Below are positions 1-64,000 of a stretch of 64,000 nucleotides of DNA, one piece after another (positions within the stretch are counted from its first letter, which is position 1; every line of letters begins with the position of its first letter). The DNA lies in contig CM114271.1 in NCBI GenBank assembly GCA_050084515.1, forward strand, positions 23,250,001-23,314,000, read 5' to 3'. Source of the stretch: Blasia pusilla. Lineage: Eukaryota. The notes beneath the pieces were generated by a model. It did no database searches, was not told the origin of the DNA, and saw nothing but the letters and a program-made list of their open reading frames with translations. A program made the position numbers and the translations under genes.

Positions 1-1757
1 AGACCGCCGCTACTCTTTTTGCCTTCACTCCTTTGTCACATCTGAGTAGCCGATAGGCCGAGATCTATCGTGGATAGGGCGTAGGAGCTAGCGGACTATC
101 TTGAGTGCAACTTTGTCCCACAGTGTCGGATGAGGTTGAGGATAGGTCCATTGTGTCAGAACGCGTCGTTTCGGCGACTTTCATGTTGAGGTCTTTTACA
201 GTACCGGGTGACTTGTGGACAGGTCACTGCCCCTGGTAACTGTCTTGCTTGAGTTACCAAGGAAGGGCTATTTTAGGGAAGAGCCTTTTGGCTCTTCCCA
301 ACCTATATAAGAGAGGAAGATGGCTTTCCTAAGCCATCTTTCTCATGTTGGGCCGTTGGAGCACCTCCCTTGTATGTGTGTGAGCTAGGACTAGGGTGCT
401 AGCGTCCGGATTCCTTGATAGCACAGGGTGGACGAGGCTCGATATGCCGATGTAGATTGAGGAGTGGAGTTTTAGGCCGGGTGTGCCGTTTTTACTACTC
501 GTTATTTTTACATGAGAAAGATGTTAGGGGGCTGGTGGGAATTCTTTGTTTGCAGGTAGGCAAACGAGTTGCCTTGGTCGGGAGCCCCTGGAGACGTGTG
601 TGTGACGTTGTGTGTCATTTTTTCTGTTCGGAAGGCCGTGGGCGGAAGCGCTGTCCATTTTTCTCAGATTTTTCTGGTGAGGATTGATGGGGGACAACAG
701 CCAAGTGTAGCGTGTGGTGGGGCGTCGGGTGTACGCAAGTAAGGGTGTCGAGAGAGAAGGAAAGGGCAGGTTTGGGTCTTGCAGCCGCAGGGGGCTGTCA
801 AGTAAAGACGGCTAGGTTAGGTCGCAAAGTTTAGGGTTAGGGCGCGGACGGCTGGGCGCGGACGGGCTGGGCGCGTGACGGCGTGATGGGCGCGTGGCAG
901 GGCGCGGACGCCTCCCCCTGCATTTAGGGCCCAAGGGGCCCGCATAGGGCCGCGGTCCAAGTTTTTTCCCCCTCTCCGACGTGGTAGCACCGACCATAGT
1001 CGGTCGGACGATTAGCTTGTCGATACGTGGTTGGCAGGACAGACGAGGTTAGTCGGACGAACGTGAGTTGAGATTTTCCGGACATGAGTGGGAGCCGACC
1101 AGGCTTAGTTACGTTACATACCGCGCGTGGGGATAGACAGAGGGGTTTGCGCGACATGATGTTTTGGGGTGCGACAGGGTTGCGAGAGTTTACGATGGAG
1201 GGGCAGTGTGCATGATGCCGACGGGTTGTCGCATCTGTTGACGGGAGGATCGACGTGTTGGTCGAGGGGAGTGTTATGTGGCGGAGATTTTCATATCATG
1301 TGGAGGAGTGCATATTGACGGTGAAGCAGGCTGGAGGGCGTAATCAGGTTACCCTTTCGAGTCCCTTTTCCCGCACTTGTTGTGTGTGATTGAGAGTGCT
1401 GGGTATCGGGTAGTAGCTGGTGCTAGATGGGTGCAATGATGGTGACGAGTGTAGATTCTTTTCATGTGTAGCATGTTGGTGGATATACGGCGGTTGCCAA
1501 GTAGGGGTCGCGTGTATGACCCGAGAGAGTGTCGCTAGGTTAGATGAGTCAGTTGGGAGGCTCATGGTGAGCCCGAGTGTTGAGCGTGCGTGATGCCGGG
1601 TATGTCATCACGGGATTGACGTTAGCATAGGTGAGCTAGTGAGGTGTGTGGGAGACTCTCGGTGAGTCTGAGTGCTTGAGCGGGTGAGACAGGGTTTGTC
1701 ATCACGGCGTTCTTCCAGGGTTCGGAAGAACGGGGTAGTGCGAGCAGTGGTAGTGGT

Positions 1758-3560
1758 GTGACATGGAGTGGAGTGAGATACCGAGGGGTTACTAGTGAGG
1801 AGCTCCCTCGACATCCATCCGTGACTGGATCGACATCACTGGACACTGGGTCTGGTGACGAGATCACCGACAGAGACAGTAGTACTTGGCAGGAGATGGA
1901 CGACATGGGCCATCGGGGCATGCGTCGTTTCTCGGGTGCTGTGGGCACCATCGACTTACATGATTTCATCCAGGAGTTCGACACATGGTGCGACTTCCAG
2001 GAGATACGGACCTCGACACGGTTCAACCCTTTCATGGCATGGAAGGGGTTGTTCCAGCATTTGGAGGGTCCTCCGATGGATGACTACATGGAGTTTCGAT
2101 CACTATATTCAGTAGAGAGATCGATGCCAATTTTATGAGGATGTATTGGGCTCCAGGGTATGTGTCCACTAGTGGTCGCGAGGCATATGATGGGATTGTG
2201 AGAGGAGAGAGACCCACACCATCAGCCTGGAGACTAGATGGAGAGGAGGGCAGTGAGACAAGCGATGTGGCGAGAGACCCTCGGTGGTAGAGGGCCACCC
2301 AACTTCAGCCCCAAAGTGGAGTTCTTCCGGCGGTTGGGGAAGAGCTACAGGCGTCACTGACCGACAAGTGAAGAGTCTCAGGATTTTCAGCGGCGATCGG
2401 GTGAGAGTCGAGAGAGGCCTTCACACGCATGAGGAGGCTGATCATTGCTACGTTTGGAGGATCGAGGCGCGATCGGTCCGATTGGTCTGGGTTCGGACCG
2501 AGAACTACGGAGGAGAGTCCGAGATGCGGCTTTGATTCACTCGGTGAAGCCCACATTGAAGGTGGTCTTTGAGTTGTCGGCGTATTGAGCTCAACATGAG
2601 TGAGAGCGGTAGTGACCGCTGGATTTTCTCGAGAGCAGACGGGTCCACGAGCGGCGGTGACCCACAGTGCCACACAAAGCACGAGCACCCATTCATGGAG
2701 CGGGCAGTGTGCCTAGAGAGCAGGGCGGGTACCGTGAGCCTATGAGGCAACGACCCACACCTACATATATTGCCCAGCAGGGACCGATGTGGTCTTGTTG
2801 GACGTGTGGAGGGGCCCATAGGCAGAGAGATTGCCCACAGCATGGGAGAGGACCACCAGCACCTCCGATTGCTCAGGAGCCACAGAGGATGGCCCCACCT
2901 GACACAGTGTGACCATTGCCCACAGATATGGTCACACTAGGGATAGATGTTTTGACCTTCGCCGAGGGGCACGTCTAGAGGTAGGCCGAGGGCCTGGGGG
3001 CGGTCGTCCTGGAGGAGGTCGGGGAGTTCTTCTTGGACGTGGTGGTAGAGGACCACCACCAGCCAGGGGAGATGGAGCAGGAGCACCAAAGCCGGCGCTT
3101 CTCTCACGCATCGATCAGTTGGAGCAGAGCATTGCTGCCATGACGATGATGCAGCTTAGGGAAGGCACGGAGCTGCGGCGGCTAGTGTGACTCGATATCT
3201 ACCTCTTACCCCGACCGGGTGAGGATCTCTCAATATGGGATTCATGTGTAGTGCGGCCCAGTTGAGGCAAATGCGATGGTGACTTGGGGTGCTGCGAGAG
3301 GCACCGAGCCATCGAGAGGTGGAGTTGAGATTGACCCACCAGAGGGGACCGATGGGCGGCAAGCCAGGGTTCCACAGTCGTTCACATTGTCGGAGGCACT
3401 ACACACACCATCGATGGTGCCTCGACGACCAGCGGTGCCTACAATTCAGGAACCTACGTCGACGTCACGAGGAGTTGGAGTGACAACTCCTATGATGGCT
3501 CGAGTGGAGTCAATGTCGACTATAGTGTTGGAGGTGGCCACTAGAGTGAGTTAGACTCCG
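1758..3560 (+). pseudogene. gag of copy 1 (frameshifted), two CCHC zinc knuckles
   Basis: RFSG...LHDFIQEFDTWC gag-like N-terminus; CWTCGGAHRQRDC at ~2797-2836; second CDHC..YGHTRDRC knuckle at ~2907-2950; RGG-rich tract follows. Confidence 0.8.
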
Positions 3561-4595
3561 CTATTTTCCGCCTTAGAGTTGGCGACGTTGGGAGTTGGAC
3601 CAGCTGAGGTGTTCTGGTTGGCCGCCACGTTGTGTGAGCGTGGAGAGATGACTGCTTCTTGTTCAGAGGTAGTTGAGGAGGTGGTGGACTTGCACTCAGA
3701 GCCGGTGCTTGGGACGTTCCCCACAGAGTCATGGCATGCGGCGGCGGCGAAGTTGGTAGATATGCCAGCTCGACCGGCCATAGAGCGGCGATGGTGACAC
3801 ACTGGAGTAGTGTTCTTTGGATAACCGAGTGAGTATTTCGCTTGGTTAGTCCGACGGGGACAGTATACCACCCGCAGCGCATCCTACTTGATTCAGGAGC
3901 GCAACCCTTGATGTTAGGGAAGGCGGCGTGTTTAGCGTTGGGGTTACGGAAGGCCGACATTGAGCCTTGTCCCTTCCAGATCTGAGACCTCGATTGGGCG
4001 TATCACCCACTCGATATATGACTCGACAGAGATTGTTCTCGAGTCCAACCGAGCATCGACGGATAGTGCTATGGTGCGACACGCGTGCGATTACGACACC
4101 AGGTGAGTGAGTAAATGCGATGTGTTGGTGGGGGAGTCTGGTGTTATATCCCCTAGGATTCATCCTTGACTTCTGGGAGGAGACCATTGCTTATCGGCCA
4201 GGATGGCGGTCAGGTGACGGCCGGATGAGTCAGTTACCCGTGCAGTTTGCGGGACGAGGTGGTCGATCACGAGGCGAGTCTATGACCATGTTGGCGGCTT
4301 TCACGGTAGTGTTATCGGCCAGGAGAATTGTTGGGGGAACACATGCGGAGGATGTCCCGATGGCGGATAGTCCCACGGAGAGACAGGCCATGGCGGGTGT
4401 CTCTTCCCATGTTAGCGATGCCTCTTCACCATTATGAAGTGCGACTCGAGAGCTCAGAGGAGTGCCGGCGACCTCGTGAGGCGGCGTGGAGTCATGTTTT
4501 ATCCCGAGCAGCGAGAGTCACGTGGCAATCGGGCTATTGGAGTGGAGACGATGACCCCACTAGATACCACACCTGTTGTGTGGCAGTGCCTAGAG

Positions 4596-5540
4596 GAGGG
4601 TGTTAGGGTGTTAGATCTCTTCGGAGGGATTAGCACCGGATTGGCGGCCATATTGCAGGCGAGCATACGGGTGCATAGTACCTTTTGTGGAGAGAGATGA
4701 GACTGCGGCGAGTATCACTACGTCACGTGGCGAGATTGGTCAGTAGGTATCCTAAGTTGTTGTCGGTATCTGCAGCACGGGGATACCAACATACGCTACC
4801 CGCCAACATATCTTTGGTGGGGGCGCAGGATCTGGATAGAGTTGGCACCATTCATTTGGTGATTCTTTGGATGGCCATGTCGGGTCATTCATCGGTTGGC
4901 CGAGGATTTGGATTGCGAGGATCCGAGGTCGGGGATGTTTTGGGAGATCTTTGCAAGTAGTACGACACTTGCGGAAGAGTCGATATGTTCTCCAAAGATA
5001 CATTTTGGAGAACGTGCCGTTGTTGGGAGATACTCGTGCACGTGTGATGACGAGTGTACATCGTGAGTCCTGGTTGGGACTGCTTTGTGTTGTTAGATGC
5101 GGCGAGAGTTGGGTCACGTGCCCATCGTCCCACGATTGTGGTGGGCGAACCGATACCATCGAGGTACCGAGTCGAGCCTACGGTGGAGTCCAGAGAGCAC
5201 CACATCTCACAGTGGATGCTATTTTGGACTCAGGGCGTCGATCTCAGGTGGTGACACGCGATGATAGACCAACGTTGGCCACGGCCAATAGGGTGGGGGA
5301 GTTGAGGGCAGCCTTACCTACGTTGATGAGCTTCCCAGCATCCCATGCCTTTCGTCAGGGAGGTCCACGCATGATTTGGGATGAAGTGACCGGAGTATTG
5401 GAGGAGCCTACAGCAGATGAGCGTGAGCGCGCCATGGGGTTCACTACTAGTACTACGGCGGTGTCAAGGATGACTGAGGCATCACGGAGACTGGTGTTGG
5501 GGCAGGCGATGGACCTCAATTGTCTCACATGGATATTCAG
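4596..5540 (+). pseudogene. DNMT3-like C5 cytosine methyltransferase domain of copy 1 (frameshifted)
   Basis: Motifs across frames: VRVLDLFGGISTG (I), GWPC at 4869-4880 (IV), YILENVP (VI), GSRAHRP (VIII), ERERAMGF (IX), LGQAMD (X). Confidence 0.9.
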
Positions 5541-6803
5541 CCTAGGTATGGCTGAGCAGAGACGGATGCGAGTGTCATCCATGCCGTCACGTCCACGAGT
5601 TGGACCACGCCATGTGGTGCATGACCGGCATTGGGGGCGAGACGAGGAGAGATAGGCACCCATGGACTTCCTGGGACGTCGTTTGAGCAGAGAGTGCGAA
5701 GGCGGCTAGAGTAGCACATGTTCATTTTTCGGATGTGGAGCATGGTATAGGAGGTCAGAGTGGAGTGGTTGTGGCGGAAGTGGCTAGGGTTGCTACATAG
5801 CAACCAAAGCCGGAGGTTGCGTCCTCTCCGAGTGAGGTCACGATGGAGACTTGGGAGCGTGTGATAGGTCTCAAGTTGACAGGAGGAGAGCGACGGCGAG
5901 TTCATAGGTTTCTGAGAGGGCATGTCAGTTGTTTTGCCTTCAGTATGAGAGACTTGGGTACGCTGAAGGGTCCCGGGATACGGATTGAGTTGGCTAGTGA
6001 TACGCCGATCTTTCGTCGACCCTACAGGTATTCTGATATGGAACGAACCTTGATTCATAGCAGGAGTCAGGACTTGTTGGAGGCAGGACTTGTGGAGTTA
6101 TCACATGGGGAGTATGCATGTGCCACAATCATGCTGGCAAAGAAGGATATGTATGGCAATTGGACGGATAGACGGATGTGTGGAGATTACCGTCCTATCA
6201 ATCGACAGACGAGGTCAGATCAGTATGCCATGCCTACTCCTGAGGAGATCTTTGATGCGGTAGGGCATGCAAAGATCTTCAGTACTTTAGATCTCCGTGT
6301 TGGCTATCATCAGCTTCCTATCAGGTTGGAGGACTGGGAGAAACGACGATGCGGGGATAGATCGGTTCGGGAGAGATTGCTTGTATCGATGGCGGTTCTT
6401 ACCATTTGGGTTGAAGAACGCGCTGCGGAGTTTCAGTGAGTGATGGATAGGATTCGGCTGGCTTGGATTTTTGTGCGATGTTACATAGATGATATTCTTA
6501 TCTTGATTCCACGGTTGAGGAGCATGAGCGACACTTGGAGGAGGTGTTTGGCGATTGCGTTACATGGACTGAAGTTACATCGAAAAAGTGCAGATTCTTT
6601 GAAATGCATTGAGTACTTGGGACACACCATATACCCAAGTGGGTTAGGCGTTCAAAGATCTGAAGGTAGAGGCATTGCAGATTCCACGCCCTACAGATGT
6701 GAGTCGAGTCCGAGCATTTTTTGGACTGGCGAACTTCTATCGACTGTATGTCAAGGGTTTTAGTGCGATCGCAAAGTCTTTGACCTTGTTGACGAGACTT
6801 GAT

Positions 6804-7211
6804 TATTGGATTCTCAACATCCACTCCTCTGAGCACCATTGATTTGATCGGCCCCCTTGTATGAGGAGAAGCCTAGATCGATGGTTCCAACTTAGACGTC
6901 GAAGGAGTCATAGTAATATGACGTAGGTGGTTTACGGAGTAGCGTTACTAGGTTTATCTAACCCTATATTGCATCAGAGTGCGGCAATTTTTTCTATTAA
7001 TAGAAACGAAGAAAAATAGGTTAAAACCCTAGTTTTCCCGAGTAGTCAAATAGTCGGGAGCCGCAGCGGTAGCGCATTCTCGTATGTCGAGTTATCTCCC
7101 AATTCAGGTTCCATCGAAGCTCTTCTGTGAGCGCACGGACGGACTAGGCCACTTTGTATCTCTAAGTTTTGTAAAGATTTAAGTGATTTCGTCACTTTCT
7201 GTTTTCTCACA
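6804..7211 (+). mobile_element. Solo LTR (copia-type) inserted between RT and RNase H of copy 1
   Basis: T(A)TTGGATTCTC...TCTCACA flanked by 5-bp TSD TTGAT (6799-6803 and 7212-7216). Homologous copies at 33214-33614 and 62853-62972 read TGTTGG at that end. Confidence 0.9.
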
Positions 7212-7251
7212 TTGATCAGGTGTGGTTGTGGGGAGATGATCAGGAGCAAGC

Positions 7252-7417
7252 ATTTCAGGAGCTCAAGGACATGTTGACGTCCTCACCCATTTTACAGAGA
7301 CCGGTTAGGGGTCGCCCATTCCAGTTACATACGGATTTCAGGAGCTCAAGGACAGGTTGACGTCCTCACCCATTTTACAGAGACCGGTTAGGGGTCGCCC
7401 ATTCCAGTTACATACAT
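7252..7417 (+). repeat. 83-bp tandem duplication inside pol of copy 1
   Basis: ATTTCAGGAGCTCAAGGAC...CCAGTTACATAC occurs at 7252 and again at 7335. Confidence 0.9.
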
Positions 7418-8149
7418 TGGAGCATGTTGGGTCTAGGAGCAGTGCTTACTCAGAGGGATGACAAGGAGAGGGAGTTCGTTGTGGCTTACGCGAGCCGATC
7501 GAACAACATTGCAGAGGCGAAGTACAGCTTCTACGAGGGAGAGTGCTTGGCTGTAGTGTGGGCCGTGGCACATTTTAGGTGCTATTTATTTGGCAACCCT
7601 TTCACACTTATCACTAATCATCAGCCATTGAGGTGGTTGATGGAGTCCGACAAGCTTACGGGAAAGCTTGCCAGGTGGGCTCTATTACTACAGGAGTATG
7701 AGTTTGAGGTGGTTCATAGGCCAGGTCGGATGAACCAGGATGCGGATGGGTTGAGTCATAACCCATGTCCGAGTCAGAGAGACGACACAGGAGCTCGATG
7801 GCACGGAGAGAATGATGAGGAGATGGTGCCCGTTTGGCATGCATCTACCTATCTTTGTTGGTTGACTATGGCAGGTTAGCCAGAGGTGATGACTCCAGTG
7901 GTGGGGTTGGATGATGAGTCTTTGGATCCGGAGGTCAGTGAGGAGGCGACAGGTGGTTGTGATATCCATGACGACGTGGAGGTTGTGGAGTTCTTGCGCA
8001 CTGGCGTCATAGCGAGCACAGTGAGTGCTAGGGAGCGGGACGGATCCTACAAAGAGCCAAGAGGTTCAGGTGGGAGGGGACTCACATTTTGCGGGTATGG
8101 GGAGATGGTAGGATACGAGTGGTACCTCATCCTTCCCAGCAAGCACGTG

Positions 8150-8874
8150 TAGTGCGACATGCCCATGAGGAGTTGGGACATTTCGGAGTAAAGCGCATTT
8201 TGACTTTTACTCCAGGTTCGTGATTGGTGGCGCGGCATGCATCTTTGGGTACAGCAATTTGTGGCCACATGTATGGTATGTGACAGTGACGAGCATCCTT
8301 CAATGAAGGTTTATTGAAGCATCCTTCAATGATCCCACTGAAGGATTACATCCTTTGCACCCTAAACGATTATGGGTTTAGGTTATCGGTGGAGTTTAGA
8401 CTTTGCGGGACCTTTGCCATTGACAGGGCGTCATCATAGGTACGTGTGGGTCATGGTGGAGCATTTCTCCAAGTGGATAGAGTTGGTGGCACTACCAGAT
8501 AAGGCGAGCGAGGGAACAGCTTATGCAGGCGGCACCCACGACGCTAGATGTCACTGAAAGGCGCACGATCCTACGTGTGCACGAGGTATTACCGACCGGA
8601 GTCCTCATGTTGGAGGGACGGGATGGTATGGTTTGGAAGGATCATTTGCGCAATTGTGCGCCATGTCATCTTCCGAACGTAGATGGGACGGTGGATCCGA
8701 GCTTGGCAGTGGTACCTGCCAGCTGGCTTGAGGTGTATGTTGTGCGGATCTGCGAGGGGTGGAGCCACCATGTTGGTATGTGATGGTTGTTCTCGAGGGT
8801 GGCATATGTCATGTCTGACCCCCCCTCTTGATGTGGTTCCCACGGGACGATGGATGTGTCCGAGATGTGTATAG
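8150..8874 (+). pseudogene. Integrase (core deleted) with C-terminal PHD finger, copy 1
   Basis: HEELGHFG...WW.GM...C..C and SLDFAGP. Relative to copy 2, about 0.5 kb is missing at ~8525. Intact C4HC3 PHD CMLC...CDGC...WH..C...PP...W.CPRC at 8734-8868. Confidence 0.9.
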
Positions 8875-9088
8875 GGTAGTAGGTCATGTCAGAGAGATGT
8901 GATATTTTCTATCTGGAGTTAGGGGGATCCAACTGTCAGCTAGGGGGGCGGTTGTGTGATCTCCATGTATATGTATGAGTTAATTTTTGTACATGTGTGG
9001 ATCAACCCGTGTGTGGGGAAGATTGGTGTTGTGTGGTGTAGATGTGACGAGCGATGTATGTTGTGTAGCGATATGTATGCGCACGACA

Positions 9089-10193
9089 CCTTTCCCTTGC
9101 AACTAGATCGGCAATAGCACTGCCCAACTGGACTCCTTTGTTCAAGGCCCATCTCTGACCTACATACCTCCGTGTAGTTGTACCACCATTTTATCTCACC
9201 ACGATAACATGTCGTACTCCCAGCTATTCTTCCCAACCTTGTCCGAGTTGATCCCATTAAGGTGGGCTTGCACGGCCCCCTACTTACACACCTTCGCCCA
9301 TCTTACCAAACAGGTCACCTCCTAGTGAACTCATCTTCTTTACACCTCTGATGACTTGCTATAGCCACGCCTGAATGGACTCTACCTTTGCCCCCGATGC
9401 TCTCACAACTCTTGCACTCCTCTTACCTAACTCTCCTTGTGACCTCACCCTAGATGGCAACTACAACTCAACTTTAGCCCTCGACAAATGCAATCCCTAA
9501 AATATGTTCCTTTCTCTCTCTTTCCCAAAATTTTAGCATAACACGTTGACACTACTTCCGCACTACTCCCACAAATTCTATAATTTCCCTACGTTAATGG
9601 ACATCAAAAAAACGTGAGAAAAACGCGTAACGCTTCCCTACACAATCTTTTGCAAGAAAAATTGGAAAAATAAATGCACACACGTACCTCTAGGGGCTTC
9701 CTACCACGGCAACCCCACTCTCAAATCTGCACGTGATATCAAGCCACATCCATCCTCCGCTATGAAGGAATCCCGACTCTAGCATTCTAGTTCCTACCGC
9801 ATACTAAGCAAGAGAGGTGCGCCAAAGGCTCAACATAAGAAAGATGGCTTGTACCCTTGTGGCTAACGTCTCTCCCTCTCTTATATCCTTGGAAAGAGAC
9901 AAAAGCTCTTCCCCCCCCAAAAAATAGCCCTCTAAACGATAACCTACGTACATAGGTTATCGGGTGATCCTTGACTCGGTTAACATGTCATCTAGCAAAA
10001 AAATAGCAAAAGAGAGAATTCATCAGAAACGACGCTTCCGAGGCAAGGAACTTGTTGTCAACCTCATCCGATACCTTTAAGACAAAGATACATCCAAACC
10101 CTCCGTTGATCTGTTATCCTGTCAACATGGTAGAAGTCGATATGTCAGCTAAGTAAGATGTGACAATAGACAATAAAAGTAGTTTTTGGTCAT
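9089..10193 (-). mobile_element. Older diverged 5' portion (terminal repeat and leader) related to copy 1, in inverted orientation
   Basis: 9841-9932, 10028-10088 and 10157-10190 align by eye with the reverse complements of 261-340, 111-170 and 1-44. The left boundary is approximate. Confidence 0.7.
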
Positions 10194-13100
10194 AACCAAG
10201 TGCTATGCCCCCGCCAAAAATTGACTCAATGGGATTCTTCTAGTTGAGAAATATACTATGAGACTACATTAAGAAATTAGAATGTATATTCTACCCATTC
10301 CATTCAGTCTTTTTTACAATCTAAAGTTCGTAACTTCCAAAAAACCCTCATCAAAGGACACTAACTTTTCCTTTTCGACCCTAAAGGGAAAAACTGAAAT
10401 GGATAAAAGAGGATGGAAGAACCCCTCCCAAGTACAAGAAGGGGTTGATTGGGAGGAAGTCAAGTGACATGGAGAGCACACCCAAGAAACCTAACTTCAT
10501 CCATAATAAAACAAATATCCACAATATTTATGTGGGAGGGTAACTTCTTGATTTGTAAACACCTATTTGATTGAAATATGATTTTTTTTATCGAATACAA
10601 TTAGAAATTCTTTTCTTTCAATTTTCAGTCAAGATTATTTATTATTAATGGTCCCTTGCACACACTAGTATATTAGCACGGTACCCCTAATAATACCCCT
10701 AATACAGTGTGAGCACAAAAATGCACATCCTAAGGGGAGTTGTTATAAATATTTTTACAAGAGCATTTTGAATTATATAGGAAGAAATGCGTCTCCATTC
10801 ATTCGGTCCCTATTCGCACAAAATCACCATTACACTAAAAATTCTTGGTACTGATTCTTTCTATTAGTGTTGTAAACTCCACTGATGTGTCCTCTAAAAA
10901 TGATAAGACTTTTACCTTTGGCAATTAACTTCCAAGTTCCCACATTCTCTCCTTGGGGGGGTAAATACAATTCAAGTGTCCGTTGACATTTGAATTATTG
11001 ATTGAATAAGAATAGCTTTCTCTATTCTACGAGGGACTAGATTGAACATATATCATTCCTGTCCTTCAACTGCATAATCGAGTCTTGTGCGATGTTTCTC
11101 CATGTTCGTGGGGTGGCTCACGTTCCAGTGGGCAACTTCTCTCACAAACTTTCAGAATCGAAGCTTAAAACTTACACAAGCATGAGTTTCAACACAAACT
11201 TTGAAAATCGACTTGACTCCGAAAATGAAGAAGTGAAGAAATGAAGTTCGTCGTCGTCAAGGGTCATGTGGAGTTGACTACTCTGTGTTGAAAACTTGAA
11301 GCTGGACGGAGGCGACGTGCGTCATTTGAAGGTGACGCTGCCGGGGTATTTATTTCCCTTCGAAATGTGAGTACAGAAAGTCAGATGCTCGAACTCGATG
11401 CGGAGGAATTGTGACACACGTTTCAAGGACGGTATGATTGGCGACGCACTGCTTGTCCCTCCCTTCTCTTCGCTTCGCACACGCAAGGGGAGGATTTTTG
11501 AACGACGTGTTTAAAGTCGAAAGCAAATACATCCTTAGCGTGTCCGGCTCTCGAGAACTACACGTAGCTATGATGTTCGATCCGACGTCAGAGTGGGGAG
11601 AAGCGTCTAAAATTTGGACTTCCGTCTCGTCTCCGGGATCGAAGTCGCACATCCTACAAAGTAAGCGTGACGTTTCTGCCGAATCCTCGACACCGCTCGG
11701 CACGCAGCAAATGGTAAAGCTTCGGGAAATTTTACCTGACGTTCTCACGAACTTGCGAAGGCCTCAAACGATACGCATTTCACGTCTGCGCGCGGATGTT
11801 CGTAGTGCGATCCACCGCTGATCGATCGCAGTCTCATCTTGTGGTGAACGCCATCTCAAGAGTTCCCCTCTGAGAAAATCACCGTCGCCAAGAATTTCGA
11901 TCGATTTCTACCTTCGCTGACAAGCGCGAGTTTTGTCCCCTTCGTGCTGCGTGTGGCCGGTGTTCGTCGGAGCAGGCCGGTCCCGCCGGGGACCGTGGGT
12001 AACTGCTAACCACACGTGAACAAGAGGGATATGTAGCTGATGTGTACGATGCCTATTTGTAGCGACTAGCTTCCGGCAAATGTCCCGCTGCAGTCAGACA
12101 AGCTCGGCGCACCCATCGAACAGTTGTGCAGATGCAGAACGAATTCCTCCGGAGCTGCGCCTCGAACATTGGATTCCGGCCGTTTCAGTCCACATGCCCC
12201 TCACGTTTATGCATCCTAGATTTTGAAAGTTGACCCGTATTCTAATGTTTTCATTTAAAAACATTTACTTTATTAAATTTATCAACTTTTTTAAGTCTTT
12301 TATGTACATGAACATACTCAACTTAGTTTTTGGACAAATGTTTATTTTTTGGATTATTTTCATATCGTTTGTGTTTGAAAATTATGATGTATTATATCTA
12401 TTATGATTTTTACGAAACATGAATGGTGAAAAAGACAAGTGAATGACAATTGATTAACCTTTCGTGGATTCAATATGCATATGATTGATGTTTAAATTAT
12501 AACAGGGAAGAACATTGGAGATCGAGTTTTCAGTCCACGTATCCCATCGATTACTTTCACTTAGGGTTGCCTTTTGATTTACGTAGATTGGAATTCCCTC
12601 TCCGCCCATGAAAGATTAGAATATACTTTAGCATGCATGTATTTTCTCATGACCACTTATATGTGGCATTATCCAACGTAGGACAAAAGAGTTCGATTCA
12701 TATTATAATTGATAATGATACACATTCCAATGAAAAAGGTAATTACATTCGAAATATTGTGTGCAAAAAGATTTTACCATGACACAAAATCAAACTTTGT
12801 TTCACTATTTTGCAGTATTTTCATAATAGAAGATTAAAAAATTTACTAATTTGTTTATACATTTCTATCTATCGTACATTATAGGGGCACCTTACTAGTA
12901 TCCATAAATCGGAAATCCTATTATTAAGTAGGTTAATTCATTTTGAAGATCAATGTATGATTGATATTTCTTAAATTTGTCCATAAAATCAGATCATGAA
13001 GTATTTTCTTAATTTTATTTTATATTTAATCCTCGATTTAATCAAAAATTAAACTGATTGGAAAATTTTTAGAATAGTTTTATTTAAATTTTAATCATAA

Positions 13101-14675
13101 TATAAAATTTTAAAAATTCCCATGGAAATATTTCAAACTTCCAAAGTCTCCCTAATTTTCATTTTAAAATTAATTTTTTTTAAATTTCATGCTAAAGATT
13201 TATCAAGAATTAATTTTCAAGTTTAGTTTCAAGGAAAATTTCATTCCTATTTTGGGGAAAAACTAGAAAGAAATTAAAATTGTGAAAATAATTATTCTTC
13301 AAAATAAGGGAAACTTTTCTTTCTATATTATTCTTAATTTTCAAGTTTGATTGGGAGAACATTTTCATCTCTTTTTTTGGGAGAAAAATTGATTGAATTG
13401 GTAATTTTATTTTATTAATTGAAAGATGAGGGTTGGGAAAGGAAAATTTCTTTCCTAATTACTTAAGGAAAATAAATGAAATATTTTATTGAAACCTAAG
13501 TTGGATGTATTATTAAAGAAATCTATATTTAATTTTTTGAAAGTTAAATTCTAAATATTCAACGTGTGTCCAATACCTTCACATTATCATCCTCCATATG
13601 TGAGTTGCTTCATTTCCAAACTAATTACTAGTTTCTAAAAACAACGCACAACTTCTTTGATGCAGCTGATAAATTCTCCACATTTCCTCTGTGATGTGAC
13701 CAGTTAAAAAATTTCCCCATGTGAAAAAAATTCCCCTATTAAATGTTAACTTGTAGAAAATTTTTGGGAAAAATCAAAGGATGTAGCTCGCTGCCACTTG
13801 GGTAGGATTTGACTCTGAATAACCATCCAGTTGCTAAGACTCTCTTACTAGGGGTTGCTTGTTAGGCACAATAGTTTCCTTAACTAGTGGTTTGCTCTAA
13901 GTTAGTTTCAAGGTATGTTTTAATAATAATATAGAAGTAATGATAAAAGAAGGGATCCAAAAATTTGCAACAAATCATAAAATTGATTGATAAAAATTCC
14001 AAATCAGTACTATAATTGAAGGAAGGAAGTTATTATAAATAACCATTGTGCGGTCCTCTTAAGAGTGTGAGAAGAAAATAACACGTGTGGGAAGACATTG
14101 TGAATGGATAATGGTGAGTGGAGTCTTCATGAATAGATCATATGAAAAGAAAAACATGAGTTGTATGTAGAAGGCGTAATGCCTTCACAAATTCTCATTC
14201 TAAAAGAAGCGAAGTCATTCTACGATCAAAGAAAGTACATGCAACAAATTATCTTATTTGGTGTAAGGATGGATAGTAGTGAGAGGAAAAAGTGATATTA
14301 CTTTCAAATTGTGAGAGTGCCTTAAGGACTAAAATTGAATTTGTATCCACAACTAGCGATGTAGGATTGGTAGTTAATTTTGTGGTAACAACGGGTATCG
14401 ACCATTTGTTAAACAATCCAAAAATATAATGAAATTATTTTGATACATGTACAGGCATAGAAAACAAATGATGATGATTTGGGAAGTAAGTGTGGAAATT
14501 AAAATGTTAAAACCAAACCAATCTTTGGATTTATGTTGGATTTTTCTAGGACTTATGATAGTCACTCTAAGTAAACATAATACCATGCTAATCCAATTTC
14601 CAAGTAGAAAATTTATGGGGGTATCGGACTTGCCAACCAAAAGGTAGATTAGTGTTTAAGATGATTCTAGGGGAC

Positions 14676-15681
14676 TGTCGCGACCCTCATAGCCAAACGA
14701 GCGCCAAGCGGAAATTCTGAACTCTAGCGAGCTTAGGCTAGGATGCTTTGCACTTTGGGAGTTACAGAAACACAAGTGCGAGAAGTAAGCGCGGCGAGCG
14801 TTTCAAGTGTTTCATGGGTTTATAGTCATAACTAAGGAAACCTGAACCAAATGCAAAACCTAGACTTAAGGAAGATGAGTCACAGAAGGAGAAGCAGCCA
14901 AGGGGGAGAACCGGACTTGGGGCGCGGCTAGCGATCGGAGTTCCCGAATGTAATTTTTACCATAACTTTTAGTCCTAAGATGTGTTTGGGACAAATGAGA
15001 TAGTTTTGAAAAGCTTATGTGGAGCTGGTTCTAACGCACCAAAGATCTTGGCAAATGCTACATAAAAAGTTGAGATATGGGCTAAAACCAACTTTATGGA
15101 GAGTCGGGTTTAGGGCCAAAAAGAGGGGCCCGGGTGCTCTTTCCTAAAGGTAGGGGGACCCCGGGAATCCCCAAAAGTACTAGTAAGGAGGGAGGTCTCT
15201 AAGGGTGCTTGGGACTCGAATGCCACTTTGGGCGCATTGGGGCCACTCAAGGGCACGGAACGGATCGAGAGTTTGGCGTTGGGATTCGAAACCCAAACCA
15301 GGTCCAATAGAGTGGATTTCGGAGCTCCCTATTGGATTCCAACTCGCGACTCATATTTTTCAGTCTTAGTTGGGGACTCATGCAAGGTCTATTGGAAAAT
15401 TGGGACCGCTAGGCACGCAAATGCCGTTTTAGATACTTGGACTAACCAGAAAGTCTGTCTCAAGTCTTGGAAGACTTGCACGTTTTGGGAACCTAGGAAT
15501 TAGGGAAGGTTGAGCTTCATGAGGTGCCGAGTGAAGGAGTTGGTGGGTTGGAAGGCCGCTTGACCCAAAGCCATACTAACGTGAGTGTGTTTGGGTACAG
15601 GTTGGCGATTAGAGCGTGTCCTACTGAACGTACGATTCCGCAACATTGAGATTGACGTTCAAGGAGAGTAGACGCACGACA
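14676..15681 (+). mobile_element. Solo LTR (family C)
   Basis: TGTCGCGACC...GCACGACA; flanks GGGAC/AGGAC (5-bp TSD with 1 mismatch); inverted homologue at 23627-24613. Confidence 0.85.
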
Positions 15682-15763
15682 AGGACGGTCCTCTTGATGA
15701 GGAAAGTTAACTAAATGACATGAATAAGTGGGGAGACTCATTGATTCATAAGGGAATGCAAAT

Positions 15764-16873
15764 AGTCAATATAACACCTAGCAAAATCCAAACCAGCCAA
15801 GATCCTATCCATGACCCTCTGAAACTCAACCGGGGTGTTCTTTAACCCAAATGGTAAGAACCGCCACTGGTACAAACAATCCTTCCCATAAGGATTGATG
15901 CCCCAAAATTCCGTCTTCTGCTTGTCCTCCAATGTGATAGGCAGTTGATGGTATCCGGCTCGCAAATCCAATGAACTGAAAACCTTTGCATGACCAATCG
16001 CATCAAAGATCTCCTCAAGGGTGGGCATGGCATACAGATCGGACTTCGTCTTCCAATTGATAGATCGGTAATCCCCACACATCCGCCTATCCGTCCAAGT
16101 GCCATGCACATCCTTCTTGGCGGGCATGACAGTGGCAGATGCATACTCCCCATGCGACATCTCCACTAGTCCTGGTCCAACCAAGTCCTGGCTCCTACTC
16201 TAAATCAGAGCCCTCCTCATATCATTGTACTTATAGGGCCATCGAAAGATCGGCGTATCACTTGAAAACTCCATGCGGATCCCCGGTCCCTTCAGCGTAC
16301 CCAAATCCTCCATGCTAAACGCAAAGTAGCTCCTATAACTCTTGAGGAACTAATGTATTCGGCGCCGCTCTCCTCCTGTAAACTTAGGGCCCATATCTGG
16401 CTCCCGAGTCTCCATCGTGACTACGGTAGGACTCTCCAGCGTAGATATCGGTGGTTGCTATGGTGCAACCCCGTCTCGAAAAACGACACTTGACCGCTCT
16501 CGTGCAGCCAACTGCAAACTCTGATCTCCTCCACATGCGGTGCCCGGAACCACGCTCGATGCGTTGTGGCTATCATCTCCGGGCGTACTTGCAAAACATC
16601 CCAAGAAGTCCAAGGGTGTCTCTCTCGATCTCCCTAGGTGGACCTTCTCGGGTCTTGCCCCCAGCCACTGCCTCCACCGTCTCGGTAGGCAAGGGGCTCA
16701 CCAACACAAGTGGTGTGATCTGTCGCGATCTCATCCGACGCTGCTCAACCACTCCCAAGCTGAAGATCCATGTCAAGCAGTTGAGGTCCATCGCCTAACC
16801 CAAGACATGGCGTCGTGATGCCTCTGATACTGACGGTACTGCCGTCACTCTTGTGGGAAATTCCATTGCCCGC
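15764..16873 (-). mobile_element. Internal fragment of the DNMT-gypsy family (methyltransferase C-terminus, linker, RT up to YID)
   Basis: Closely matches copy 2 ~50755-51865: EASRRHVLG.AMDLNCLTWI, RMCGDYR, FSSLDLRAGYHQ, PFGLKN, CYID. Confidence 0.9.
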
Positions 16874-16879
16874 TAGTAT

Positions 16880-17040
16880 CTCTCGACTTTCTTTTTTGTT
16901 TGGTTGTCTTGTAATTCCCAGTCGGGAACATGCTTTCCAAACGCCTCTCCAAAGCGCAAACATTGCAGCGTGAGTCCACTTGAGTTCTGATGTTCCGCTT
17001 GGCGCCTATTTGGTGTTGTTTGGTTATAAGGATCGCGACA
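16880..17040 (-). mobile_element. Truncated terminus of a family C LTR
   Basis: GATGTTCCGCTTGGCGC...GATCGCGACA resembles 24570-24613. Confidence 0.65.
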
Positions 17041-18455
17041 CTGCCTCTCTTTGATCCATAATCTGCAAATAGCGCACTCTCTTATAGACTAGACGAGCTA
17101 CCGCTATCTACTAGGCGCATCTTCTCACTGATTAAAAGTGGGACTAACTCTTGAAAGGTTGGATACTTCTCTCTCATAGAGATAAAGATCTCAAAGGACT
17201 TGTAATCCTTTGGAAGCCCTTGAAGAGTGAACAAAATCAGATCATCATCTTCTACTGTTACTCGAATGCTATTCAACTAATCAACATTATGTCCGATATT
17301 CAAAATATAATCATTGATGCTCTGCGATCCTTTCCTCACTTCGTTCAATTGCAGTTTCAATTGAAGCTTTCTGGCCTTTGTAGATGTCTGGAACATCTTT
17401 TCCAATGCATCCGAGGTCTTCTTCGGAATATCAACATCTTCAATATGACTTATCATTGGCAAACTGATTGTTATTGAAATGTAGTGGATTACTTGCCTCG
17501 CACGTTTGTTCTAGGCGCGAACATTCAAATCTATTGACTCACCTTCTAGCTTGGCCTCATCACCTGTGACAAGCTCCCATAGTTCTTGACCCATGAGAAA
17601 TTGTTTCATGCGAAACTTCCAGACATTATAATTCTGCTTATCCAGCTTCTCGCTTGTGGTTACTGTTGAGGAATACTCCATGACGAACAATTTCACTTAC
17701 AAAAACGTAATTTCAGGCTCTCTACTGCTCCAATAGAAGCCTAGACCACTCCTACAGAGAACTTGACCTAAAATTTGCCAAAATTGATCAACTGTATGAA
17801 AGAACTAGTCAAAATTGGCATGCAGAGAGCAAACTCCACAACTTTTCTTCACTAATTGCACTTTCCTACACTTAAATTGCTACTGCAAGAGCTCTAAATG
17901 TCAAAATTGAGGGATTTTGGGTGCGTTGGAAAGATCTTGATGAGCTCTAGTAGATGGCTAAATTGATTGGAAAAGCCCTAATAAATGCCTCCAAAGTTTT
18001 ACCACCGTCAAAGCTCCACTGAAATCTGTACCCGGTGAGCTTTGAACAAAATTTCCTTCTCCCAAATTGAAGTTATGCCTTCTCTTGCCTCTCTTCTCTC
18101 CTCAAACACCAAGAATTTCAAGTGATGTTCTCCTATCGCTCTTATACCATGTGGAAAACTGCTAAAGAAGCATAATTGGTGGGAAACGGCTCTCACACTC
18201 ATATACCACCATGGAGAACGAAATTTGCAATGAGAGAATGAATGGAGGTTGGTCCCCTTCTCAATTATATAGGGTATGTACAAGCAACCCTAACCTTAAC
18301 CATATTCTCGAGTTAGACTAATTGTGATTAACTAACCCTAGTTAAGATAATCGCGCTTAACCGACTAACCAAGATTAAGCTTCCCTACTTCGTATAAGTA
18401 CAAAATGTAGAAGTTCAAGTGCCTCATGAGCTTGACTATAACTCAATCTTCAATA
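17041..18455 (-). mobile_element. Ty1/copia relic: 5' LTR (~18150-18455), PBS and gag
   Basis: Copia gag KLDKQNYNVWKFRMKQFL...LWELV and L.GLPKDY..F; PBS TGGTATAAGAGC (18138-18149, one mismatch to the iMet-type TGGTATCAGAGC). Confidence 0.85.
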
Positions 18456-19389
18456 ACTCTCAGGTCCACTACCTCGCCTCTCAAAATTTTGAGACAACAC
18501 AAGTGACAGTTTCTCCATTAATGCCGCAACACATTAATGGAGATCAAGTCATGGGATCAAGATTTATGAGAGGATACCGAGAGCCAAGACCATGACCTTA
18601 AGATATACACAAGCCCTGCTTTACAGTCTTACACTGAACAACAGGCCTAAGGTATTTCTTGTTGGATGTGTGGAGGATCATATTGTCAATGAGATTGTTG
18701 AAGGCAAAGCGGAATGCAGATAACACCTTCACCTCTAGATGAGGTAGCCCATGGGAGGCCACTCTAACCTCATTGTGATTATTTTGAGAGATATGGTCAC
18801 ACACGTGAGATTTTTTTGAGCTCCATCTTGAGCTACGCTTAGATGGAGGTCGAGGACATGGTGAAGGTAGGGCCCCACTACCTGCTGGAGTGAGGAGCGG
18901 TAAGAGGAGAGGAAGAGAGGAGAGATGGAACTATTGTCAACCCAAAGATATCCTTTTTTTTAAGAGAGTTTCCTATGGGTTGAAGAGAGAAAGGAATTTT
19001 TTTGAATATATACAAAAAATTTTAGATATTTACAAAAAAATTTCTATTCTTAGTCACTCGCACTATGGCAACCCGTCTAAATCAGACGATTTGAAATTTC
19101 ATGAAATATTCCTGTATCTAATAATCTCTCAGCACATAATTTAAAAATTGGAAAAATAATTGGAATCGCAAATGTGGAACAAACCACTTTTTCCATCCAA
19201 GATCTGAAAAAAAATATCATTTAAGCATACTGAAAAAAATATCATTTAAGCATACTGATTAAACAATTTGGTATTTCCAAACAACAATCTCAAACTTGAT
19301 GTTGCATCCTCAAAGTGGCGTATTAGTCTAACTCGAGAATATGGTTAAGGTTAGGGGGATTCCTACTCCTAGCTCCAACTTTCTTAAAG

Positions 19390-19650
19390 CTACGAGCATA
19401 ACATTGTACATGTGCTTACAGGGTAAATTTCTTGTTACCCAATTCTCTCTCTCTGGACAAAGTCATTGCAAGAACATGTGGGAAAGCAACAGATGTGTAC
19501 AACATACACCCCAAAAACACTAGAATTCACGGTGTTGTTCCTAACCCAATACATTCTTCCTATTCCATTCCCACCATGCACATCTTTTGTGGCAATTATT
19601 TCCATGTTAGCCTCCCAAGCCCATGCGATTTGCTTTGCCCTCTCCATCTA
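19390..19650 (-). pseudogene. SWIM-type zinc finger remnant, probably transposon-derived
   Basis: YVVHI...PTCSCNDF followed, after a frameshift, by PCKHMYNVML (CxC...CxH). Confidence 0.5.
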
Positions 19651-20879
19651 TGGCCTACACATTTTGTTTCTCTTCACTCCAATTCTTGACTCGACGAGAA
19701 ATAGTGGATTGAGGTCATCTACCTTCTCTAGATACAAGTGGACATCAATCTTATGTAAGATCTGAAATCCGAATGCCTCAGTAATACAAATATGTATGTC
19801 GAACTCCCTCCGTCTACGAGTCTACATCCTAAACTTGTAAGATTTTCAATTTCCTCCTGAGTGCAATTTGTTCCCACTACGATCGACCAATTTGGCCAAA
19901 TCATGGGGATATTCCCTACACCTCCAATGGCAGTTGGATATGACTATTTGAATGCGCATGATTCATTTGGGCAAAAGAAGTACTTTAATTGATCCCTTGT
20001 CCTTAGAAAAAAATCAAAGGTTTTCAACCCCCTAAAGCTTGGGAGTGATTGGCATGTCCTTATATAGTTCTTATTCAAGAAAATGTTGTATGCTCTCCTT
20101 ATTCCATGAGATCCAACTCTGTAGGTGAGTCCACGTTCGGGTCGCTTTGAGAGATATACCACCTTTTTAGATTGCAATCTACCTCTATAACAAGAATTCC
20201 ATATTGTTGAACAGCCCTCGAGACACGATAATGGGAAGTCCTTGCTACAGAGGAATTTTGAAATAAGATATTTACCAATTTTTCAGGAGACTCTCCGACT
20301 TGAACTTGGGAGCTATCCGGTGTTTCTAAATACCCAAGTGGCATGGGATGATTTCATCATCCAGAAAAATCACCGGGTTGGTTCCTCGATGCTGACGATT
20401 GACTTGTCGGAAGTCAATGTACTTATATGGTCTCCGAGAGTCTTGCTTAGATTGCTCTATCACCATTGTATTGGATGTCTTAAAACTCGCCCACGGATGT
20501 CCACACCAATGTGGACATCTTTCTCCAAAGGAGTTTTGGCTACGCGTCGATTGAATGCTTTGACATACATTTTCTCATCCCCAGATCTCACAACGGCCCT
20601 AACATAGATTTCGTAAATCGATGGGCCTTTTCCCTTGGTTATACCTTTTGTGAGAAATACATAAGATGTTGTAGATTGTAACATTGCTCTTGCCTAGTCT
20701 TGTAGGCATACCTCCAAGAGGGAAAGTTTTTGGCAAGCTTGTGATGACTTCCAAGATGAATGTTCAGTCCCTCCACAGGAAACCATTGTTAAGTGAGGGA
20801 GAATTACGGAATGGATAAGTGCACAATACACGGTTTGGCAACCCATCGAAATCCGAGAGGTTGTACATTGGTGCAATTT

Positions 20880-23380
20880 CACTAGAAGAAAAAGTGTGTT
20901 TTATCACTAGGATTTATGACTCATCTTAGTCAAATATCACAGTCCACGACTAAGAATGATTAGTGACTCGTTTAGTCACAAAAGCCAAGTCATAGATTTG
21001 GAATGACTAACGAAATTACAATGGTTTGCTAGCATGGAAGTATTGTCCTCCCTATATGACCCAATGTTTGAGTCATACGAGAAGGACTACCACCTCACCT
21101 TAGTGACATGGCAAAACACTATTGTGATGTGTAAAACTTGACATGTCAGCATAACACGTGGACAAAAGGAAACAAATTCTAGTTGTTATGATATGTCTAT
21201 GATAGTAAGCTAGTAGGAGGGTATTATATGACTATGGAATTCATGTTTTCACGACTACAACTTAGCATATTGAACTAGGGTAGCATTAAAGTTGACCATC
21301 CTAATCATGAAATGAATAAATCTTAGGGCTTGGATATATATGATTGTGGGAGTCATTTTATAATGACTAGTTAGGTAATTAAATCAGGGTAGTTGTTAAA
21401 GTTGACCGGCCTAGCCTAGTCATAAAATGAGTAAAATTTAGGGTTTGGGACGTATATGACTATGGGAGTCATTTTTTCATGACTAGTAGTTAGGGAATTG
21501 AACCATGGTAATCATTAAGGTTGACCATCCTAGTTAGGACTAAACTAAAAAAGTTAACGATACCTCAAACTTGCAAAGAAAGTTCTTATTAGGAGCTCTC
21601 AACTCAATGAGTCATTTTATTCTGAGTAGTTTGGCATATATGTTATCTTTGAACGACTTTCGTAGTATTGCTGGTAGGACTATGGTAGTTATGACATTGG
21701 GACTCAGATCTCATGCAGTCTAGCAAGAATGAGTTGGTGAGTCATTCAAGTATGACTTCTTCAAATACAATTCAAAAGCATATCAATTTATTCCAATAAA
21801 GATTAGAAAACAATAAGAACTAGGCCATGCACTTGAATGATGGCCAAGCAAGTTCAACTTGCTTTGCTTGCTTATATGTAAAGTGTGAATCATGCAAGTG
21901 AGAGTTGAAACAAGTATAAAGCCTGATTAAAAATTAATTTTGGACATTTTTTTAGGGTAATAAGAACAACTAAAACAGAAGAGAAGCTAGCGCTTCATAT
22001 GTCTCATACATTTACTCTAGATCCATGACTCACACAAAGAAATGTTATGTGAATAAAAAAAAAAATCTGGTTCATTTGGGACACCAATAGATAAGAGATA
22101 GTGAAGATATTTCAAATTAAAAGTGTGAAAATGGTCTAAATTGCTATGCAATAACCGTTTGAACACTTCTCTAGCTTTAAAAATGGATCATTGGTAGTTC
22201 TAACCTACACACTTCCTTGTATGCATTTCTGGCCAGAGCATGGTCGAACCTAATGCATCGCCAAAAGTTACTTGAGGCGGTTCATCATCTATAGTGGGAG
22301 TCCACACGGTATGATCCGGATCGGTGACATCTGTCAAGTTGATTCTCACCATACTAAGTGGAATCTCATTCCCATGGAACTTTTCTCTGCCTCCAAAACC
22401 TGAAATAAATCTAGAGCTGAGGACCATTCTGCTCAAATTTGGTTCACTGAGATGAACATTATCGCCAATACGCAATTGCAAATATCGCCAATACAAAGTT
22501 GCACTTGTCAATATATTGAAACTTACATCCTTTATTAACTAAGAAAACCAAAAAAGGGACATATATTATATTTTACCTTCTTGAATGACCATCCTAGTCT
22601 TGGTAGACTATGTGAGACTAGACGAGTCCTAGACCATCAATTAACTGTCCAAAAAAATAATTATCAGTAAATGTAGCATGAAACAATATGAATAGTAAAC
22701 CTACATTAAAGAGCTTACATTGGTCTGTTACTTTGAACCTCCAGACCACGTATCACTTCCCTGCTCATTCCCAACATCTACGTGTCCTTTCACCTTCTAC
22801 CTTTTCTTTGGAGAGGACTTATCCTCGGTGTCTATACTTTGATCCACCCCACCTTTCCACCAATAATTCAAGGTAGAAAATTATGTCAAATAGAATCCCA
22901 TAAAATCAAAATTCATTACAATGCACAAGGCATCAACTTAATAACATTTGAAAGTAATGAATCCTTACAAAGGTTGATTGTCATATCTCTATCACTTCTC
23001 TCTGTGGAGCTCTTCCTCCGTTGGCAAACCAAGGGTACTATATTCACATTCATAGAATGAAAACATCAGTCTAGAATGAAATAGAAAAATATCTAGGGTC
23101 TTGAAACATATAGCAATGAAAGAAAATAAAATTTCCTGCCATATCTATGCTATTACACCTTCTTCATTGTCTTATATTTTTGCAAAGGAACTATCTTGAT
23201 TTTTTCTTTGCCCACCAATCTTGAACTGTGCCTTAGGGGTAGAATAGAATCCAAAGAGCGCATTGCCTCCTTCCTCTTGTGAACCCTTGGCGCCTTAAAC
23301 CTTACGGAAAAAAAATAACCTTACATAGAGTTGGAGATTGCATGACCTGATTCATGAATGCCTACCCAAAGTGGTAGACT
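20880..23380. mobile_element. CACTA (En/Spm) element, one terminus visible
   Basis: CACTAGAAGAAAA at 20880, then dense TAGTCA/TGACTA subterminal repeats to ~21760. Minus-strand ORF 22200-22511 (FHG..IP...R......P..DDEPP...GDA.G...LWP) resembles a CACTA ORF2 C-terminus. Right boundary uncertain. Confidence 0.75.
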
Positions 23381-23626
23381 AGATAGCAAGTAATCCAATG
23401 TCTATCTTTGAAGAGAACCTTCGCGAGATATGGGTTAAGAAAAGAAAAATCTGGTACGATTTGTGCTCCACCCCTATCCATAATTGACAGACATCCTCTA
23501 TTCTCCTCAAGAATGGGTTTTGGTGGATTTGCTCTCCCAAGAGGAATAATCCATTCTTATTAGGAAAATGAAAATCCCAAACCATCCACTATCCCTAGTA
23601 TAATAAAACTCCCCTTAGATAACAAG

Positions 23627-24613
23627 TGTCATGTGCCTACTCCCCTCGAACGTGAATCTTAGTGTTGCGTAAGCGAACGTTCAATAGGACACGCTCTCAT
23701 CGCCTACTTGCACCAAAATGCACTCACATTAGTCAGGCTTGGGTCAAGCGGCCTTCCAACCCTCCAAGTCCTCGAATTGGCACCTCATCTAGCTCAACCT
23801 TCCCTCATTCCTAGATTCCCAAAACGGGCAAGTCTTTCTAGACTTGGGACATACTTAATGGTTAGTCTAGGCACCTAAAATGGTGTTTGCGCACCTAGCG
23901 GTCCCAACTGTCCAATGGACCTCGCATGAGTTCCCCAACCAAGATTCAAAAATATGAGTCGCAAGTTAGAATCCAATAGGGACCTCCGAAATCCACTCTG
24001 TTGGACTTGGTTCGGATTTCGAATCCCAACGCCAAAACTCCCGATACATTCCATGCCCTTGAGTCGCCCCAAGGCGCCCAAAGTGGGGTTCGAGTCCCAA
24101 GCATCCTTGGATATCTTCCCTCTTACTATTACTTCTATGGATTCCCAAGATCACCCTACCTTTGGGGAAGAGCCCTCACCCCGACTCCCCATACAATCAA
24201 TTTTGGCCTATATCTCGTCTTTTCTTTAATCATTTGCCAATATCTTTAGTGTGTTTCAAGAGGCTCCGCATAAGCTTCCCAATGCTATCTTACTTGTCCC
24301 AAACACATCTTGGGACTAAAAATTATGGTCAAAAGTACAGTAAAAAATTCCAAACGCTAACTGCGTCCCAAGTCTGGTTCTTATCCCTTGGCCACGTCTC
24401 CTTCCGAGACTTGATTTCTCTTAAGTCTGGGTTCCGCGTTTGGTTCTGGTTTCCTGAGTTGCGACCATAAACGCATGAAATACTTGAAACAATCGCCTCG
24501 CTTGCATCTCGCATTTGTGTTTCCTAAACTCCAAAGCGCGAATCATCCTAGCGTGAGCTCGCTAGAGTTTGGATGTTCCGCTTGGCGCTCGTTTGGTTAT
24601 GAGGGTCGCGACA
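23627..24613 (-). mobile_element. Solo LTR (family C) with perfect TSD
   Basis: TGTC...GACA ends; ACAAG at 23622-23626 and 24614-24618; inverted homologue of 14676-15681. Confidence 0.92.
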
Positions 24614-25243
24614 ACAAGTCTCCCCAAATAACCATCTCCACATATATGAGACTCTAGAAAACTCTCAAAGAATAGATCATGGTCAAGTTACTCTCCCAAG
24701 AGGGGTAATCCACTCTTATTGGAAGAGCTAGTAAACCCAATTCTATCCACTCAAGAGTTACACGAGAAACTCAAGAAATGAAGTAGAAGGTGATGAACCT
24801 TTGAAGGTTCCTCCTCTTTATATACTCACAAAGATCCATAAGAATACAAAATAGGGTTAATCTTATCTTGTGTCACATGGCTTCCTCTCAAAGCTTAGCC
24901 AATTTCATTTTGGCACAAGCACATTACATGTTATTTCCTCCAAAATATTCTCATCAACTTAGTTCATATCCTCAACCTACTCCAACTACCCTAGCCACCG
25001 ACCAAGACTACTTTTGGTTTACTTTTATTAATACACTAACCCCACTACTTTACTTTTATACTTTTATATCTCATTATTACCTCTTTTCCTAAAGTTGGGT
25101 GTGCACAAATGAGGCACCATGAGGAGGTTTGATTATGAAAATTTTAATTTTCTAAGCTAATTTATTTCATATTTATAAAAGTCTCTCTAACTCTTAATGA
25201 GAGAGGATTTTATATAGTTGATAATTTTACTATACGACATACA

Positions 25244-26260
25244 TCCCCTCCAAACTTACACATCCTTTGATATGTGCTAAAACATCAAGACTTCTTAGTA
25301 TCTTACTTAGACTTATTTTTGCTGTGTCTTTACATATATTGATCTGATCCATCAAAATCAAGAAATCTCTTACGTCTACAAAAAAATCTTAATCCTTTTT
25401 CTTGCAATGGGCAGCTTGATAATTATGCCATCTAGCTCATGTAGTTTGTTAGTCGCATTTTCGAAAACAAAATCTACAACATATGGACCAAACCAACGAC
25501 GTGCACACTTCTTAGTTATACTATGTTCGAGGCTATTGTTGTGCACCAAGACCCAATCTCCTTCTCTTATAGGCTCTTTTTGAAGTCTGAGTTTTGTCAA
25601 AGCGCTCCTTGTTTCTTAGCCTTGCTTCCTTCATTTTGATTAATGCTTGGATAATATCCTCTTCACGTCGCTCTACCTACTGCATTCAAAGCCCCAAGAG
25701 CTCTTCTCTATCAAGCGAATCCTCCCACGGCAACCCCATCCAAGTAGGAGTATCTTCTTCTGCTAGCATTATTGGCTTTTGATCTGTCATCAACTCTATA
25801 GGCATGAATTTTGTAACGGTGGTATGAGTGTTTCAATCTGCCTATAAGGCAAATAGAAGCAATCTAGACCAATCACCATAACGTTCTCCCCATGCTTTTA
25901 CCAATGCTTGCATGATTGGCGGATGTCCCCTTTCACTTTTTCAATTTGCCTCCGAATTCATAGAGGTTGTTAACCTCAACTGCACTCCATATGTCTTGAA
26001 GAATTCTCGTGCTTCCTCCGCATTCAACTCACCTCTATTTGCACGAATTCTCCCGACACTCCTATATCGAGCAATAATATCTTGAAGAATAAAATAACAT
26101 ATAGGATCTGTTGTTTTAGCTCATAAAGCCATCCCTTCTACAAAGTTAGAGAACTCTTCTCGTGCTAGGATCAAGTACCGCTTTCCCCAAAGACCTAATG
26201 GCATTACAACTAGATCTACTACCCACGGATGATGAATAGACAAAGGGTACGTAGGTTTAA
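25244..26260 (-). mobile_element. Decayed Ty3/gypsy integrase of a different family, with PPT; its LTR runs leftward from 25243
   Basis: EGDWVLV...RWFGPYVV (GPY/F module); GGAGGGGA immediately before TGT on the minus strand. Confidence 0.75.
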
Positions 26261-28389
26261 GACCATCTCTCATCTTGATTTCTTATTGAAACTGACCTTG
26301 AGGAGAGTGGGTTTAGTTTAGAGATCGGCCCTCCAAACGCATCTTCGAATTCGGACCCACATTTCATATGTCTCATGACTAGCTCCCAACTTAACCTCCC
26401 ATTTGGCATCTCATGATTATTTTGTTGTCCTTTACGGTTCATAACTAGTCTCGTGGCGTCTCGCCCATCTTGACTACTCACGTGTTCCTTGACTCGACGT
26501 TTGATTCTAAGATTAAACCTGACTTGCCTTGGCGTTGTTCCGACGAGTAACTACATCCCTTTCTCGCCAAAGGCTGGTCACAAGACACACGCACATCTCG
26601 TCTATTGTTTGTCTTATGACTAGCTAATCTAGATAATAACTATGGTGGATCATGCTAAAATCTTTCCTCCTTGATCTACCATCATGATATGTAAGGGCTC
26701 TACCCTAATGCCCATCAAAAGAATTAATTTGGTCAACAAGTAACTCCAAGCCTATCCAAACCTAACCATTATCCATACCTACTTCTTCCCAATTCTCTGA
26801 ATCTTGGACATTATTAACCTCTCGATAGAACAAACAAGATATAGAATTCAACAAATGCGAGATGGCTATCAAGCGCCTCAAGCAATGGGTAATGAAGATA
26901 GAGCCAGCTTTGACACTCCTCATCTAACTTCTCACGTGTTAGGTCCTCACTAGAATAGACATCAAAGGCTTGGCTCAAAAACATGTTCTAGCCTTTCATG
27001 CAAAAACTAGAAGAGCTAACCTCTATACACACTAGGATACATCATGTTGTTATGGTGCCACAAAAGATTTTAGGGCCAAGCATGCACAATTACTATTTCG
27101 GGCGATAACTTTTTAAAGCCGAAGTTTTCATTAGACCCTCCAAAGTTTCTTCAGATGCAAATGGTTCATGGATTCCACGGAGAGTAAGAGCCACTACCGC
27201 CCGCCCCATAATTACTTCCCCAAGAATTAATTTCATTTTCCAGGGTATTTCTGCCCCCTCCTGTCTTTATTACACAAAGGCAATAAAGGCTGTCCGTCAC
27301 CCAGCGTCGTGGCAGAGGCGGAACTGCGAATATTTTACAACCACCCCACGTGCTGTACCACAGCCACATTCTTTCCGCTTCTGTGAGTGAGAGGCTTGCC
27401 ATGTGACGCCCACAACGTACACACAAGTATGATCGATCGCGCTGTTGGGTTTCTCGATGAACTATTTTGTCGGTTGCAGTCCCACGGAGCAAAATTCATT
27501 TGCCAACTCTTGGCCAGACCATTCTGAACGAATCCGAAGGCTTAACTGAAACGGATTCTCATCCGCCAGATGGGCTGGGAGTCTCGAACGAGGTTTCTAC
27601 CTTTCCTCACTCTCAACGTCATGGTCTTTCGAAACCATATTTCCTTGCCACACAAATGCAGCTCTGCAGCAACCAGACAGAAATTAGCAACCATTTCATT
27701 CAATCGGGTGGCCACCACTGTCGGTTCTCATCGCTTACCACTCACGTCATTTTCGGGAGCATCTTTTACGCATCTCCCTCCTTGTGCGAGTCCAGTTTCC
27801 AAGGCTTGTGAGCCAGTAGTTCGTAGATCGCGAGAATTACATCAGCGCATGACCTCAGCTTACCTTCAAAGAAATTCTTGTGACTTTCGTCTGCGCTACC
27901 TACTACTCTCAGAGCTATCCTACCCTGATATCCATAATCTACATCACAATGTTCTTAGGGTAGGGTGGGTACGTGAAATTAAGTCGTTGAAGAAAAAATT
28001 GGCTCCATGTGGATCTGTTTTTATCGCCAGCGTTGAAACAAGTTCCTGGCGACTTGAAATATGAGTTGGGGCCAGGATCTGAGCTACGAAGACTTCTCCA
28101 TCTCAAGCTCTAAAACTTAACCATTTCTCTTCACTCCTTGAGAAGACGGGACAGGCCTACCGAAGCCCAACCAGGAGAAAGGAACGTAGACCTCAAAAAG
28201 AACACAGGCAGAGGTTGATCGATTCAAACATTGGATGGTTCTACGGGGCTTTTGCAAATTTCTGATTGCTTCAATCAACATCGCATGGCATCATCAGAAG
28301 CGAAGTACAATACACGCGTGACAGATACCTCGTAAGCCTTCTGCCTCCACTCTCATTCAACGGCCAAGGAAAGTAGTGGAACAAGCGAA

Positions 28390-30716
28390 TTAATCGGGGT
28401 AGCCTCTCTCCTCCAGGGCCTTCTCGAAACGCCTGCACGCATCGATGCGAACTTCCGTGCTGGTGTCGTACTCCGGCGCAGGATAATAATCCCAACGCAG
28501 CTGAAAATCGCGCAAGCTAGGGCAGCTTTGGATCATGGACAGGAAATGCTCATGGGCGGAGCCGTGCACTATGAGTTTGCGCAGATGGGCGCATTGAGAT
28601 AGGAACCCAGCTGCCGGAAGCGAGAGCGAGCGGTGATTCAAATCCTGATCACAAGGGGGTCTGTAGTCCAGCTGCCGCAGCTGCAAGCGATCGATCCCGC
28701 TGAGGTAGTGGCGCTCCCAAATGCTGAGATCTACCTGACCCTCGGGCGCACTCATGGAGAAGCTTACCACCTCGCTCAGATCCAGGTTTAGCGTCACCAA
28801 GCTCGAGTACCTGGACAGACACGCCAGTCCCCACTCCTGGGCAGAGGGCCTCCGTAGCCCTTTGCAATCACCCTCGACCTTGATGGTCACCTCGCTCAGC
28901 GCCGGGCATCGCCCGAGACCCATGTTGGGAAGAGGAGCGATCGCCAAGCCTACTCCCATCCATATCGACAGAGCTCGCAGACTGTTCCAGCATCTGTCAT
29001 CCGGAGGTTCTTCACCAGACGAAGCCTTGAGCCGACTCCGAGGTAATCCTTCACTGATGCTCTGCGGCACCTGGGCCTGACTAGTGGAAGGCCGTCCCTT
29101 CCTCTCCAGGGCCGCAACTTCGGTTTCGACGGTCGTACTCCGGCGCCCAGTATCCCAAAAAAAATTGGCCGTGAAACCTCGTTTCTCCATTTCGCTTCGG
29201 AGGACGTCATCGTTTGTGGCTCTATGTGGGGTCGACGAATAAACTGGCGAGGATGAAATAAGTGCCTGCCGGTCGACGACTTCGACGTCCCATGTGCCAT
29301 CCATATGGAGGTACTGAATTGAGTTGCGGATGGGCTCCAAAGCTCGCAAGGTTTCGACCGCAGGCAACTGGCTACAGAAACTGATCTCCACGTTAATGAG
29401 AGTATCAGCGAGCATACTAACGCAGTTTTTCAAACCCTGTTCGGTAATGCCCTTGCAGCCTTTGAGACTCAGCTTCTTCAACATCTTGCATGCTCTCCCG
29501 ATAGCTTCCAAGGCTGAGTCGGAGAGATCTGCACTATTCTTGATGGAAAGCTCTGCCAGCCCATTGCCCGCGGCCAATCCGCCTTCCTCAAGACCGAAGC
29601 ACACTCCATGAAAGTTACTGAGTTGAAGCGATGCCAGTTTCCGACAATGTGACAAGAGTGATTCCAGCGCCGGCCCGGCGTCCCGCACATTCTGCCCGAG
29701 GAGGAGAGCTAGGTCTTCCAGATTGGGTAGCAATCTGAACATTCCTATAAGACCGTCGGGGGTGACATTGGCGTCCACCGACGCAAAGTCATCATCCAAA
29801 TCACTTCTTACCATTCCCCATTCGTTGTTGTCCACGAGGTGAAGTCTCCGCAAGCGCGGACAGTTTGAGGCGATGGAAATAAGGGCCTTGTCCCCCAATG
29901 AATCGAGAAACCTGGGGTCGAATTCGCAGAGCAGAAACAACTCCTCCAAATTCATACACGCAGCGGTGATGGCAATAATTTCTTGCGTCTTGAAACCCTC
30001 CGGAGATATTTTCAAAAGATCCAAATACAGAAGATTCTCAGCGGTAGGACTGCTCTTGCCCAAAGCTGGAAGGATGTCCTCCGTCCAGCAATAAAATTTC
30101 GAGAGATCGAGTTTGCGGAGCTTCTTACACTTCAGAATGCATTGCAATTCCGACCCAATCTGCTCCACGCCACATTCAGGCTCCATAGGACGCTGATGCC
30201 ATCTCACAAGCCTCAAAGTTTCGATGTCCGGCCAAAGCCAAACTACCATCTCAATATCCACTGCGTCTCTCACATAAATCGCCGCATCTTTCACCTTTGG
30301 AAAGCATTTCTTCAGAAATTGGCCCACGACTTCTCCCCCCGTAGAAGCGGACTGGAACACCGAATAACCCCATGGTGAACAACAGGACAGATCGAGCTGC
30401 GTAATATTCCCAAAACTGGTTCCTAACTCTTGAAAATTCGCGACGTTACCCCGGAGGATGAGAGATCTGCGAGTTAACCTCTCTAGGCAGTACCAGTCCT
30501 TGCAAGAACGAGCCATGTTATTGCGCGTGCGAGGATCTAAAATTGCACCGAAAATGCAGGTCAACACTGCCCCGGAAGGTCAGATATATGGGTACGTCGA
30601 CCTCCTCCTCTGGCCATTTTCCCCATGGATGTAGTCAAACTTGCACCACCCGTTGACATCGAGGGCAACCCCATCGGCATTGCCTGCCTCGACTCCATCG
30701 AATTTCCTTCCCCCAT
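28390..30716 (-). CDS. MAX2: F-box/leucine-rich repeat protein MAX2/D3 (KAI2-ligand/strigolactone signalling SCF subunit), intronless, apparent 1-nt frameshift at ~30570
   Basis: ERLTR..L.LRGN, LDLS..SPWG, LVRWHQRP, FYCWTEDI, CEFDPRF, IKVEGDC, RSLSLPAAG..SQC..LRKL.VHGSAHEHF, LRD.QLR.DYYPAPE.D.STE.R.DAC.RFE. The F-box start THISDLP lies upstream in another frame, whose first ATG is at 30716. Confidence 0.95.
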
Positions 30717-32879
30717 CGCATCCGGAAAAACGCACAAGAGCTGAGCTGAGCTGCAAAGCTCACTACTCGCGCGTCAGGTCCCTTCACTTCGCATCATTTT
30801 GCTAGGCATGGGCGAACACACAAGCAACCTGCAACCCATCGATCAGGCGCCACACCGGGCGGTAATCCAAATTCATCCGCCTTCAATGGAAGACATGCAC
30901 CCGCGAACACCTCTCTTCTGTCTCGGATGGCTGTAGGTCATCTCTCCTGCAACGTTCACTGCTCAAGAAATATACTCTAAACAGACAGACCATCGCAAAA
31001 CACCTGGTGAACCTCTGCGGATAAACCGACACACTAGCGCCAGCACGGAACGCGAAAACCCGGAGAGTACCCTGTGCGTCGACACTACCCTTTGTTTCCT
31101 CCGCTCACACCAATGACGCCGTTTCTCTCTTCCCCTCCGCCCGATCTGAGCCACCTCGAAATCTCTCAAATCCACACACACGAGCAAAATCTACTGCCCG
31201 CCCCTCGCCGCATTATTTGTCCTGGAACTAATCGTGCTGGATACGGAATCCTCCCTTAGCGCCCCTCTCTCCTCCCTCGCTGCCATCCCGCATCCTTCTA
31301 TCCCACCCTCTCACTCTCTTAGCCCCCCGTCGGCTTCCAGACTCCTTCCCGACCGTCAGACCCGTCACCTCCAGAGCTACGGCCGTCCATCCACCAGCCG
31401 ATGGAAGAAGACTTCCGGTCACTTCGTCATCAACCTTCCCGGACAAAATCTCATGTACATTCATAATTTCATACAGTACGCGTACTGCACATACTAACAT
31501 CATGCACACGATCACGCCATCTAAGCGGTCTTATGTCCTTCTCTACACGTGGGAGCTGCCAAGTTGGTCGTATCGTCTGCTAGAGCGGGACGATCGAACT
31601 TCGATCACCGACGCTGGGCCGGGAATTCCCGATACCTATCAGATTTCCCGGATGCAACGAGTCGCCGATTTCTTCTCCATTTTGACCGGTTTCCTGAATA
31701 TTTAACGTCAGCACCCCTTTTCTCTCACCGACGAAATCTACAAATCTTCAGATCGGGTTAGAAATCCTAAAATTACCCCGGCTGGGTTTGTATATGGCCT
31801 TGGTAGTACGCGAACCCTTCGGGTGCCGGCCGTCTGGATCCTCGTATCACGTGAACACCTATCCAGTCAGTATGCCTGACTCATACAGTACATATTCCAG
31901 TGTCAGTGAATCTATGCGAGGTGACCATTTGGTCGGTTATGACTCAGTAATAGTCGGTATGCCAGGGACGCCGAGTTCTACATTTCTTTTCTCCATCGTA
32001 GATCGAATATAAAACTTAAATAGAAAATAGGATGGGAAACCCATCAGGATACAAACGAGGGGGTATAGAGAGAAAAAAACCCCAAGGGCCAAAACCGGCC
32101 CGTAGAAAAATGATACGATGAGTAGGTACGGTAGGGTAGCTCTGGACTCTTGTGTTCCGTTGCTCGGTCTGGGAGACTAGGACTTTCTCTGCTCCGTTCC
32201 TCCACCTAGGGTTTTTTTTTCGTGCGGAGTCTTTCCGGACTCCAGATTACATGTTAATAAATTCTCCATTAATGGAGAGATGGCTGTACGGGTGCCCGTA
32301 GTATTTACATAGTTTGTAATTCATATGTTGCTAGTTTGAATTCTATATAAAGCATGGAATAGACGTTAAATATTTTTTTTCATTTCTTTCAATTTCTCTT
32401 TTTAAAATTTCTACTGTTATGATCATGTTCGTATCTTTTACCCATTGGAATTTCTACTATGATTGGAGAAGTGATTTTTGAGTATTTTCATCCCATGTGG
32501 GCGGAAACATGGTGCCATGTGGTAAAAATGGAGGAAAAAATTTAATAGTGATTTTCAAATTCAAGCATTGATTAATTTAGAAATTTAATATGATTTGATA
32601 TAAACTCAAATTTTAAAAATTTTACTTTATAATGTTTAAAATTAAAATTTTAAACATGAATCATCATGAAATAAGATTGCGTTCAAACTTTCAAGGACCA
32701 CTCTGCTAACACTTGCGGAGTTGATTGCTGGCATTAGTAATGAAACACTACCCACTTTGGCATTTTGAAGACGGGTACTTTTGGAGTGGTTTTTTCTTAA
32801 TCCTATTTCGTATGACTAAGCAAATCAAGGATTATTGATGGCTAAGCACGATTAACAAATTATTCAATATTCAAATAAT

Positions 32880-33153
32880 CAAGGTTGCATGTGGACAAAG
32901 TCCATGTCCGTGGACTTACATCCGTCCTACAGAAGGACTCATCCATATCGGCCTCGCCTCCCCCTTCTTTCTCATCCCCCTCCCCACTTGCCTACGTGTT
33001 CTACACTTTCCTATTTCTTCCTCCCTCCACATCTACTCCCTCCCCCCTTATTGACCTACCCATCCTTGCCCCATCTTCCACCGTGAATTATAAATATGGG
33101 CCCCACCTCTTACAATCCATGTCCATGGACAAGTCCGTTTCTATGCAACTATG
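32880..33153 (+). mobile_element. hAT-type MITE
   Basis: CAAGGTTGCAT...ATGCAACTATG TIRs; 8-bp TSD CAAATAAT/CAAATAAC. Confidence 0.85.
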
Positions 33154-33213
33154 CAAATAACCCTACCCATTCAAAGACAATACTTAACTGGCGCAACCTA
33201 AGGAGGAGACAAA

Positions 33214-33628
33214 TGTGACAAAACACAATGTGAAAAAATCACTAAGATACAAAGTGGCCTTGGCCATCTGTGCGCTTACAGAAGAGCTTCGATGGAACCT
33301 GAATATGGGTATAATTCGACATACGAGAATACGCTACCATTGCAACTCCTGACTATTTCACTACTCGGGAAACTAGGGTTTTTTACCTATTTTTCTTCAT
33401 TTCTATTAATACAAAAATTTTGCATCATGGTGCCCGCACCTTGATGCAATATAGGATTACATAATCTTAGTAACGCTACTCCATACATCACCCACGTCAT
33501 ATTACTATGACTCCTTCGACGTCTAAGTTGGAACCATCAATCTAGGCTTCTCCTCATATAAAGGGGCTGATCATATTAATGGTGCTGAGAGAAGTGGATA
33601 TTGAGAATCCAACAATCCCCCCCCCCCG
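33214..33628 (-). mobile_element. 3' LTR and PPT of the copia-type family seen as a solo LTR at 6804-7211
   Basis: Reverse-complement homology to 6804-7211; G-run PPT (33615-33628 on the minus strand) abuts TGTTGG. Confidence 0.85.
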
Positions 33629-34462
33629 TTCGATGCATCCATTACCATTATGTGTAACATGATGAGGAAAGCCTAAGGTGAGAAACTTCATTGCATGAAA
33701 ATTCTCTTTTTAGACTTTCTCTTCCATCAAATCCAATAGTTATACATGATTCAAGAAAGGTATTGAGGGTTAAAGCACAAAGAATAAAATATGTTATTCA
33801 TCTAAAAAAATTGGCATATCAAAAAGAGAGAAAGAGGATTTTCCAAAGGAGCATGAAAATAAAATTTGAAGGCATGCACTTCATCAAGAGTTGGCTTGTG
33901 CTCTTATTGTAGAATGAATTGAAGATGATATACATATTGTCCCATTGAACTCTCAAATTTAATATGGAGTAAGATATTCAAAATTAGATTATATGACAAT
34001 CTTCCTTTCCTTTTCTATTGGTTATATGGAGAATTTTTTCAATAAAGCCTACAAATTTTATCCCTTTAGGTCTCTACATGAGGATAATACCATGGATGTT
34101 TCTACTCATGACATACCTATTTGTGCACATCCCTCAATCAAGGAAATAGATTTTCAAGGGAATTGGCTTGAGGTTCCTAACATGACAATTCTTGACAGGG
34201 AGGTGTATATCTTTGGAGATCAAGAACATGAAGTTCTCAAGAATACTCCCATACATGAAGCTATTAAGATACCCACTTTTGTGAACATACCTTCTACACT
34301 TTGTGGAGTTTACAACTGAAGAGAAAGTGGAGTTATGCCTCCAATTTTGACAAATTTTCACCTATTAGCTAGTAGGGAGAGGATTTTGAAAATGTATAAA
34401 TTTCTTAATCTTGCACAGACTCGAAACTTCCAATCAATGTAAGAAAACTTAGGATACCATCA

Positions 34463-34800
34463 ATGGTAAGTCGATCAACAGGTCATCTTGCTATCGGAAA
34501 TATAAATGGGATATGTCTTTCATGTCATACTCTCCATTGGAAATATGAGAAGGTAAGGGCTAAAAGGTTTTGCAACTCAACTTTAGGGATGTGTTGTGAA
34601 CATGGAAAAATTCAACTTCCGTTCTTCAAAAAGACTCCTCCATTCCTAAAATCATTCATTTCACGTATTAGTGAGCAAATTATTTACTTTCTTATCCCTA
34701 CTCAAGCTTATAATTTTGCATTATAATTAGCTTCTACAAGGCCTCATAGACCAAATTGATGATATTGGGCACTTTAGGGTTCAATGTGGGATCAACCATC
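34463..34800 (+). pseudogene. Helitron Rep/Helicase N-terminal remnant
   Basis: C..C..LHW..E......CC.HGKIQLP....PP.L...YN.AL motif typical of Helitron RepHel. Confidence 0.75.
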
Positions 34801-35059
34801 TATATAATTAAAAGAGGATGGGGTTAGAGAAAACCTTTCGTGATGTTGACACCTATCCTCCGAGGGTTCTTCTGGTGTTGAAAATTTTCAATTTAAGAGA
34901 GGGACTTAAGTTAAGAGGAGACAATTAAATTAAACTAGGAAAGGAAAGGAGGACCAGAGGTGCTAAATTGGATTTTTTTTAATTTGAAGATCACCGGTGC
35001 ATAGCACGCCCGTGCTACCTCTAGTTGCCCGTGCTAAACCCTCCATGAACTCTCTACCC

Positions 35060-37139
35060 TCATCCAACATGATGATGAGGGTAGAGAGTTCATGGAGGCT
35101 TACGCTAATCGCTAAAAAAATGTTGCAAAGGTGAGGTACAAGTTGTATGAGGATGAGTTCTTGGTTGCAATGTATGCTACTAGGCATTTAAGAGGTTACC
35201 TATTCGAAAATCACTTTACCATCATTATTGATCCAAAAATCTTACATAAAAGCTTGCTAGGTGGGCTCCGTTGTTGCAGGAGTATAATTTCCAAGTGGTA
35301 CATCAATCTAGGATGCTCAATAAGGATGCACATGGATTTAATGAGTTGAGTTGTAATTTATACATGAATCAACATGATAAAATTGGAGCTCGTTGGCATG
35401 GATAGAGTGATGAGAAGATGATTCTGATTGGTACGTATTAGCCTATTTGGGTTTGTTGGCTATAGAGAAGCCAAAGTGTTAAGACCTCAATGACGAGGTC
35501 CAATTGAGAGTCATTGGATGCAAAGGATAATGAGGAGGCCAAATATGGTGGAGATATCCATGATATTGGTTGCAAGCACAATGGATTCCAGAGAGTGGGA
35601 TCAGATCTTATAGTGAGCCAAATGGTTTCGGTGAGAGGGATCACATGTTTTGGGAGGATGGTAGAGTGCAAGTAGTCACTAGTGCTTCATCCTTCACAAA
35701 GAGCACGATTGGTACAACTTGCCCATGAGGAGTTGGGACACTTTAGAGTGAAGCGAACGTAAAACTTACTCCATATACAATAGCACTCGCGAGTCACGCA
35801 GACTAACGTCCAATAATTTGTTGCTAAATACATGGTGTGTGACCGAATCCAAACACAATTCAATGCTCCGACTCAATACTAGCATCAACTATCTATCAAG
35901 CACGTCTCAAAGTGAATAGAGTTGGTTGCATTGCTTGAAAAAGTGAGTGAGGAAGTAATGCATGGTCTAGATTGAGTCACTATGGTGCATCAGATGAGGT
36001 GTTGATGGACTAGGGTATATAGTTTTGCAAAAAGTTTTAGGCCTTATGTGATCATGTACTAATCAACCACTACAGTACTTTGTGAGATCATCATGAGGTA
36101 GATGGATTGACAAAGAGAGTTGTTTAGACATTGAAGAGGGATTTGCCCAAGTATGGCTTGTAGAGAGATTAGCTACGAGATTGGGATCTACAATTTTCGT
36201 GGTTAGTAATGGGATACTGAATCCACAAGCAAGCATCCTTCTCACCTTACTTGATGTCTTTATGGTTGAGAGCTTGATTTACCTATGGCAATTCATTGTG
36301 ATGTTGGTAGGTTTTGAACCTCGATGACCTTGATATATCGATGCAAGCATGCTCTCAAAGGGCTAAGTTGCTTTATTGCTAATTTGCAGCAATAGCCAAG
36401 TTCCACCACCCTTTTGCACATCAATCACATACTAGCATAGTGGTTGCATCTCAAGTAGATCCACACTATATGAAACGTAAGACTTGGGTCGATGGATTTT
36501 CCCAGATCTTCATAGAGAAGGTATTATATAGGTAGTCATAGATCTAGACTTAAGTTAGTGATATGGATGATAAGAAAATGACTAACGATGGGACTACATG
36601 AGCACACAACCTTTTTGCTCTTAGCGTCCTAGAGATGTGTGTCATGATAAGTAGGGAAAGATGATTTTTAGAAGTTAGAGGGACCTAAACATCAACTAAA
36701 AGGGTGATTGGAGATATTTTGGTAAATGATGGTCTAAGTATTCAGATGCTATGAGTGAGTATGATATCATGTGTGCATATGCTTGTAGTTAATAACAATA
36801 ATGTACTATATCGATGTTTGTGCACATAATAACTATGACGTTCTTTGAGGATCGATCAATGAGTATTTGTAGGGGCCTTTAAGAAGAGTGGAGGTCAACC
36901 TCAAGAAGTTAAAGATGACTTGTGGATGCCTTAGGTAACCTAAGAGAAGGTTCCCCCTTTGTTTTGGTTCATTTTGAGTTATATTTAGAAACTTACTAAT
37001 ACAAGTAAATTCCCATTAGAAGAATAGTTGACTTAAAATTTTGGGAAGTGGTCCTTGACTCCTACAACAAGTCAAGAGCCAATGAGATAACCGACAAGAA
37101 CAAGTTAAAGTGGAGAGAGCTTGGGAGAGGGAAGGGGTA

Positions 37140-37184
<45 letters not shown>

Positions 37185-37492
37185 TGGAGCTCATTCTTTT
37201 TTTTTTGAACCTCTTGGCATGAGTCAATTGAGCTATCGGCCTTCTTACCTTGTGAGTAACCCAAGCCTATCATTAGGAGAGTGGGTTTGGTTTAGAGAGT
37301 GAATTTGGTTTGACATGAAAGAGAGATGGAGATTGTGCAAGAGATTGGAGTACTTTTGATTTAAATGGAGATATTTTGGTATAAAATCGTCTCAGTCTTG
37401 ATCAGACATGAGTGAGTATAGTATCTTATGTGTATCTACTTGTAGTTAGTGACAACGATATATGTTGTATAGTGATGTGTGTGTATATGACA
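35060..37492 (+). mobile_element. Old decayed 3' half of the DNMT-gypsy family: RNase H, integrase and B-A-B tail
   Basis: Nucleotide homology to copy 2 from 52328 onward; B 36707-36831, A 36834-~37363, B ~37364-37492 ending TATGACA. Confidence 0.85.
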
Positions 37493-38810
37493 CATGCCTT
37501 AACATCCAATATCGTCAAATCCCTTTGCTATAAGTAGGCTTAGTCTTCTTGATGAAACCTTTGGATTGTCGATCGATATCCTTCTCCCGCAATAGTCATA
37601 TATCTTGATATATCCCAATGTTGAAAATTTGGGAAGTTTTGAAATGTATATTTAGATCGTAGTCCATTAGTTGGCTAAGCCAATATCCTATCGATAACCA
37701 TGATAACTTCAGGTGCCAATTTCTACAGTGACTTCTTTGTAAGTTTTACTTGTGCAAATCCCTTTTTGTTATCTAGACAACTTTCTCAACGAAACCATTT
37801 GCCTCATGATGTTCTCGTGACCGTATAGGGTGGTTAATCAACATCTAATCATATAAGACTTTTACTCAACCACTTTCATGGTTGCATGGAAATGGACATG
37901 TCCGTCCATGGTACAAAGATGTTTAACAAGTCCTTCGCCCAAGTTTCTTGGTACCCTAGTGGCCCGTGTAGACTCAAGATACGGAAACGAGTGCATGCTT
38001 ATAATTTCTTGGGCCCGCACGTAGCTCGTACCGACGACCCTTAAATCTAAAATGTGTGATACTCAATCTCCAATCCTTCCCACTAAGATGTATACAATAT
38101 GACAACAAGTAGCGTGATACGGTACATCGTATGCTAATCTATCCTTTCATCAACCTAGGATAGTTATAACTCTTGACATCCCATACAAGTCTATGTGCCC
38201 TAATCCCATACATCATATGTGCTACTTGCATCCATACAAACCTAAATATTATGGAGGATACCCAATACCCGTAAATATCTCACATGCATGCAAATGCCTA
38301 GAATGGGTAACATTAATACCATATTGACATTGATCCTCAAAAACTTCAAACTCAACCCTAACTTAGTCATGAAGACAAACGCCTCCAATCAAAATGCCTC
38401 TCTCCCCAATGTTGAGTGTACTCATTCCTACGCGATGGAGTAGTACAATTACAACGGTATGGTGCATCAATAGTGGAACAAAATGACACGATATTTGATG
38501 ACATGATGCAACTAACAGTGGCATCCCCTCCTCTATCATAAAAAAATGCTTTGCATCTTATCATTAGTGCAACTCCATAATCGAGACAATGCAATGTTGC
38601 CATAAATAGCATGTTACGGGAATCGATGGTGGGTTAAGACTATGGACATCAAGGCACCATACTCGATTGATATCAAACGAAAAAAATTACTAGGATTAAC
38701 AAGAACATAATCAAAACTCAATCCCATCAGGTCATCAAACATGGCTAGATAGTACTTGTAGGCAATAAGTGCATAGAAGTCGCTTACAAGACGTCTGCAT
38801 TATTCTTGAT

Positions 38811-39113
38811 CATGGTTGCACACAAATTGACATTGACCAACAAGTGTTGATAAGTCCACAGACATGGATTGCAAGATGTGGAATCCACACTTATAGTTCA
38901 TGATGGAAGGCAGGGCAAGGGCAAGTGGGGAAATAAGGGAGGAGGGAGGGAGGGGAGGTGGAGGAAGGAAGAAACGGGAGAATATAGAACACGAAGGGAA
39001 GTGGGGGGAATGAGAAAGAAGGGAAGGGTGGGGTCCATATGGACAAGTCTTTCCATATAATGGACGGACACAGGCATGTCTGTGGACACAAAATTTATCC
39101 TCATGCAACCTTG
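38811..39113 (-). mobile_element. hAT-type MITE (second copy)
   Basis: CATGGTTGCA...TGCAACCTTG; 8-bp TSD TTCTTGAT/CTCTTGAT; homologous to 32880-33153. Confidence 0.85.
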
Positions 39114-39250
39114 CTCTTGATGATGCTAATAACATTCACTAACCACCAATAATTTTACATTGATGCTCAATATCTCAAGTGAATAACAAACATGATAATG
39201 TGTAAAATAGGTCTATCGATATGTGCGCCTCTATCTGTTTTCAATGTATA

Positions 39251-39944
39251 TTTTGTGCGTATACACATCGCTACACAACATATATTGTTGTCACTTATCA
39301 ACACACACAAATGCTAGCCTAATTCAATCATCTATCAAATATGATCATGGAGGCAAGTTGTCATCAAAATATCTCCAATATAATAGATGAAAAATCTCAA
39401 ACAACACAAAAAGAGCTCCATGGCTCTCATGCACATTGTCTTTTTCTCTCTTGTTAAACCAAACCCATTCTCATGGTGAGAGGATGGGGTTACTCACAAG
39501 GCAAGAAGCACCATAACTGCGCCGCCTCATACTCAAGAGGTTCAACAAGGAGAGTATGAGCTCTCCAAGCTCACTCTCCTTGAGATATACCTCTCTCCCC
39601 AAGTCCTCCTCACAATCTTCCTCAAAGTCTTTCCCAAAGTCCTCAATTCCGTCCTTTTCAAGGTCTTCTTCACAGTGCACCAAATTCACCAATTGACCTA
39701 AAACCTACAATAGTGGATCAAGAGCTACCTCCCGTAAATAGAAATTTAAAGCTCATATAATTGGGAAACTTACTTGAAATAGTAAATTACTCATATGACC
39801 TCCAAATAGATTTACACAAAGAGGAAACCTATTATAGTACGTTATCCTACTCCCTAGCAAGTCATCCATGACCTTTTGGACTCCGCCTCTAATCTCTACC
39901 AAAGCATCCCACAAAAACTTCGTTCCACTGTAAAAGACGTGACA
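39251..39944 (-). mobile_element. Solo A+B terminal unit of the DNMT-gypsy family
   Basis: The minus strand starts TGTCACGTCTTTTA (39944) and ends in the B segment (ATTGGAGATATTTTG...GTAGCGATGTGTATACGCAC). Confidence 0.85.
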
Positions 39945-40646
39945 CACAAAATTTAAATAAATACGTTTTACTAACATCGGCCCTCTATAAATACGAGTAA
40001 ATTATAATTTTTCCCCATCCTAAATTTGCTCTAATTTGGCTTCTTACTCCACTAAGCCCCACAAATCTTGTGTCAACTCTCATCAAATAAACTTTTAACC
40101 TAATGGCCTCCAAATAACAAGTTTTCCTAGAGTATCCATAAAAAAATAAAAAGTTTATTTTACTTTTCTACATTTCTCCTAAAGAGTTACCCAAAAAATT
40201 CAAAATTGCTCATTCTCATGCTGACTATGGTAACCCTTGCGAACAAATATAAATTTACACTCAAGCATCAAAATCCATTATTTTTTTTACAGTGTTCATA
40301 ACATCTTGATCTGAAATGGTACTTAAATTCTATTAAAAAAGGTTTAGCACTTTTTTGCGTTTCTCTTTTGCTCGAAAAATCCACACAAAATATACACAAC
40401 TAGGTAGCTCTTGCTCTCGTGAACATTCTTGTGAACCATTGAATGGGGAACATTGTCCCCATTTTGAAAATTAGCAAACACCCAACAAGCTCTTGCAGTT
40501 TAGAGCTCTCATTCCATCATTCTCTCTTTGTAAGTCAAAAGCACTCCAATATCTCACACAACCCCCATCTCGTTCTCATGTCAAGCCAAACCCAATTTCT
40601 TAATAAGAGGCTTTGATTACTCACAAAGCAAGTAAGACCATAACTC

Positions 40647-40648
<2 letters not shown>
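39945..40648 (-). mobile_element. Older 5' portion of the DNMT-gypsy family: end of A joined directly to the leader
   Basis: 40518-40536 reads CTTACAAAGAGAGAATG on the minus strand, matching the A/leader junction at 46402-46419; 40441-40470 matches 46464-46496. Confidence 0.7.
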
Positions 40649-40851
<203 letters not shown>

Positions 40852-43800
40852 TGTGTGTCATTAAAGACGTGTTAAAGAACTCTAACACGTCAAATGAATG
40901 TCACTTGTTTCAAATTCTGAAATTAGCTAAATAATTCACTTGATTTTTTGCAAAAAGACTTATGAATATGCTTCTATGATTTTTTTACCTCAATATAAGG
41001 ATTTCTCGTGTATTTCTCAATTAAACCAATAGATTATAATTTGAGTTAAAACCTCTCTGCCTACTTTTTTTCTCATCGAGCTTTATAACATCTATTCTCC
41101 CTTACGTATTACTTCAAGCTACTTAATATAATAATGAATACTTATCTTTTAGAAAATTCACTTTCATTGAGCCTAGTGCATTGCATGGGTATTCCAATAC
41201 ATTCCAATAATAAATTTTATCATGGCTTGATATAAATTTCATATTTAAAGTTTTTATTGAAACTTTCAAAATTTTAGATCTCAATAGTTTCCATTAGACA
41301 TCCTATTATTTAAGTGACTCATATTTTCTGCCTATGTGTCAACCAAGAATCCCAATCTTCCATTTTATCTAAAATATTCAAATGTTTAAGTCAAATTATC
41401 TCATGAGTCCCATTCCTAAACCCCTCCTCATTTTTAAAATCCAACCCTTCCCCCCCCTCCCCCTCGATCTCCTACCCACCATACTCCTACCTAGTAAGGT
41501 GCCCATACAATGCACTGCTAGTACGCGTTTTGAAAAGAAAATTCCATACAAAACTAGGTGACTCTATCCAAAATTATGTTTTGGAGTGACATTTGTCAAA
41601 AGGAGGTGAAATATTTAGAATAATGTGACCTCTAATTAGCTTATAGATTTTGTGATATCTCCATGGATATAGTGGAAAAGGAAAACTTCACTTATTTACT
41701 CATAAATATGAGGTTAGCTATCATTAGTACCTTTAATATTTTTGCATCTTTGGCAAACTATAGATTTTCCTTAACATGAAATCTATATGCCATTTATATG
41801 TCAAATATCAAACTATGTACCTAAAATATGACCATCTATATTAATATTAGAGATTTTTTTTTGATTTGTCCACCATGTGGTCAACTAAACAAGATTTAGT
41901 AAACATCTTGGAACATGAATATTCTTATCATATCATACAATGGGAACTTAATTTATGGCGTTTGGCGAGAATCACATTTCAAATTTGACATCAATGCATG
42001 TACATGTAGGGTTCTAGTACGTTGTGCAAGGATTTTGCATCAATAAAATCTTGTTTGATATGCTAGGCATTATTTGTATATTATTAATGTGAATGAATGA
42101 AAGAACATTTAAGGGGTGTGATGTTAAGGTCTACACTCTCTTATTCTATATTATAATAATCATCATGGGTTATAATTTAAAGGTAACAAAACGTAGATGC
42201 GTCATAGGATGATTTCCAACTTTTCCAAAGAGAAGCGGTATTAAATGAAGACGTTTAGAGTTTAGGATGTACTAGATGTATTTGGACAAGTGGGATAAGA
42301 TTGAGTGGGTTAGGTCGAATATGGTTGAAAACAACATAGGACCCATATGGTCTACATATGAAAACTAAAAACGTGTTGAAACAATTGAAACACCATAGGA
42401 TATCAACAAATGAGGCACGTAGGAAAACACCTCCTCTAGAAGGATAATTAAAAAACACACGGCACCACCCACGATGCATGTAACGGACAAATGAATGCAT
42501 TTTCCATGGGGCCTCCAAAATACTCTCCGTATAAGAGTGACTCAAAACCGTGCATGTAACGGACGAATGCAATTCAAGTCCATTTTTAATACTCCAACGT
42601 TAGGAGTGTTTATTATTTTATGGGGTGGTCGGATGAACCAGTTTCCAAGCCCGATTCTGTCTTTTAATATCTTACATTAATTTTCTCTCATGAATAATCC
42701 CTCCGACCTCTAAATCCTCCTTCCAAAAATGCAAATCATATTGAATAACCGACTAAATAATCCAAAGTAGTGATATAAACGTAATTCTCATTATTATTGA
42801 TATCGGGAATATCTATCATCGGCCTTATCTCCAAGAGCTAAATAAAATAAAATACGATAAAATAGAACGGAATGAAAGTATCAAAATATCTCGGAAACCG
42901 ATGCTATTGGTGCAGATCTCCACCCCTCGATCTCTGCCGAGCTTCACAGCCCCACCACGACCGGCGAGCTAGCCCCTCACGACCGACACTTGACGGTGCT
43001 GTTCATTATCCCGACAGACGGTGCACGGGATTATGACTTGCACTTGACGGCGACGCTCCGGGCCCATGCCCACGCCCACCAGAGATCGTGACAAAAGAGG
43101 AACTGTTGCCGTTGCACACTAAACTGTCTGTCGACGAGTTCTTCGGGAAATGCCCATCGATGATATTCGGGAATTTTAGGTGTGTGAGAGCGTGTGCGTG
43201 CTATTGGGAGGTCGAAAGGAATAAAATATATATGTAGAAAAAGATGGGAAACCCATCACGATACAAAAGAGGGGGGCATGGAGACCAAAAAATAGACCTC
43301 AAGAGGCCGGAACCGGCCCCGAGGAGACCGGAAACCGCATCCGCGGAGGAGTGGGGACTTGTTGGGTAGTAGGTTGGCTTTCCAGAATGGGGATGCAGAC
43401 AAAACATGAGGGCGGAGGCTGAGCTGTGGAGATCCCGAAGGAAATGATGAAGAGAGGTGATCCACGTCTCCCCATGTGGCTAGCCATGGCTTCTGCAGGT
43501 TCTCACAGGCTGGAGACAGGAGAGGCGAGTCTCGAGTCAGCAACAGAGCCAGAGAGATTCTGAAGGAAGGGCAGAAATCAGTAGACGATGGCTGCCGTCC
43601 TCGTCATCAGGTACGTCCAAAGCTATGGAGGGGTTCTGGAACGAGGCTCGTCTGCAGCCTTAAGGGGAGTGGAGACGACCGAAGTAGCAAGTCTCGAGTC
43701 ACCACATTGCCAGAGATATTCGGAAACGAGCGGATAGAAAGCATTACTACAGGACGGGCACTATCGTCATCAGATTCGCTGCTGCCCATGTTAGACCGCA

Positions 43801-45864
43801 TGTAGAGGCTATGTCGAGTCATTGCCGACTCACAAAGTTTGAAGGGATGGTGAATAACTTCATCATCATCGAGCGCAAATTTCGGGAGGAGAAAACAGAA
43901 CCTGAACGGCATTCGATGATTCTTCGAGACGGAGGACACAGAGTTCCCACAGGTGTTGCTTCATCTTTCATTGTTCAGATAAAGTGCTCCATCATCATCA
44001 TGTACTATACTGAGTCGGACTCGGAAATGAAGAAAGAGACTGCACTCGAGTAGCGCTGCCTTCCGCAGGCTCGAGATCATGGATCTTGTGGAAAGGGTGG
44101 GCGGTGCTAGTGGCTTGGAATCTTGGATAGGTCTCGGAAGAGGCCAGAGTGGAGCTCTACATGGGGAGACTTTCCCGCGAAGTCCTGGCTAGGAAGCTCG
44201 TTCTCCCAGGAAAAATGGGCCTTTCCTGGGTGAAATCACCATCCATGATCCTACGGCTCTTCACCGGAAGGAAAATAGCCCTTTCCTGAAATACATCGTC
44301 ACTATTGCTTAGCTACCAGACTACCAGCCACCTGTGGACATTGCGTTAGTATTTGAGGAAGGGGGGCGTTATTCCGATGGGAAGAACCTTCCAGTTGGAT
44401 TATCTCGTTTCTAAAATGAAACCAAATCAACTATTAATAGTTCACATCAAATCCTACGAAACCAAGTTAAGATATAAGATCAGTTCTAGAAACTCTAATT
44501 TCGTTCGATGCCTCATGCATCGCTCAAACGTTCTACTGGTTAAATGTAGGCACCTGTACTTGGAGAATACATTCTACTAGTTAAACAAGGCGACTATTCC
44601 TGGAGAGCAATCGTCTTCTTCTGAGAACTGAGTGCACGTGACCAGGCTTTCAGTTCAACACCATCCGGAGCATCCAGATTCCACTACAAGGCTTTGATGA
44701 AGTCCCTGACTCCCTATGCTTTCTCCTCTTCTTCTTGTTCTTTTTCTGGAGAGAGAGACGGCGAAATTTTGGAGTCCTTTATTGCTCTTTCTGTTGCAAG
44801 TTCCATAGTAGCCATTTCGTGACTGAAAGTTCCATCCTCACGGACGAAGTATCGATAATTTGTGTCCGCATTCTGCTGCCCTCGTGATTCGAGGAAAACG
44901 CCGTCCGTTGAACTTGAATGTTGTTTCTAACCTGAGAATTTCCACCTGTTTCTCGAGGGCTGCCGGTAAGAGATCTGGGAATATCTAGGATGCAGCGTAG
45001 AGAAACATCTGATTTTCTTAGTGCTTCACCGTTGTGGTGTTGATGTGAGAGTTCTCACACAAAATGTCTGACAATGTCTTAGACTACTTTTCCTGGAGCT
45101 GCCTCTGCCACCTCTAATTGGTCATGTAAGATTTATATCCATATAGTCTCCGAACCGAATTCAGATCTACCAACCTAAGTGGTAAGAGGCGATTCTCACA
45201 TGGCTCATCAAACGTCTTTCAGCCTGACTTCCTTGAGTCTATTCTCCTAGACTCTATTTATGTCCATTGGAGAAATGAAATGGAGTTTCGGAGGGAAAAA
45301 ACGAGGAGGAGGTTTTGCTTGTAGTGCTCTTGTCTATTCGATCTTAGATTCAATTTATTCCTCTTTTTCGTACTTGAATTTTGAAGTTTTCCAAAGTTCT
45401 TGGGATATGTAGACCTCCTTCTCTCATTAATATTCTTGAAGATTCTTAAACAAAATTTCGCACGGTGCAATTCCGAGTTACAATCGCTTTTTGCGATCTT
45501 TTGTTGTTGGCTAGGCCTTACATTATAACCTCATCCCTTCATATGAGTCATCGGTGGATGGCTTTCACTTTCTCCTCACAAGCTCTTCCTTTGGTGTTTT
45601 CAATTTCCTTTGGAATTTTCTCATGGAACATCGCTTTTGGTGTGTTTGGTCTGGTTTCGATTGTCATGACAAATTTTTTTATCTTCATACCAAGTGGATT
45701 TCCTACTTTTTCTTCCCTCTCTTAAGGCACCTATTTTTGGTTGCGGGTTTGTTTTAGGTGAATTCCTCTCATATGTCTTCCTTGCTCTTTCAACACTTCA
45801 CCTTACTGCTTCGCCCCTCCCTACTTTTGCTATCTCTATAAGATCCTTATAAATTAATTTTCTT

Positions 45865-46406
45865 TGTCACGTCTTTTAGGATAGATCGGTGGGATCTAAT
45901 AGAGCGCCTTCATGAGTAATGGAGGACACGCCCAGTAGGTCGAGGGTGACCTGTTGAGGCCCTTGGAAACCTGAGATAGTAGGTTTCCCCTTCGTTTCGG
46001 CTCATTTGGAGCCATATTGAAGAACTTACTATTTTAGGTAAGTACCATTTTGAATATATGATCGACTTACTATTTTTGGTAAGTGGCCCTTGACCTCCTA
46101 CCTTGACGCGTCTCGGTTTCACCTCACTAACTGCGTCAAGAGCCAAGGAGGTGACTTGGGAGAATAGGTTACCATGGAGAGAGCTTGGGAGAGGGGAGGG
46201 GTATACCTCAAGGAGAGAGAGCTTGAGAATTCATTCTCTCTTTGTTGAACCTCTTGGCATGAGGCGGCGGAGCTATGGTACCTTGCCTTGTGAGTGTAAC
46301 CCAAGCCTCTCATTAGGAGAGAGGGTTTGGTTTGACATGAGAGAGAGTGCACACCTTTGAGAGCTATGGTGTGAGATGGTGTAGAGAGAGATTGGATCTT
46401 ACTTTA
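45865..46406 (+). repeat. Terminal repeat A1
   Basis: Direct repeat of 54511-55037, with scattered substitutions and a ~30-bp indel; followed by the leader, not by B. Confidence 0.95.
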
Positions 46407-47567
46407 CAAAGAGAGAATGAGAGAGTGAGAGAGCGTCATGGGGGAGCTCGCTGGTCACTCGCTGTTTTTGCAGGTTGGGGACCGTGTTCCCCGTTCAGAG
46501 GCTCATGGGAGTGCTCATCGGAGCAAGGGCTGCTTTGATTATTCTTTGCATTTGCTGATTTTTCATGTGGAAGAGTGGCGCGCGGAAGCGTTGCCCAATT
46601 GTTGATAGGGATTGAGTATGGGGGCGGGTTGCCCCATGCTGATTTGTATTTTTACAGATGTTATATTTTCGTTGGGAGAAATCAGTGCGGGAGCGTTGTC
46701 GAATTTTGTGTAGGAGAAAGAGACATTGGGCTTTACGACAGTCCCCGTTAGTTTTTACTGAAATGTCCGATTCTAAATATTTTTTGATGCTGGTGTAGAT
46801 CGTGAAGCTGTGCACGTTGTGCAACAAACAATGCGCAATTTGGAGCTGCGAGCAAAAAGTTATGGTCAATCTTGTAAAGTTGCAATTGCTAGGCGATTTT
46901 TAGGGTTAAATTGTGCAAACCCTAAATCAGCCGCCACACCGGCGGCGGCCGTCGCCATCATAGTCACCGTCAACGGTCAACCATCAACCTTCACCTTCGA
47001 TGGTCAACCATCACCGTCAGCGTCAACCGTCACTGTCAACGGTCCACCGCCCATTGTCCACCCTTTGGGTGCCATTGCCGTCATTACGGAGTGGAGGGTC
47101 TTCCACGACGTTCGTTGAGTCCTTAACTTGCGTCGCCACCATGTACTTTGTTTTGGCCGCCACCGTCATCGCAGTTTCTTCATCAATCAGTGGTGGCAGA
47201 TGACCTCCGGTTATGGTGTTTGAGTTTTGATTTCATGTTGCTATGTTGTGATTGGTAGCCGCTCGACGACGATCGAGTATCGTGCCGTGACGCCCGTAGT
47301 CGCAACGCGCCGCCGATTGCCGCGCCGTGCCGCTCGTGGCCGCACCGCACCGTCTCGATCGCGGAGCCGCACCGTCATTGTGGAGCAGAGTGTGGGTTTA
47401 TTGTTGATTGAGGAGAGTATGCCGCCGAGTGCCGCATCCCATCATCGAGGGCCGTGCCGTTCGTAGCCGTTCCGTGCCGCCTACAACGCCGCACCGTTCC
47501 ACTGGGACCGCATTGTCTATCGAAGAGTTTTGAGCAGCGTCAGTACGGGAGGAGTATGACTTGCTGA

Positions 47568-48740
47568 TTGGAGGAGTTTTCTACTAGTGACGTTTTAGGA
47601 GGGATCACTCGCACGGGAGCAGTTGCACCGTCTAGTCGGGTTCGTCCCGGGTTCAACCGTGTGGTTGAGTTCTTTGCTGAGTTGAGGGCGAGCTACCAGG
47701 GGTTACGGACGGGGAAGTTGCGGAGCATCCATGACTTCCAGAGGCGTCCGGGTGAGAGTTTGCGTGAGGCTTACACTCACTTGCGCCGGTTGATCAACGT
47801 CACTTAGGGGGTGACAGAGGCTCAGGCTATCCAGTCATGGTACGCGATGTTGGACCGGACCCTGCGGACACGGGTGCGGGAGGGGTTGCTTCTTATGAAC
47901 ACCTCCCCTACGTTGAGAGATGTTTTTAGGACCGCCGAGAACATTGAGCGCAACATGGCGGAGGAGAGCGTAGCCACCATGGGTTCTCGGGCGAGAGCGA
48001 TCCACGATTTATCCGCACCACCTATGCAAAGCAACGTGGACTCGAGATAGGTCGGCGTGGCACCACGAGCTCGGGGAGGATACCGGGGAGGCCGTGCCAC
48101 GAGACTGCGCCTTCATATGCGGCTCGGCCAGCGGCCGCCTACTATTACTTGTTGGTCATTGGTGAAGCCCATCATCAACACGATTGCACTCGTCAAGGTC
48201 ATGGGCGTGTGCCTCAAAGATGGAGGAGGAGATGGTGCTTTGCACCAGGGAGGTTATCTGTGTGACTATTGTCGAGGTATGGTCATACACGCCGGAGGTG
48301 TTTTAGTTTACATCCTGAGTTACGTCCGGACCGAGGGCCAGAGAGGGCACCAGATCGAGTAGCCGGTCCGGGTGGGCCTAGAGATCGTGCACCCCTGTTG
48401 GGAGACGAGGAGCTGGAGTTGCCGAACAGGGTGGTGGAGCTGCCCGTGGAGGAGGTAGAGTACCACCACCTAGACGCGCCGAGGGAGACGCCGGACGTGA
48501 GGCTGGGATGATCTTTGAGATATAGCGACTCTGGGGAGCAGATTGCCGCTATGGCATTGAGGTTACCCGATGCCGGATCCGTGACATCGACATCATATGG
48601 AGCATCCAGAGATTTGGAGGATCCTGGATGGATGTGCGGGGTTGCCCAGATGGAGGCCGCCGAAGTTGTGACGCGTGGAGCAGCCGCAGAGTTGGATCCA
48701 CAGCGAGGGGAAGCCAGAAGACAGACTAGGCTTCCTTAGT
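47568..48740 (+). pseudogene. gag of copy 2
   Basis: FQRRPGESLREAY (retrotransposon gag motif); degenerate CCHC knuckles at ~48149 and ~48260. Confidence 0.8.
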
Positions 48741-49053
48741 CTTTCACGTTGTCCGAAGCGATGAGGACCCCATCGATGGGTCCTCATCAAAGTTCGTGGA
48801 GAGTTGGTGATGTTGTTGGTGTGCAGACACGAAGGGCGATGGGAAAAGCGAGTGCGACGACTCTATTGTTGATGCTCATGAGGGGCATGTGTCGAGCATG
48901 ACGTTGGGGGGTACGCCCGCCGAGGCTTTTCGGCTGGCCGCTTCACTATGTGAGCGCGGAGTTGGATTTCTGCATCACGTTCAGAAGTGATGGCAGAGGA
49001 GGTGATGGACCTGCCCTTGGAGCGGATGCTAGGGCCGCCGCCCACGCCGATTC

Positions 49054-51117
49054 ATGGTAGGTCATGCGGTCGCTAGGATGGCGGAGATGCCCGCTAGATC
49101 CGCGATAGAGCGTGCCATGGCTTCTCCTGGTGTTGTGTTGTTGGATAACCGAGGAGAGGTCTTCCAGTTGGTGAGTCCTGGAGGTAGAGCTTTTAGTCCG
49201 CAGCGCGTCTTGTTGGATTCACGAGCACAACCCTTGATGTTGGGGAAAGCGTCATTTAGAGGATTGGGCTTGACGAGAGCCGATGTGGAACGTTGTCCAT
49301 TCCGGATCCAGACATCCTTGGGTGGAGCGAGTACCACACAGTATATCACCCGACAAGAGGTCATGGTGAGGATTCTCCCGGGACATCCTACAGATGAGTC
49401 CGTGGTGCGCGCCAAGGCGATAGTGACTGATGTTGAGTCCTACGACGTCTTGGTTGGTGGAGCAGTGTTATATCCGATGGGGTTTTCCTGGATTCTTGGG
49501 AGGAGTCGGCCCTATAGACCAGGATGGCAGTCAGGTGATGGGCGCCTTAGCTCATTACCCGTTCGATTCACAGGTGCAGTGATCGAGCAACGGCCAGGAG
49601 AGATGGCGACCTTAGCAGCATTTAGCAATGCCATCACTTGGCCTAGTGATTTGATTGAGGGACATGTCCATGCAGAGGATAATCCCGTTCCTGACATTTC
49701 TATGGAGAGGAGTGTTATGGGAGCTGCATCATTCCGTGGAGGAGAGGTGCCGCTGTGGGGCTCGACTGAGGAGCTCCAACGATTGGCAGATGAGCACGTG
49801 CAGATCGCGTGGAGCGAGGCGTTTGCACCAGAGCGTGACGGGTCTGAGGAACCCGAGGTAGCAGGGAGTGCTACGATGACACCCTTGGATACCACACCCA
49901 TTGTGTGGTGTACCCCGGAGGAGGGTATTCGAGTGTTAGATCTCTTTGGAGGGATTAGCACCGGGTTAGCTGTTTTGCAGGCAAGAGTGCGAGTACAGCA
50001 ATACCTGTATGTGGAGAGTGATGATGTTGCGAGGCGCGTCTCACTACGACATGTGGCGCAATTACGCCTACGTTTTCCCGACTTATTGTCTGCGTCCGCA
50101 GTACAGGGGTACCAGAGTTCCCTACCGAGGGATATTTTGTTGTTGGGGGCGCAGGACTTAGAGCGGGTAGGGACCATTGATTTGGTCATTTTCGGTTGGC
50201 CATGTCAGGGCCAATCGAGTGTAGGACGAGGCAGCGGGTTGGCTGACACTCGGTCCAGGTTGTTTTGGGAGATGTTGAGGGTCTTACGGCAGTTGCAGGA
50301 GCACCAGTCTCGTTCTCTAGCCTACATTCTGGAGAATGTGCCGATCTTAGGAGACTCCATGTCACGGGTCGTGACAAGTGCTCATCAGGTGCGTGCCCGG
50401 ATCGGCCCAGCAGTGTTCTTGGATGCGGCGAGTGTAGGTTCTAGAGCCCATCGCCCGCGTCTATGGTGGACCAACTTGGTGCCCCATGCGGTGTTATGGA
50501 GGGCGTATGCGAGAGTGGAGCGCCCCTCCCCTTTGTTAGTGGATTCCATTCTCGATCCAGATCGTCGATCACAGGCAGTGAGGCACGATGATCGACCACC
50601 GCTGACTGTGGTCAATAGGGTAGGCAGGCCGCGGGCAGCCTTGTCCATGTTTGTGAGTTTTCCCGCTTCCTATGCATACAAGGAGACCGGTCCTGGCTTG
50701 GTTTGGGATGACGAGGTTCAGCGGTTGGTGGAGCCCAACGCCGACGAGAGAGAGCGAGCGATGGGATTTTCCACAGGAGTGACGGCAGTACCATCAGTGT
50801 CAGAGGCATCACGACGCCATGTCTTGGGTCGGGCGATGGACCTGAATTGCTTGACATGGATCCTCAGCTTGGGAGTGGCTGAGCAGCGTCGTATGAGATC
50901 GCGACATATCACAGCGGTTGCGTTGGTGAGCCCCATGCCTACCGAGATGGTGGAGGTGTGGGGGGCGAGGCGAGACCGAGGAGATCTACGCACTAGGGGA
51001 GATCGGGAGAGACACCCTTGGACTTCTTGGGATGTTTTGAAGGTACGCAAGGAGATGATAGCCACACCATCAAGCGTGGTTTCGGGCACTGCACGTGGAG
51101 GAGATCAGAGTTTGTAG
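49054..51117 (+). CDS. pol segment: aspartic protease fused in frame to a DNMT3-like C5 cytosine methyltransferase (MTase ~49921-50870)
   Basis: LLDSRAQP at 49216 (DSG in copy 1); RVLDLFGGISTG, YVESD, DLVIFGWPCQGQS (PC at 50200-50205), YILENV (50332-50340), RAHRPRLWWTNL, ERERAMGF, SRRHVLGRAMD, all in one open frame. Confidence 0.93.
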   Translation: MVGHAVARMAEMPARSAIERAMASPGVVLLDNRGEVFQLVSPGGRAFSPQRVLLDSRAQPLMLGKASFRGLGLTRADVERCPFRIQTSLGGASTTQYITRQEVMVRILPGHPTDESVVRAKAIVTDVESYDVLVGGAVLYPMGFSWILGRSRPYRPGWQSGDGRLSSLPVRFTGAVIEQRPGEMATLAAFSNAITWPSDLIEGHVHAEDNPVPDISMERSVMGAASFRGGEVPLWGSTEELQRLADEHVQIAWSEAFAPERDGSEEPEVAGSATMTPLDTTPIVWCTPEEGIRVLDLFGGISTGLAVLQARVRVQQYLYVESDDVARRVSLRHVAQLRLRFPDLLSASAVQGYQSSLPRDILLLGAQDLERVGTIDLVIFGWPCQGQSSVGRGSGLADTRSRLFWEMLRVLRQLQEHQSRSLAYILENVPILGDSMSRVVTSAHQVRARIGPAVFLDAASVGSRAHRPRLWWTNLVPHAVLWRAYARVERPSPLLVDSILDPDRRSQAVRHDDRPPLTVVNRVGRPRAALSMFVSFPASYAYKETGPGLVWDDEVQRLVEPNADERERAMGFSTGVTAVPSVSEASRRHVLGRAMDLNCLTWILSLGVAEQRRMRSRHITAVALVSPMPTEMVEVWGARRDRGDLRTRGDRERHPWTSWDVLKVRKEMIATPSSVVSGTARGGDQSL

Positions 51118-51213
51118 TTGGCTGCAAGAGAGCGGCCGAGTGTTGTTGTTCGAGACGGGGTTGCACCATAGCAACCACCGATACCCGCGCCGGAGAGTCC
51201 TACCGTAGTCACG

Positions 51214-52709
51214 ATGGAGACTTGGGAGCCAAATATGGGCCCTAAGTTGACAGGAGGAGAGTGGCGCCGAATACATCAGTTCCTCAAGAGTTATAGGAGC
51301 TGCTTTGCGTTTAGCATGGAGGATTTGGGTACGCTGAAGGGACCGGGGATCCGCATTGAGTTGTCGAGTGATATGCCGATCTTCCGGCGACCCTACAGTG
51401 CTGATGATATGGAGAGGGCTCTGATTCAGAGTAGGAGCCATGACTTGGTCGGAGCAAGACTAGTGGAGATGTCGCATGGGGAGTATGCATCTGCCATTGT
51501 CATGCCCGCCAAGAAGGATGTGCATGGCAACTGGACGGATAGGCGGATGTGTTGGGATTACCCACCTATCAATCGGCAGACGAAGTCCGATAGGTATGCC
51601 ATGCCCACCCCTGAGGAGATCTTTGATGCGATTGGTCACGCAAAGGTCTTTAGTTCATTGGATTTGCGAGCCGGATACCATCAACTACCTATCATTGGAG
51701 GACAGGCAGAAGACGGCATTTTGGGGCATCGATCCTCACGGGAAGGATTGTTTGTACCAGTGGCGGTTCTTACCATTTGGATTAAAGAACGCCCCGGCTG
51801 AGTTTCAGAGGGTCATGGATAGGATCTTGGCTAGTCTGGATTTTGCTAGGTGTTATATTGATGACATCGTAGTCTTTAGCGCCACGGTTGAGGAGCATGA
51901 GCAACATCTAGAGGAGGTGTTTCGACGATTGCAATTACATGGGCTGAAGCTACATCTAGGCAAGTGCAAGTTCTTCTACGACCAGATTGAGTACTTGGGT
52001 CATTCGATATACCCAGGGGGCCTTGGTGTTCAACAGACGAAGGTAGAGGCTATCTCACGCATTCCACATCCTACAGATGTGAGCCGTGTTCGCGCATTCA
52101 TGGGATTGGCGAACTTCTATCGGCGATACGTCAAGGGATTGATTCGATTATGGCCACTGACCTTGGTGACCAAGGTGGATCACGAGTGGCACCTTTGGGG
52201 ATGAGTAGGAGCGAGCATTTCATTGCTCAGGACAAGTTGGCGTCGCACCCATCTTGAGGAGACCGATCGGGCGTCCTTTCGATTGCACCGATTGGAGCAT
52301 GTTGGGGCTTGGAGCGGTGCTCACCCATCATGATGATGAGGGTAGAGAGTTCGTGGTGGCTTACGCTAGCCGCTCAAACAACGCTGCAGAGGCGAAGTAC
52401 AACTCGTTTGAGGGTGAGTGCTTGGCTGCGGTGTGGGCTGTCGCGCATTTCAGATGTTACTTATTCGGAAACCCCTTTACCATCATCACTGATCATCAAC
52501 CACTAAAGTGGTTGATGGAGTCCGACAAGCTTACAGGGAAGCTTGCGAGATGGGCTCTGTTGTTGCAGGAGTATGATTTTCAGGTGGTACATAGACCTGG
52601 GACGCTCAACCAGGATGCAGATGGGTTGAGTCATAACCCATGCCCGAGTCAGCGAGATGCAATTGGAGCTCGATGGCATGGAGAGAGTGATGAGGAGTCG
52701 GTGCCATGA
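51214..52709 (+). pseudogene. RT and RNase H of copy 2 (frameshifted)
   Basis: FSSLDLRAGYHQ, PFGLKNAP, CYIDD (51851-51865), YLGH; TDWS..GLGAVL, ECLA, TDHQPL, ADGLS. Confidence 0.95.
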
Positions 52710-52733
52710 TGGCACGCGTCAGCCTATTTAGGC

Positions 52734-54201
52734 ATGTTGGCTATGGAGAGCCAGAGTGTGGAGACTTCGATGGCAAGGTCTAGTGGAGAGTCCTTGGATC
52801 CCGAGGCCAGTGAGGACACGACAAGTGGCCGAGATATTCATGATGATGGAGTAGTCTTAGAGTACCTTCGTACTGGCAGCCTTGCGAGCACCATGGATGC
52901 TAGAGAGCGGGATCGGATCCTACAGCGGGCCATACGGTTCCGTTGGGAGGGGACAAATGTTTTGAGAGTTTGGGAGGATGGCAGAGTACGCGTAGTGCCG
53001 CATCCTTCACAGAGAGCACGACTAGTGCAGCCTGCCCACGAGGAGTTGGGTCACTTTGGAGTGAAGCGGACGTATAGCTTGCTCTAGATTCAGTATTGGT
53101 GGCGAGGCATGCAGACTGACGTTCAGCAGTTTGTTGCCAGGTGCATGGTGTGATCGGGTCCGAGCATCGTTCAATGCTCCGACTCTACAGTTGCATCCAT
53201 TATAGATCATGGGCTTAGGGTATAGATGGAGTTTGGATTTTGCAGGACCTTTGCCCTTGACGGAGCGTCACAGTCGTTATGTGTTGGTGATGGTCGAGCA
53301 CTTCTCGAAGTGGATCGAGTTGGTTGCATTTCCTAACAAAGCGAGTGAGGGAGTAGCTTATGCCTTCCTTGACAGAGTGTTGAGTCATTATGGCGCACCG
53401 GATGAGGTGTTGACAAACCACGGTACCGAGTTTCGCGGTGAGTTCCAGGCCTTGTGTGATCAGGCGCTGATCAACCACCGTACGACTTCGCGAGATCATC
53501 CTGAGGCGGATGGATTAGCGGAGAGAGTTGTGTAGACAGTGAAGAGGGATTTACGCAAGTATGGCTTGCAGAGAGGTCACCTAGGAGATCACCGTACTTG
53601 CTACTTTATGGCCGAGAGCCAGATTTACCTGCGGCCATTCGTCGAGATGCTGGTGAGGTACTGAACCTTGATGACCCAGATGTATGGGTGCGAGCATGTT
53701 CTCAGAGGGCTGAGTTATTTCGGAGAGTGATGCCCATGGCGTTCGAGAACTTGGCGATTGCACAAGATCGGGATACGTTGAGGTATGCGACTATTCGAGG
53801 TGGTGGTTATCGACCAACTATCCGGAGGTTTCATCAGGAGATTATGTCTACTTGCGGACAGACGGCACCGCAGCGTTGGAATGATCTGCAGGCGCACTAT
53901 CCTGAGAGTGCGTGACATTTTGCCATCGGGTGTTCTCTTGCTGGAGGGACGCGATGGTATGGTATGGAAGGACCATGTGCGTAATTGTGCGCCATGTCAC
54001 CTTCCTAACATTGATGGTATAGTAGATCCGAGCTTAGCAGTAGTTCCTGCAGGCTTGCGTTGTATGTTGTGTGGTTCTGCCCGTGGTGCGGCCACGATGC
54101 TAGTCTATGATGGGTGTTTGAGAGGATGGCATATGGCATGTTTGACGCCACCTCTCACTAGGGTTCCTCAGGGACGATGGATGTGTCCCAGATGTACATA
54201 G
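52734..54201 (+). pseudogene. DDE integrase with C-terminal PHD finger (54061-54195), copy 2
   Basis: HEELGH...CMVC zinc finger; SLDFAGP; LTNHGTEF (second Asp mutated to Asn); GLAERVV; PHD with one Cys-to-Tyr change. Confidence 0.93.
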
Positions 54202-54369
54202 AGAAGGTAGTTCTACATTCCGACTTGTGTCTGTGACATGGATGACAAGGAGGCGACTAACGATGGGGCCACATGAGCACCCGGCCTTCTTGCTCTAGCG
54301 TCCGAGAGATGTATGTCATGGTAGGTAGGGATAGATGGCTATCTGGAGTTAGAGGGACCTAACCACCAA

Positions 54370-54380
54370 CTAGGGGGGCG
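54370..54380 (+). promoter_or_regulatory. Polypurine tract
   Basis: CTAGGGGGGCG, identical in copy 1 (8940-8950), directly before segment B. Confidence 0.75.
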
Positions 54381-55164
54381 ATTGGAGATATTTTGGTACG
54401 TCTTGTCTCGTTGTTTGGATGCCATGAGTTAGCATGGGATCATGCGTGTTTGTGTGTGTGTTAGGTGACAGCGATGTATATTGTGTAACGATGTGTATGC
54501 GCACGACAGTTGTCACGTCTTTTAGGATAGATCGGTGGGATCTAATAGAACGCCTTCATGAGTAGTGGAGGACACGCCCAGTATGTCAAGGGTGACGTGC
54601 TGAGGCCCTTGGAAACCTGAGATAGCAGGTTTCCCCTTCGTTTCGGCTCATTTGGAGCCATATTGAGGAACTTACTATTTTAGGTAAGTACCATTTTGCA
54701 TATATGATCGACTTACTATTTTTGGTAAGTGGCCCTTGACCTCCTACATCAGGTCAAGAGCCAAGAAGGTGACTTGGGAGAATAGGTTACCATGGAGAGA
54801 GCTTGGGAGAGGGGAGGGGTATACCTCAAGGAGAGAGAGATTGAGAGCTCATTCTCTCTTTGTTGAACCTCTTGGCATGAGGCGGTGGCATGAGGCGGCG
54901 GAGCTATGGTACCTTTCCTTGTGAGTGTAACCCAAGCCTCTCATTAGGAGAGTGGGTTTGGTTTGACATGAGAGAGAGTGCACACCTTTGAGAGCTATGG
55001 TGTGAGATGGTGTAGAGAGAGATTGGATCTTACTTTATTGGAGATATTTTGGTACTGCTTGTCTCGTTGTTTGGATGCCATGAGTTAGCATGGGATCATG
55101 CGTGTTTGTGTGTGTGTTCGGTGACAACGATGTATGTTGTGTAGCGATGTGTATGCGCACGACA
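54381..55164 (+). repeat. 3' terminal block B1 (54381-54508) - GT - A2 (54511-55037) - B2 (55037-55164)
   Basis: B1 and B2 are 128-bp direct repeats ATTGGAGATATTTTGG...GCGCACGACA; A2 repeats A1. Confidence 0.95.
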
Positions 55165-55617
55165 TCTTAAGCCACTTCTTTTGATACCATATAGGCTACT
55201 TCTACTTTTAAATTGCTTTCTATAGTTCCTAAAATGACTTTCAATCATAAATTTATCTTGAATTATCTTATTCTCTCCATCTTAATCTATTTTGGATGGA
55301 TTCCACTACTTTTATTGTAGTCGTTATCCTAAAATTCCCACAAAATTATAATTCATGTCTTCTCTTGTTTTGAATAACATATCTACTTTTAGTTCCATGG
55401 ATATGGAGTTGGATAATCCATCTACTCACTTATTTGGTTTTACATGTCTTCCTTCAATCGTAACCTTTTCCCATGGTTCTCCTCCTTATCTTCCATCTTT
55501 TCTATCCTTATCCCCTTTATTCCTCCTTCCCCAACCTACTTACCCCCTCATAGTTGTATATCATCATCTCAAGCACCTTCCATCTCTTCTCCTCATAATC
55601 CTTCTACTTTTACATCT

Positions 55618-58490
<2,873 letters not shown>

Positions 58491-59062
58491 CCATTTTTTT
58501 TGGCTTGTTGTTATTTTATTTTCTCATTTCATCACATGTTTCTTGACTTCTTCCCTTCTTGGGATTTTATTACATTTCTTTATCCTCTTTTGAGGTTTGT
58601 TTCTTCCTAAAGTGGATAATGGAACTTTCTTTGGTATTAGTATTCTATACCCATACATACATTATTCCAAGATTATTTAGTCCCTATCTATGGGAGATTT
58701 GGAATGAATTACCAATATCAATCTTATATGAAAATTTCCGTGGGTCCTAGGCCAACCATTCGACCTTGCTTCAGGCCTTTTCACCATGTAGTTCCCTTTT
58801 TCCAAGTTTTTTGGCGTATGGTTTCCTATTTTGGATTCGGTTCCGAAGTAGCTACCACCCAAGGATTGTCCTTGGGTGTTTTGCACCATAAGTTTTATGA
58901 CACATAAGGAGTAAAGATCGGTCCTTGGTCTTTACATTCTTAAATAATTTTATCCATTTATCTTCAATTTGAAGATGAATGAATAAAATTATCCGTTCCA
59001 TGAAGATTATTCTATCCCTATCTATGCAATATTTGGAATGAATAACGAAGATCAATCTTACA

Positions 59063-59258
59063 TCTATATTATTAAGGGAGAGTGCCCTTATAGCGGGTGC
59101 CATCCCTCCTTGGTGACACCTATCCTTTACAACCTGCAATTAATTGACATGTGTCACTCTTTCTCTATAAACCGAAGCATGTAAGCGTCTTTGAAACACC
59201 CGAGCTTTTTTCTTCTTGGGCTAATCTTTCACCCGTGTTGGGCACAAGCACCAACTAG
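59063..59258 (+). mobile_element. Short non-autonomous Helitron
   Basis: A|TCTATATTATTAA 5' end; CCCGTGTTGGGCAC..GC hairpin then CTAG|T 3' end. Confidence 0.75.
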
Positions 59259-60767
59259 TAAATACTATGTAAATCCACGGATAATAACAAGATCAATATC
59301 AATCGAATACTTGTGAGGCTCTTTGTTTTCATGCACTTTTCTTGGTAGGTTTCTTGAAGTGGACAGCGCACATGCGTGTAGGAACTAGATATGAAGGTTG
59401 GGTAGGTGGAGACACTAAGCATCTTATGTTTTTCTCAACACCAATCTTGATCTTAATTTTCCATCTATGCCTTGAATAACATCACAATACATGAGGTATT
59501 CCACTACATACCCATATGTCAAGCTGGATTTTGGTCACAATCTTGTCTCTTAAGGCTCATTACCGATTTCCTCTAAGATGCCTAAGTCACTCAAAAACAT
59601 CTAGCAAAAAAAGAGTTATTAGCTGCTTGATTACAAGTCCTCAAATCTCCATCTTCTCCACAAGTGACCTCCCAAGAATCTTCAAAAGAGTGGGAGTGGA
59701 AAGGGCAATCTCAAAATTATTTCTTGATGTCAAGAATGCCACTCCTTTAGCCACTCCAAAAATTTTACCCGTCCGGTCGTAGTAAAAAATTATCCAACTC
59801 CCTACATTTTTTTTCATGTGAACCTTGCCTTCCATAAACCTCGAGCTAGGATTTCGTGTCCTATGTCGTCATATGTTGTCTTGAGGTCCAATAATGTAGA
59901 CTCTCGTTCTCTAATTCTTCCTTAGATGGCCTCAAATGTAGAGAATAGATGATCCACACACCATCTTGAGTGTAGAAACCCAGCCTTATCTTCACTTTAG
60001 CATGGATTTATGGTTACATCAACAAATCAAGAAAACTAGCCCATTCAAGCTATGAGAGTATTACTCGAATATAATTAGTATGGTTCCATGATTTTTTTCG
60101 TGACTTGGGCAATTATGAGGAAATTAATAACGTGCTACAAGAGATAATATTGTGACCACATGATTCCAAATAAAAAAATTTCAAAAGTGTGTAATCAAAT
60201 GTTTAAGATGCCTATCTCATCACAAATCAAATCATGATAAGATGGGTATCTTAGACATTTTAACACAGATGTCAAAGTGGGAAGTCCTTAATACTCATCA
60301 AACACTTCCACGAAGGTGTATGATACAAAATTTTGAATCACTTTTGTATAACTAAGTTTCTAGAGGAATAAAATTGAATCACCTAGGATTTCATTCACTT
60401 TAAATAGTATGCAAAAGAGCTTCTTCTACATGATTTAAGAGGAATGATTATTATAATTGACCATAAAGATTATTCCCATAGAGATACCTCATGAGATTGT
60501 GGAGAGTAGGATTGAGGCCTTCATACCTCACTAACCATCTCACTTAGTGGGGGTAATAATTTCTTCCATAACAATCTCAAAAATAATTTCTACCATCCTA
60601 AGATGTCAATCTCAGCTCGTTCAATTTTTTAGCACAAAAGGATGCACCAAAATCGATGTTGTGGATGTGGAGGATTCCCCCAATATTTTTAGAATTTTTG
60701 GATCTTAATACAAAAATAAAAAATTTCATTGTACATCACATTCAACCTTAGTTTACATCATAAAGCA

Positions 60768-60798
60768 CTAGTAAGAATGCTCGTGCGATGCACTGGCA
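60768..60798 (-). mobile_element. Helitron 3' terminus
   Basis: The minus strand reads GCCAGTGCATCGCACGAGC...CTAG|T; weaker similar ends near 12871-12898, 41491 and 63331. Confidence 0.6.
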
Positions 60799-62533
60799 AA
60801 AAATTTTACAATGATAAAATTAAGATTTTATTTTAATATAGTAAAATTTGTCAAATTTCTTAGTTAGATCAAAAAGAAAATTTCAAAACTCTAAGTTTTA
60901 TGTAATTAATGTAATACTTGAGGATATACAACATTTTTAGTATAAACATCATCTTTGTTTGGTGGATTTGAACTATCAATCATCATATGAATTGAATTGC
61001 TAGAACCTATTCTAGATAAGACAACATATAATTGCCCTCTAAAAAATACAGGATTTTGGCAAGTACATGCCAACTCTCTCTAATTTTTGACCTTCTGACT
61101 TATTAATCGTCATTGCAAAGGCTGGATAAATAGGAAATTGAAATCTTCGTAAATCAAAAGGTAACCCTGAATCAAATGCAATCAACGAAATGCGTGGAAT
61201 AAAGAGTCAAGCTCCAATATTTTTCCCAGTCATAATTACAATTCTTTGCTATAATTCAAAATAGGCATGAATGGTGGATAGCTTACGGAGACTCATCTCC
61301 TAATTTACAAAGAAGTGTCGTATGTATCTTTTCGCAAAGAATCACTTCATCTACTTGTAAGAGTAGTTGGAGTTTCCATGGATTCATTCACAACTAGCAT
61401 ACAAATTAACTAAAAGTTTCCACTACAAATGACTTGGTTTATGTATATTACAATCATTACATGACAACCGAGCATCTAAGTTTTGCACTTGGTGCATGCA
61501 TGACTTGCACAAGTACTATAGTTCAATAGGTCGACTCAAGGAGAAGGCACTTAAGACCACAATCACTGATCAAAAAATTAAAATATATGTTAAGTTTGAT
61601 GATAACTTACAAGACTGTGATTTTAATCATGACAAGCCCCCTCCACTTGAAGATTTTGAACCTGATGATTTGGAAGTTGGTATCAAAAATCATGAGGGGT
61701 GGTCATTTCAATATGATTTTGATGATAGTGATACAACAGGGAAGAAAGTATGTGAGGATAATTATCTCATGAATTTGACCAAAAATAAGCAAGATGCCCA
61801 AGATAAAGTACATGATTGATTAGATGGAGGAGAATGTAGGTAGGAGAGGTAGGACAAGGAAAATCTATTGTACCTGAAGTTTTTTTAGAAACCTGTTTGT
61901 AATAACTAAATCCAATAAAAGCTACTTTAACTCAAAGAGTTTGTACTAAGGAACAACCACCTTATAAAGTAGTGGATAAAGGGGAAATTTATTCTTTTGA
62001 ACCTATCATTCCATCTCATGAAAGTATTAGCCTAGAGCTAGAATATCAAAGGAACAAGGATTGTTCATGAAGGAGACTACAAAGATGAGGACTTTATAAA
62101 GTCTTCGCAAAGACCATATTAGGTATGAAGAACGAAGATCTTTACAAAGACTCTAGAGTCTTCGCAAGGACAAGGTTATGAAGATAAAAACCTTTTACCA
62201 AGATCTTTTGAGAAGACTATAGTACAAGACTCTATTCTTTCCTTGATATTTTTCAAGGAGGTTACATACACTTAATTTGTTTAGTGGACAAAATTTAATG
62301 TCAGGATCATCCAGTTGGGTTACATAAAGAATTTTATTTTCAAGATCATCTAGTTGCAATAAATTAAAAATCTTAATTCTTTTTTTTCCTTAATTGGTCT
62401 TGTGGTACAAGTCTTAAGCTTATCAATTTTGGGATTTTGGTTGGAATTCCATTTTCCATGTAGTTTTTCAAGGAGATTAGATACACTTATATTAACACGT
62501 GGAATTTTTTTAATATTGAGATCATGTAGTTGG

Positions 62534-62810
62534 CAAGGTTGCATGTGGACTAATTTTGTATGTGTGAACAAGTCCATGTCTATGGACATATGTATGTGTT
62601 TTGGATGATTTATCCATGTTGATCCTATCTCCCCCTTGTTTATCATTCCCTCCACTTGCCTTCATGTTCCATACTTTCCCATTTCTTTCTCCCTCCCCAC
62701 TTATTGGCCAACTCAACCTTGTCCTACCTTTCATCATAAGCTATTTAAGTGTAGGCGCCACCTCTTGCAATCCATGTCAGTGTATATGTCCAAACTTGTT
62801 TGTCTATGTT
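62534..62810 (+). mobile_element. hAT-type MITE (third copy, right end eroded), next to a copia LTR fragment at 62853-62972
   Basis: CAAGGTTGCATGTGGAC start and internal homology to 32880-33153. Confidence 0.7.
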
Positions 62811-64000
62811 TGTCTTAAGGAAGGACTTGTGCATTTTTTTGTGACTTCCCCATGTCATATTACTATGACTCCTCCGACGTCTAAATCGGAACCATCAATC
62901 TAGGCTTCTCCTCATACAAGGGGGCCGATCAGATTAATGATGCTCGGAGAAGTGGATCTTGAGAATCCAACAAATCTATCTTTTTTATCCTAATTAATTT
63001 GGTTTTAAGTTTTATTCTCATATTTTTACCACCATATGGATTCTTATGTTTCTTTATGAATGAATTTTAATTGAGATGTAGGAATTGGAAAAGGAAACAA
63101 CCCTTTCAAATGATAAAATAAAAAAGAACGTAATAACGTGCTTAATAAATTTTGGAATAAAGCCTTAATCTTAAATAGAGAATGCAAAACCCTAAGAAAT
63201 AAACTCTTACTCCAAAATGAAAAAATCATGAACTTATAAAAATATAAACTCGAAATCCAAAAAACCACCTATACTTTTTTAAGATGTAATACAGGAACAC
63301 TTAAGCAAAAAAAATAAGTTATTAAAAATACTAGAGTATGCCCATGCGATGGATTGGTTTAAATTACCTCCCAAAATAATAATAAATTTTTGAATTGTGA
63401 AATGTCATTTTAAATGAACTGCAAGCAATCTTATTGGCTCATAAGGTGAGCCATCCTATTGGTTGAGAGTGCCAAGTGTGAGCAGGAGAGGAGTTTGCAC
63501 AATGAAAGGCGATATGCAATAATAATATAGATGATTTTGAAAATTGATTCCATAAACCCTACCTGTAAAAATGGAAACCTTTAACACTAAGAAAATCATG
63601 CATTGAAACCTATAACATCCTAGATCGGGAATAATAAACCCAAGAAAATATTTTATAAGACACTAAAAATTATTAACAACTAATAATATTTGAAGTTCCT
63701 ATTTCTTGAGGTACCCAAACCCTACCTTCCATAATTGAAATTAAAAAAGAAGACATTCTTAGGTACACTAAATAGCCTACCTTTTCAAGGAATCTATAAA
63801 ATAAACATTGCACAATAGAACCTTGACATATGAACATAGTAAATCCTAACTCAAAAAAAATCAATAATTAATCCCAACTATTTTCTTATAAGGGAAAGAA
63901 ATCACGCAATTAAACCATAATTTGATGTCCTAAAAATAACACTTTAATGAAACAAGATTTTTTTGAAAATAATCATCTCATGCCTTGGAAACATGTCTTA

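Follow-up and report, generated by a model that had tools for sequence, protein, structure and literature searches.

The A-internal-B-A-B arrangement of terminal repeats is already in print for KnitGypsy-Dnmt3 of Klebsormidium nitens, described with DIRS-like repeats (A-coding-B-A-B) and Gypsy domains (de Mendoza 2018, PMC5890265, Fig. 4c legend), and the name 'Gypsy-DNMT3' has been used for elements of streptophytes (bioRxiv 10.64898/2026.05.21.726589). The available portions of both accounts (PMC5890265 and the preprint) give no mechanism of replication or integration for this layout and no analysis of target-site duplications (TSDs), PBS, PPT, or joints. The element analyzed here lies in a 64,000-nt window of Blasia pusilla contig CM114271.1 (positions 23,250,001-23,314,000) and, like KnitGypsy-Dnmt3, to which we liken it by description only, has a Gypsy pol with a C5 cytosine methyltransferase (C5-DNMT) inside the polyprotein.

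Split direct repeats in the order A1-int-B1A2-B2 ('int', the internal part) are described as a hallmark of DIRS-type elements, such as PAT, Ngaro, and Kangaroo (PMC4157794; PMC5890265, Fig. 1e legend). Such repeats imply that the cDNA has its ends joined either ahead of integration or in its course; the Blasia family shares them but, unlike PAT/Ngaro/Kangaroo, has a DDE integrase, no tyrosine recombinase in the elements searched (see below), TG..CA ends, and a 4-bp TSD. In Tf1-type elements, the LTR pairs are conventional, their tips serve as the integrase ends, and a chromodomain stands where the Blasia family has a PHD finger; we know of no such element with a DNMT. In Tf1/sushi elements (Tcn1 in plants), and by prediction also in the Blasia family, the 5' end of the RNA complements bases just past the 5' repeat, and a fold closing R-U5, as in Tf1/sushi, is predicted in three lineages of the Blasia-type family. 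For the plant Tcn1 clade, self-priming has been predicted in the literature (Neumann 2019, PMC6317226).

Retroviral integrases are reported to cleave the palindromic CA..TG LTR-LTR junctions of 2-LTR circles (PMC1180852, PMC1905944). In these accounts of PFV and HIV-1 (with PMC4372172), a DDE integrase would cut circular viral DNA at an internal CA..TG and so restore ends fit for integration, as we propose for the Blasia family; retroviruses do this at the ligated junction of the two tips, and as a side path. In the Blasia family, by contrast, the tip-to-tip joint (J2) would stay intact and enter the genome, the cut falling elsewhere in the LTR (J1); on this model, the route would be obligatory here rather than a side path.

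Layout and coding content of the Blasia element

The first-pass annotation had read the locus as A1, internal part, PPT, B1, GT, A2, and B2, an order that we recovered at every coordinate it claimed (Table 1). A1 and A2 align as three blocks (238, 136, and 152 nt, at 96, 96, and 99% identity) and are 89.6% identical over 555 columns, gaps included; B1 and B2 match over 128 nt (95%). With gapped repeats, broken frames, and rearranged relatives around it, the locus is an old copy.

Table 1. Features of the main element and of its relatives in the window.
Feature	Position	Strand	Basis or remark
Related copy 1, form A'-int-B', ends TGTCAC...GACA	34-9088	+	~66-77% identity in internal part; CCTT at 30-33 and 9089-9092; PPT 8942-8950; PBS 510-523 pairs with 335-348, co-varying
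Related copy 2, 3' part only (int-B-A-B), GACA end, heavy decay by transitions	35059-37492	+	B-A-B block 36707-37492, roughly 70% identical to main element
Related fragments: partial A + PBS + leader (40647-40406), then A-B unit (39944-39252)	39252-40647	-	
Left TSD, TCTT	45861-45864	+	Identical four bases at 55165-55168
A1, 3' two-thirds of RT-defined LTR (remaining U3, R, U5); start TGTCACG (TGTC at 45865), integrase end	45865-46406	+	Repeat of 54511-55037
TATA-like box GGTATACC, putative role	46200-46207	+	Weak at locus; TATATAA or TATAAAA at same place in relatives
Predicted RNA 5' end, self-primer source TCATTCTCTCTTTGT	46231-46245	+	Perfect 15-nt reverse complement of 46406-46420
Putative self-priming PBS ACAAAGAGAGAATGA, adjoining A1 end	46406-46420	+	Pairing with compensatory changes in copy 1, L047 family, L050 family
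Leader stem-loop GGGGACCGTGTTCCCC, conserved, putative function	46477-46492	+	Copy 1 (559-573) keeps stem, sequence differs
Gag-like region, decayed, without Pfam match	47568-48050	+	By position only
694-aa open frame: protease-like part + C5 cytosine methyltransferase	49033-51117	+	PF00145, E 1.2e-9; DNMT homology ~49900-50952
Reverse transcriptase, two frames, YIDD motif	51172-52204	+	PF00078, E 6e-24
RNase H, Ty3/gypsy-type	52209-52709	+	PF17917, E 9e-34
Integrase, HHCC zinc domain + DDE core, frame-broken	52710-53915	+	PF17921, PF00665
PHD finger, C-terminal end of pol	54061-54195	+	PF00628, E 2.5e-9
Polypurine tract AGGGGGGCG, putative plus-strand primer	54372-54380	+	G-run adjoins B1, likewise in relatives
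B1, 5' part of U3 of RT-defined LTR; finishes GCACGACA	54381-54508	+	Repeat comparison
J1, GACA-GT-TGTC (right end 54505-54508, 2-nt spacer 54509-54510, left end 54511-54514), proposed integrase site within LTR	54505-54514	+	
A2, second A copy	54511-55037	+	Repeat comparison
J2, ACTTT(A)TTGGAG, U5 end directly on U3 start, circle-junction-type joint	55032-55043	+	
B2, second B copy; GACA finish (to 55164), integrase end	55037-55164	+	Repeat comparison
Right TSD, TCTT	55165-55168	+	

Pfam matches to DNA_methylase, RVT_1, RT_RNaseH, Integrase_H2C2, rve, and PHD, all on the + strand and in broken frames, identify the element as a frame-broken Ty3/gypsy copy with a protease, C5-DNMT, reverse transcriptase, RNase H, DDE integrase, and PHD finger. 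The product of the 694-aa frame shares 69% identity with a protein of Calypogeia fissa and 54-68% with proteins of Marchantia polymorpha, and its best DNMT matches are from Calypogeia, Marchantia, and Sphagnum. The integrase at the locus has N at the second catalytic residue in translation, whereas a near-intact relative, L033, has a 1369-aa gag-PR-DNMT frame followed, after a stop, by RT-RH-IN-PHD (1047 aa), with the HHCC intact and the DD35E residues legible in translation. The pol of L033 is nearest to Ty3 among solved structures (E 4e-98), and its best match among retroviral integrases is PFV (E 2e-21). No Phage_integrase match was found in the window element or in L033, for which all frames of at least 120 aa were searched, including seven further open frames, five of them on the minus strand. 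The DDE integrase that had been read from the letters is supported by rve at the locus and DD35E in L033, with no tyrosine recombinase in the frames searched; the PPT, the TG..CA ends, and the TSD are likewise present. The family is a very high-copy Ty3/gypsy family with a DNMT3-type cytosine methyltransferase between protease and reverse transcriptase and a PHD finger after integrase, and it matches the group named Gypsy-DNMT3.

Sense-strand RNA of the family exists. Most first mates map to the - strand, at a depth of 8-170 where the + strand has 0-10.5, which in the usual stranded library denotes + sense RNA. Reads cover the leader, internal part, B1, and A2, and drop to 18-25 in the final bin of the element, made up of the A2 tail, B2, and flank, their placement being ambiguous between A1 and A2 and between B1 and B2. 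Most are 90-95% like the main copy (at least 99% in only 17 of 4958 in X22 and 24 of 5246 in X23) and therefore derive from its relatives; an RNA start at 46231, or its A2 equivalent, was not resolved in the mapped reads.

Priming sites and the RT-defined LTR

The bases adjoining A1 are perfectly complementary to a site in A over 15 nt in the main element, 14 nt in window copy 1, 17 nt in L047, and 15 nt in six loci of the L050 family; in these four cases, 0 of 500 shuffles gave a complement as long. The paired segments differ in sequence among the four lineages but retain complementarity through compensatory changes. When the RNA from predicted start to PBS was folded in three lineages, the two segments paired with each other in the MFE structure and in the centroid alike (z-scores -3.45, -3.95, and -2.72). 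A TATA box precedes the predicted start by 25-35 nt, AATAA(A/G) follows ~40 nt downstream in the L050 family, and all three elements fall within A. Judged by these complements, 14-17 nt adjoining A1 and pairing with a site ~30 nt past the TATA box look like a Tf1-type self-priming system. At the other end, a G-run adjoins B1 in L033 and both families as well as in the window, and B2 starts at exactly the base at which B1 does. The first-pass annotation had defined the LTR as B+A from the PPT; the definition, as B+NN+A (NN, the 2-nt spacer), now has independent evidence, because the self-priming PBS adjoins A1 and in four lineages co-varies with the 5' end predicted for the RNA, and because TATA, predicted start, and AATAAA all lie in A.

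Recurrence of the split-repeat layout and its joints

Beyond the window, the loci are metagenome contigs, among which several records of one genomic place are possible; where flanks or coordinates were identical, two loci were treated as one (four pairs). The layout recurs in two further window copies and in many contigs of at least three diverged lineages. Among 23 distinct 3' ends, B1 runs into A at 14, a common orientation in which B2 follows A2 in 11 cases (window main element, copy 2, L014, L026, L047, L050, L054, L059, L060=L063, L061, and L073), while in the other three (L004, L035, and L033) A2 is cut or broken by the record. The remaining nine 3' ends pass from B1 into flank (window copy 1, L016, L020, L027, L029, L030, L037, L041, and L080). 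Among ten elements with both ends visible, seven have a perfect 4-bp TSD (TCTT, CCTT, AAGG, GGTC, CCAA, CCAC, and TACA), for which the chance is 1/256 per element; L030 and L020 match at three of four positions, and L054 shows no match. The J1 spacer is 2 nt long (GT, GC, or AC) in all 12 readable junctions. The layout is above chance because B-A-B recurs in copy 2 and at other 3' ends and seven of ten TSDs are perfect; it is a family trait.

Several expectations of the first-pass annotation can be read against these ends. The A-int-B form was found with TSDs in window copy 1 (CCTT) and L029 (TACA), whereas the mirror form ABA-int-B appeared at none of 26 distinct 5' ends (24 in loci, two in the window). 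None of these 5' ends carries B. A special event at this locus is not borne out, A-int-B-A-B being the standard layout of the family.

Variable A|B joints, which had also been predicted, do occur. J2 joins the U5 end exactly to the U3 start in the main element, L014, L026, L050, L059, and L060, and with one substitution in L047 and L054. L073 has one extra nucleotide, a single A; L039 retains ~9 nt of the PBS plus filler; and L061, with its perfect TSD CCAC, has an intact U5 end on the last 29 nt of B, 148 nt being lost. A plus 8 nt of PBS is joined to B in one contig in each of two DNA runs. These variants (an added nucleotide, PBS remnants, and a 148-nt resection) are typical of end joining; the PBS-containing joints could alternatively belong to internally deleted elements. 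The exact U5-U3 joint and its variants also speak for B+NN+A as the RT-defined LTR.

Possible routes from cDNA to the integrated form

The rearranged genomic form suggests that integrase cuts within the repeat once the cDNA ends are joined. Transcription would start within A, ~30 nt past the TATA box, and terminate within A2; the RNA would, as in Tf1, start the minus strand from its own first ~15 nt, paired back to the 15 nt adjoining A1, and the plus strand would be primed from the G-rich PPT adjoining B1. Given the PBS and PPT positions, the cDNA would have ordinary LTRs of the form B-NN-A, with U3 made of B, NN, and the first two-thirds of A, and R-U5 of the remaining A. Its tips would not serve integrase, the TGTC.../...GACA ends standing back to back at CA-NN-TG (J1) within the LTR; they would instead be joined to each other at J2, most likely when host end joining closes the cDNA into a 2-LTR circle. 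If both strands were then cut after CA at J1 of the PBS-side LTR, the result would be a linear A-int-B-NN-A|B whose CA-3'OH ends are recessed behind 2-nt 5' overhangs and whose insertion makes a 4-bp duplication. Copies of the A-int-B form could come from 1-LTR circles, from a double cut (one at each J1), or from a B x B deletion at a later time, and may be either integration products or deletion derivatives; they have no 3' R and therefore would give no transferable cDNA. To the whole pathway, from self-primed cDNA with BNNA LTRs through joined tips to the cut at J1, we give about an even chance.

A 2-LTR circle cleaved at CA-GT-TG had been put forward in the first-pass annotation, and the exact A2|B2 joint, its variants, and the A-int-B copies agree with it; we infer the circle, the enzyme cutting J1, the geometry of the cut, and the reason for the use of one J1. 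In its symmetric form the model is incomplete: the mirror form is absent from all 26 5' ends, which means that the two sites of a symmetric 2-LTR circle are not cut interchangeably. From such a circle, the mirror A-B-A-int-B would be expected as often as A-int-B-A-B.

Two other routes could also explain the missing mirror form. Without any free circle, integrase could cut J1 in the left LTR of a linear B-NN-A...B-NN-A cDNA, insert the large fragment starting TGTC together with the small B fragment ending GACA, and leave host end joining of the U5 tip to the U3 tip to make J2 after integration. B, at 105-180 nt, is in every case shorter than A, which has 290-540 nt or more; this places the left J1 nearer the DNA tip and could explain both the use of one site and the missing mirror form. 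Product, TSD, and J2 spectrum would equal those of the circle model, but the same data fit the circle route equally, and the chromosome break would have to be held together until repair; we know of no integrase that works by such two-fragment insertion and consider this route unlikely. J2 might also be made by reverse transcriptase, if the plus strand, with the right LTR done, jumped to the left U3 tip or to a released B fragment and copied B up to J1, the product being A-int-B-NN-A|B, made directly or in the form of a nicked circle. Mostly exact joints, with one extra A in L073, are the usual signature of an RT template jump, PBS-containing joints, that of L039 among them, would be expected if the plus strand had begun by copying the primer, and a strand-specific step would explain the absent mirror form. 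However, the U3 loss in L061 better fits resection and ligation, integrase cleavage at J1 is still required, and the case is indirect; we rate it as rather improbable.

Identity with a DIRS/PAT/Ngaro-type element, its circular cDNA integrated by a tyrosine or host recombinase, would account for the split repeats but is contradicted by the TSDs, the TG..CA ends, and the gene content (no Phage_integrase match in the window element or L033, and an intact HHCC and DD35E integrase in the latter), and we give it virtually no weight. Rearrangement of an ordinary AB...AB or BA...BA element after insertion, through deletion, unequal crossing-over, nested insertion, or misassembly, might seem natural in an old copy with diverged repeats, broken frames, and rearranged relatives nearby, yet is very improbable. 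It is contradicted by the recurrence of the order, with PPT-B1 and PBS-A1, in independent contigs from at least three lineages and at two other places in the window, by the absence of B from every 5' end, and by TSDs that bracket A1...B2 and no sub-part. CAGT precedes A2, whereas TCTT follows B2, and A2-B2 is therefore not a separate insertion.

Organization of the main element and its relatives

The main element is built from an internal region and two split terminal repeats, A and B, arranged as A1-internal-PPT-B1-GT-A2-B2. A repeat finder and the sequence itself bore out all coordinates of the first-pass annotation. A complete LTR (B-NN-A, where NN is a 2-nt spacer between B and A) occurs once per integrated copy, internally, and the integrated order is A...B-NN-A-B. 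An LTR consisting of A alone or of A+B is ruled out by the PPT abutting B1, the PBS abutting A1, and the target-site duplication (TSD) lying outside B2. Similarly, A2-B2 is not a second insertion, as no TSD surrounds this unit.

Features of the main element and of related copies in the window
Feature	Position	Strand	Remarks
Copy 1	34-9088	+	A'-int-B'; ends TGTCAC...GACA; CCTT at 30-33 and 9089-9092
Copy 2	3' end 37492	+	~70% identical, transition-decayed; 3' part again int-B-A-B
Relative fragments	39252-40647	-	Within the window
TCTT duplicate	45861-64 and 55165-68	+	Flanks the main element, which starts TGTC and ends GACA
A1	45865-46406	+	Recurs as A2
G-rich tract AGGGGGGCG	54372-54380	+	Abuts B1
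B1	54381-54508	+	Recurs as B2, 95%
B1/A2 meeting point	54505-54514	+	GACA-GT-TGTC
A2	54511-55037	+	Matches A1 in three blocks, 96-99%; 89.6% with gaps
B2	55037-55164	+	Second copy of B1

Metagenome contigs, together with the window copies, served in place of a census across the host genome. Relatives were retrieved from the contigs with an alignment of the DNA methyltransferase (DNMT) domain, and the best 80 of 293 were kept; self-comparison was carried out on the 44 loci of at least 6 kb, and A and B probes were run on all 80 (42 with matches). Before counting, loci that shared identical flanks or coordinates (four pairs) were collapsed, and all counts combine window copies and metagenome loci. 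Among these best 80 of 293 relatives, two families are well sampled, referred to as L047-like and L050-like after metagenome loci, and a further locus, L033, represents a third lineage that reads PPT-B-GACA GT TGTCACG-A.

The split A-B-A-B layout characterizes the family and is no peculiarity of the main locus. Of 23 distinct 3' ends, 14 show B1 continuing into A (11 with B2 in view, three cut or broken within A2) and nine show B1 followed by flanking sequence. All 26 distinct 5' ends pass from flank into TGTC, and in none of the 26 does B lie upstream of A or does A-B-A occur. The spacer between B1 and A2 measures 2 nt in every one of the 12 readable junctions (GT, GC or AC). Ten elements have both ends visible: seven are bounded by a perfect 4-bp TSD (TCTT, CCTT, AAGG, GGTC, CCAA, CCAC, TACA), two match at three of four positions, and one is mismatched.

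Individual copies show further peculiarities. Copy 1 has no terminal repeats of any kind and bears a tandem 81-nt duplication within pol (7252-7415, 83 nt start to start). In the minus-strand fragments, a long (TG)n microsatellite (40650-40800) takes the place of the 5' part of A, and ~460 nt of AT-rich sequence lies between the fragment and an A-B unit (39944-39252). Within the window, the main copy is most closely related to an isolated 1.1-kb RT fragment of the family (15766-16874, minus strand; 90% identity); at 15668-15681, 14 nt that look like the B end are a chance match in unrelated surroundings. A GC-rich block (0.52-0.54) at 28000-32000, set in AT-rich surroundings, has no similarity to the main element and may be another transposon. 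In the metagenome locus L059, the B2 end carries a 15-nt tandem duplication of the terminal CTACACGTCACGACA (14926-14955), with the TSD CCAA located after the second of the two units.

Coding capacity and relationship to known elements

The internal part of the main element, in broken frames, contains a C5 DNA methyltransferase, RT, a gypsy-type RNase H, an HHCC plus rve integrase and a PHD finger. L033 is nearly intact, with a 1369-aa frame (aspartic protease and DNMT), one stop and a 1047-aa frame (RT, RNase H, HHCC, rve, PHD), and the DD35E residues are legible in its translation. The C5 DNMT (PF00145) lies inside the polyprotein in the window element (frame 49033-51117), L033 (ORF1) and L050. 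This part is 69% identical to a protein of Calypogeia fissa and 54-68% identical to proteins of Marchantia polymorpha, and Sphagnum proteins also match, which makes a liverwort or another bryophyte the probable host; viral contigs yielded a single, unrelated DNMT match (32% identity). Many reads and contigs break at 53589 in all four sequence sets (two DNA, two RNA), with the same loose-end sequences on both sides, indicating that the main copy lacks a stretch of the integrase region present in the rest of the family; the missing stretch fits the frame break at 53505-53535.

Several features align the family with Ty3/gypsy, namely a pol arranged PR-RT-RNase H-IN, whose RNase H is gypsy-type and whose integrase is of the DDE class (by Pfam, in the window element, L033 and L050), TGTC..GACA termini with a short TSD of fixed length, and a putative self-priming PBS abutting A1 together with a putative PPT G-run abutting B1. 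The two complete, identical LTRs that mark the ends of an integrated Ty3/gypsy copy were not found, as none of the 26 5' ends carries B. Among solved structures, pol is nearest to the Ty3 Gag-Pol polyprotein (E 4e-98), and among retroviral integrases its best match is that of PFV. The tyrosine recombinase profile (PF00589) has no match in the window element or L033; seven further open frames of at least 120 aa in L033 (five on the minus strand) have no Pfam match either, and thus no tyrosine recombinase is encoded there. Pfam detected no chromodomain in the window element, L033 or L050, and a PHD finger occupies the C-terminal position of the integrase instead.

The element is a further member of a group whose odd layout is already in print and is not categorically new. 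The legend to Fig. 4c of De Mendoza et al. 2018 (PMC5890265) assigns KnitGypsy-Dnmt3 of Klebsormidium nitens the repeat structure of a DIRS element and Gypsy domains, and the accessible part of a 2026 preprint mentions a 'Gypsy-DNMT3' of streptophytes. At the level of this published description, the Gypsy-DNMT3 group (KnitGypsy-Dnmt3) shares with our family a C5 DNMT inside a Gypsy polyprotein and an A-coding-B-A-B order. Full-text searches by element name lead to these two papers only, and a mechanism for the split layout in a DDE element was not found in the passages retrieved with element names and 'split direct repeats'. To the 2018 legend, the present analysis adds a self-priming PBS that co-varies with the predicted RNA 5' end, the exact U5|U3 joint and its end-joining-like variants, the conserved CA-NN-TG site, the 4-bp TSDs and the missing mirror form (i.e., A-B-A-int-B).

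The DIRS order (PAT/Ngaro) has the same split direct repeats, A1-int-B1A2B2, but a tyrosine recombinase, whereas the enzyme here is a DD35E integrase. DIRS-order elements are also not known to duplicate their target site on integration, unlike the present family, in which seven of ten elements have perfect 4-bp TSDs. Split direct repeats alone are insufficient for a DIRS-like classification, which matters for annotation, and tools based on LTR pairs will mis-call, mis-date or miss the family.

Evidence for self-priming and joined cDNA tips, and a candidate integration pathway

The 15 nt from position 46406 (ACAAAGAGAGAATGA) are a perfect reverse complement of 46231-46245 in A1, ~30 nt past a TATA-like box. 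The equivalent pair in copy 1 (510-523 with 335-348, after CTATATAAG) differs from that of the main copy at seven of 14 positions, all compensated. A third pair of 17 nt occurs in the L047 family and a fourth of 15 nt at six loci of the L050 family, each 25-35 nt past the TATA box. Complements of 14-17 nt with compensatory changes are present across four lineages, for a predicted RNA start site, and none of 500 shuffles reached these lengths; in decayed loci the complements are shorter or missing, and eight of 24 tested 5' regions did no better than chance. When the RNA from the predicted start to the PBS is folded in silico, each of the three lineages tested shows the two segments paired with each other, in the MFE as well as the centroid structure.

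Judged from these sequences, the complement abutting A1 appears to be a self-priming arrangement of the Tf1 type. In Tf1/sushi elements, the RNA start (the first ~11 nt) is likewise complementary to a PBS abutting the 5' repeat; they differ in having a chromodomain where our family has a PHD finger. In the accessible text of Neumann et al. 2019 (PMC6317226), self-priming is predicted for the plant Tcn1 clade. A tRNA-type PBS was rejected, as the bases past A1 do not begin TGG, and a TGGT ~47 nt downstream is ruled out because those 46 nt do not follow A2.

The position of the self-priming PBS sets the U5 end at the end of A, and that of the G-run sets the U3 start at the start of B. An AATAA(A/G) motif ~40 nt past the predicted start in the L050 family places R and the RNA 3' end inside A. 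An RT-defined LTR of B-NN-A, as the first-pass annotation had proposed, is therefore well supported. A leader stem-loop ~70 nt past the PBS is seen in three copies (the main element, 46477-46492; copy 1, 559-573; the minus-strand copy, near 40458-40443), always after TTTGCAGGT or a decayed form of it. Its stem sequences differ among copies (GGGGA..TCCCC versus GGCAA..TTGCC), and the structure could serve as a signal for packaging or dimerisation.

The A2|B2 joint, J2, is exactly U5 end|U3 start in the window element and in L014, L026, L050, L059 and L060, differs by one base in L047 and L054, and has one extra A in L073. Other joints are less tidy: in L039, A and B are separated by ~9 nt of PBS and some filler; in L061, an element with a perfect TSD (CCAC), an intact U5 end meets just the final 29 nt of B; and each DNA run contains one contig in which A, followed by 8 nt of PBS, adjoins B. 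Retroviral 2-LTR circles formed by end joining of their cDNA tips show such a spectrum of joints, and this resemblance argues that every transposition generates J2 afresh instead of inheriting it from the parent. The origin of A2|B2 from joined cDNA tips is well supported, and the family RNA should lack B2.

In the textbook view, the linear cDNA of LTR retrotransposons and retroviruses is integrated by its tips, and circles count as dead ends. The genomic copies of this family can be derived from cDNA only if the tips are joined and the integrase acts internally. An integrated copy would then be a circular permutation of the cDNA, with the tips joined at J2 and the joined molecule opened at the B-NN-A junction (J1; GACA-GT-TGTC in the main element) of the PBS-adjacent LTR. 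At J1, the two integrase ends stand back to back, and cutting after CA on both strands would yield recessed CA-3'OH ends with 2-nt 5' overhangs, the usual state of processed retroviral ends. The DDE integrase would insert the opened molecule with a 4-bp stagger. The circle and its cleavage at J1 are plausible on sequence grounds, and the accessible portions of the literature give precedents, in PFV and HIV-1, in which the integrase cuts 2-LTR circles at an internal CA..TG junction. Copies of the A-int-B form have three conceivable sources, namely 1-LTR circles, cleavage at both sites and a later B x B deletion; having no 3' R, such copies should not transpose again.

The first-pass annotation had proposed a 2-LTR circle cut at CA-GT-TG inside one LTR. 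Its RT-defined LTR and joined-tips A2|B2 stand, and the A-int-B copies with TSDs, the variable A|B joints and the lack of conventional LTR pairs that it predicted are all seen. Symmetric cleavage of the circle is contradicted: it should yield the mirror form as often as the observed one, and that form, also predicted, is found at none of the 26 5' ends. Some directional step is therefore lacking from the model. Candidates are a linear cDNA cut near its shorter (B) arm and then end-joined, a strand-specific template jump by RT that creates J2, or a cDNA that is incompletely double-stranded when the integrase acts.

On the joined-tips pathway, a whole DDE-integrase lineage would have moved its recognition ends from the cDNA tips to one back-to-back CA-NN-TG site inside the LTR, making cDNA tip-joining obligatory for every transposition, with the joint entering the genome as A2|B2 and directional use of the PBS side; we advance this broader reading tentatively, giving it somewhat less than an even chance. 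If true, the split-repeat layout of DIRS/PAT/Ngaro would reflect replication by way of joined cDNA ends and not the tyrosine recombinase, and would have arisen convergently alongside a retroviral-type integrase. The pathway is concrete and testable, and the family, which is abundant, transcribed and of plant lineage, offers a natural system in which to ask if a DDE integrase can use a circular or end-joined substrate.

Copy number and transcription

Two DNA contig sets (X1 and X3) and two raw RNA runs (X22 and X23), the latter carrying the same species label as the window, were aligned to the stretch. Summed depth on the element ranges from 10^4 to 3x10^5, as compared with ~50 (left) and ~900 (right) in the X1 flank bins, and the family has a very high copy number. 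Depth in the A and B2 bins exceeds that of the internal part several-fold, an excess suggestive of numerous solo A-B units. None of the listed X1/X3 contigs spans the whole stretch, and most A1-to-A2 joints in these contigs represent switching between the two A copies. The RNA reads are mainly 90-95% like the main copy and come from relatives, not from the decayed main copy.

RNA first mates map mainly to the minus strand, which in a usual stranded library means plus-sense RNA, and coverage extends from the leader through the internal part and over B1 and A2, falling in the last bin. None of the listed places where RNA begins or ends (46064, 54573, 54885 and others) falls on the predicted start, a comparison limited by the origin of the reads in relatives and their ambiguous placement on A1 or A2; there is no poly(A) among the loose ends listed. 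RNA reads in both runs (five and 15) join 51335 to 52394, skipping 1058 nt of RT; the ends GA..GC rule out an intron, and the skip suggests that a deletion derivative of the family is transcribed. Past the PPT (54381), RNA and DNA reads run into another B variant, GTTGTGGTACAC..., the form of B found in the L047-like metagenome family, and thus the transcribed subfamily of the host differs from the main copy in U3.

Follow-up and report, generated by a model that had tools for sequence, protein, structure and literature searches.

A decayed Ty3/gypsy-type retrotransposon of Blasia pusilla with a predicted DNMT3-like methyltransferase domain between protease and reverse transcriptase

Why would a retrotransposon carry the type of enzyme that cells use to silence jumping genes? 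This question is raised by a stretch of Blasia pusilla DNA 64,000 nucleotides long, hereafter the window (GCA_050084515.1, contig CM114271.1, positions 23,250,001 to 23,314,000 of the forward strand). A first reading of the letters alone (the sequence-only reading) had pointed to a 687-aa open frame that joins a protease to a complete C5 cytosine methyltransferase (DNMT) within a Gypsy element. It had also stated that retrotransposon-borne DNMTs were reported from dinoflagellates and charophyte algae, with no characterised case known in land plants. This agrees with the available part of de Mendoza et al. 2018 (PMC5890265), which places such DNMTs in dinoflagellates and Klebsormidium only, and our literature search likewise found no description of DNMT-bearing retrotransposons in land plants. 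What, then, is the element, is the domain a lasting part of its family, and what might it do?

The element spans 45865-55164 (9.3 kb) and is referred to here as copy 2. Its order is gag, protease (PR), DNMT, reverse transcriptase (RT), RNase H (RH), integrase (IN) and PHD finger. It is very probably a dead Ty3/gypsy-type element with a DNMT3-type domain in frame between PR and RT and a PHD finger after the integrase. Its features are:

45861-45864, no strand: 5' target-site duplication TCTT, four bases repeated at 55165-55168
45865-46406, plus strand: terminal repeat A1, starting with TG, from alignment with A2
47847-48784, plus strand: gag remnants in two frames, from tblastn of the Marchantia gag-PR-DNMT protein P0007
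49033-51117, plus strand: PR and DNMT open frame, collinear with proteins P0008, P0007, P0023 and P0003
49066-49872, plus strand: aspartic protease region, from collinear homologues with Asp_protease_2
49873-50862, plus strand: predicted DNMT3-like C5 cytosine methyltransferase domain with motifs I-X, unpermuted
51115-51171, plus strand: two in-frame stop codons in the gap between DNMT and RT (translation, ORF list)
51172-52204, plus strand: reverse transcriptase with a frameshift near 51.7 kb (RVT_1, E = 6.3e-24)
52209-52709, plus strand: RNase H (RT_RNaseH, E = 9.3e-34)
52710-53831, plus strand: integrase, H2C2 zinc finger and DDE core (Integrase_H2C2, rve)
53860-54201, plus strand: PHD finger C-terminal to the integrase (PF00628, E = 2.5e-9), one zinc ligand changed in copy 2
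54370-54380, plus strand: polypurine-tract-like run directly 5' of B1, also found before B1 in metagenome elements L075, L074, L043 and L044
54381-54508, plus strand: repeat B1, 6 differences in 127 bases from B2
54511-55037, plus strand: repeat A2, from alignment with A1
55038-55164, plus strand: repeat B2, forming the 3' end of the element and closing with CA, from the similarity end point and RNA reads
55165-55168, no strand: 3' target-site duplication TCTT, matching the 5' flank

The Pol part has the composition of Ty3/gypsy elements, namely PR-RT-RNase H-integrase with RT_RNaseH, Integrase_H2C2 and rve domains, and the DNMT lies between PR and RT. Residues 145-212 and 287-438 of P0007 align to 47847-48056 and 48275-48784 in frames 3 and 2 (tblastn), and the ORF list holds no ORF above 113 aa in the gag region of copy 2. 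The protease was assigned from its collinear homologues, of which P0023 and P0215 carry Asp_protease_2 (residues 796-888 in P0215); the protease of the window copy gave no Pfam match, and its active-site triplet at 49219-49227 departs from D-S/T-G. The RT alignment switches frame between 51630 and 51746 (tblastn), and the integrase contains an in-frame stop and frameshifts, with P0039 aligning in frames 3, 1 and 3 (tblastn). The best PDB matches of the PHD finger are CHD4 PHD2, PHF12, KDM5 PHD1, PHF21A and ATXR5. Copy 2 is dead: RT, RNase H and integrase are hit by frameshifts and stops, and the element is unable to transpose because of the stops and frameshifts from 51115 onward and the broken gag.

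The termini of the element are TG...CA, bordered by the 4-bp target duplication. Three window copies lose similarity at the same 3' point, and RNA reads continue into unlike sequences past 55164. The repeats are arranged as A1...B1-A2-B2 (A-coding-B-A-B) and are not plain LTRs, B being missing after A1. Alignment of A1 with A2 gives 19 mismatches in 514 aligned bases (K2P 0.038) and two indels. Two identical LTRs flanking a PBS...PPT unit are not present; the PPT-like run precedes B1 and not A2, no tRNA-type PBS is recognisable after A1, and the word TGGTA occurs close to where B starts. A DIRS element was considered and rejected, given the DDE integrase (rve) and the 4-bp target duplication, and Pfam gave no match to the tyrosine recombinase PF00589 in the window element or in the family polyproteins. 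B1 ends in CA and is followed by two bases and then the TG of A2, and this internal B-NN-A junction (CA-NN-TG) resembles the joint of a circle closed end to end. The CpG observed/expected ratio is 0.84 in the element and 0.38-0.49 in two flanking stretches.

By sequence and predicted fold, the domain is confirmed as a DNMT3-like, unpermuted C5 cytosine methyltransferase. The frame at 49033-51117 (plus strand) contains 694 codons from stop to stop and the expected 687 when counted from the ATG at 49054 (ORF list). The PF00145 search that the sequence-only reading had proposed returned a match in the 694-aa frame at 38.5 bits (Pfam gathering score 22), limited to aa 380-442, which correspond to motifs IV-VI; homologues reach 27-48 bits with the same model. 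PF00145 is the sole Pfam match in the frame, where neither PWWP nor ADD was found and the N-terminal part is protease. The motifs named by that reading are all in the translation in canonical order: I, DLFGGIS (49939-49959); II, YVESD; IV, GWPCQG (50194-50211); VI, ILENVP; VIII, SRAHRPRLWWTNL; IX, ERERAMGF; and X, LGRAMDLN. Motifs I, IV (PC), VI (ENV), VIII (RxR), IX and X are thus all there and unpermuted.

A phmmer search of PDB sequences aligned the domain collinearly with DNMT3A (E = 6.4e-13, 51.6 bits), DNMT3C (4e-10) and DNMT3B (6e-10). Weaker matches were DRM2 (2.8e-4, through its permuted C-terminal part alone), M.HhaI (5e-3) and DNMT2 (0.04), and DNMT1 was not among the 53 PDB matches. 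With DNMT3A, DNMT3C and DNMT3B as the best PDB relatives, the earlier assignment as DNMT3-like, and not DRM, MET1 or CMT, holds. A permuted DRM-type enzyme is rejected by the collinear DNMT3A alignment, and a bacterial-type origin is rejected by the E values of M.HhaI (5e-3) and DNMT3A (6e-13). An AF2 model of the domain built on a 46-sequence alignment reached a pLDDT of 92.4 and a pTM of 0.90; a 15-sequence alignment gave a pLDDT of 56.5. Every Foldseek match listed for this model is a full DNMT3A/B/C chain or the methyltransferase domain of one (E 1e-18 to 1e-15), with a TM to target of 0.80-0.83 for isolated DNMT3 domains and E of about 1e-18 for the top matches. In the 46 aligned domains, which are 31-64% identical to that of the window, the catalytic positions are kept (C of PC, Q, the E/N of ENV and, in motif VIII, H-R-x-R; at least 90%). 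The motif set is kept also in an alignment of 15 DNMT domains.

Further copies of the element lie elsewhere in the window:

1896-9088, plus strand: diverged copy 1, gag to B1, 66-77% nucleotide identity to copy 2
15766-16874, minus strand: fragment spanning the DNMT C-terminus and the RT N-terminus, 90% identical to 50753-51861
35059-37483, plus strand: 5'-truncated copy 4, RNase H to the 3' end with its own B-A-B, 70% identical to 52320-55155
39255-39598, minus strand: isolated 3'-terminal fragment of a further copy, by similarity to the element 3' end

The DNMT is kept in two of these, copy 1 and the fragment at 15766-16874. The sequence-only reading had placed the domain at the same position in copy 1, and its C-terminus before RT in a fragment at 15764-16873; both placements stand, the second with slightly shifted limits. 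In copy 1, the segment 4599-5535 matches the DNMT of a Marchantia polyprotein (tblastn), but the domain (4596-5540) is split over three frames, and thus copy 1 is broken; its B end lies at 9044-9088. Copy 4 contains an internal repeat (36709-36822 and 37366-37483). As a separate observation on the window, the look-alike clusters of a MAX2-like F-box gene are streptophyte.

Beyond the window, DNMT-bearing homologues are present in Marchantia, Calypogeia and Sphagnum proteins that were deposited unremarked, those of Marchantia polymorpha as 'hypothetical', and the family DNMT domain occurs at 80 metagenome loci. Searched with family sequence profile A1, the family comprises 382 clusters at E<=1e-30. 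Among the matches listed, the closest named relatives of the window element come from liverworts and Sphagnum (peat moss). Marchantia P0008 (PR-DNMT-RT-RH) and P0007 (gag-PR-DNMT) are both collinear with the window element. A protease region lies upstream of the DNMT in 22 of 24 named bryophyte proteins, the other two consisting of DNMT only, and RT or RH lies upstream of it in none of the 24. One member, P0215, is an unbroken 2,327-aa ORF with zf-CCHC, Asp_protease_2, DNA_methylase, RVT_1, RT_RNaseH, Integrase_H2C2 and rve. The A...B-A-B repeats recur in metagenome elements L043, L074, L075 and L044/L047, and three of the four distinct metagenome elements examined have a perfect 4-bp target-site duplication. 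In viral contigs, profile A1 found no relative, and sequence profile A2 found only viral or phage methyltransferases of 23-43% identity, none of them family members. Together, the window copies, the bryophyte proteins and the metagenome loci support the earlier view that the DNMT is a fixed part of the family rather than an isolated capture. Judged by these homologues, the family is shown to span liverworts (Marchantia, Calypogeia), Sphagnum and many environmental sequences. Its persistence in bryophytes runs against the absence of such transposons from land plants that is stated in the available part of an opinion paper (PMC6338049).

A second arrangement is found in green-algal and environmental sequences, including Haematococcus lacustris and Cymbomonas tetramitiformis. 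In these type 2 elements the order is RT-RNase H-DNMT-integrase-PHD, so that the DNMT sits between RNase H and integrase, whereas in type 1 (bryophyte, including the window element) it sits between protease and RT. Integrase_H2C2, rve and a C-terminal PHD finger are found in both. In a midpoint-rooted FastTree of the DNMT domains of 175 of 215 proteins (the 40 with a DNMT match below 270 aa were left out), all 88 type-2 domains group in a single clade that includes no type-1 member (SH-like support 0.876). One may ask whether DNMT capture in the bryophyte elements was separate from that in the Gypsy-DNMT3 elements of algae and Klebsormidium, a convergent event that drew on a host DNMT3. The different Pol position, with the type-2 order in the green-algal and most environmental sequences, would be consistent with this, as would the recurrence of DNMT capture described in the available part of PMC5890265. 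No Klebsormidium sequence appears among the homology-search matches listed, nor does a named host DNMT3. However, the two types resemble each other far more closely than either resembles cellular DNMT3: the type-1 profile matches type-2 proteins at 207-300 bits, compared with the 51.6 bits of the window domain against DNMT3A. A type-1 and a type-2 protein are also equally diverged in DNMT (38% identity) and RT-RH (39%), both types carry the PHD finger after the integrase, and the A-coding-B-A-B repeats fit the description of the Klebsormidium nitens element KnitGypsy-Dnmt3 in that part of PMC5890265. We therefore consider convergent capture improbable.

Transcription was followed in three RNA-seq runs of the source organism, with 722, 802 and 748 reads placed on the element. 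In six bins across 49141-51126, run X22 has a first-mate-minus depth of 2.1-10.1 and a first-mate-plus depth of 0-3.1, and RNA depth rises inside repeat A1 (bin 46162-46492). Since only 17-19 reads per run, of 722-802, are at least 99% alike to the window copy, the RNA stems from sibling copies rather than copy 2. At position 49222, within the protease triplet, the first-mate-minus reads differ from the window in 5/5, 11/12 and 10/10 cases. These data show strand-biased transcription of sibling copies, in the coding direction. An RNA joint from 54441 to 55108, seen in 12-15 reads per run, is explained most simply by read mapping across the two near-identical B copies with their variable TG run.

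Most genomic copies of the family are decaying: among 39 loci with an unbroken DNMT alignment, three are free of in-frame stops and 36 contain them. Over longer times the picture is one of constraint. Between copy 2 and copy 1, dN/dS is 0.19 for DNMT (322/330 codons), 0.22 for PR, 0.12-0.15 for RT, 0.10 for RH, 0.08 for IN and 0.12 for PHD, and deep metagenome-locus pairs give a median DNMT dN/dS of 0.15 (35 pairs), ratios that are rough because the deep-pair dS is saturated (0.95-2.5). Estimated from these alignments, purifying selection on the DNMT is shown to be long-term and about as strong as on the other Pol domains. Close copies behave differently, with high dN/dS of 0.54 and 0.92 within the window and medians of 0.54-0.92 for close metagenome-locus pairs (dS below 0.8). 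The sequence-only reading had proposed dN/dS across copies as a check, with values near 1 to count against it; the deep pairs (0.15-0.19) show constraint, and the close copies give the higher ratios.

These close-pair ratios of 0.5-0.9, the broken state of all window copies and the stops in 36/39 metagenome loci could be taken to mean that the DNMT is a relic, captured once and catalytically or biologically irrelevant in land plants, of which only decaying debris is left. The available part of PMC5890265 adds that KnitGypsy-Dnmt3 gave no methylation in yeast, a result its authors regard as inconclusive because human DNMT3B also failed. However, neutral decay after insertion yields high close-copy ratios in any transposable element family, and the deep ratios lie in the same range as those of RT, RH and IN. 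The catalytic residues kept across the 46 divergent domains, the intact 2,327-aa polyprotein and the coding-strand transcription of sibling copies also argue against a relic, which we regard as quite unlikely.

Rather than a relic, the domain in intact family members is on balance a putatively active de novo DNA methyltransferase. Another reading would keep the domain functional and deny it DNA as a substrate, so that its target would be the RNA of the element, or its role within Pol would be structural or one of nucleic-acid binding. The available part of PMC5890265 raises RNA methylation for a LINE-borne DNMT, and the silence of the Klebsormidium domain in yeast would fit such a role. The fold and target-recognition region of the AF2 model superpose on DNA-bound DNMT3A/B/C structures, though, the RNA-methylating DNMT2 matches far more weakly than DNMT3A (E 0.04 vs 6e-13), and the full catalytic motif set is kept. 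A non-DNA role is thus about as unlikely as the relic. Finally, host exaptation of the PR-DNMT frame of copy 2, kept open (694 codons, against no gag frame above 113 aa) while the rest decays (the downstream 3.1 kb contains four or more frame changes and three or more in-frame stops), is very improbable, since the protease triplet is altered, nearly all RNA reads differ from copy 2 at fixed positions and so give no sign that its locus is expressed, five of the six read differences listed inside the frame change a residue, and the length of the frame is partly a selection effect of an ORF picked for being long.

We then propose how a DNA-methylating domain might serve the element. As part of Pol, the DNMT would, as the sequence-only reading had suggested, be packaged with RT and integrase and could methylate the element's own new cDNA or fresh insertion, as is also proposed in the available part of PMC5890265; by this analogy the step is conceivable, with somewhat less than even chances. 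It is tempting to speculate that the PHD finger, which resembles readers of unmodified H3 tails, guides integrase and methyltransferase to chromatin with unmethylated H3K4, much like the chromodomain of chromoviruses, a step we hold to be possible and rather doubtful. Equally tentative is the whole picture of a transcribed bryophyte lineage that combines a two-part de novo methylation module (DNMT3 at the PR/RT junction and an H3K4me0-type PHD finger) with A-coding-B-A-B replication.

Retrotransposons that bear a methyltransferase invert the usual logic in which DNA methylation sets host against transposon. Were the enzyme active, the element would mark its own cDNA or insertion site with 5mC and select silent chromatin; a land plant would then harbour a transposon that sets up an epigenetic state of its own. 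The family extends an algal rarity to land plants; the earlier hosts, dinoflagellates and one charophyte alga, are genetically hard. Since the family is present in Marchantia polymorpha, the target of methylation (cDNA, insertion site or host genome) would be testable in a tractable plant whose methylation pathways have been studied in depth. The DNMT position, shifted with respect to the algal relatives, bears on the ways in which retroelements take up, rearrange and employ the chromatin modules of their hosts, and so does the joint presence of a DDE integrase, split repeats of DIRS type and a target duplication of 4 bp.

Among cellular enzymes, DNMT3A/3B/3C are the best matches of the window domain by sequence and by structure, and these and plant DNMT3/DRM share with it the catalytic fold, motifs I-X and PC/ENV/RxR. 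The motif order is also shared, except that DRM is permuted and the window domain is not. Unlike cellular DNMT3, the window domain lacks PWWP and ADD and is embedded in a retrotransposon polyprotein, and its motif VIII-IX stretch exceeds that of DNMT3A by about 25 residues (alignment). Judged by shared architecture and not by a tree, the window element is of the same kind as KnitGypsy-Dnmt3 as described in the available part of PMC5890265: both have an unpermuted Dnmt3-type domain in the Pol ORF, a Gypsy composition and A-coding-B-A-B repeats, the latter likened by description and not by sequence. In that source the repeats of KnitGypsy-Dnmt3 are said to be as in DIRS elements, and its DNMT has a Ka/Ks below 0.2, comparable to the 0.19 and 0.15 (deep pairs) of the window family. 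KnitGypsy-Dnmt3 resides in a charophyte alga; for the window element, the nearest relatives with a name come from liverworts and Sphagnum. SymbioDIRS-Dnmt3 of Symbiodinium, as far as the same part of PMC5890265 describes it, likewise has a Dnmt3-type domain in Pol and A-coding-B-A-B repeats, and two structural variants with different domain orders coexist; it uses a tyrosine recombinase, whereas the window family has a DDE integrase and 4-bp target duplications. Chromoviruses, which are also Ty3/gypsy elements, carry a chromatin reader on the integrase C-terminus as the window element does; theirs is a chromodomain, and that of the window element is a PHD finger, by sequence of the CHD4 PHD2, KDM5 PHD1 and PHF21A class.

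The frame that the sequence-only reading had described is present on the plus strand of the main element (copy 2, 45865–55164). It occupies 49033–51117, with 694 uninterrupted codons between two stops; counted from the ATG at 49054, there are 687. Its translation matches the Pfam profile PF00145 (C-5 cytosine DNA methylase) with 38.5 bits, where the cut-off is 22; the match is confined to aa 380–442 of the frame, which is the motif IV–VI core. The full motif set listed in that reading is legible in canonical order.

Motifs read in the translation of the window DNMT domain
Motif I: DLFGGIS
Motif II: YVESD
Motif IV: GWPCQG
Motif VI: ILENVP
Motif VIII: SRAHRPRLWWTNL
Motif IX: ERERAMGF
Motif X: LGRAMDLN

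Among the sequences of solved structures, DNMT3A (E 6.4e-13), DNMT3C (E 4e-10) and DNMT3B (E 6e-10) are collinear with this domain. DRM2 (E 2.8e-4) aligns through its permuted C-terminal part only, and M.HhaI and DNMT2 match at E 5e-3 and 0.04. Structure prediction gave a poor model with an alignment of 15 sequences (pLDDT 56.5), and with 46 family sequences it reached a pLDDT of 92.4 and a pTM of 0.90. Searched against the PDB with Foldseek, the latter returned exclusively DNMT3A/3B/3C among the matches listed (E ~1e-18), with a TM to target of 0.80–0.83 for isolated methyltransferase domains. Because the sequence matches and the model fold agree, the domain is DNMT3-like and unpermuted, as originally proposed. 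Over its first 280 residues, the frame aligns collinearly with homologues having Asp_protease_2, and the frames 3' of the DNMT match RVT_1, RT_RNaseH, Integrase_H2C2, rve and a PHD finger in Pfam. The DNMT3-fold domain with its full catalytic motif set thus lies in Pol between protease (PR) and RT; gag remnants are found 5' of the PR-DNMT frame.

The ends of the element were delimited by self-comparison.

Terminal repeats of copy 2
45865–46406: repeat A1, 542 nt, recurs as A2
54381/54382–54508: repeat B1, 127 nt, 6 differences from B2
54511–55037: repeat A2, K2P 0.038 against A1
55038–55164: repeat B2, recurrence of B1 and 3' terminus of the element

These positions give the order A1-coding-B1-A2-B2, which is not that of two plain LTRs and is combined with a DDE integrase, TG...CA termini and 4-bp target duplications. 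Copy 2 starts with TG, ends with CA and has TCTT on both flanks. A conserved polypurine-like G-rich run adjoins the 5' side of B1, not A2. The similarity ends exactly at the B2 terminus in three window copies, and RNA reads crossing 55164 run into dissimilar sequences. At the B1-A2 junction, two bases separate the CA that ends B1 from the TG that opens A2; this CA-NN-TG resembles an end-to-end junction of element termini.

Four further copies or fragments of the element lie in the window.

Other copies in the window
about 1896–9088: copy 1, 66–77% identical to copy 2
15766–16874, minus strand: fragment with DNMT C-terminus and RT N-terminus, 90% identical
35059–37483: copy 4, 5'-truncated, same B-A-B end
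39255–39598, minus strand: terminal fragment, same B-A-B end

The DNMT-RT fragment had been recognized from the sequence and is confirmed. It is adjoined by a 1-kb inverted pair of another repeat family (14676–15681 / 23627–24613, 80% identity). The claim that copy 1 carries the same domain also stands, but its DNMT (4599–5535) is split over three frames. Copy 1 is interrupted by a ~360-nt insertion at 6801–7161, with relatives at 33245–33617 and 62854–62973 (85–91% identical), and its RNase H region holds an 81-nt tandem duplication (7252–7415). It is bracketed by an inverted repeat (264–471 / 9711–9931, 73% over 226 nt); no A-type direct repeat was found for it in the window.

Copy 2 itself is dead, as its stops, frame changes, broken gag and altered protease triplet attest. 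Two in-frame stops separate DNMT from RT; RT, RNase H-integrase and integrase-PHD lie in different frames with more stops besides; the longest gag frame is at most 113 aa; and the protease active-site triplet is not D-S/T-G. The PR-DNMT frame is open for all of its codons, whereas several frameshifts and stops disrupt gag (46407–49032) and RT-RNase H-integrase (51118–54201) of copy 2. Such a long open frame amid decay might be taken for host exaptation of the PR-DNMT part, which is unlikely; chance together with selection by the reader may account for it.

Beyond the element, one frame stands out as the sole clear host gene seen in the window: 729 aa without interruption on the minus strand (28390–30579). 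Its nearest Atlas clusters (score 0.97) are F-box proteins of Streptophyta, namely MAX2 and related F-box/LRR proteins. The DNMT-bearing copies have 53% GC against an AT-rich background, and a CpG observed/expected ratio of 0.81–0.84 against 0.38–0.49 in two AT-rich flanks. The MAX2-like frame, the GC contrast and the liverwort source of the element's nearest named relatives among the matches listed make it likely that the host is a bryophyte, probably a liverwort. A ~300-nt array of an 8–10-nt unit occupies 40593–40894, and a long CT/GA dinucleotide run lies at about 57050–57200.

A homology search with the DNMT region retrieved at least 44 proteins. The best named among the matches listed come from Calypogeia fissa (70%), Marchantia polymorpha (56–65%, many) and Sphagnum (55%), and a profile search for longer proteins added further Marchantia and Sphagnum fallax entries among the matches listed. 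A protease region precedes the DNMT in 22 of 24 named bryophyte proteins and the DNMT stands alone in two, with RT or RNase H upstream in none of the 24. The Marchantia protein P0008 has PR-DNMT-RT-RNaseH in a single frame, and the homologue P0215 is a single 2,327-aa ORF with zf-CCHC, Asp_protease_2, DNA_methylase, RVT_1, RT_RNaseH, Integrase_H2C2 and rve. Judging from these uninterrupted orders, intact members translate the methyltransferase within gag-pol. An exhaustive profile search retrieved 382 clusters with E<=1e-30, rising to 1,475 with E<=1e-10, and 80 loci of this element type were found in a scan of metagenomes. The bryophyte proteins, the 80 loci and the intact P0215 bear out the earlier view of a fixed family domain.

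The complete A...B-A-B arrangement is present in 5 of the 31 metagenome loci of at least 11 kb (L043, L074, L075 and the near-identical L044/L047), and additional loci have a short B...B pair 3' of the coding region. Perfect 4-bp duplications (CATA, AAGG, TCTC) stand beside TG...CA ends in three of four distinct metagenome elements, L044 being not clear-cut; with the window copy, the count is four of five.

We then estimated dN/dS by the Nei-Gojobori method for each domain.

dN/dS, copy 2 against copy 1
PR: 0.22
DNMT: 0.19 (322/330 codons)
RT: 0.15 and 0.12
RNase H: 0.10
Integrase: 0.08 (71/137 codons)
PHD: 0.12

These ratios are rough because dS is saturated (0.95–2.0); nonetheless, the DNMT is about as constrained as the core Pol domains. 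Between copy 2 and the 90% identical fragment, dN/dS is 0.54 for the C-terminal part of the DNMT and 0.92 for RT, and close copies look neutral. The DNMT alignment is unbroken in 39 of the 80 metagenome loci, three of these 39 being free of in-frame stops; median pairwise dN/dS is 0.54–0.92 at dS <0.8 and 0.15 for 35 deep pairs. Ratios across copies, proposed earlier as a check, are well below 1 for deep pairs (0.15–0.19) but not clearly so for close ones (0.54–0.92). Such a pattern is expected of an active lineage under long-term constraint whose inserted copies decay, and it shows the majority of the copies seen to be dead.

Three 2026 RNA-seq raw-read runs carrying the host species label and one contig set were mapped to 45500–55400, yielding 722, 802 and 748 reads per run from 6–12% of each run. 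Nearly all reads are 95–99% alike to the window copy with many fixed differences, and only 17, 19 and 18 are at least 99% alike; the reads therefore come from sibling copies, not from copy 2. At 49222, they carry the canonical protease residue in place of the altered one of the window copy (5/5, 11/12 and 10/10). Reads cover the internal region from end to end, the DNMT included, with a strong strand bias: in run X22 (bins 49141–51126), the first-mate-minus depth is 2.1–10.1 against a first-mate-plus depth of 0–3.1. With stranded libraries of the usual kind, this bias means coding-strand RNA, and the family is transcribed. Genomic DNA contamination would not yield such a bias. The depth climbs within A1 (bin 46162–46492), consistent with a transcription start there.

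A second domain order exists among the relatives. Pfam scans of nine long relatives place RVT_1 and RT_RNaseH on the N-terminal side of the DNMT, and Integrase and PHD on its C-terminal side, in seven; PF00145 matches at E<=1e-3 in four of the seven, and the DNMT position in the others comes from the profile match. These type-2 elements have the PHD after the integrase as in type 1, but place the DNMT between RNase H and integrase instead.

Domain orders in 215 proteins (blastp census)
RT/RNase H-DNMT-integrase(-PHD): 90
PR-DNMT(-RT...): 50
DNMT only: 73
Without DNMT: 2

A FastTree phylogeny of 175 DNMT domains unites the 88 type-2 domains, without exception, in a single clade of 117 tips that lacks type 1 (support 0.876), and 33 of 34 type-1 domains lie on the other side. 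The window domain groups with Calypogeia and Marchantia in a 19-member clade (support 1.0). The type-2 relatives (among proteins P0055–P0313) come from green algae and many environmental sequences, the named hosts among the matches listed being the chlorophytes Haematococcus lacustris and Cymbomonas tetramitiformis. P0008 (type 1) and P0075 (type 2) are 39% identical in RT-RNase H and 38% in the DNMT. The separate positions of the two orders suggest a single relocation of the DNMT within Pol, and from this tree, which is built without host DNMT3, we infer one old green-lineage transposon lineage in which the domain moved once.

The PHD finger follows the integrase (window 53860–54201) in both types (proteins P0061, P0070, P0073–P0075, P0083 and P0053), went undetected in P0215, the intact type-1 polyprotein, and has lost one zinc ligand in copy 2. 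Its best solved relatives are CHD4 PHD2, PHF12, KDM5 PHD1, PHF21A, ATXR5, KAT6A/DPF3 and AIRE. These are mostly readers of unmodified H3 tails (H3K4me0), as is the ADD of cellular DNMT3. The integrase-fused PHD finger could steer insertion to silent chromatin. Protease processing would place the methyltransferase in the particle or pre-integration complex with RT and integrase, where it might methylate new cDNA or the insertion site; the association with RT and integrase and both targets follow the model of de Mendoza et al. (PMC5890265). It is tempting to speculate that the substrate of the integrase is a circular or concatemeric intermediate, opened at B-NN-A, which would produce both A-coding-B-A-B and a target duplication.

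The finding of the sequence-only reading is real and was well interpreted. Its statement that such elements were reported in dinoflagellates and charophyte algae is correct, the reported cases being dinoflagellates and Klebsormidium (de Mendoza et al. 2018, PMC5890265); the words 'Marchantia', 'moss' and 'Physcomitrella' are absent from the main text of that paper. In the portions available, PMC12344493 and a 2026 preprint (10.64898/2026.05.21.726589) hold only the phrase 'streptophytes (Gypsy-DNMT3)', both referring to de Mendoza et al. 2018, and the Marchantia methylome paper PMC5784723 has no mention of a retrotransposon-borne DNMT3. In line with the earlier statement that no land-plant case was characterised, the full texts searched describe no such element from a bryophyte, and an earlier mention in a subscription journal or a supplement is possible.

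The closest known system is KnitGypsy-Dnmt3 of Klebsormidium nitens, which has a Gypsy domain composition yet A-coding-B-A-B repeats, as in copy 2; its trial in yeast, the only functional test of such elements, was negative but inconclusive (PMC5890265). The A-coding region-B-A-B order is typical of DIRS elements (de Mendoza et al. 2018, PMC5890265), from which copy 2 differs by its DDE integrase and target-site duplication. The element is not a new kind of system, because DNMT3 domains borne by retrotransposons were described in 2018 and public bryophyte annotations already contain homologous proteins, unremarked. It represents a lineage in land plants that has a Pol architecture of its own, close relatives in a genetic model, and evidence both of constraint and of transcription at present.

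Follow-up and report, generated by a model that had tools for sequence, protein, structure and literature searches.

A retrotransposon of Blasia pusilla combines, in one element, an integrase that ends in a PHD finger and a DNMT3-like methyltransferase that is separated from the reverse transcriptase (RT) by a conserved in-frame stop codon. The window, the whole stretch of 64,000 nucleotides that we analyzed, holds three copies of this family (Table 1). The domains of the element follow the order gag, protease, DNMT, RT, RNase H, integrase, PHD; its gag-protease-RT-RNase H-integrase order, DDE integrase, TG..CA ends, and target duplication are those of a Ty3/gypsy element. We postulate, with somewhat more confidence than doubt, that the integrase PHD tethers integration to nucleosomes via the unmodified end of histone H3 and that the DNMT, behind a probably leaky stop, acts separately on cDNA. 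The finger would bind the H3 end at Ala1-Arg2, with integration mildly biased away from H3K4me3 chromatin; the DNMT would methylate the element's cDNA inside the particle, independently of the PHD; and readthrough of TAG-CAA-CCA would yield an RT-integrase-PHD product.

Table 1. Retrotransposon features in the window (positions are those of the 64,000-nucleotide stretch)
Feature	Position	Strand	Remarks
Copy 1, second subfamily, reduced form A-internal-B	34..9088	+	Target duplication CCTT; stop TAG-CAA-CCA at 5798
PHD finger of copy 1	8734..8868	+	Eight zinc ligands
Copy 2, older partial relative	35053..37483	+	RNase H-integrase and B-A-B end
Copy 3, whole element A-internal-B-A-B	45865..55164	+	Ends TGTC...GACA; 4-bp target duplication TCTT
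Repeat A1, left end of copy 3	45865..46406	+	
Predicted self-primer segment within A	46231..46244	+	Complementary to the primer-site position
Primer-binding-site position, immediately after A1	46407..46420	+	Pairs with 46231-46244; no TGG tRNA-type site
gag remnant	47646..48056	+	54% identity to Marchantia P0010
Aspartic protease motif	49210..49230	+	LLDSRAQ in copy 3; LLDSGAQ in copy 1 at 3884
DNMT3-like C5 methyltransferase	49924..50892	+	DLFGG 49939, WPCQ 50197, LENV 50329, HRPRL 50449
Conserved in-frame stop TAG-CAA-CCA, predicted readthrough site	51169..51177	+	Between DNMT and RT
RT and RNase H	51208..52706	+	YIDD 51854, TDWS 52287
Integrase	53037..54060	+	H2C2 53037; core motifs 53233, 53413, 53518; second Asp is Asn in copy 3
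Integrase GPY/F-like SPYLLLYG	53589	+	Followed by predicted beta-rich C-terminal domain and linker
PHD finger closing the integrase frame, copy 3	54061..54198	+	Third zinc ligand Tyr
Polypurine-tract-like G run, immediately before B1	54372..54380	+	
Repeat B1	54381..54508	+	
Internal junction GACA-GT-TGTC	54505..54514	+	Holds the sequences of both element ends with 2 bp between them
Repeat A2	54511..55037	+	
Repeat B2, right end of copy 3	55037..55164	+	

The coding region of copy 3 is decayed by stops and frameshifts, one of which lies between the integrase core and the C-terminal domain. Copy 1 has lost most of the integrase core, and its PHD is not in the frame of the domain upstream. The fusion of integrase and PHD is not clean in either of these window copies; in another natural copy (L003), a single frame of 604 codons encodes RNase H, H2C2, rve, and PHD. 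No PHD match was found in copy 2 at an E value of 1e-5. The window also contains, on the reverse strand, an inverted family fragment with a DNMT end and RT (15765-16872, ~91% identical to copy 3) and inverted A/B repeat fragments (39255-39598 and 40406-40647) next to an array of 8- to 10-bp tandem repeats (40593-40894). A 729-codon frame on the same strand (28390-30579), with an F-box (PF18511) and a weak LRR match, is probably a host gene amid the retrotransposon copies.

The copy 3 finger, which is directly followed by a stop codon, matched PF00628 at 37.2 bits (E = 3e-9; Pfam cut-off, 24). It keeps seven of the eight zinc ligands and is damaged, because the third, Cys3, is replaced by Tyr. 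The copy 1 finger has its full set of ligands and scored 49.2 bits, which bears out the original prediction of a PHD at the integrase C terminus that is intact in copy 1. All eight C4HC3 ligands were present in 22/28 and 20/20 parsed top-scoring copies of the two subfamilies. Between the PHDs of these subfamilies (28 by 20 copies), dN/dS was 0.077 (pS, 0.60; pN, 0.086), and the finger is under purifying selection; within-subfamily values were set aside because the copies had been chosen by protein similarity. The PF00628 scores and this selection exclude a chance motif, and a host PHD gene or nested fragment is excluded because 119 of the 120 relatives listed carry the PHD and integrase in one frame (Pfam). 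In an AlphaFold model, the PHD was predicted confidently (mean pLDDT, 83); the model gave no reliable packing (pTM, 0.44), and its beta domain had no fold match among the matches listed.

PHD fingers of the ING type, which read H3K4me3, carry a cage Trp two residues before the His. The element PHD lacks this Trp, as had been predicted: the position is Gly in copy 3 and in 138/149 related PHDs, and Trp is not among its common residues. The closest solved structures are CHD4, PHF12, DPF2/3, KDM5A/B PHD1, PHF21A, and AIRE, and placement of the finger in the cage-less KDM5-PHD1/DPF/CHD4/BHC80/AIRE class holds at the level of sequence; the predicted fold points to that class too. The finger and KDM5B PHD1 align without gaps (E = 8e-14). 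In KDM5B PHD1, L325, P347, G349, and W351 form the pocket for H3 Ala1, D328 binds Arg2, and D308 bonds unmodified Lys4 (PMC4225485). The element PHD shares the absence of a cage and keeps equivalents of all of the Ala1 and Arg2 residues. It differs at D308 (Ala), Y310 (Leu), and E321 (Ala or Gly), and the residues before Cys1 are PAGLR, with no acidic residue of the D308 type. Of 149 related PHDs, 49 have an Asp at the third position ahead of Cys1, 145 have Asp or Glu right after Cys3, and every one has Trp or Phe as its last aromatic. The net charge is +2 and +4 in the two local PHDs, versus a median of -4 in relatives (the 98 of 120 that were parsed by the pattern).

These residues make binding of the PHD to the H3 end (Ala1-Arg2) plausible. 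Since the Lys4-binding Asp is absent, strict reading of H3K4me0 is doubtful, as is any discrimination at H3K4 by the PHD in this lineage. The proposed likeness to readers of unmethylated H3K4 thus survives in part: the class and the Ala1/Arg2 residues agree with it, and specific K4me0 reading does not fit the Ala/Gly replacements of D308 and E321 or the basic domain. One survey found H3 binding for only 31 of the 123 PHD-containing constructs that it tested (PMC6979384), a point against the tethering explanation. We also noticed an extra Cys about 27 codons before the PHD (APCHLP), usually followed by His, in 149/149 PHD-bearing relatives (P0051-P0276). It is absent from PHD-less Closterium rows and is possibly a further zinc or packing site.

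Because the integrase-end query contained the PHD, an RT-only search was run as a less biased test. Among the named relatives, proteins of Marchantia polymorpha are nearest; others come from Calypogeia, Sphagnum, Coleochaete, and Closterium and from the algae Chlamydomonas, Haematococcus, Tetrabaena, Pleodorina, and Hariotina. No Klebsormidium-named protein was among the matches listed in the protein searches. In an RT-RNase H tree of 202 rows, built by a quick method with a midpoint root and few reference chromoviruses, all PHD- or DNMT-bearing rows fell in one clade of 139 rows (SH-aLRT, 99), which makes the pairing of DNMT and PHD ancient. The single chromodomain (PF00385) among 120 RT matches listed lay outside this clade; this and the separate RT clade exclude membership in the chromoviruses. 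DIRS/Ngaro membership is excluded by the presence of rve and H2C2 and the lack of any tyrosine recombinase family in the scanned frames.

Within the clade, a 12-row subclade that includes Closterium lacks the PHD (8 rows with complete ends) and has a DNMT in 9 rows, and a 4-row subclade has the PHD with no detectable DNMT. Volvocine members carry the PHD and a DNMT without catalytic residues; in one Chlamydomonas reinhardtii protein of the clade, CHLRE_09g398141 (P0092), the DNMT that lies between RNase H and integrase is degenerate. Some relatives encode a G-patch domain (PF01585; P0070, P0073, P0075, P0136, P0167, P0169, and L177:6118-11835). P0307, a member of this eukaryotic clade, is annotated as cyanobacterial, probably through a binning error.

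The family is abundant. A first-subfamily search of the genome (390 Mb, 26 contigs) returned 11,196 first-look candidates; the 150 that were scored had 86 to 100% identity and were scattered over the large contigs. A search with the second subfamily, to which copy 1 belongs, yielded 9,154 candidates, with a possible overlap between the two sets. The family made up ~18% of the sequence (28,660 of 160,000 bases) in 16 stretches of 10 kb that were chosen arbitrarily. Paired repeats inside one copy diverge by ~2%, and no long intact polyprotein frame was present in 20 fetched copies.

Exact 4-bp target duplications flank 34 of the 36 copies with both ends and show no strong sequence preference. 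Insertions lay within the own family at 4/35 sites versus 83/400 background windows (P = 0.27); when all repeats in the fetched DNA were counted, the figures were 15/35 and 172/400. A second set of sites, partly overlapping the first, gave 7/46 and 21/46. We saw no repeat enrichment or depletion at these sites, no own-family targeting, and no sign of heterochromatin homing. The sites are AT richer than background (GC, 0.375 versus 0.44; P = 1e-5), which selection could equally explain, and gene avoidance is not distinguishable from selection in these data.

One alternative is that the PHD is no longer an H3 reader in this lineage and has become a structural or a DNA- or protein-binding part of the integrase, perhaps engaging the internal junction described below. 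The basic surface, the loss of two acidic contacts, the extra upstream Cys, and the lack of repeat bias at insertion sites are consistent with such a role. We consider it unlikely, given a nearly invariant Ala1 pocket and Arg2 Asp and the fact that the Closterium-containing subclade dispenses with the finger. A second alternative, that the PHD binds H3 after integration and sets or shields chromatin on the new copy without choosing the site, would fit copies spread along all large contigs and sites with background repeat content. It seems more improbable still, as the fusion to integrase parallels chromodomain targeting (PMC6317226); the AT-rich sites also count against it, with the reservation about selection given above.

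The methyltransferase is DNMT3-like by sequence. Its domain matched PF00145 (E = 1.2e-9), and among solved structures DNMT3A (E = 2e-9) was ahead of bacterial enzymes (1e-3 or weaker) and DRM2 (0.07 or weaker); an ESM Atlas search returned PF00145 clusters only. Copy 3 retains motifs I, IV, VI, and VIII, and 121 of the 132 DNMT domains examined retain the catalytic Cys, Glu, and Arg. A DNMT accompanies the integrase-PHD in 101 of the 120 long proteins listed by a search with the integrase-PHD end alone, whose length filter favors proteins with an insert. The predicted partnership of the PHD with a DNMT3-like enzyme is thus upheld. The DNMT occupies the RNase H-integrase interval in 97 relatives, including named chlorophytes, and precedes RT in 3. 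Where it adjoins integrase (P0052-P0170), its catalytic motif is most often EC, not PC (Glu in 76/132 domains), and many of these proteins have 100 to 500 further residues C-terminal to the PHD.

Copies 1 and 3 have the same stop, TAG-CAA-CCA, between DNMT and RT. Of 40 copies examined, 35 were parsable; 33 of these had a stop in this interval, and CAR-YYA followed the stop in 29. In two distant metagenome relatives, the stop reads TAG-CAG-TTA (L129) and TAG-CAA-TCA (L130), and in L129 a protease-DNMT frame lies upstream of the stop and an RT-RNase H-integrase-PHD frame downstream. Closer metagenome relatives mostly have TAR-CAA-CCC, a partial match to the readthrough motif. UAG-CAR-YYA is the readthrough motif of tobacco mosaic virus (PMC3159437). 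The stop is probably leaky, and its conservation suggests that the DNMT is a Gag-level product and that integrase-PHD is made only via readthrough.

The original prediction went further and joined the two domains in a reader-plus-writer kit that could steer insertion away from active promoters, a steering for which the insertion sites give no support. In the coupled form of this reading, the PHD would read H3K4me0 and bring or license the DNMT at the insertion site, like the ADD domain of animal DNMT3. This is the least probable of the readings that we weighed: the frequent co-occurrence of the domains, and the 97 relatives in which the DNMT could stay fused to integrase-PHD, speak for it, and the stop that parts DNMT from RT-integrase-PHD in this genome and near relatives, the loss of either domain without the other, and the missing Lys4-binding Asp speak against it. 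A coupled kit may still hold for relatives with the DNMT beside integrase. In the element itself, the PHD and DNMT are likely two independent tools. Our preferred explanation, nucleosome tethering by the PHD and a separate action of the DNMT on cDNA, has to be weighed against the missing D308 and E321 equivalents, the basic PHD, insertion sites without repeat bias, and the absence of one form of copy that is described below.

The element does not have two equal terminal long terminal repeats (LTRs). The layout A-internal-B-A-B was found in 24/30 copies of the first subfamily and 11/20 of the second, of which the remaining 9/20 are A-internal-B; the A and B sequences are strongly divergent between the subfamilies. 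At the B1-A2 junction, the two ends of the element stand 2 bp apart as GACA-NN-TGTC. Among the 55 of 80 metagenome loci examined, many of which were too short or had no junction, we also found GACA-NN-TGTC in relatives and GGCA-GC-TGCC in L172 and L178; L131 and L156 have the full repeat layout and 4-bp duplications. Variants specific to a copy are shared by its B1 and B2. Where A2 meets B2, the sequence is that of the A1 end run on into the B1 start, apart from small indels in some copies.

A G-rich tract lies directly upstream of B1. The sequence right after A1 is complementary to 14 to 15 nt within A in both subfamilies, which differ in the sequences concerned. In the second subfamily, the self-complementary segment of A starts ~20 nt past TATATAA. 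The predicted stem has a folding z score of -3.3. Among metagenome relatives, the complementarity is clear in L131 (17 nt; 0/500 shuffles) and weak in L156 (10 nt; 3/500), and it was not found in L123, L189, or L201, in the last of which A2 is cut by the contig end. A tRNA-Met primer site was rejected; the best match to the motif had 3 mismatches in 12 and lay inside the coding region.

The repeats, internal junction, 4-bp duplications, and self-complementary primer site suggest a self-primed cDNA that integrates from an internal site. Such a cDNA would carry a terminal repeat B-NN-A, its ends would be joined to each other, and the integrase would cut the internal GACA-NN-TGTC junction at points 2 nt apart, giving ordinary processed ends. 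A joined circle should also yield A-B-A-internal-B copies, and none occurred among 48 left ends. A circle whose two junctions are equal and randomly cut, which predicts many such copies, was rejected on this count (0/48). B stood upstream without a preceding A in 2/48, each 9 to 14 kb downstream of another left end and thus likely tandems, and the A start was missing at 1/49 loci. We also observed longer forms, namely, B-A-B-A-B (L017:1-1319) and apparent tandems that share a B-A unit (L204 with L205 and L206 with L207).

The closest described element is KnitGypsy-Dnmt3 of Klebsormidium nitens, with which we compared ours by description only (PMC5890265). Both have Gypsy domains, an intronless DNMT3-related domain, a streptophyte host, and DIRS-like A-coding-B-A-B repeats, and in ours the catalytic residues of that domain are conserved. 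The K. nitens DNMT is described within the Pol frame, and in our element it lies in the same frame with the conserved stop between. "PHD" had no matches in the text and supplementary files searched, and land-plant copies, self-priming, an internal junction, and readthrough are not described there (PMC5890265). That DNMT had no activity in yeast, a result its authors call inconclusive, and cDNA methylation has been proposed for DIRS elements (PMC5890265). Gypsy-7a_cRei and REM1 of C. reinhardtii, which we likened by description, are Gypsy elements with a PHD of proposed targeting role and composite LTRs; unlike in our element, no DNMT is reported for them (PMC9940879). Gypsy-7a_cRei, with its PHD and a 2.6-fold excess of intergenic insertions, is a precedent for the proposed tethering (PMC9940879).

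Chromoviruses, including the self-priming Tcn1/Tf1-Sushi group, likewise carry a reader at the integrase C terminus, and the predicted self-priming resembles that of Tcn1 (PMC6317226). Our element has a PHD where they have a chromodomain, belongs to a separate RT clade, carries a DNMT, and has atypical repeats. EpiLTRs also are LTR elements that pair a histone reader with DNA methyltransferases; they combine a chromodomain, DAM, and a DNMT4-related enzyme and are stated to be distinct from streptophyte Gypsy-DNMT3 elements (bioRxiv 10.64898/2026.05.21.726589). Retrotransposon PHDs are known and have been called widespread (PMC6673714; bioRxiv 2021.11.30.470311; PMC8557442), and the text of the standard plant LTR survey mentions neither this lineage nor a PHD. 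Our literature search, which covered mostly listings of papers, found no paper that unites DNMT3, integrase-PHD, and repeat layout or that reports the family in land plants.

We tentatively speculate, with less belief than doubt, that a green-plant-wide gypsy lineage (chlorophytes, Coleochaete, Closterium, Sphagnum, and liverworts) self-primes, methylates its cDNA through a Gag-level DNMT3, joins the cDNA ends, cuts the palindromic GACA-NN-TGTC, and uses an H3-reading PHD that replaces the chromodomain. This might be a third route by which LTR elements integrate, and the lineage would be to the PHD what chromoviruses are to the chromodomain. If this is right, the reports of a DNMT3-gypsy in Klebsormidium and a PHD-gypsy in Chlamydomonas would describe one ancient lineage that forms a major part of a land-plant genome. 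The repeat anatomy would offer a concrete mechanism for DIRS-like repeats on an element with a DDE integrase. LTR finders that require equal terminal repeats would misread copies of the element, and bryophyte DNMT3 gene counts may include them. Marchantia carries the family, so that both the targeting of integration by a retrotransposon PHD and the role of a retrotransposon-borne DNMT3 become testable there.
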